Shown here in pieces: positions 1 to 20,000 of a stretch of DNA of 20,000 bases; position 1 is the stretch's first letter; each line of letters starts with the position of its first letter. Under the pieces are notes generated by a model. The model was not told the origin of the DNA. It ran no database searches and worked only from the letters and a program-made list of their open reading frames with translations. Source of the stretch: an uncultured virus (IMG/VR IMGVR_UViG_3300024308_000303) (Duplodnaviria > Heunggongvirae > Uroviricota > Caudoviricetes); IMG/VR virus record IMGVR_UViG_3300024308_000303; one strand, 5' to 3'. The translations under genes and the position numbers were made by a program.

Positions 1-2
1 CA

Positions 3-164
3 AGTACATTAGAAATGGTCTGGAATGGAAAACCATATGTAGGAACTAAGAACAAAGATGCCTATCCTTCGTTCTCTGGGTTTAAATTTACAGCACCATG
101 TTCAGAGTTTTTTGATGTTTTACCTGCTGGTTCAACATTACAAATTAAAGTAAATGGCCATTAA
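3..164 (+). CDS. 3' end of a hypothetical protein running in from the window edge (...STLEMVWNGKPYVGTKNKDAYPSFSGFKFTAPCSEFFDVLPAGSTLQIKVNGH*)
   Basis: Open frame from position 3 to TAA at 162-164. The stop overlaps the stop of the convergent ORF 161..496. Confidence 0.65.
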   Translation, partial: STLEMVWNGKPYVGTKNKDAYPSFSGFKFTAPCSEFFDVLPAGSTLQIKVNGH

Positions 165-496
165 TAGAAAGGAAAGTCATCATCGTCATCGTCTGATTGG
201 CCATTTTTTGGCTCATAGAAATCGCTGATTTCTTCTTCTTTCTCAAAGATCTTGATTACTGATTCATCTTCTGTGATTGCAATAGGAACAAATTTATCTT
301 GTTTGTCTACCGAGAAATATCTGTATTCAACTGAATACAATAGATCATCTTGGGCACGATAAATAAACAGCCCTGATGTTTCTTCATGAGAATGCCAAGC
401 ATCATCATAGATAACTTCTTTTACATTATCAATATCAGCTTGTGAAAAGCTTGCAAAGTTATCAGTGAAGAATTCAGAAAGCTCTATTTGGTTCAT
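161..496 (-). CDS. Highly acidic hypothetical protein (111 aa) ending DDDDDDFPFY
   Basis: GGAG Shine-Dalgarno upstream of ATG and extended -10 (TGgTATAAT, -10 at 524-529). About 30 D/E versus 8 K/R. Confidence 0.85.
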   Translation of the reverse strand: MNQIELSEFFTDNFASFSQADIDNVKEVIYDDAWHSHEETSGLFIYRAQDDLLYSVEYRYFSVDKQDKFVPIAITEDESVIKIFEKEEEISDFYEPKNGQSDDDDDDFPFY

Positions 497-570
497 AATG
501 TTGACTCCAATAAGTTTAGGTTTATTATACCAAAAAAGATCATAAAATAAAAGAGATTTAAATTAAAATA

Positions 571-598
571 TTGAAAAGTGCCATCAAAATGATAGCAT
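571..598 (+). promoter_or_regulatory. sigma70-like promoter for 621..794
   Basis: TTGAAA-N16-TAGCAT with TG extension. Confidence 0.45.
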
Positions 599-620
599 AA
601 AATTAATAAGGAGGGAAAAC

Positions 621-794
621 ATGTATATGATAACAAGCGTATTAACCATCGCTCTGGCTTTAATGATGGGTCTTGCAACGATATTTATAAGTGATATGTC
701 ACTTTGGGAAAATAAATTAATTGTAGGCGTTACCTTGGTGTTTTCAATAACTGTTATAATTCACATCATAATGAAATGGAAAGAACTTAATTGA
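621..794 (+). CDS. Small two-TM membrane protein (57 aa, MYMITSVLTIALALMMGLATIFISDMSLWENKLIVGVTLVFSITVIIHIIMKWKELN), absent from the ORF track
   Basis: Strong SD AAGGAGG before ATG 621, two hydrophobic stretches, and a terminator immediately downstream. Confidence 0.8.
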   Translation: MYMITSVLTIALALMMGLATIFISDMSLWENKLIVGVTLVFSITVIIHIIMKWKELN

Positions 795-802
795 TGGAAA
801 AT

Positions 803-828
803 AAAAAAGGCCCCAAAGGAGCCTTTTT
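803..828. terminator. Bidirectional intrinsic terminator
   Basis: AAAAAAGGC-CCCAAAGGA-GCCTTTTT between convergent genes. Confidence 0.75.
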
Positions 829-839
829 CTGTTTATTAC

Positions 840-962
840 TTAACGACGCTTATCTCTTTCAAAACGACGCCAATCTCGTTCTTTTTGTCGTTCAACATCG
901 GCTTCACGTTGCATATAAGCCAGTTCAATTTCACGTTGCACTTTTTCACTTTGTTTCTTCAT
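840..962 (-). CDS. Small charged helical protein (40 aa, MKKQSEKVQREIELAYMQREADVERQKERDWRRFERDKRR), absent from the ORF track
   Basis: AGGAG SD 7 nt before ATG. The ORF ends just before the terminator and has upstream promoters. Confidence 0.8.
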   Translation of the reverse strand: MKKQSEKVQREIELAYMQREADVERQKERDWRRFERDKRR

Positions 963-1045
963 AATGTAACTCCTAAGACAGTTAAATAAATTTTTTAAAT
1001 CGTTAAATCTTCTCAATCATCAATCTTAATATATTTAACTAAGTT

Positions 1046-1060
1046 TTACATTGGCTTCAT
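1046..1060 (-). other. Mini-ORF MKPM* with its own strong SD
   Basis: TAGGAG-AATGATTT-ATG AAG CCA ATG TAA on the minus strand. Confidence 0.5.
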
Positions 1061-1207
1061 AAATCATTCTCCTAAAAAACCATAATCAGAATTGTTAAGT
1101 ATCGTGTGCGTTTTAAAAATCAAGCTTGCATGCATATTGGTTTGCCGCGATTAGCTCTGTATTTTACACGACTTCGGTGTTTAAACCTTATCTTTTTAAC
1201 TTGCTGT

Positions 1208-1236
1208 ATTCTAACACTTTTTTTCTTATTTGGCAA
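1208..1236 (-). promoter_or_regulatory. sigma70-like promoter (proximal) for the 840..962 unit
   Basis: TTGCCA-N17-TAGAAT with TG extension. Confidence 0.7.
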
Positions 1237-1274
1237 GCTTTTTTATTTTTATGCTTGTTTGTTGTGTTGAAGCT

Positions 1275-1303
1275 ATAGTATCAATTTGAAATTTTTTTTG
1301 CAA
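1275..1303 (-). promoter_or_regulatory. sigma70-like promoter (distal, tandem)
   Basis: TTGCAA-N17-TACTAT with TG extension. Confidence 0.6.
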
Positions 1304-1666
1304 CTACTTTTTGTACTTTCTTACTGTTTTCTTTTCAAAAAAATGAAGATGTCTCATACCAACACAATCAAGATATTGAACACCAATTACAGACCCACAG
1401 CATAAACATTCGATTGGCTTGTCATAATTACCACAACACCCCCAACCTTTGCTGTATTTTAATTGTTGAGGATCTAAAAAACAATCGTCTCCAGTAATGT
1501 AATCATTTTTATATTTTAACGTATATGCTGATAACCACATAACATGACGGAAAAGAGAAAAACTGCCTTTACAAACAAAATTCTCATCACCAGAAATACC
1601 CAATCGTCTGATTGGATAAAGTGATGTTGTATTAATCATTTGACATTTTCTACAAGCTATATACAT
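1304..1666 (-). CDS. Cys-rich putative zinc-binding protein, Yippee/Mis18/CULT-like (120 aa from ATG 1666)
   Basis: N-terminal CxxC (IACRKC) and distal CxxCGxxIGxxY (CLCCGSVIGVQY). The ATG 5 nt past the upstream stop is preferred over the track's TTG at 1687. Confidence 0.65.
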   Translation of the reverse strand: MYIACRKCQMINTTSLYPIRRLGISGDENFVCKGSFSLFRHVMWLSAYTLKYKNDYITGDDCFLDPQQLKYSKGWGCCGNYDKPIECLCCGSVIGVQYLDCVGMRHLHFFEKKTVRKYKK

Positions 1667-1671
1667 AAGAA

Positions 1672-1902
1672 TTAAGAGGTCTGACAAGTATATTTAAGTT
1701 TGAATGAATCAACAGACTCTTTATTATGAACACCATAATTAGAGCTAAAATAAACAACACCATCAACAACACGATTAACAGTTAGCAGAATAGGTGTGCA
1801 ATATTTATCAACAATAGTATCCCCCATCAACCAAAGCTGACCATTTTTCGGTTCAGGTTGTTCTACCTTTTTATTGGAAAACAAATTTTTAAAGATATTC
1901 AT
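1672..1902 (-). CDS. Hypothetical protein (76 aa)
   Basis: GGAG 6 nt before ATG 1902. Tightly packed in the operon. Confidence 0.8.
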   Translation of the reverse strand: MNIFKNLFSNKKVEQPEPKNGQLWLMGDTIVDKYCTPILLTVNRVVDGVVYFSSNYGVHNKESVDSFKLKYTCQTS

Positions 1903-1917
1903 GTGAATCTCCAATCG

Positions 1918-2679
1918 TTAATAAGTAATAATTTCATTCAAATCAATTTCATTAACAAACTGATCCTTATAAGTATCATATTTTACCAAATATTGTTGAT
2001 AAAAGCTATTTAAATCTTTATTACTTGTATCAAATCCATATGATTTAAGAACATTTGACCCATAATTCATACCAAGGATCATTAAATGAACAAAAGTGTG
2101 CTCTTTTGAAAGATCAATATCTGTTGCCAGTGTTTTAGACATTGCTTTTGCTTTTGGATTTTCATTAATCAAATTAACATTTTGATAGAAAACTCTTGAA
2201 ATAAAAGCATTAGAATGATCGAATTCATATTCTATATATCTACCATTTGAAATGGGAACATGGATTTTAAAATTTGGCAAAAATTTATCACCTGATAGTG
2301 AACAACAAAGTAGATTAGGACAATCAGCAATAAAATGAACACCCAATACTTTAGCAATATCAGTTGATGCAGCAGTATCATTGGGTTCAATAGAACAACT
2401 GATACTGTTATAATCACCAACAGTATCAAAATACATCACTACTTTAACTGGAACGAGCACTTTATTGACAGCAGCTTTAAAAATAGCACTAACCGTCTTA
2501 GCACTGTTTGAGACAAATACAGGAATAGAAGTTGTAGCAGTACATTCAATTTCTACTTCAACTTTATTTGTTGAAGCAATAGATTTAATTTTTAGTTTAA
2601 ATATATCTAAAGCATATTGATATACATCTAAAGGTAATGCGTCCATAAGACGCATTTCTTTGAAAGTGTAACTAAACAT
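1918..2679 (-). CDS. Hypothetical protein (253 aa) with shared C-terminal motif (IDLNEIITY)
   Basis: Long ORF starting 2 nt after the upstream stop. Confidence 0.85.
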   Translation of the reverse strand: MFSYTFKEMRLMDALPLDVYQYALDIFKLKIKSIASTNKVEVEIECTATTSIPVFVSNSAKTVSAIFKAAVNKVLVPVKVVMYFDTVGDYNSISCSIEPNDTAASTDIAKVLGVHFIADCPNLLCCSLSGDKFLPNFKIHVPISNGRYIEYEFDHSNAFISRVFYQNVNLINENPKAKAMSKTLATDIDLSKEHTFVHLMILGMNYGSNVLKSYGFDTSNKDLNSFYQQYLVKYDTYKDQFVNEIDLNEIITY

Positions 2680-2681
2680 AA

Positions 2682-2867
2682 TTATGCCGCCTTTGAAATT
2701 CTTTTTTCAACTTTTTTAAGCTCTTTCTTAGCAATATCAAGAGCCAACTTAAACATAGCAGCAGATTTACCACTATCCTTTGAAATCAAGGTTTTCATGC
2801 CAGCAATATCCTTGATCAATTTATCTTGAGTTTCCTGCAATTTTTGAATATCAACTTCTTTTGCCAT
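2682..2867 (-). CDS. Small Lys-rich coiled-coil protein (61 aa)
   Basis: GGAGG SD before ATG 2867. TGtTGTATAAT-type -10 at 2898-2903. Confidence 0.8.
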   Translation of the reverse strand: MAKEVDIQKLQETQDKLIKDIAGMKTLISKDSGKSAAMFKLALDIAKKELKKVEKRISKAA

Positions 2868-2946
2868 TTTCAAAGTCCTCCATTGCTATTTAATCACATT
2901 ATACAACAAAAAAAGACCTAACACAATAAAAAAAATCTGACGTTTG

Positions 2947-4674
2947 TCAGATCTTGTTTTTAAACTTTTCTTGAATGGCTTGATGGCATAGTTGTTCTAT
3001 TTTACAATCTAAATCAAAATCAATACTATCATGACCTGCACTATCAACAAAACGTTCAAGTTCTTTTTGTAATGCAATACGTTCACGATAAGATAGTTTT
3101 GAATCTACAATATGTAATGGCCCATCTATTAAATGATATCTATTATTTGAAAATTCTTTTTCAAATGATTTTGAGAATAACACAGTATCCTTATAATCAA
3201 TCATAACATCTCGAATAATGGATACAACATTCTCTTTACTCATATTGCCAATTGAAAATCTTGGGTTTAGGCTAAAATTAACTAATATTTCATTTTTAGC
3301 CGCATAATCAAATACAGCTTTGAAAGTGGATTTAACATTGTCAGGATTAGCACACGCTTTTATTATAAGAGAATTTATAGCTAACTCTTTAACTTTATTG
3401 TCTTCATAAAGTTCACACTTTACAAACATGTCAGCATTAAATTGATTTTTAGATACAAAAAATAATGTTTCATCATTAAATGTTAATTCTAATTTATCTG
3501 CATACATACCAAAGTTAATCATATAAGATTCAGTAGTTGATGACCAAGCAGCAGCTAAATCAGAAACATCAACTTTGTCTAACATAAGATAAAATGAATC
3601 AGTATAATTCGTAATAGAATCATGATTACCATTGATATCTAATTCTTTGTTTTGAATAATATCAACATCATGAACAGTATAATCAATAATTGGATATTTA
3701 TCTGAAAGTGTTTCACTTAATTCAAAGAGGGCTTTGCTTGTGATTTCTTCATTTAATATGTCCTCTAATACTGGAGCCGAGGTTACTTTGTCTGTAAAAA
3801 GTTCAACTTGTGTTTTCACATTACTAAGTTCAAAAGAGTTATAAAAAGCCATAGTGATTTCTTTAAGATCAGATGAAGTTAACATTTTACCTATCAATGT
3901 ATTTTCAAATAATGGATTATTTTGAGCTAAGCTTAATAATTCTTCAAAAGAATGATCTCTTAGATGAAGAAAACCATCTACTGCTAAAATTTTATTTAAA
4001 GAATCCCCTTCAAAGAAATCTAGAAGAGATTGATTAGAAATAGGATATGAATAACGTAAAGAAAAATCATGTAATTCACGGATAACATTTAGAGATGCAT
4101 CTTCATAAACATTAGATTTTACTGTTGGATTATGCAGAAGGTCTTTAAACTTAGATAACTGAACAAGAGGTTTAGAATTAATAAATCCATATTCATTTAA
4201 TTCTAAATTGTACTCATTTTGTATAAGAGTATGAAAAATCCAAGTATGACTTAATAAAAGTCCAAGATGATTAACAGCAGTAGAAATTTCAACATCAGAA
4301 AACTCTGTTTGAAGATCATAAAAGTTATCCATATCCTGAACAATGTTATTAAATCTTTCAAGTAATTCCCTATCCTTTTGTGTATGTATAGAATTTGAGA
4401 ATGTAGATTTATCAATTTCTTCATCACGTATAGTGAATTGACGACCATCAAAACGAATCAATTGATATTCAGGATGTGATTTATAATTCAACAACCTTTT
4501 AAGGCTAAAGCTGGAATCAGCATGCTGATGTAAATGAAGATCACCATAAGTTTCTTTTAAAGCAGTATTCTGAATGAGTTGATATAATCCCAATGTAATG
4601 AAATTATTATCAACAATACCATAATGTTTTTTACTGATATCTTTTGCAATTTCTATATAATTTTTTATCTTCAT
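2947..4674 (-). CDS. Large hypothetical protein (575 aa)
   Basis: Long ORF 6 nt downstream of the upstream gene. No recognised motif. Confidence 0.9.
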   Translation of the reverse strand: MKIKNYIEIAKDISKKHYGIVDNNFITLGLYQLIQNTALKETYGDLHLHQHADSSFSLKRLLNYKSHPEYQLIRFDGRQFTIRDEEIDKSTFSNSIHTQKDRELLERFNNIVQDMDNFYDLQTEFSDVEISTAVNHLGLLLSHTWIFHTLIQNEYNLELNEYGFINSKPLVQLSKFKDLLHNPTVKSNVYEDASLNVIRELHDFSLRYSYPISNQSLLDFFEGDSLNKILAVDGFLHLRDHSFEELLSLAQNNPLFENTLIGKMLTSSDLKEITMAFYNSFELSNVKTQVELFTDKVTSAPVLEDILNEEITSKALFELSETLSDKYPIIDYTVHDVDIIQNKELDINGNHDSITNYTDSFYLMLDKVDVSDLAAAWSSTTESYMINFGMYADKLELTFNDETLFFVSKNQFNADMFVKCELYEDNKVKELAINSLIIKACANPDNVKSTFKAVFDYAAKNEILVNFSLNPRFSIGNMSKENVVSIIRDVMIDYKDTVLFSKSFEKEFSNNRYHLIDGPLHIVDSKLSYRERIALQKELERFVDSAGHDSIDFDLDCKIEQLCHQAIQEKFKNKI

Positions 4675-4680
4675 AATTGT

Positions 4681-6492
4681 TTATGCTTGTTTTAAGGTTA
4701 ATTTATTTTTACTTTGCACATCATTCATCTCAAGAATTTTTAATTTCAAGCTTTCATTCATATATGGTTCATATTCTTCAAATTGTAAAGCCAGTATTTT
4801 ATATCTAAAATCAGTTACAATAGGTAATCCAGTAACACTATCATCATTCTTTTTATGAGCAGCATAAAGAGTTCCATCATCATTAATGGTGATACCTATC
4901 ATTGAAAGTGTATCTTCTGATTCTTTAGTAAAGTCATATATAAAATATTGATTCTGATTATTATTGGTATAATCATTAAAATATGTGCTTGAACGAGATA
5001 TGCACCAATTGTTTGTTCCAAGTTTATTACTTTCTTCAAAGTTATTGATTTGTATGATTGCCATATCATCATTGATGAACAATGCTTTTTTATTTATAGT
5101 CTCTAATTGTCTTTCAACAGTGGCTTTACCAAACACAAATAACTCATCGTGAAGTTTTTTAACAAAATCATTGAAGTCTTCTGGGCTTTTCAATAAAGAC
5201 AACTTCTTACCAATATAGTCTTGTATGAATTCTTTTTTTAAGCCTTCATCATAAAACTTTTCAAAGAAAGGATATGCAGTATCAGTATACAAATGTTTAT
5301 TTTTTGCACTTAATATGCTGCCTGCATATTGAGTTACTTTATGTTTTTTAACACTGTTAACAATGAAGTCATCCATTACTTCAAATGATTTTTCGAAAAA
5401 GTCATTTGGAATTCCAATAATTTTCAATACATTGTAATTAGCTATAAAGTTATCCACTGTTGAAATTGCTTTCTCAATTTCACCATCTTCTTTAAATTTA
5501 TTCTTAAATAATTTTGCAAATGTAGGTTGTTTTCTCATTTTGTAATCAATAATGTCTACAAACAATTCATTGATTTTATCTTTAAGTTCAGTGCCACTGT
5601 TAGGGATTAAAAGATTACCATCCCTTTCAATGAAGAGAAAACTAGCATCAGCAAACATTATGGCTTTTTGATTTTTTTGAGAACGGCTTAGCTCAACAGT
5701 TTCAAAAAAAGTTTCATCAATTTTTTCAAATAAGAATTTTTGAACATTTGATAAAGATTCTGTTTCTGTTAATGCTATTGATTTGTAAGATTCTGCATAA
5801 TTTTCCAATGCAGATGGATTATTAATACGCACTTTTGCTAAAATTTTTTCTGTTAACGATACATATTTATCTTTTTGATTAACAAGCCCATTAAATCCAG
5901 ATCGGCAAAGATCTTCAAGAGTTCCACTTTTAAAGAACTCCATATTATCAGTAATATACTTGATAATATCCTTACCTTTATTATTTTTAATATCAAGGGT
6001 ATCACCATAATCTGCGTAAGTAACAGCTTTAAAACGTAGTGTTTCAATCGCTTTTTTAAATTGTTCCACTTTTTTTAGAATGGCTAAACTTTCATTATGT
6101 ATTTGATTGAATGTAGTTAATTCATCACTTATGTCAACATTGTTTTTCTTAGCAAAGTCTATCCATTGGGAGAAAATTAAATTAATACCATTACCAAATG
6201 TTTTTTTATTAGCTCCAATAAAAACATTGTCAAAATTAAAACGAGTAATGGTTAATATATCTGATCGTTCTACTGTATCTTGATAGTAATATTTTTCTAT
6301 AGTATTAAATGTTTTTAATTTTGCTACTTTATCAGGATTATTAATGATATGACGAACCATTGAATTACCTAATCCATAATTACTGTCAAAAAATTCTTCA
6401 AACCCTAAAAAGTTAAATTCCTTTTGATTTATTTGTTCACGGCTATAATGTGTGATGCCATTCGTGTAAGCAGCAAATTTAGATATGTCCAT
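4681..6492 (-). CDS. Hypothetical protein (603 aa) with C-terminal PcfJ-like 'WC' domain
   Basis: IIQINNFEESNKLGTNNWCISRSSTYFNDY...QYFIYD resembles the PcfJ-like domain common in large phages (recognised by eye). Confidence 0.7.
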   Translation of the reverse strand: MDISKFAAYTNGITHYSREQINQKEFNFLGFEEFFDSNYGLGNSMVRHIINNPDKVAKLKTFNTIEKYYYQDTVERSDILTITRFNFDNVFIGANKKTFGNGINLIFSQWIDFAKKNNVDISDELTTFNQIHNESLAILKKVEQFKKAIETLRFKAVTYADYGDTLDIKNNKGKDIIKYITDNMEFFKSGTLEDLCRSGFNGLVNQKDKYVSLTEKILAKVRINNPSALENYAESYKSIALTETESLSNVQKFLFEKIDETFFETVELSRSQKNQKAIMFADASFLFIERDGNLLIPNSGTELKDKINELFVDIIDYKMRKQPTFAKLFKNKFKEDGEIEKAISTVDNFIANYNVLKIIGIPNDFFEKSFEVMDDFIVNSVKKHKVTQYAGSILSAKNKHLYTDTAYPFFEKFYDEGLKKEFIQDYIGKKLSLLKSPEDFNDFVKKLHDELFVFGKATVERQLETINKKALFINDDMAIIQINNFEESNKLGTNNWCISRSSTYFNDYTNNNQNQYFIYDFTKESEDTLSMIGITINDDGTLYAAHKKNDDSVTGLPIVTDFRYKILALQFEEYEPYMNESLKLKILEMNDVQSKNKLTLKQA

Positions 6493-6562
6493 TAAAATTT
6501 TAAATGTTTATCTATTTATTATATCACAATTCAATATTAAAAAAAGAATCTAAATAATTAAA

Positions 6563-6591
6563 TTGATTAAAACATGGCGATATGATAAAAT
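6563..6591 (+). promoter_or_regulatory. sigma70-like promoter
   Basis: TTGATT-N17-TAAAAT with TG extension. Confidence 0.6.
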
Positions 6592-6611
6592 AGCGAAAAA
6601 TGGAGTATAAA

Positions 6612-6854
6612 ATGAGAAAATATTTCAATAGTAGAGCACATTTCATGTGCTATTTAATATGCTTTTTGTTTGCTGTTTCAATATGGATAAGCTTCTACAT
6701 ACATGGAGAATTAGAAACACAATTCAATTTTATGAATATAATGTCATCTCTATTTGCATTGTTTATACTCCCAAGGCATATGTATAAACAGTTACATTTT
6801 GAATCAAGAGATTTAGAAAGAGCAGAGAGACTTAAAAATTCAATAGAAGCATAA
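6612..6854 (+). CDS. Small two-TM membrane protein (80 aa)
   Basis: GGAG 6 nt before ATG 6612. Two hydrophobic segments. Confidence 0.8.
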   Translation: MRKYFNSRAHFMCYLICFLFAVSIWISFYIHGELETQFNFMNIMSSLFALFILPRHMYKQLHFESRDLERAERLKNSIEA

Positions 6855-6880
6855 AAAAAAGGCCATTGAATGGCCTTTTT
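6853..6880. terminator. Bidirectional intrinsic terminator
   Basis: A-run, GGCCA-TTGAA-TGGCC hairpin, T-run, between convergent genes. Confidence 0.85.
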
Positions 6881-6885
6881 ATTTA

Positions 6886-7443
6886 TTAGATTAAATGACC
6901 ATATGCTTTTTCAGTCCAATAACTCAATTGACCATTACGCACACGTTCAGGCATATCTTCTGCTTTGGGATCAATGGAGTAAAGATATTCAAGAACCTTA
7001 ATCCACGTTTCAGCAAAATCATTAACATCACATTCAAACACTCTATTGCCAATAGGATAATTGTAATGCATATTTTTTCCATCCCAATGACAAGTGCCAT
7101 AATGTTCTGATGCATCAATGTGAATGTTACGCCGCCCATCACCATACAAGAACAACTGAAAACGAATTTCTACATGATGACAATCAATCTCTTTACCCAA
7201 CCATTGTTGCTTGTTGTCAATATGGTGATGCATAAGATAGCGAACAAAGCTACCACCAGCATAATCAATTCTAGGATTGCCAACCACATGACGGATGTGA
7301 TTCCGAAGTTCATCAAAGAAATCAATTACTGAAAAATCGTCAGATTTCATTTTTTTAGGTTTAGGCTGTTTATTAGTTTCATAACGCCAAATAAGAACTA
7401 CTGGCAGAATGAATAAAATAACAAAAATAATGGCTCCCCACAT
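6886..7443 (-). CDS. Membrane-anchored His-rich hypothetical protein (185 aa)
   Basis: N-terminal TM followed by a basic stretch. GAGGG SD and its own promoter. Confidence 0.85.
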   Translation of the reverse strand: MWGAIIFVILFILPVVLIWRYETNKQPKPKKMKSDDFSVIDFFDELRNHIRHVVGNPRIDYAGGSFVRYLMHHHIDNKQQWLGKEIDCHHVEIRFQLFLYGDGRRNIHIDASEHYGTCHWDGKNMHYNYPIGNRVFECDVNDFAETWIKVLEYLYSIDPKAEDMPERVRNGQLSYWTEKAYGHLI

Positions 7444-7472
7444 GATGCTGCCCTCATGATTTAAGATGACCT

Positions 7473-7501
7473 ATTATACCAAAAGTAACCTAAATAGGCA
7501 A
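7473..7501 (-). promoter_or_regulatory. sigma70-like promoter
   Basis: TTGCCT-N17-TATAAT with TG extension. Confidence 0.75.
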
Positions 7502-7507
7502 CATTTT

Positions 7508-7533
7508 AAAAAGTAACCTGTAGAGGTTACTTT
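7508..7533 (-). terminator. Hairpin / probable terminator after 7532..8299
   Basis: Perfect 10-bp inverted repeat AAAGTAACCT-N4-AGGTTACTTT ending in U5 on the minus strand. Confidence 0.6.
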
Positions 7534-8299
7534 AATTAGAAATGAACTTATTGAATTCTTTTTCTGACACTGTATCAAAATGAAACATATATTCTTGTAA
7601 AAGATCACTTTTGAATTTTTCTTTCACAGTTCCACTAAATTTCTTTGGTTCAGAAAACCCAAATGTATTATTAGAATATTCAGATTTGAAATTAAAGGGA
7701 TCATTTGGATTATAACTAATATATGATTCACCATTTTCTTCAATGACAGAAATACCTGCAAGTATGTCTAATTCTTTTTCCTTTTCAAAGCAATAAATTC
7801 CAATATCATAATATAAATTTTTATTAAAATCCACGTCTTTAAAAATTTTATTATCTTTTATAAATGTACCTGACAAAATTATATTTTTATAATAATTTGA
7901 TTTAAATTTAACATCATACTCATTACTGAACAATTTTTCGATATTATTAATCACATCCTGTACATGATTGTTGCCTAAAAAGAACTTGGCAGCCTCAATA
8001 CCAGGGCGATTGACGAAACGCATGTCACAAAGGGAAAAACTATATTGATTTGGGGTTTCATCGGAAAACCCTGACAAATAAAGATGGATAGAAAGTTCGT
8101 CAGAACCCAAAAGACATTTCAATTTATATGAAGATCCATCACCTTTAACTCGATATAAATTTTTTTCAGGTATGATTCTTATACAATTAATATTAAATTT
8201 ACTAAATAAATAATCTTTAATATCTTTTTTAAATTGTTTACATAAAGACATTGCGGGCACATAAATGAAATCTTCAGATTTATTTAATTCATTATTCAT
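7532..8299 (-). CDS. Hypothetical protein (255 aa)
   Basis: Long ORF with an upstream promoter. Confidence 0.85.
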   Translation of the reverse strand: MNNELNKSEDFIYVPAMSLCKQFKKDIKDYLFSKFNINCIRIIPEKNLYRVKGDGSSYKLKCLLGSDELSIHLYLSGFSDETPNQYSFSLCDMRFVNRPGIEAAKFFLGNNHVQDVINNIEKLFSNEYDVKFKSNYYKNIILSGTFIKDNKIFKDVDFNKNLYYDIGIYCFEKEKELDILAGISVIEENGESYISYNPNDPFNFKSEYSNNTFGFSEPKKFSGTVKEKFKSDLLQEYMFHFDTVSEKEFNKFISN

Positions 8300-8331
8300 A
8301 ATTTAGCTCACTATAGAATTTTGAGTTTTAT

Positions 8332-8360
8332 ATAATACAGCATAATACTTGATTATTCAA
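8332..8360 (-). promoter_or_regulatory. sigma70-like promoter
   Basis: TTGAAT-N17-TATTAT. Confidence 0.6.
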
Positions 8361-8373
8361 GTAAAATTATAAT

Positions 8374-9108
8374 TCAATATAAAATTATTTTTATTAAATC
8401 AATTTCATTTTGTGTAAATTGCATTCTGTGTAGCAAAGATTTATCAATGTTAGTATAGCTTTCAAAAAAAAAGGCATCCATCGAATAAAAAATTTGTTTT
8501 CTATCCAAAAAATATAGTATGTTATTATGTACCAATAAAAGACAACTTGGAATAATATCAAAAAAGAGAAATGCTGATTCATCATTAACGAGCTTTAACA
8601 CAGATAAATCGTGTGAATTCTCAAATAACCAGTCAGTATATTTGAAATATATGGAAGTTATCATGCCTACTTTGAAATCATAATTTTCATGGACTAATAA
8701 TGAAGGTCTATCTATATATTGATTATTATCATTGTCAAAATATATTTTAGAATCAATACCAACACCATAATGACCATTATGATAGCTTGGTTGATAAACA
8801 AAAACAATTTTCATACCATGAATAAAGTTTTTCTTTAAATAATTTAATATTAAATGTTTAATCAATTCTAAGTTAGATTCTATACTTATCAAATGCTCAA
8901 ATCTAATATCAAAAAAATATTCACCAAATATTATTCTTTCAATATTTAAATTAAAATCATTAACAGTAGAAATAATTGCATAATTATAAGAAACTATCTT
9001 TGTATTAGTTATTGGTCTAATTACAGGTACAGACGTAGCACCTTGAATGAAGTATTCAGGAACCATGCTTTCAAAGTATACTTCTGAGTTATTAATTGGC
9101 CTAATCAT
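8374..9108 (-). CDS. Hypothetical protein (244 aa) with shared C-terminal motif (IDLIKIILY)
   Basis: Long ORF, operon-packed. Confidence 0.85.
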   Translation of the reverse strand: MIRPINNSEVYFESMVPEYFIQGATSVPVIRPITNTKIVSYNYAIISTVNDFNLNIERIIFGEYFFDIRFEHLISIESNLELIKHLILNYLKKNFIHGMKIVFVYQPSYHNGHYGVGIDSKIYFDNDNNQYIDRPSLLVHENYDFKVGMITSIYFKYTDWLFENSHDLSVLKLVNDESAFLFFDIIPSCLLLVHNNILYFLDRKQIFYSMDAFFFESYTNIDKSLLHRMQFTQNEIDLIKIILY

Positions 9109-9112
9109 GTTA

Positions 9113-9796
9113 CTAGGTTTTCGAGTTTAAAAAAGTTTTTCTTATGATATAAGGCATGTTCTTAATTTCTTCATTATAAATCAATTGAAGTTCTCCCTGA
9201 TATTTAGCAACTTCTTCCTTTTTACTAGTAAACAAGCCTCTCATACGATTTGTAAGAAGATCTGGTTTATGTTTTACATTCATTTTCATTGAATATAGTT
9301 CATCTTGTAAACTTTTAATTTTTTCTTTAAGTTCCACAACACGCTTAATAAGCTTACGAACTGTTTTGCTGACTTCTTGTTCAGTAACATGTTTACTTTG
9401 TTTAATTCCAAATAACTTCACAAAAAAATCAATGGATGGATTTTTCAAAAATTCTTTAAGTTTAGGTCTAAATTCATTAATAGAATAACCATTGGAATAA
9501 TCAACCGCCCCACGAATACCCGCCCCAGCCCTAATGACAGTTTCTCCTTGTTTGAAATCAAAAGCTAATGAAATTGTATTGACATGTCGCATATTTGATT
9601 TTTCATCACGATAAGTCTCACCAGAACCTAACACTAATAGATAATCAAATGATATAGGTCTTTTATAATATGTTTTCGCACCACCAAAACTATAACCACC
9701 AGACCGACCATTTAATTCAAAATGAGAAAAGCCTTCTAATTCCTTTAAAGTAGAAATTTCAGTTTTCAACAGTTGCATAGGCGTTATTTTATTCAA
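9113..9796 (-). CDS. Hypothetical protein (227 aa, TTG start) with C-terminal coiled coil
   Basis: Long ORF with a heptad-like K/E/L region near the C-terminus. Confidence 0.8.
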   Translation of the reverse strand: MNKITPMQLLKTEISTLKELEGFSHFELNGRSGGYSFGGAKTYYKRPISFDYLLVLGSGETYRDEKSNMRHVNTISLAFDFKQGETVIRAGAGIRGAVDYSNGYSINEFRPKLKEFLKNPSIDFFVKLFGIKQSKHVTEQEVSKTVRKLIKRVVELKEKIKSLQDELYSMKMNVKHKPDLLTNRMRGLFTSKKEEVAKYQGELQLIYNEEIKNMPYIIRKTFLNSKT

Positions 9797-9840
9797 AAGA
9801 TATGTCTCACAAAAAATAAAAAATTACAATAAATGGGAAA

Positions 9841-10230
9841 TTAGTTATCACATACTGCATCCCATTCAAGTTCACGTAAATGAGCTTCCAGAATCATAGC
9901 CGCTTCACAAGTAATGAAAACAGAATGATCTTGAATAAGACGTACTTCAAGTGGTCTTTCACATTCCACACTATATCCATATTTTTCAAAAAGCTCAACA
10001 GTTGAAAGCCTCGGTTTAGAAACTTCCAATTCATCTTCTTCTCGTTCAAGCAATTCAATAACAAGTAAGCTCAATACAACAGGAGAATTTTTGATTTTAG
10101 ATCCATCAACTGAACTAACAGAAAATTGTGTATCATTAGTGAAGTTATTAACAGTCCAGCCATGACGCTTTAAAAGATTTCTAATTTCTTTATCTTCATT
10201 AAGATTGTAAGTTTTAATTGCACTATTCAT
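9841..10230 (-). CDS. Hypothetical protein (129 aa)
   Basis: AGGAG SD overlapping the upstream TAG. Confidence 0.85.
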   Translation of the reverse strand: MNSAIKTYNLNEDKEIRNLLKRHGWTVNNFTNDTQFSVSSVDGSKIKNSPVVLSLLVIELLEREEDELEVSKPRLSTVELFEKYGYSVECERPLEVRLIQDHSVFITCEAAMILEAHLRELEWDAVCDN

Positions 10231-10238
10231 ATAAACTC

Positions 10239-10928
10239 CTATAATTCTTGCATTGATTTTAGTTCAACAAGTTCTGGTAAACTTTTCATCATTTCATTAA
10301 TATTTGAACAATTGTATTCTTTTTCATTAATAAATTCAAGAACAAAATTATCAATGGAAAATTTACTCAACAAATACTCTTTAGAAAAATTTTTATAATT
10401 AACTGAAACATAACTCTCACCACCCTTCATCCGTATATAAAATGACAATTTAAATTGCATGCCATAATAGGTTACAAAAACAGGATAGTGTTGATGTTTA
10501 CCCAAATTTATATAAGGAACATCAATATCAGAAACATATTTATGCTTGTAAAGTGTAGTAAATAATTGATGAAAAATATGTTTATTTGTTCCATACTTAA
10601 ACGAATAATACATATTCAGATATAGAATAGCATTTTTTGATTTTCCTTTTTCTTTTGATTCAATGAAACTAAGAATTAGTCTATTAGGAAAATAATCATT
10701 ATATTCTATTTCATAATCATAAGGTAAAGACATCACAATATTTAAGTTCAAAATATAATAATGAGAACCATCAGCAAATAATTTAGCATTTTTAAAATAT
10801 TCTGTTACATAAGAATAAGTATCCTTATGAACAGAATTCTTTTCAACAATAAAAAGAGAATTGATATTTACAGAAGGATAGAACTCCTTAATCAAATCAA
10901 TTTCTTTCAATGGAATAATCGTTTTCAC
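10239..10928 (-). CDS. Hypothetical protein (229 aa, GTG start) with shared C-terminal motif (VELKSMQEL)
   Basis: Start overlaps the upstream stop (GTGA). Confidence 0.85.
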   Translation of the reverse strand: MKTIIPLKEIDLIKEFYPSVNINSLFIVEKNSVHKDTYSYVTEYFKNAKLFADGSHYYILNLNIVMSLPYDYEIEYNDYFPNRLILSFIESKEKGKSKNAILYLNMYYSFKYGTNKHIFHQLFTTLYKHKYVSDIDVPYINLGKHQHYPVFVTYYGMQFKLSFYIRMKGGESYVSVNYKNFSKEYLLSKFSIDNFVLEFINEKEYNCSNINEMMKSLPELVELKSMQEL

Positions 10929-11140
10929 AATAATCCCTGATCTTTCAATTGAAGCTCAATTTCAAGCAGAGCAGCAGTTACTTGATCATCAAAATCAAGT
11001 TCTATCAGTGCTGTCTTTTCAATGGCATCAAAATCTAAAGCATCGAATGCTTCATCAATTTGAACTTCGGTAAAATCTTTGTTGTTTTTCCTGAAAACAT
11101 TTTCGACATCATCTTGTGTAATTTCAAAAGCTAGCGACAT
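10925..11140 (-). CDS. Small acidic helical protein (71 aa from MSLAFEIT)
   Basis: GGTGG before ATG 11140. The longer track start (11275) overlaps the real upstream gene. About 19 D/E versus 5 K/R. Confidence 0.8.
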   Translation of the reverse strand: MSLAFEITQDDVENVFRKNNKDFTEVQIDEAFDALDFDAIEKTALIELDFDDQVTAALLEIELQLKDQGLL

Positions 11141-11348
11141 AATTCCACCGTTGAGAATAAGAATGAGTTTGTGGTTTATGCTCTGGTTGACGCTCAACCA
11201 TTGCGTAAAGTTTAGGGTCAAACAAATGTTGAATATGATTGTTTTCAGTTTCTGGTTTAGGAGTGATACTTTCATAGACTGAAAGCAGTTGTTGACGAAT
11301 TTTCAAAAAATCTTCATGATTGCGATAAGGGATGCCAACAATATTCAT
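11124..11348 (-). CDS. Hypothetical protein (74 aa)
   Basis: AGGAG 7 nt before ATG, directly after a promoter. Confidence 0.75.
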   Translation of the reverse strand: MNIVGIPYRNHEDFLKIRQQLLSVYESITPKPETENNHIQHLFDPKLYAMVERQPEHKPQTHSYSQRWNYVASF

Positions 11349-11378
11349 GGTGTAGCTCCTGTTCTATTTTGAGATTTG

Positions 11379-11407
11379 ATTATAACAAATAAAACAGGAG
11401 AATACAA
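11379..11407 (-). promoter_or_regulatory. sigma70-like promoter
   Basis: TTGTAT-N17-TATAAT with TG extension. Confidence 0.75.
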
Positions 11408-11415
11408 TCAATATT

Positions 11416-12120
11416 TCACTGTGGCGAACCCATAAATGCTGGCATTACCTTATCTGCCAACTTACCGTTTTGTTTAGCATTTTTAAGCCAATGATCGGAA
11501 TCATCTTGAACATGGTTTGCCCGAACAAATTTAGCCACACAGTTTTTGAAGTCATTTCGGAAGAAACCATCAACAGTACGAATTACATAACCTTCGGAAA
11601 GGTCAAAGTTGATTGTCTTTTGAAGATTCATTAAAACTTTCTCATCATACAACCCACGGTACAATACTTTTGGCATAGGCAAATCAAAAAGTTCTGCATA
11701 TTCCACAATATCATCGTAATCGAGGCAATAATCATCTTCTGAACCTTCTACATCACTCCAGATGGAAAAGAGGTAGAAATAGCTATTCAATGAATTATCT
11801 GGGTAACGAATAGCATGTTCTGCAAATAAGTTTTCACCAACAATTTTCATATTGTCAGGAATATCATAACGCAAAGCAGAATGCATTTTAGTAACCCAAG
11901 CACGAGTCCAATTTGAAGGGCTATCCAAACTACGTGCATGAATGAAGTCACGCGACATGGTGGTGTTTTCACCATCAAGCTTTTCTGTAACAACAATCAT
12001 TTTCCCTTCAAGATGACGCATATTAGGAAACACTTTATCATCAGATTGAATGCCCAAACTCCATGGAACATGATGTGTCTTAGGGAATTTTCTTTTTGAT
12101 ACACTGGCTGATGCTTTCAT
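11416..12120 (-). CDS. ATP-dependent RNA ligase (stand-alone nucleotidyltransferase domain, Rnl2-like / RNA_ligase family)
   Basis: Motif I TEKLDGEN, III GEN, IIIa FYLFSIW, IV EGYVIR, V AKFVR. N-terminal KFPKTHHVPWS is typical of this family. Confidence 0.9.
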   Translation of the reverse strand: MKASASVSKRKFPKTHHVPWSLGIQSDDKVFPNMRHLEGKMIVVTEKLDGENTTMSRDFIHARSLDSPSNWTRAWVTKMHSALRYDIPDNMKIVGENLFAEHAIRYPDNSLNSYFYLFSIWSDVEGSEDDYCLDYDDIVEYAELFDLPMPKVLYRGLYDEKVLMNLQKTINFDLSEGYVIRTVDGFFRNDFKNCVAKFVRANHVQDDSDHWLKNAKQNGKLADKVMPAFMGSPQ

Positions 12121-12152
12121 TTTCGTATACTCTTATTTTCTAAAGTCTGTGT

Positions 12153-12215
12153 AGTATATCAAAAATAATCTCTTGAGTCAATTGTCTTGCTAAAAAGGCT
12201 TTATTTTGATATAAT
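12153..12215. promoter_or_regulatory. Back-to-back divergent sigma70-like promoters
   Basis: Minus strand TTGACT-N17-TATACT (12181-12153). Plus strand TTGCTA-N17-TATAAT (12187-12215). Both have a TG extension. Confidence 0.8.
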
Positions 12216-12239
12216 CATCCAATCAAATAGAATGAGGTT

Positions 12240-12848
12240 ATGACAATGCGTAAAATTTTTTATCCATCGGTAATTATGCTTTTGTTAGCTATTGCTGCAT
12301 TGATTGGTTATTACGTTGAAACCAAATCATTTATTCCATTAATTGCCACTGTACCAATGGTTCTTGGAAGTGGCTTTCTTGTTTATGTCACATTCAAAAG
12401 AAATTTGAACATCATTAGATCAGAGTTTCATTATATAGTGATGGCTTTTTGTTATGGTATGTATTCCGTAGGATTGGGGCGATATGACCATACAGTTTTA
12501 GCTTTCGTAGTCATTGCTGCTGCTGTCAGCTATCTTGCATATTCTGATTTCAAATGCTTTGAAAAGGAATATCAAGAAAATGAACTGACTAAACAACTTG
12601 GTGTAGCACCAGATTATATCTATTATCGTGGTTGTGATTTTAGAGCACTCAAAGAAATGATTCATAAAAAATATAGTAGAGAAAAAGACAAGGTTGAATA
12701 TCGTCATAATGGTATTATATTTGATCGATTGGGTATTAAAAATGGGCCAAGTTACGATGTTTTAAAACGTTATTTCCAAGAAACAGAAACACACCCCAAA
12801 GACTTTAAAAAAGAAGATATTGAAGTCTTAAACATGTATACTATTTAA
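12240..12848 (+). CDS. Four-TM membrane protein with soluble C-terminal domain and shared C-terminal motif (IEVLNMYTI)
   Basis: Four hydrophobic segments in the first ~100 aa. GAGG SD (ATG 12246 is an alternative start). Confidence 0.85.
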   Translation: MTMRKIFYPSVIMLLLAIAALIGYYVETKSFIPLIATVPMVLGSGFLVYVTFKRNLNIIRSEFHYIVMAFCYGMYSVGLGRYDHTVLAFVVIAAAVSYLAYSDFKCFEKEYQENELTKQLGVAPDYIYYRGCDFRALKEMIHKKYSREKDKVEYRHNGIIFDRLGIKNGPSYDVLKRYFQETETHPKDFKKEDIEVLNMYTI

Positions 12849-12859
12849 TCAAGGATATC

Positions 12860-13831
12860 ATGATGATAAATGAACAGGTTATTAAAACAATTAATGAACG
12901 TGCTGACATTTTAAAAGAAATCATGCATCGTATTTGTATGCCATATGCTCTGATTGAATCACATATCAGAGATATTAAAAATACAAATGTATTGAGATAT
13001 AAATGGCCAATTCCGGGTGTTGATAAAAACATCGTTTATGAATTTGATAAACATGAGATTGATTATAAAGTACAAAACTCAACTATTGAACTGGAAAGTG
13101 GTCGTTTATTTGTAATGTTTGATCAAGATTTCAAATTAACTGGAATTGAAGCTGAATATAAAGTAGCTAATAATTATGTTTTTTGTGTAAAATATGATGA
13201 AAAAGCTGAATACAAAGGTGTGAGTGCCAGACATTATCGATATACCAAAGAAGAAATTGTAGAAAAAATAAACAATATTTTCAACAAACTTGAAACAAAG
13301 TTTAAAACAAAATCTTCTGCTATACAGGAAATGAAAGATTCTAACTACACTATTGTTAATGAAACTTCCAACTGTACTGAAATAATGTACCAAGATAATA
13401 ATGGGTTAATGAATCCATCAAGAAATATTGTAACAGAAGCCGTAGAACCACCATATGACTTCATGAAAGGTGTGACTGCATATTTTACACTATCATTTGA
13501 TGGTGATATGAATATTGAAAAAATGTATTTTGCAAGCAACGCTTATAGAAAGAATGAAGCCGTAAAATACACCCTACATTACAATAAAGATTTAAAAATC
13601 GAATCATTAAATTGTATCCATATAAAAAACAAAATAAAATCAGTAATAACAATTCATCCAGAAGGACTAAGTGAGCAAGAAGTCTTATTTAATCTTGAGA
13701 TAAAAAGATTAATAGACCAGTCAGTAGAAGCAAGAGAACTGTTGCCAGAATATACAACAGTAGGCGTATATGATTTTAATAATGATTCTTTTAACCAAAG
13801 AATTGAATTACTTAAAATGATGATGTTTTAA
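12860..13831 (+). CDS. Hypothetical protein (323 aa), probable paralog of 13841..14482, with shared C-terminal motif (IELLKMMMF)
   Basis: AGGA SD, long ORF, C-terminal similarity to the next gene. Confidence 0.9.
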   Translation: MMINEQVIKTINERADILKEIMHRICMPYALIESHIRDIKNTNVLRYKWPIPGVDKNIVYEFDKHEIDYKVQNSTIELESGRLFVMFDQDFKLTGIEAEYKVANNYVFCVKYDEKAEYKGVSARHYRYTKEEIVEKINNIFNKLETKFKTKSSAIQEMKDSNYTIVNETSNCTEIMYQDNNGLMNPSRNIVTEAVEPPYDFMKGVTAYFTLSFDGDMNIEKMYFASNAYRKNEAVKYTLHYNKDLKIESLNCIHIKNKIKSVITIHPEGLSEQEVLFNLEIKRLIDQSVEARELLPEYTTVGVYDFNNDSFNQRIELLKMMMF

Positions 13832-13840
13832 GGTTGCAAA

Positions 13841-14482
13841 ATGAATAAAGTAAACATTAAAGACTTAATGAAAAAATATATGGATGGATCACAAAGCCCA
13901 AATAAAAATGATGCTGTTCTTTTGCATGAGCAAAAAATAGCCAGAAACTCTACTTTTTTTATGCCAATTACTAATAGCACAGTAGTAAATAATGATTTTA
14001 TAAAATCAAATAAAGATTTATTTAAAAAAGAGCTATTGAAAATTTTTTCTTTAACAGGATCTATATTGCTGGAAAATGTAAAATCTGGATTTAAGCATTG
14101 TATTATTGATCATTGCATAGAAGAAGTTTTTGTAAGCTATGATTATACAAATGGAATAGAAAACAAAACCATTAAATCTTTTGAAATTGTCCATAAAGAT
14201 AAATCTAAAAGAAATCAAATAAGATATATATACAATTCAGATTTAACATTAGAATGTATTAATTATCAGAAGCTTGGTCAATATGGTATAGTATTTGGTA
14301 TTACGGATATTGATATGTGTTTTTCACCTAATGATGAATACTATGAAGTTATCATTAAAGCTCACATACTAGAAGAAAAGATTGTAAAAGAAGTATTGCC
14401 TGAAAGCATAATTCCATCTGCTTACAAATTTGATGAAGATTGGAAAAAACGAGTTGAATTATTTAAAATGATGTTCTTATAA
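13841..14482 (+). CDS. Hypothetical protein (213 aa) with shared C-terminal motif (VELFKMMFL)
   Basis: AAGG SD, operon-packed. Confidence 0.9.
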   Translation: MNKVNIKDLMKKYMDGSQSPNKNDAVLLHEQKIARNSTFFMPITNSTVVNNDFIKSNKDLFKKELLKIFSLTGSILLENVKSGFKHCIIDHCIEEVFVSYDYTNGIENKTIKSFEIVHKDKSKRNQIRYIYNSDLTLECINYQKLGQYGIVFGITDIDMCFSPNDEYYEVIIKAHILEEKIVKEVLPESIIPSAYKFDEDWKKRVELFKMMFL

Positions 14483-14510
14483 TTGACAAAACATAACTGC
14501 AATTTATAAT
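14483..14510 (+). promoter_or_regulatory. Consensus sigma70 promoter
   Basis: TTGACA-N16-TATAAT. Confidence 0.8.
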
Positions 14511-14539
14511 GAATAAACCAGAAAATAAGGAGTTTTTCA

Positions 14540-14749
14540 ATGCAATATTTTAATGATAAAGGCGAGTTCGCAAGAGTTAATGTATTTGATAGAGATGGAT
14601 TTATTTTACAAGATGTACAAAAAGAACTAAATAACGTACATATCAATTCATACCCAGCACGTTCTGATTTAGTTAAATGTTATTATGCCATAAAAATTTG
14701 GCCATCAATGACCAGTTCTACACATTCTGCTATTTTTGCAAAAATATAA
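14540..14749 (+). CDS. Hypothetical protein (69 aa)
   Basis: TAAGGAG SD, own promoter and terminator. Confidence 0.85.
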   Translation: MQYFNDKGEFARVNVFDRDGFILQDVQKELNNVHINSYPARSDLVKCYYAIKIWPSMTSSTHSAIFAKI

Positions 14750-14768
14750 GCCTCTGATGAGGCTTTTC
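14748..14768 (+). terminator. Intrinsic terminator
   Basis: AAGCCTC-TGAT-GAGGCTT followed by TT. Confidence 0.65.
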
Positions 14769-14770
14769 TA

Positions 14771-14799
14771 TTGCAAATATTCTTTTAATTTAGTATAAT
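14771..14799 (+). promoter_or_regulatory. sigma70-like promoter
   Basis: TTGCAA-N17-TATAAT. Confidence 0.8.
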
Positions 14800-14833
14800 C
14801 CCGCCATTAACAAATCCGTTCAAGGAGTAAAAA

Positions 14834-15922
14834 ATGGAATTGTACGTAATTGGTATCCCTATTGCTATTTTTCTTCCACTAATCGCTCGGCTTATATTCC
14901 CTCACAAGGTCACTTTGAAGGAATATTTAATGGTTTCTGGTATCAACATCGTCGTGTTGCTATTTGTATCAATGGCAATGAACATTTCATCAACTTATGA
15001 CACTGAAGTCTGGAGTGGTGAAGTGACTGAAAAATATTCCAAAAGAGTAAGTTGTGAACATTCTTACGACTGTAACTGCCGTGATGAACGTACCGGCACT
15101 GACAGTAAAGGTAATCCTACTTATTCCAGAGTATGTGACACATGCTATGAACATGCCTATGATGTAAATTGGGTTGTTAGAAGTAACGTTGGTTACGAAA
15201 TTATTAGTCGAGTAGACCGCCGTGGACTGAAAGAACCACCTCGTTATAGTAAAGTTCAAATTGGTGAACCATATGCTACTACTTATGGATTTAAAAACTA
15301 TATTCTGGCATCACCAGATACATTGTTTGTGAACTCTATGTCATTAGTAGAAAATTACAAAGGTATTATGCCAGCGTATCCAAGTATTTTTGACTACTAT
15401 AGAATCAACCGTGTTATTGGTATTGATAAAGCTGTTGACCCTGATTTAAATATCATGCTAAATGACCAAATGCGTAAATGGGGGCCAACTAAACAAGCTA
15501 ACATCATTGTTGTAGTTGTCAGTGAGAAATACACTCAAGAATTCTATGAGGCACTTCAAGCTCATTGGAAAGGTGGTAAAAAGAATGATGTAGTTATTGT
15601 CGTTCAAGTTGATCAATCTAATAAAGTTGGTTGGACTCGCGTATTCTCTCGTGCTGATCAAGGTGTATTTGATAAATCAGTTGAATATGATGTAAATAAT
15701 ATGGGAACATTTGATTCAAGGAAATTCGTAGACATTGTTAATCAAAATGTTAAAGAACGTTTCCATAGAGTAAACTTTGAAAAGTTCAAGTATCTGCTAG
15801 ATGATTATCGTCCATCTTACAAGGCAATCTTTATTGGACTTATCTTTGCACTTCTTATCAATATTGGACTTAACATTTTCATCGTGAAACAAGATGTTTT
15901 TGGTGATGAAAATAGAAGATAA
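14834..15922 (+). CDS. Membrane protein (362 aa): two N-terminal TMs, Cys-rich hairpin, TPM-like alpha/beta domain, C-terminal TM
   Basis: CEHSYDCNC...CDTCYEH. ANIIVVVV...WKGGKKNDVVIVV resembles the TPM-domain core (WxxGxKxxdnGvlilv). AGGAG SD. Confidence 0.7.
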   Translation: MELYVIGIPIAIFLPLIARLIFPHKVTLKEYLMVSGINIVVLLFVSMAMNISSTYDTEVWSGEVTEKYSKRVSCEHSYDCNCRDERTGTDSKGNPTYSRVCDTCYEHAYDVNWVVRSNVGYEIISRVDRRGLKEPPRYSKVQIGEPYATTYGFKNYILASPDTLFVNSMSLVENYKGIMPAYPSIFDYYRINRVIGIDKAVDPDLNIMLNDQMRKWGPTKQANIIVVVVSEKYTQEFYEALQAHWKGGKKNDVVIVVQVDQSNKVGWTRVFSRADQGVFDKSVEYDVNNMGTFDSRKFVDIVNQNVKERFHRVNFEKFKYLLDDYRPSYKAIFIGLIFALLINIGLNIFIVKQDVFGDENRR

Positions 15923-15932
15923 AAATTATTAA

Positions 15933-15967
15933 AAGGTGTTGCAAAACACCTTAATAATTGATAGAAT
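15933..15967 (+). promoter_or_regulatory. Promoter whose -35 lies at the centre of an inverted repeat
   Basis: TTGCAA-N17-TAGAAT, with AAGGTGTT-GCAA-AACACCTT at 15933-15952. Confidence 0.7.
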
Positions 15968-16006
15968 ACAAACCTCAAAACACAAGACTCTAAGGAGAGT
16001 ATTTAA

Positions 16007-16615
16007 ATGATTAAAACTCGTCAAAAAGGTGAAATTTCCACTGGTTTAATGGTCGGTATTGCCTTTCTTTTGTTCATTCTGTTTGGACTTGGTGGCTTCA
16101 TGTTGTCTGTTGTTGGAGTAAAAGACACATTCTCAAGGGTTCAAAACGGTATTAGTACAAGTTATGAAGACTACAAAACTGTACATACTGCTCATGTCCT
16201 GAAAATTCAAGGTATGGCTCAAGTTCCAAAAATGGCTGCTGGGCATATTAAAGAAATCATTACGGCTGCTCTTGAAGGTCGATATGGTGATAAAGGCTCT
16301 CAAGCTGTGTTCCAAGCTATTCAGGAACAAAATCCAAATGTACCACCAGATCTGTATCAGAATCTGAGTAAGGAAATGAGTGGTGGTCAAGAAGACATTA
16401 AAGCCGCTGCTCGTAAAGTAAATGACCAAAAGAACATTGCCTATAACCAACTTGATGCAACATACAGTGGTTTTGTTCTAAAAAGTCTTTATGATTATCC
16501 AACCAAGAACATTGGTTATGAAGGTGGTAAAGATGACTACAAGGTTGCTGTATCAGAGTTGACTAATGAAGCTGTGAAAACAGGTATTGATAAAGGTGTT
16601 AATATCCTAAATTAA
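16007..16615 (+). CDS. LemA-like membrane-anchored helical protein (202 aa)
   Basis: Single N-terminal TM then a helical domain with IQEQNPNV..DLYQNL..E...Y, resembling LemA (ExYPxL...fxxLqxel). TAAGGAG SD. Confidence 0.65.
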   Translation: MIKTRQKGEISTGLMVGIAFLLFILFGLGGFMLSVVGVKDTFSRVQNGISTSYEDYKTVHTAHVLKIQGMAQVPKMAAGHIKEIITAALEGRYGDKGSQAVFQAIQEQNPNVPPDLYQNLSKEMSGGQEDIKAAARKVNDQKNIAYNQLDATYSGFVLKSLYDYPTKNIGYEGGKDDYKVAVSELTNEAVKTGIDKGVNILN

Positions 16616-16633
16616 AACAAAAAACAAAAAAAT

Positions 16634-16659
16634 AAAAAAGGGCTTCGGCCCTTTTTTTT
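16634..16659 (+). terminator. Strong intrinsic terminator
   Basis: AAAAAGGGC-TTCG-GCCCTTTTTTTT (UUCG tetraloop). Confidence 0.92.
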
Positions 16660-16712
16660 CTTGCAAAAAAAAATATATAGGTTAACCTTTGATAATCTTA
16701 AGGAGCTTAACC

Positions 16713-17228
16713 ATGTCGTTTAAAAAAGAAAAACAAAAAAGAATTAATTTTTTTAGTCTGATTATATATGTATTGATTATATTAGGGGTATCTATTGCTG
16801 TAGCAAGCTTAGTTGAGTCAAATGTACAAGGTAAGGTTGATAGATTAGATAACTTTTATGGTGAAAATCAAGATATGAAAGTTAGATTTTTCAAAATAAT
16901 ATATAATGATCACAAAGAGATAAAGAATAAATTGGATGTACAACAACTTAATGATTTGTTCAATGTGAAAATAAATTATGACCAATTTGTTAATTACTTG
17001 AATTCATTAAATGTCTTGATAACTAAAAAAGAATATGAATATTACAAACAGATTTATATAAGAGCATATCATAAAGCTAATAAAGCAAAAATTGAATTAG
17101 AAAACGAAAAGCGAATCTTAATTGAAGAATTAGATTCTTCCTTCTTTTATCAGGTCTTCTTGACAGAAGATTATAAGAAAAGTTTAAAAATTGGATATAA
17201 AGACTCACCAGATGATTATAAATTGTAA
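16713..17228 (+). CDS. Membrane-anchored hypothetical protein (171 aa)
   Basis: TAAGGAG 7 nt before ATG 16713. Basic N-terminus followed by a TM. Confidence 0.85.
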   Translation: MSFKKEKQKRINFFSLIIYVLIILGVSIAVASLVESNVQGKVDRLDNFYGENQDMKVRFFKIIYNDHKEIKNKLDVQQLNDLFNVKINYDQFVNYLNSLNVLITKKEYEYYKQIYIRAYHKANKAKIELENEKRILIEELDSSFFYQVFLTEDYKKSLKIGYKDSPDDYKL

Positions 17229-17236
17229 TAAATAAT

Positions 17237-17263
17237 AAAGAACACGACTGTGTTCTTTTTTTT
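17237..17263 (+). terminator. Intrinsic terminator
   Basis: AAAGAACAC-GACT-GTGTTCTTT followed by a T-run. Confidence 0.8.
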
Positions 17264-17290
17264 GATATTTTTATAGAATTATGATATAAT
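17262..17290 (+). promoter_or_regulatory. sigma70-like promoter
   Basis: TTGATA-N17-TATAAT with TG extension. Confidence 0.8.
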
Positions 17291-17314
17291 AATACTCCAA
17301 AATGGAGATATGGC

Positions 17315-17686
17315 ATGGCATCTGAAAAATTTAGCAAATTAATCCATAAAAAAATGGAACAAATTTACTTCATTGCAGAGGAATGTGGACTTGTTAGATC
17401 AAGCCTAGAATACGAAAAGACAAAAGCAGATAGATACCCCTACTGGAATGATAAAGTATCAAATCGTTCGTATAGATACAATAGTGAAACAAATTTAATT
17501 GAGATTACCAGTATGAACCCTGATAAATGGGGTAATTCAATTGCCTACTCACATATGCTACCAGTAACTACTGGATCATTGAGATCATTGTTTATCAAAT
17601 ATCTCAATTTAAAAGAAGATATTATTAAAATTGATGAAGATGATGCTCCAAAAAAGCATAAAGAAAGGTACTACAGAAGAAAATAA
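17315..17686 (+). CDS. Hypothetical protein (123 aa) with basic C-terminal tail
   Basis: GGAG SD and own promoter. Confidence 0.85.
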   Translation: MASEKFSKLIHKKMEQIYFIAEECGLVRSSLEYEKTKADRYPYWNDKVSNRSYRYNSETNLIEITSMNPDKWGNSIAYSHMLPVTTGSLRSLFIKYLNLKEDIIKIDEDDAPKKHKERYYRRK

Positions 17687-17721
17687 TTTGATTATAAGTA
17701 TTATTAACACGGTGAATAACA

Positions 17722-17946
17722 ATGACAGACTTTGATCATTCAAAATGTAAAAACCCAATTCGCAAATGGATTATTTTCAACAGATATTTTGCTCTACAAA
17801 AAGCAACGACTTGGTGGAACTCCACTGAACGTGATGGAACAGAAAAGATTTCATATTTATCATTCTCTCGAATTAGATTGAATGAGCAGGAAGCATTTCA
17901 AATTATTTTATTTAAATATATGCTTAATTTTAGCAAAATTCGATAG
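17722..17946 (+). CDS. Hypothetical protein (74 aa)
   Basis: GGTGA SD, fills the intergenic space. Confidence 0.7.
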   Translation: MTDFDHSKCKNPIRKWIIFNRYFALQKATTWWNSTERDGTEKISYLSFSRIRLNEQEAFQIILFKYMLNFSKIR

Positions 17947-17964
17947 ACTGAAGGTCTTATTTTC

Positions 17965-18065
17965 TTGTTAATTACTTTTGAAAATGTTATAATACAATTC
18001 ATAAATTGAATATAAAATTATTTATATCATCATTTGTAGCATTAAGAACAAAAAAGTGGTATAAT
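17965..18065 (+). promoter_or_regulatory. Tandem sigma70-like promoters upstream of the NAD kinase operon
   Basis: TTGTTA-N17-TATAAT (17965-17993) and TAGCAT-N17-TATAAT (18037-18065), both with TG extension. Confidence 0.65.
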
Positions 18066-18096
18066 AGCATCAATTCAATCATATAGGAAAAAGTAA

Positions 18097-18357
18097 ATGA
18101 TTCGTTTATTTATTACTGGAACGCCTGAAAACTTAATGTTAATTATGACATTAGTTATGGCTACTTTAATGTTTACTATTCTTGGCTTTATAAAACTATT
18201 TGAAAAATTTGAATTGTTTGGTTTCAAGAAAAAGAAAGAAGATTCATTCACTATTTGCTTAAATGGAAAGAATTATACAATTGACCCTGAATCTGATATC
18301 TGGGTTGTTGATCAAATGGCTGCTCAGGATGCAGCAAGAGAAAGGAAAGAGGTGTAA
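18097..18357 (+). CDS. Small single-TM protein (86 aa)
   Basis: AGGA SD, hydrophobic segment followed by KKKK. Confidence 0.8.
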   Translation: MIRLFITGTPENLMLIMTLVMATLMFTILGFIKLFEKFELFGFKKKKEDSFTICLNGKNYTIDPESDIWVVDQMAAQDAARERKEV

Positions 18358-18358
18358 C

Positions 18359-19207
18359 ATGAAAAATACCTATAAAATTTGCATGAAACTGAATTATGCT
18401 CAAGAAAGTGCAGAGAAACAAGAGTCTATTGATAAACTCATCAGTTTTATCAAAAACGTCATGAAAAATCATGGATGGCGTGAAGCTGATGATTATGATT
18501 CTACAATTGATTATGTATTCTCAATTGGTGGTGATGGTACAATGATGCACACTATGCAAACTCATGTCCATACACAATCAGTTGTAATTGGAATTAACGC
18601 TGGAAATGTAGGGTTCTTGACTCCATATAGCATTGAAAACGTATATGACATGTCTGTATTTAAGTTCCTACAGAAAAATCATAAATCACGGATCGAATAC
18701 CGAACTATTCTGAAAAGCAGCTTTAAGAATAATAATGAAAGTTTGATGGCTGTAAACGAATTTTCCATTACATCTAATAAGCTAAACAAGATTTGTGAAT
18801 ACTCAATAGAAATTGAACACAATGGTCAAGTTAGCCCTGCTGGTCGCTACAAAGCGGATACACTGTTGATTTCAGGCCCTTGTGGCTCTACAGCATACAA
18901 CATGAACGCTGGTGGTGCGATTGTAGACCCTACAGTACGTTGTATGCAGATTATGATGATTGCACCTACTATCTTGGGTATTCGTCCTATTATTATTGGC
19001 AGAAACTCAACAATTCGTATTCGTATGATGAGTGATGCAATGATGAGTGCTGATGGCCAAAACATTCGTGAAATCATGGCAAGTGATGATGAAGCAATCA
19101 ATATTACACTGGTTAACGAAGAATGCCGAGTAATGCTGCCAAATGATTGGAACTTCTACAGCATGCTAAGTAATAAACTTCATTGGAATAATGGTAACGC
19201 AGTATAA
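18359..19207 (+). CDS. nadK: NAD(+) kinase (282 aa from ATG 18359)
   Basis: GGDGT, GINAGNVGFL, NE and GSTAYNMNAGG motifs. GAGGT SD before ATG 18359. Confidence 0.93.
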   Translation: MKNTYKICMKLNYAQESAEKQESIDKLISFIKNVMKNHGWREADDYDSTIDYVFSIGGDGTMMHTMQTHVHTQSVVIGINAGNVGFLTPYSIENVYDMSVFKFLQKNHKSRIEYRTILKSSFKNNNESLMAVNEFSITSNKLNKICEYSIEIEHNGQVSPAGRYKADTLLISGPCGSTAYNMNAGGAIVDPTVRCMQIMMIAPTILGIRPIIIGRNSTIRIRMMSDAMMSADGQNIREIMASDDEAINITLVNEECRVMLPNDWNFYSMLSNKLHWNNGNAV

Positions 19208-19208
19208 G

Positions 19209-19234
19209 AAAAGCTGGCTTAGGCCAGCTTTTTT
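19209..19234. terminator. Bidirectional intrinsic terminator
   Basis: AAAAGCTGGC-TTAG-GCCAGCTTTTTT between convergent genes. Confidence 0.88.
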
Positions 19235-20000
19235 ATGAAACCAACTTTTTAAGTTCATCAAATAAATCAGTATTTGATTTCATTTCTTCTGTAAAAGAGT
19301 GAACATATTCAGTAGTAAGCTCAGGATGTATATTATATTTTTGAACTTCTTCTTTAGTTAAATTAAAAGGTAGCAAGAATTGTTGAACAATTTTACGCAT
19401 CTGTGATTCATCTAAAGAAAACTTAAAATTATCTTGCTTAATAATACATTCCTTAGAAAATAATTTCAGATTAAGAATATGTTCATCCTCATTAAAAGTT
19501 TCAGTTACGATAACTTCAATTAAGTCTTTACATAAAATATTGTTTTGATAGTTAGGCTCTACAAGCCCACTGAACACATTATGAAACTTTTCATTAGCGA
19601 TTTGTAATAGATTAATAAATCCATACTCAGGAAGTTCAGCAAAATAACGATGATTCAAGACAAATCCAAGCTCTTGACCAATTGATTTAACATCATCATT
19701 ACCAAGATTGGGTAATGGTATAAAGACTAAACCCGGCTTCTCATAAAAAGCCACAATAATATGTTTAGTTCTACTGTACATCTTCTTGGAAGCAACCATA
19801 ATATTGAAATCTGGATAGATTGGATATATGAATTCTTCAAAATTTGAGACATCAAAACCAGTAGGTAAGTTTAGAAATGACTCTTGTGCTATGTTAGTAT
19901 TATATTTCAAGAAATTATGTTTGAAATCAGACGGATTTAATATTGATATTTCATGATAATTGTAATTATTCTGAAACATAGATCTTAATTCGTTACTCAT
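19233..20000 (-). CDS. Hypothetical protein (at least 255 aa; may extend beyond the window)
   Basis: Long ORF whose ATG is at the window edge. Confidence 0.8.
   Translation of the reverse strand: MSNELRSMFQNNYNYHEISILNPSDFKHNFLKYNTNIAQESFLNLPTGFDVSNFEEFIYPIYPDFNIMVASKKMYSRTKHIIVAFYEKPGLVFIPLPNLGNDDVKSIGQELGFVLNHRYFAELPEYGFINLLQIANEKFHNVFSGLVEPNYQNNILCKDLIEVIVTETFNEDEHILNLKLFSKECIIKQDNFKFSLDESQMRKIVQQFLLPFNLTKEEVQKYNIHPELTTEYVHSFTEEMKSNTDLFDELKKLVS

Follow-up and report, generated by a model that had tools for sequence, protein, structure and literature searches.

Six dissimilar proteins encoded in the 20,000-nt stretch of uncultured phage DNA analysed here (the window) end in the same short peptide, which fits [IV][DE][LV]xx[MI]xx[YFIL] at the C-terminus (the full regex; Table 1). 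The peptide is rare, is better conserved than the bodies of its carriers and has the hydrophobic spacing of the C-terminal tails of several T4-family DNA polymerases. As this spacing matches that of the T4-type polymerase tail that grips the sliding clamp, the peptide is probably a common docking handle. That the tail docks, that one reader serves all six carriers and which protein this reader is are all inferred, and we put a probability of roughly 0.55 on the tail being a portable handle by which the carriers dock to one hub, a gp45-type clamp being the leading candidate reader. The rarity of the motif, the unlike bodies of its carriers and the stronger conservation of the tail are as expected if one partner reads the handle on all carriers.

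Table 1. Tail-carrying genes and neighbouring features of the window
Feature	Position	Strand	Tail (position)	Stop	Description
Carrier 1	1918..2679	-	IDLNEIITY (1921-1947)	TAA	253-aa orphan
Carrier 2	8374..9108	-	IDLIKIILY (8377-8403)	TGA	244-aa orphan
Carrier 3	10239..10928	-	VELKSMQEL (10242-10268)	TAG	229-aa orphan, GTG start
RNA ligase	11416..12120	-	none		PF09414, E = 6e-25; conserved jumbo-phage gene
Divergent intergenic region	12121..12239	.			between the minus-strand and plus-strand units
Sigma-70-like site	12181-12153	-			consensus match only
Sigma-70-like site	12187-12215	+			consensus match only
Sigma-70-like site	12206-12233	+			consensus match only
Carrier 4	12240..12848	+	IEVLNMYTI (12819-12845)	TAA	202-aa membrane protein
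Carrier 5	12860..13831	+	IELLKMMMF (13802-13828)	TAA	323 aa
Carrier 6	13841..14482	+	VELFKMMFL (14453-14479)	TAA	213 aa
phrog_2087	14834-15922	+	none		conserved pair with phrog_1383
phrog_1383	16007-16615	+	none		LemA-like virion protein

ORF translation reproduced exactly the six ORFs and last nine residues listed in an earlier note on this DNA; strands and stop codons are given in Table 1. The full regex forms the C-terminal end of 6 of the 29 gene-like ORFs in the window and of 6 of its 497 stop-to-stop segments that are 20 aa or longer. Among 39,996 six-frame positions it matches only six, all of them carrier C-termini. The number of C-terminal matches expected from composition is 0.003, and no more than one was obtained in any of 20,000 shuffles. 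As a guard against post-hoc fitting, each tail was scored against the other five. In this leave-one-out scoring each tail was placed in the top 0 to 10 of 5,682 other 9-mers from window proteins, carrier 3 being the weakest member of the set (rank 10). Since both the codons for the tail and its downstream contexts vary between carriers, the tail is not a DNA element. These data support the tail as a selected protein-level feature.

The motif is also rare outside the window. The full regex was found at the C-terminus of 0 of 659 ORFs from 118 unrelated metagenome loci and 0 of 576 ORFs in the whole genome of the Mosigvirus phage AV112. The core pattern, [LV]xx[MI]xx[YFIL]-COOH, ends three of the 659 metagenome ORFs and one of the 576 ORFs of AV112, its DNA polymerase; as AV112 was picked for its fitting polymerase tail, 1/576 measures rarity and not an unbiased association. 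Across 50 kb from an AT-rich huge phage of 735 kb, the core pattern was found at 0 of 49 C-termini, and the full regex, which implies the core, is likewise 0/49 there.

Orthologues were identified for five carriers, and no relatives were found beyond these close orthologues. Those of carrier 1 are P0008 (99% identity), P0009 (85-86%) and P0014 (57%); those of carrier 5 are P0002 (89%) and P0003 (61%, tail IEVLKMMIF). In P0011 (carrier 3) the end is IELKSMQEL, in P0006 (carrier 4) the tail is identical and in P0010 (carrier 6, 70%) the last nine residues are identical. When the most distant orthologue from each of the five families was compared, identity was 765/1070 in the bodies, 124/150 in the last 30 residues (Fisher P = 0.002) and 39/45 in the last nine (P = 0.015), supporting better conservation of the tail than of the bodies. 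Substitutions at -9, -8, -7, -4 and -1 remain within residue class. The conserved region reaches upstream of the nine-residue core, usually with an aromatic residue (F/W) at -13/-14, and the stretch ahead of the tail is kept both in orthologues and in a neighbouring carrier. The register was described earlier as fixed relative to the stop. This is true of the six window carriers, but the distance is not absolute, as the motif is followed by five further residues in P0009 (...IDLNEIINYEQLES) and by one in P0014 (...IDLDKIINYN).

According to one account, gp43 DNA polymerase, gp55 and gp33 of the T4 family are ligands of the gp45 clamp through their C-terminal tails (PMC2988020). As described there, these tails are short hydrophobic-plus-acidic peptides at or near the C-termini of differing proteins, and one hub, gp45, reads several of them (PMC2988020). 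The carrier tails are alike in form, and a common reader is proposed for them. The T4 tails of gp43 (...ASLDFLFG) and gp55 (...SLDFLYEAND) and seven other polymerase tails were used in the comparison. Tails taken from phage records were KKASLFDMFDF (Mosigvirus), SSLLDMFDF (Jiaodavirus) and NNLFDMFDI (Aeromonas phage). The core L(-7)xxM(-4)xxF/I(-1) has the same spacing in the carriers and in the RB69-type/Mosigvirus, Jiaodavirus and Aeromonas polymerase tails. A gp45-type clamp is the leading candidate reader because L-x-x-M-x-x-F-COOH is the clamp-binding tail spacing of several T4-family polymerases. In addition, the clamp motif of T4 gp55 lies four residues from the end, which parallels the one- and five-residue extensions in the carrier 1 orthologues.

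The two sets of tails also differ. The carriers have I/V-D/E at -9/-8, where polymerase tails have small or polar residues, and polymerase tails have acids at -5 and -2, a combination that the carriers lack. The full regex fits 0 of the 8 T4-family polymerase tails read. The earlier statement that no described system is known to have this motif calls for qualification, since its -7/-4/-1 core has the spacing of the clamp-binding C-termini of several T4-family DNA polymerases. The carriers are 6 among 29 proteins, far above the three clamp-tailed proteins found in the whole AV112 genome. A clamp-binding tail would be expected on proteins that act on DNA or in transcription; unlike the T4 ligands, the carriers are orphans without polymerase or sigma function, with no family match, and one is a membrane protein. 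The linker of T4 gp55 is variable, whereas the stretch preceding the carrier tails is conserved between orthologues (PMC2988020).

The docking handle may work as follows. A nine-residue core (I/V at -9, D/E at -8, L/V at -7, M/I at -4, aromatic or aliphatic at -1) would be carried by fast-evolving accessory proteins otherwise unrelated to one another and would itself fold as a short helix or 3-10-like turn. The side chains at -7, -4 and -1 would enter a hydrophobic pocket of one common hub protein, and the acid at -8 would pair with a basic rim of that pocket. The hub could be a sliding clamp of the gp45 type whose gene lies in another part of the element; searches of the window with Pfam, PHROG, NCBIfam and PADLOC recognized no clamp, polymerase or other hub. 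Bound to the clamp, the carriers would be tethered to phage DNA, which carrier 4, the membrane protein, could link to the membrane. More tentatively, the element may tag about one fifth of the orphan proteins in the window with one handle, the single hub being either a sliding clamp or a sorting or assembly machine of a kind not yet described. If the clamp is the reader, the phage sliding clamp would be a general landing pad, where accessory proteins in their dozens would gather on DNA along with a membrane anchor.

The amphipathic terminal helix suggested earlier is not favoured. In five of the six tails the hydrophobic moment at 120 degrees exceeds that at 100 degrees, so the hydrophobic periodicity fits a three-residue repeat better than a classical amphipathic α-helix. 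If the tail were α-helical, the conserved acid at -8 would lie within the hydrophobic face. An AlphaFold2 model of carrier 5 (residue numbers follow the 322-aa P0001, which is the window ORF minus one) has a β-rich domain at 130-290 (pLDDT 76-88) and, ahead of the tail helix, residues with pLDDT below 50 (295-304). The helix itself (308-321) is predicted at low confidence (pLDDT 50-58). A second model was unusable (mean pLDDT 38).

Of the carriers, five are soluble and one is a membrane protein. None of the six matched a Pfam, PHROG, NCBIfam or PADLOC family or has a recognizable DNA- or RNA-related domain, and an Atlas search with carrier 2 gave no usable match. Carrier 4 has three clear hydrophobic segments and one weaker, consistent with about four transmembrane helices in residues 6-104, as had been proposed. 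Its C-terminus is predicted to be cytoplasmic and its C-terminal domain is approximately 100 aa.

An alternative is that the carriers form one very fast-evolving paralogous family, in which the last helix is kept for folding or self-association and has no common external reader. Carriers 5 and 6 are neighbours and have about 29 C-terminal residues in common, from LPE onward (the extended module begins at LPEY in carrier 5). Lengths are similar in carriers 1 to 3 (253, 244 and 229 aa) and in the tail-less neighbours at 7532-8299 and 19233-20000 (255 aa each), the latter of which has, ahead of a degenerate end, a PExTT..V..F stretch like that of carrier 5. However, with the last 30 aa removed, carrier bodies were no closer to each other than controls: mean Smith-Waterman z was 0.34 for carrier-carrier (15 pairs), 0.18 for carrier-control (48 pairs) and 0.49 for control-control comparisons (28 pairs), and all hhalign probabilities between trimmed carriers were ≤ 1.8. 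The sole significant pair was carriers 5 and 6 (BLASTP E = 1e-5 at full length), and its signal disappears on trimming. Its hhalign probability fell from 68.7 to 0.1 once the last 30 aa were removed and its Smith-Waterman z was 6.2, 2.2 and 0.1 after trimming 0, 9 and 30 aa, so the likeness is confined to the last 30 or so residues. By sequence comparison, the bodies are mutually without detectable similarity, with remote homology below detection possible. Full-length paralogy, raised in the earlier note, finds no support in the trimmed bodies. The four-transmembrane architecture of carrier 4 also differs from that of the others, and a fixed acid in the hydrophobic face at a fixed C-terminal distance is rare for a purely structural helix across unlike bodies. 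We therefore regard a paralogous family as unlikely. The terminal multigene families of large viruses and jumbo phages likewise consist of many small orphan genes clustered in accessory regions and have a short conserved segment; in contrast, the carriers have no detectable body similarity, and their genes occur on either strand with other genes in between.

C-terminal tags recognized by proteases or their adaptors are an established kind of signal (ssrA, the SspB XB peptide). The tail might be such a degradation or timing tag, by which a host or phage protease or adaptor would clear probably early proteins at a given time. It lies at the C-terminus or at most five residues from it, membrane proteins are also possible protease substrates, and the carrier genes belong to units that have sigma-70-like promoters, one of them a perfect consensus just 3' of carrier 6 (14483-14510). 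However, sigma-70-like matches are not enriched in the window (123, against a shuffle mean of 126.9), and the tail resembles none of the C-terminal tags known to us (Ala-Ala ends, basic MuA-type ends), which counts against a degron. The conserved module of 14 to 29 aa, with its acid and upstream aromatic residue, suits a docking helix better, and orthologues tolerate extension; a degradation tag is therefore improbable. A degron requiring a free carboxylate does not fit the orthologues, as P0009 and P0014 retain the motif with residues beyond it.

The T4 capsid-targeting sequence, which directs proteins to the capsid, is N-terminal and is cleaved off, and to our knowledge neither it nor the C-terminal targeting peptides of encapsulin cargo are related to the carrier tails. 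That the tail is an address for capsid packaging, ejection or secretion is very improbable, even though a virion-protein family (phrog_1383) is encoded nearby and a C-terminal peptide is common to unrelated proteins, as in encapsulin cargo, where a short terminal peptide directs such proteins to one shell (PMC7925596). Cargo of this kind would be expected to be soluble and encoded beside a shell gene, whereas family searches of the window found no capsid, encapsulin, shell, portal or secretion ATPase gene, phrog_1383, the sole recognized virion-protein family, has no tail, and the polytopic carrier 4 sits badly with this reading, which the earlier note had put forward.

The tail is borne by genes in two divergent units. 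The minus-strand unit comprises the RNA ligase followed downstream by carriers 3, 2 and 1, and the plus-strand unit contains carriers 4 to 6. The earlier note was correct that the motif is absent from the RNA ligase, NAD kinase and LemA-like protein. In phage XacN1, phrog_2087 and phrog_1383 directly adjoin the RNA ligase; here carriers 4 to 6 and a 69-aa ORF separate the RNA ligase from this pair. Carriers 4 to 6 thus form a block flanked by genes that adjoin in XacN1, as expected for accessory genes. The best phage match of the RNA ligase was in the 735-kb uncultured phage LR756501 (47.5%). The element itself is AT-rich, uncultured and giant-phage-like, and is related to jumbo and huge phages.

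Six proteins of the window, encoded on both strands, end in a nonapeptide of the form [IV][DE][LV]xx[MI]xx[YFIL] (the full motif). These C-termini had been singled out in an earlier note and proved exact in all six proteins, hereafter carriers.

The six carriers, with the last nine residues (tail) and stop codon of each
Carrier	Coordinates	Strand	Tail	Stop
1	1918-2679	-	IDLNEIITY	TAA
2	8374-9108	-	IDLIKIILY	TGA
3	10239-10928	-	VELKSMQEL	TAG
4	12240-12848	+	IEVLNMYTI	TAA
5	12860-13831	+	IELLKMMMF	TAA
6	13841-14482	+	VELFKMMFL	TAA

The window is AT-rich (GC 0.24-0.36) and its ORFs are densely packed. Among the 29 gene-like ORFs taken (5,974 residues), the full motif ends six proteins and never occurs internally; composition predicts 0.003 C-terminal matches, and the maximum over 20,000 shuffles was one. 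The six-frame translation (39,996 positions) contained no match other than these six C-termini, which were also the only matches at the ends of 497 stop-to-stop segments with a length of 20 aa or more. Since the motif had been fitted to the six tails themselves, each tail was also scored against the other five, and every tail then ranked within the top 0-10 of 5,682 other 9-mers from window proteins, carrier 3 being the weakest. A relaxed hydrophobic/acid version gave six C-terminal and two internal matches. When the tails are right-aligned (last residue -1), five carriers have an aromatic residue at -13/-14, and carriers 5 and 6 have in common a module of about 29 residues beginning at LPE. 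Degenerate look-alike ends, which do not match the motif, occur at 19233-20000 and 7532-8299. ORF 10925-11275 (-) has a 4-base overlap (ATGA) with carrier 3; its C-terminal half is acidic and it ends ...LLEIELQLKDQGLL, in which IEL starts two residues out of the tail register. Of the C-termini outside the carriers, this one scored highest in five of the six leave-one-out tests on 9 residues and in two of the six on 14, yet far below the carriers.

The codons used at conserved tail positions differ (ATT/GTT, GAT/GAA, TTG/TTA/CTA/GTC), as do the contexts downstream of the stops (coupled gene, promoter or terminator), so the constraint acts on the peptide. The same two observations led us to reject the idea that the 3' ends contain an element acting at the DNA level, for instance a promoter or terminator. 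A T4 late-promoter signal was also rejected, TATAAATA being counted three times where 4.7 were expected.

Protein searches returned close relatives only, from two or three related lineages, and found no orthologue of carrier 2. Each of the other five families was compared through its most distant orthologue: 765 of 1070 body residues were identical, against 124 of 150 in the last 30 residues (Fisher p 0.002) and 39 of 45 in the last nine (p 0.015). Changes at the five motif positions remain in residue class (for example, IEVLKMMIF, IDLDKIINY and IELKSMQEL). Two orthologues of carrier 1 keep the tail and continue beyond it, ending ...IINYEQLES (P0009, stop lost, +EQLES) and ...IINYN (P0014, +N). 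The fixed distance to the stop claimed in the earlier note thus holds for the six window carriers but not for these two proteins and, at least in that family, a free carboxylate at an exact position is therefore unneeded.

An amphipathic terminal helix had also been proposed. In the AlphaFold2 model of carrier 5 (five-sequence alignment, mean pLDDT 58.9), residues 130-290 form a beta-rich domain (pLDDT 76-88), residues 295-304 fall below 50 and residues 308-321 form a helix (pLDDT 50-58); the model is weakly compatible with a tethered helix. A Foldseek search of this model against the PDB gave no meaningful fold match (best E 2.9e-3, TM 0.11), and the model of carrier 1 (mean pLDDT 38) was unusable. 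The helix is thus modelled only at low pLDDT, and the periodicity suits a classical amphipathic alpha-helix less well than a three-residue repeat. Computed over the last 14 residues, the hydrophobic moment at 120 degrees exceeds that at 100 degrees in five of the six tails, so the hydrophobic residues recur at every third position, as they do in short 3-10-like docking turns. By our own geometry, the conserved acid at -8 would fall within the hydrophobic arc of an ideal alpha-helix. A membrane-targeting amphipathic helix was rejected, as four of the tails are net acidic and two net basic (+1 and +2); the low moment at 100 degrees in most tails also opposes it. A prohead-protease LxE site matches one tail only and was likewise rejected.

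We favour the reading that the tail is a portable docking handle, recognized by some one partner protein (the hub), to which we give a probability of roughly 0.55. If instead the carriers were hidden paralogues, the tail would be their last structural helix. BLASTP among the carriers found a single significant pair, carriers 5 and 6 (E 1e-5), for which hhalign on small family alignments gave a probability of 68.7% (other pairs ≤ 1.1%). Once the last 30 residues were removed, hhalign gave ≤ 1.8% for every carrier pair, and the Smith-Waterman z of carriers 5 and 6 fell from 6.2 to 2.2 to 0.1 at trims of 0, 9 and 30 residues. For bodies trimmed by 30 residues, mean z was 0.34 between carriers (15 pairs), 0.18 between carriers and controls (48 pairs) and 0.49 between controls (28 pairs). 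Similarity is therefore detectable in the tail module only, and the bodies are as dissimilar as had been claimed, being no more alike than controls and including one membrane protein. This is carrier 4, which has approximately four hydrophobic segments and whose C-terminal domain would, by the positive-inside rule, be cytoplasmic. Homology of the carrier bodies may lie below the detection limit; we regard hidden paralogy as unlikely, while placing it ahead of the other alternatives. For the bodies, searches of Pfam, PHROGs, PADLOC and NCBIfam yielded no match above noise, and a search of the Atlas no usable one. That the tail is a degradation or timing tag seems improbable, and that it is a packaging or secretion signal more improbable still.

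The proposed docking handle has a partial counterpart in the clamp-binding tails of the T4 family. In T4 records, the DNA polymerase gp43 ends ...ASLDFLFG and the clamp ligand gp55 ends ...SLDFLYEAND. Polymerase tails from other phage records include ...KKASLFDMFDF (Mosigvirus), ...SSLLDMFDF (Jiaodavirus), ...NNLFDMFDI (an Aeromonas phage), ...SSLEDLFDF (an Acinetobacter phage) and ...VNLLSMMGKKG (Kuttervirus); those of one Cronobacter, one Vibrio and one Synechococcus phage were also read. The hydrophobic core of the window tails recurs in three of the polymerase tails, which have exactly L(-7)xxM(-4)xxF/I(-1). The earlier note knew of no described system with this motif; a literature search indeed found no published description of a common C-terminal tail on many unrelated phage proteins, but the core spacing does match these three tails.

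The core, [LV]xx[MI]xx[YFIL]-COOH, ends six of 29 window proteins, compared with three of 659 ORFs in metagenome loci. Scored alone in 50 kb of a 735-kb huge phage (32% GC), it ended none of 49 ORFs. In the complete genome of the Mosigvirus AV112, none of 576 ORFs ends in the full motif and one ends in the core, the DNA polymerase; as AV112 was picked for its fitting polymerase tail, 1/576 expresses rarity and not an unbiased association. LDFL-type tails are also present on two more AV112 proteins: one is the late sigma factor, and the other, of 112 aa, bears the annotation transcriptional regulator and is taken here to be the gp33 homologue. The polymerase tails lack the I/V-D/E pair found at -9/-8 in the window tails, whereas the latter lack the acids that polymerases have at -5 and -2. 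The window carriers further differ from the T4-family clamp clients in their larger number, in being orphans and in having a membrane protein among them. A gp45-type sliding clamp is the leading candidate for the hub, although as a specific identification it is tentative.

The majority of huge-phage genes lack a known function. A common handle would sort many of these orphans at once as 'clients of one hub', and tail peptides used as bait would offer a direct experimental route to the hub and to carrier functions. If the hub is a sliding clamp, the T4 'toolbelt' idea would be widened beyond its three or four clients to take in a large, fast-changing set that includes a membrane anchor; if it is something else, the tails would belong to an undescribed sorting or assembly system of giant phages.

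Beyond close orthologues, no relatives of the tails were recovered. An exact 40-mer taken from the window had no match in viral contigs, megablast of the window against cultured phages gave no match, and carrier 5 and the phrog_2087 protein had no relatives in viral, genome or metagenome collections. Codon-level tail patterns gave no matches in two scans. Looser patterns gave chance matches only (118 metagenome-contig stretches reported and four viral loci), and the full motif ended none of 659 mechanical ORFs in the 118 unrelated metagenome loci (371 of these in loci < 35% GC) and no ORF in the viral loci. With tblastn, two 40-aa tails had only chance matches in cultured phages (E 2-6). A 40-column tail profile run against 1.84 billion representatives detected two proteins at E ≤ 0.001, both close orthologues, and the 10 of 1,916 candidates returned by a word-indexed tail search ('longer' lengths) were all the window's own proteins or orthologues; in a database of this size, searches with short motifs have low sensitivity, so an empty result does not show absence elsewhere.

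The window comes from an element related to jumbo and huge phages. It encodes a phrog_2087 protein (E 4e-108; 492 phage records matched) and a member of the virion-protein family phrog_1383. The best relative of its RNA ligase is in a 735-kb uncultured phage (47.5%), followed by 317-485-kb phages. At residues 471-555 (...NNWCISRS...YFIYDF...), in its C-terminal part, a 603-aa orphan (4681-6492, -) has weak similarity (32-35% identity, E 6e-5 to 4e-4) to parts of the uncultured phages LR745206 and LR756502 (634-642 kb) that carry no annotation. The window's own proteins are indexed on contigs of up to 1.54 Mb, which may not be the element alone; contigs of 152 kb and 79 kb are likewise indexed for these genes. 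In phage XacN1 (148473-151256), the RNA ligase, phrog_2087 and phrog_1383 genes are contiguous. In the window (11416-16615), the ligase has the opposite orientation and is set apart from the phrog_2087/phrog_1383 pair by carriers 4-6 and a 69-aa ORF, a placement as expected for lineage-specific accessory genes.

Intrinsic-terminator-like sites are enriched in the window (24, compared with 6.2 expected from shuffles), and bidirectional terminator-like hairpins lie at transcription-unit boundaries (6856-6880, 14748-14765 and 17237-17258). Sigma-70-like sites show no overall enrichment in the window. A perfect sigma-70 consensus (TTGACA, 16 nt, TATAAT; 14483-14510, +) is found directly 3' of the carrier 6 stop, and downstream of it the 69-aa ORF (14540-14749) ends in the second of these hairpins.

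NAD kinase is uncommon in phages, with 14 phage-collection records matched (25-31% identity). The NAD kinase ORF (18263-19207, +) shares its first 95 bases with an 86-aa ORF that has one hydrophobic segment (18097-18357, +); as the Pfam match to the kinase does not start before residue 33, the true start of the kinase may be further downstream.

The C-terminal tip of bacterial SSB docks on many partners. A 111-aa orphan (161-496, -) belonging to no Pfam family ends ...GQSDDDDDDFPFY, where an acidic run precedes an aromatic/Pro end; this is reminiscent of the SSB tip and could be a second type of docking tail or a decoy. In the 735-kb phage LR756501, overlapping ORFs of 135 aa (7514-7921, +) and 142 aa (7914-8342, +) have near-identical ends, ...DPYGEEVWDD and ...DPYGEEEWYD, and probably represent tandem paralogs whose C-terminus is acidic-aromatic.
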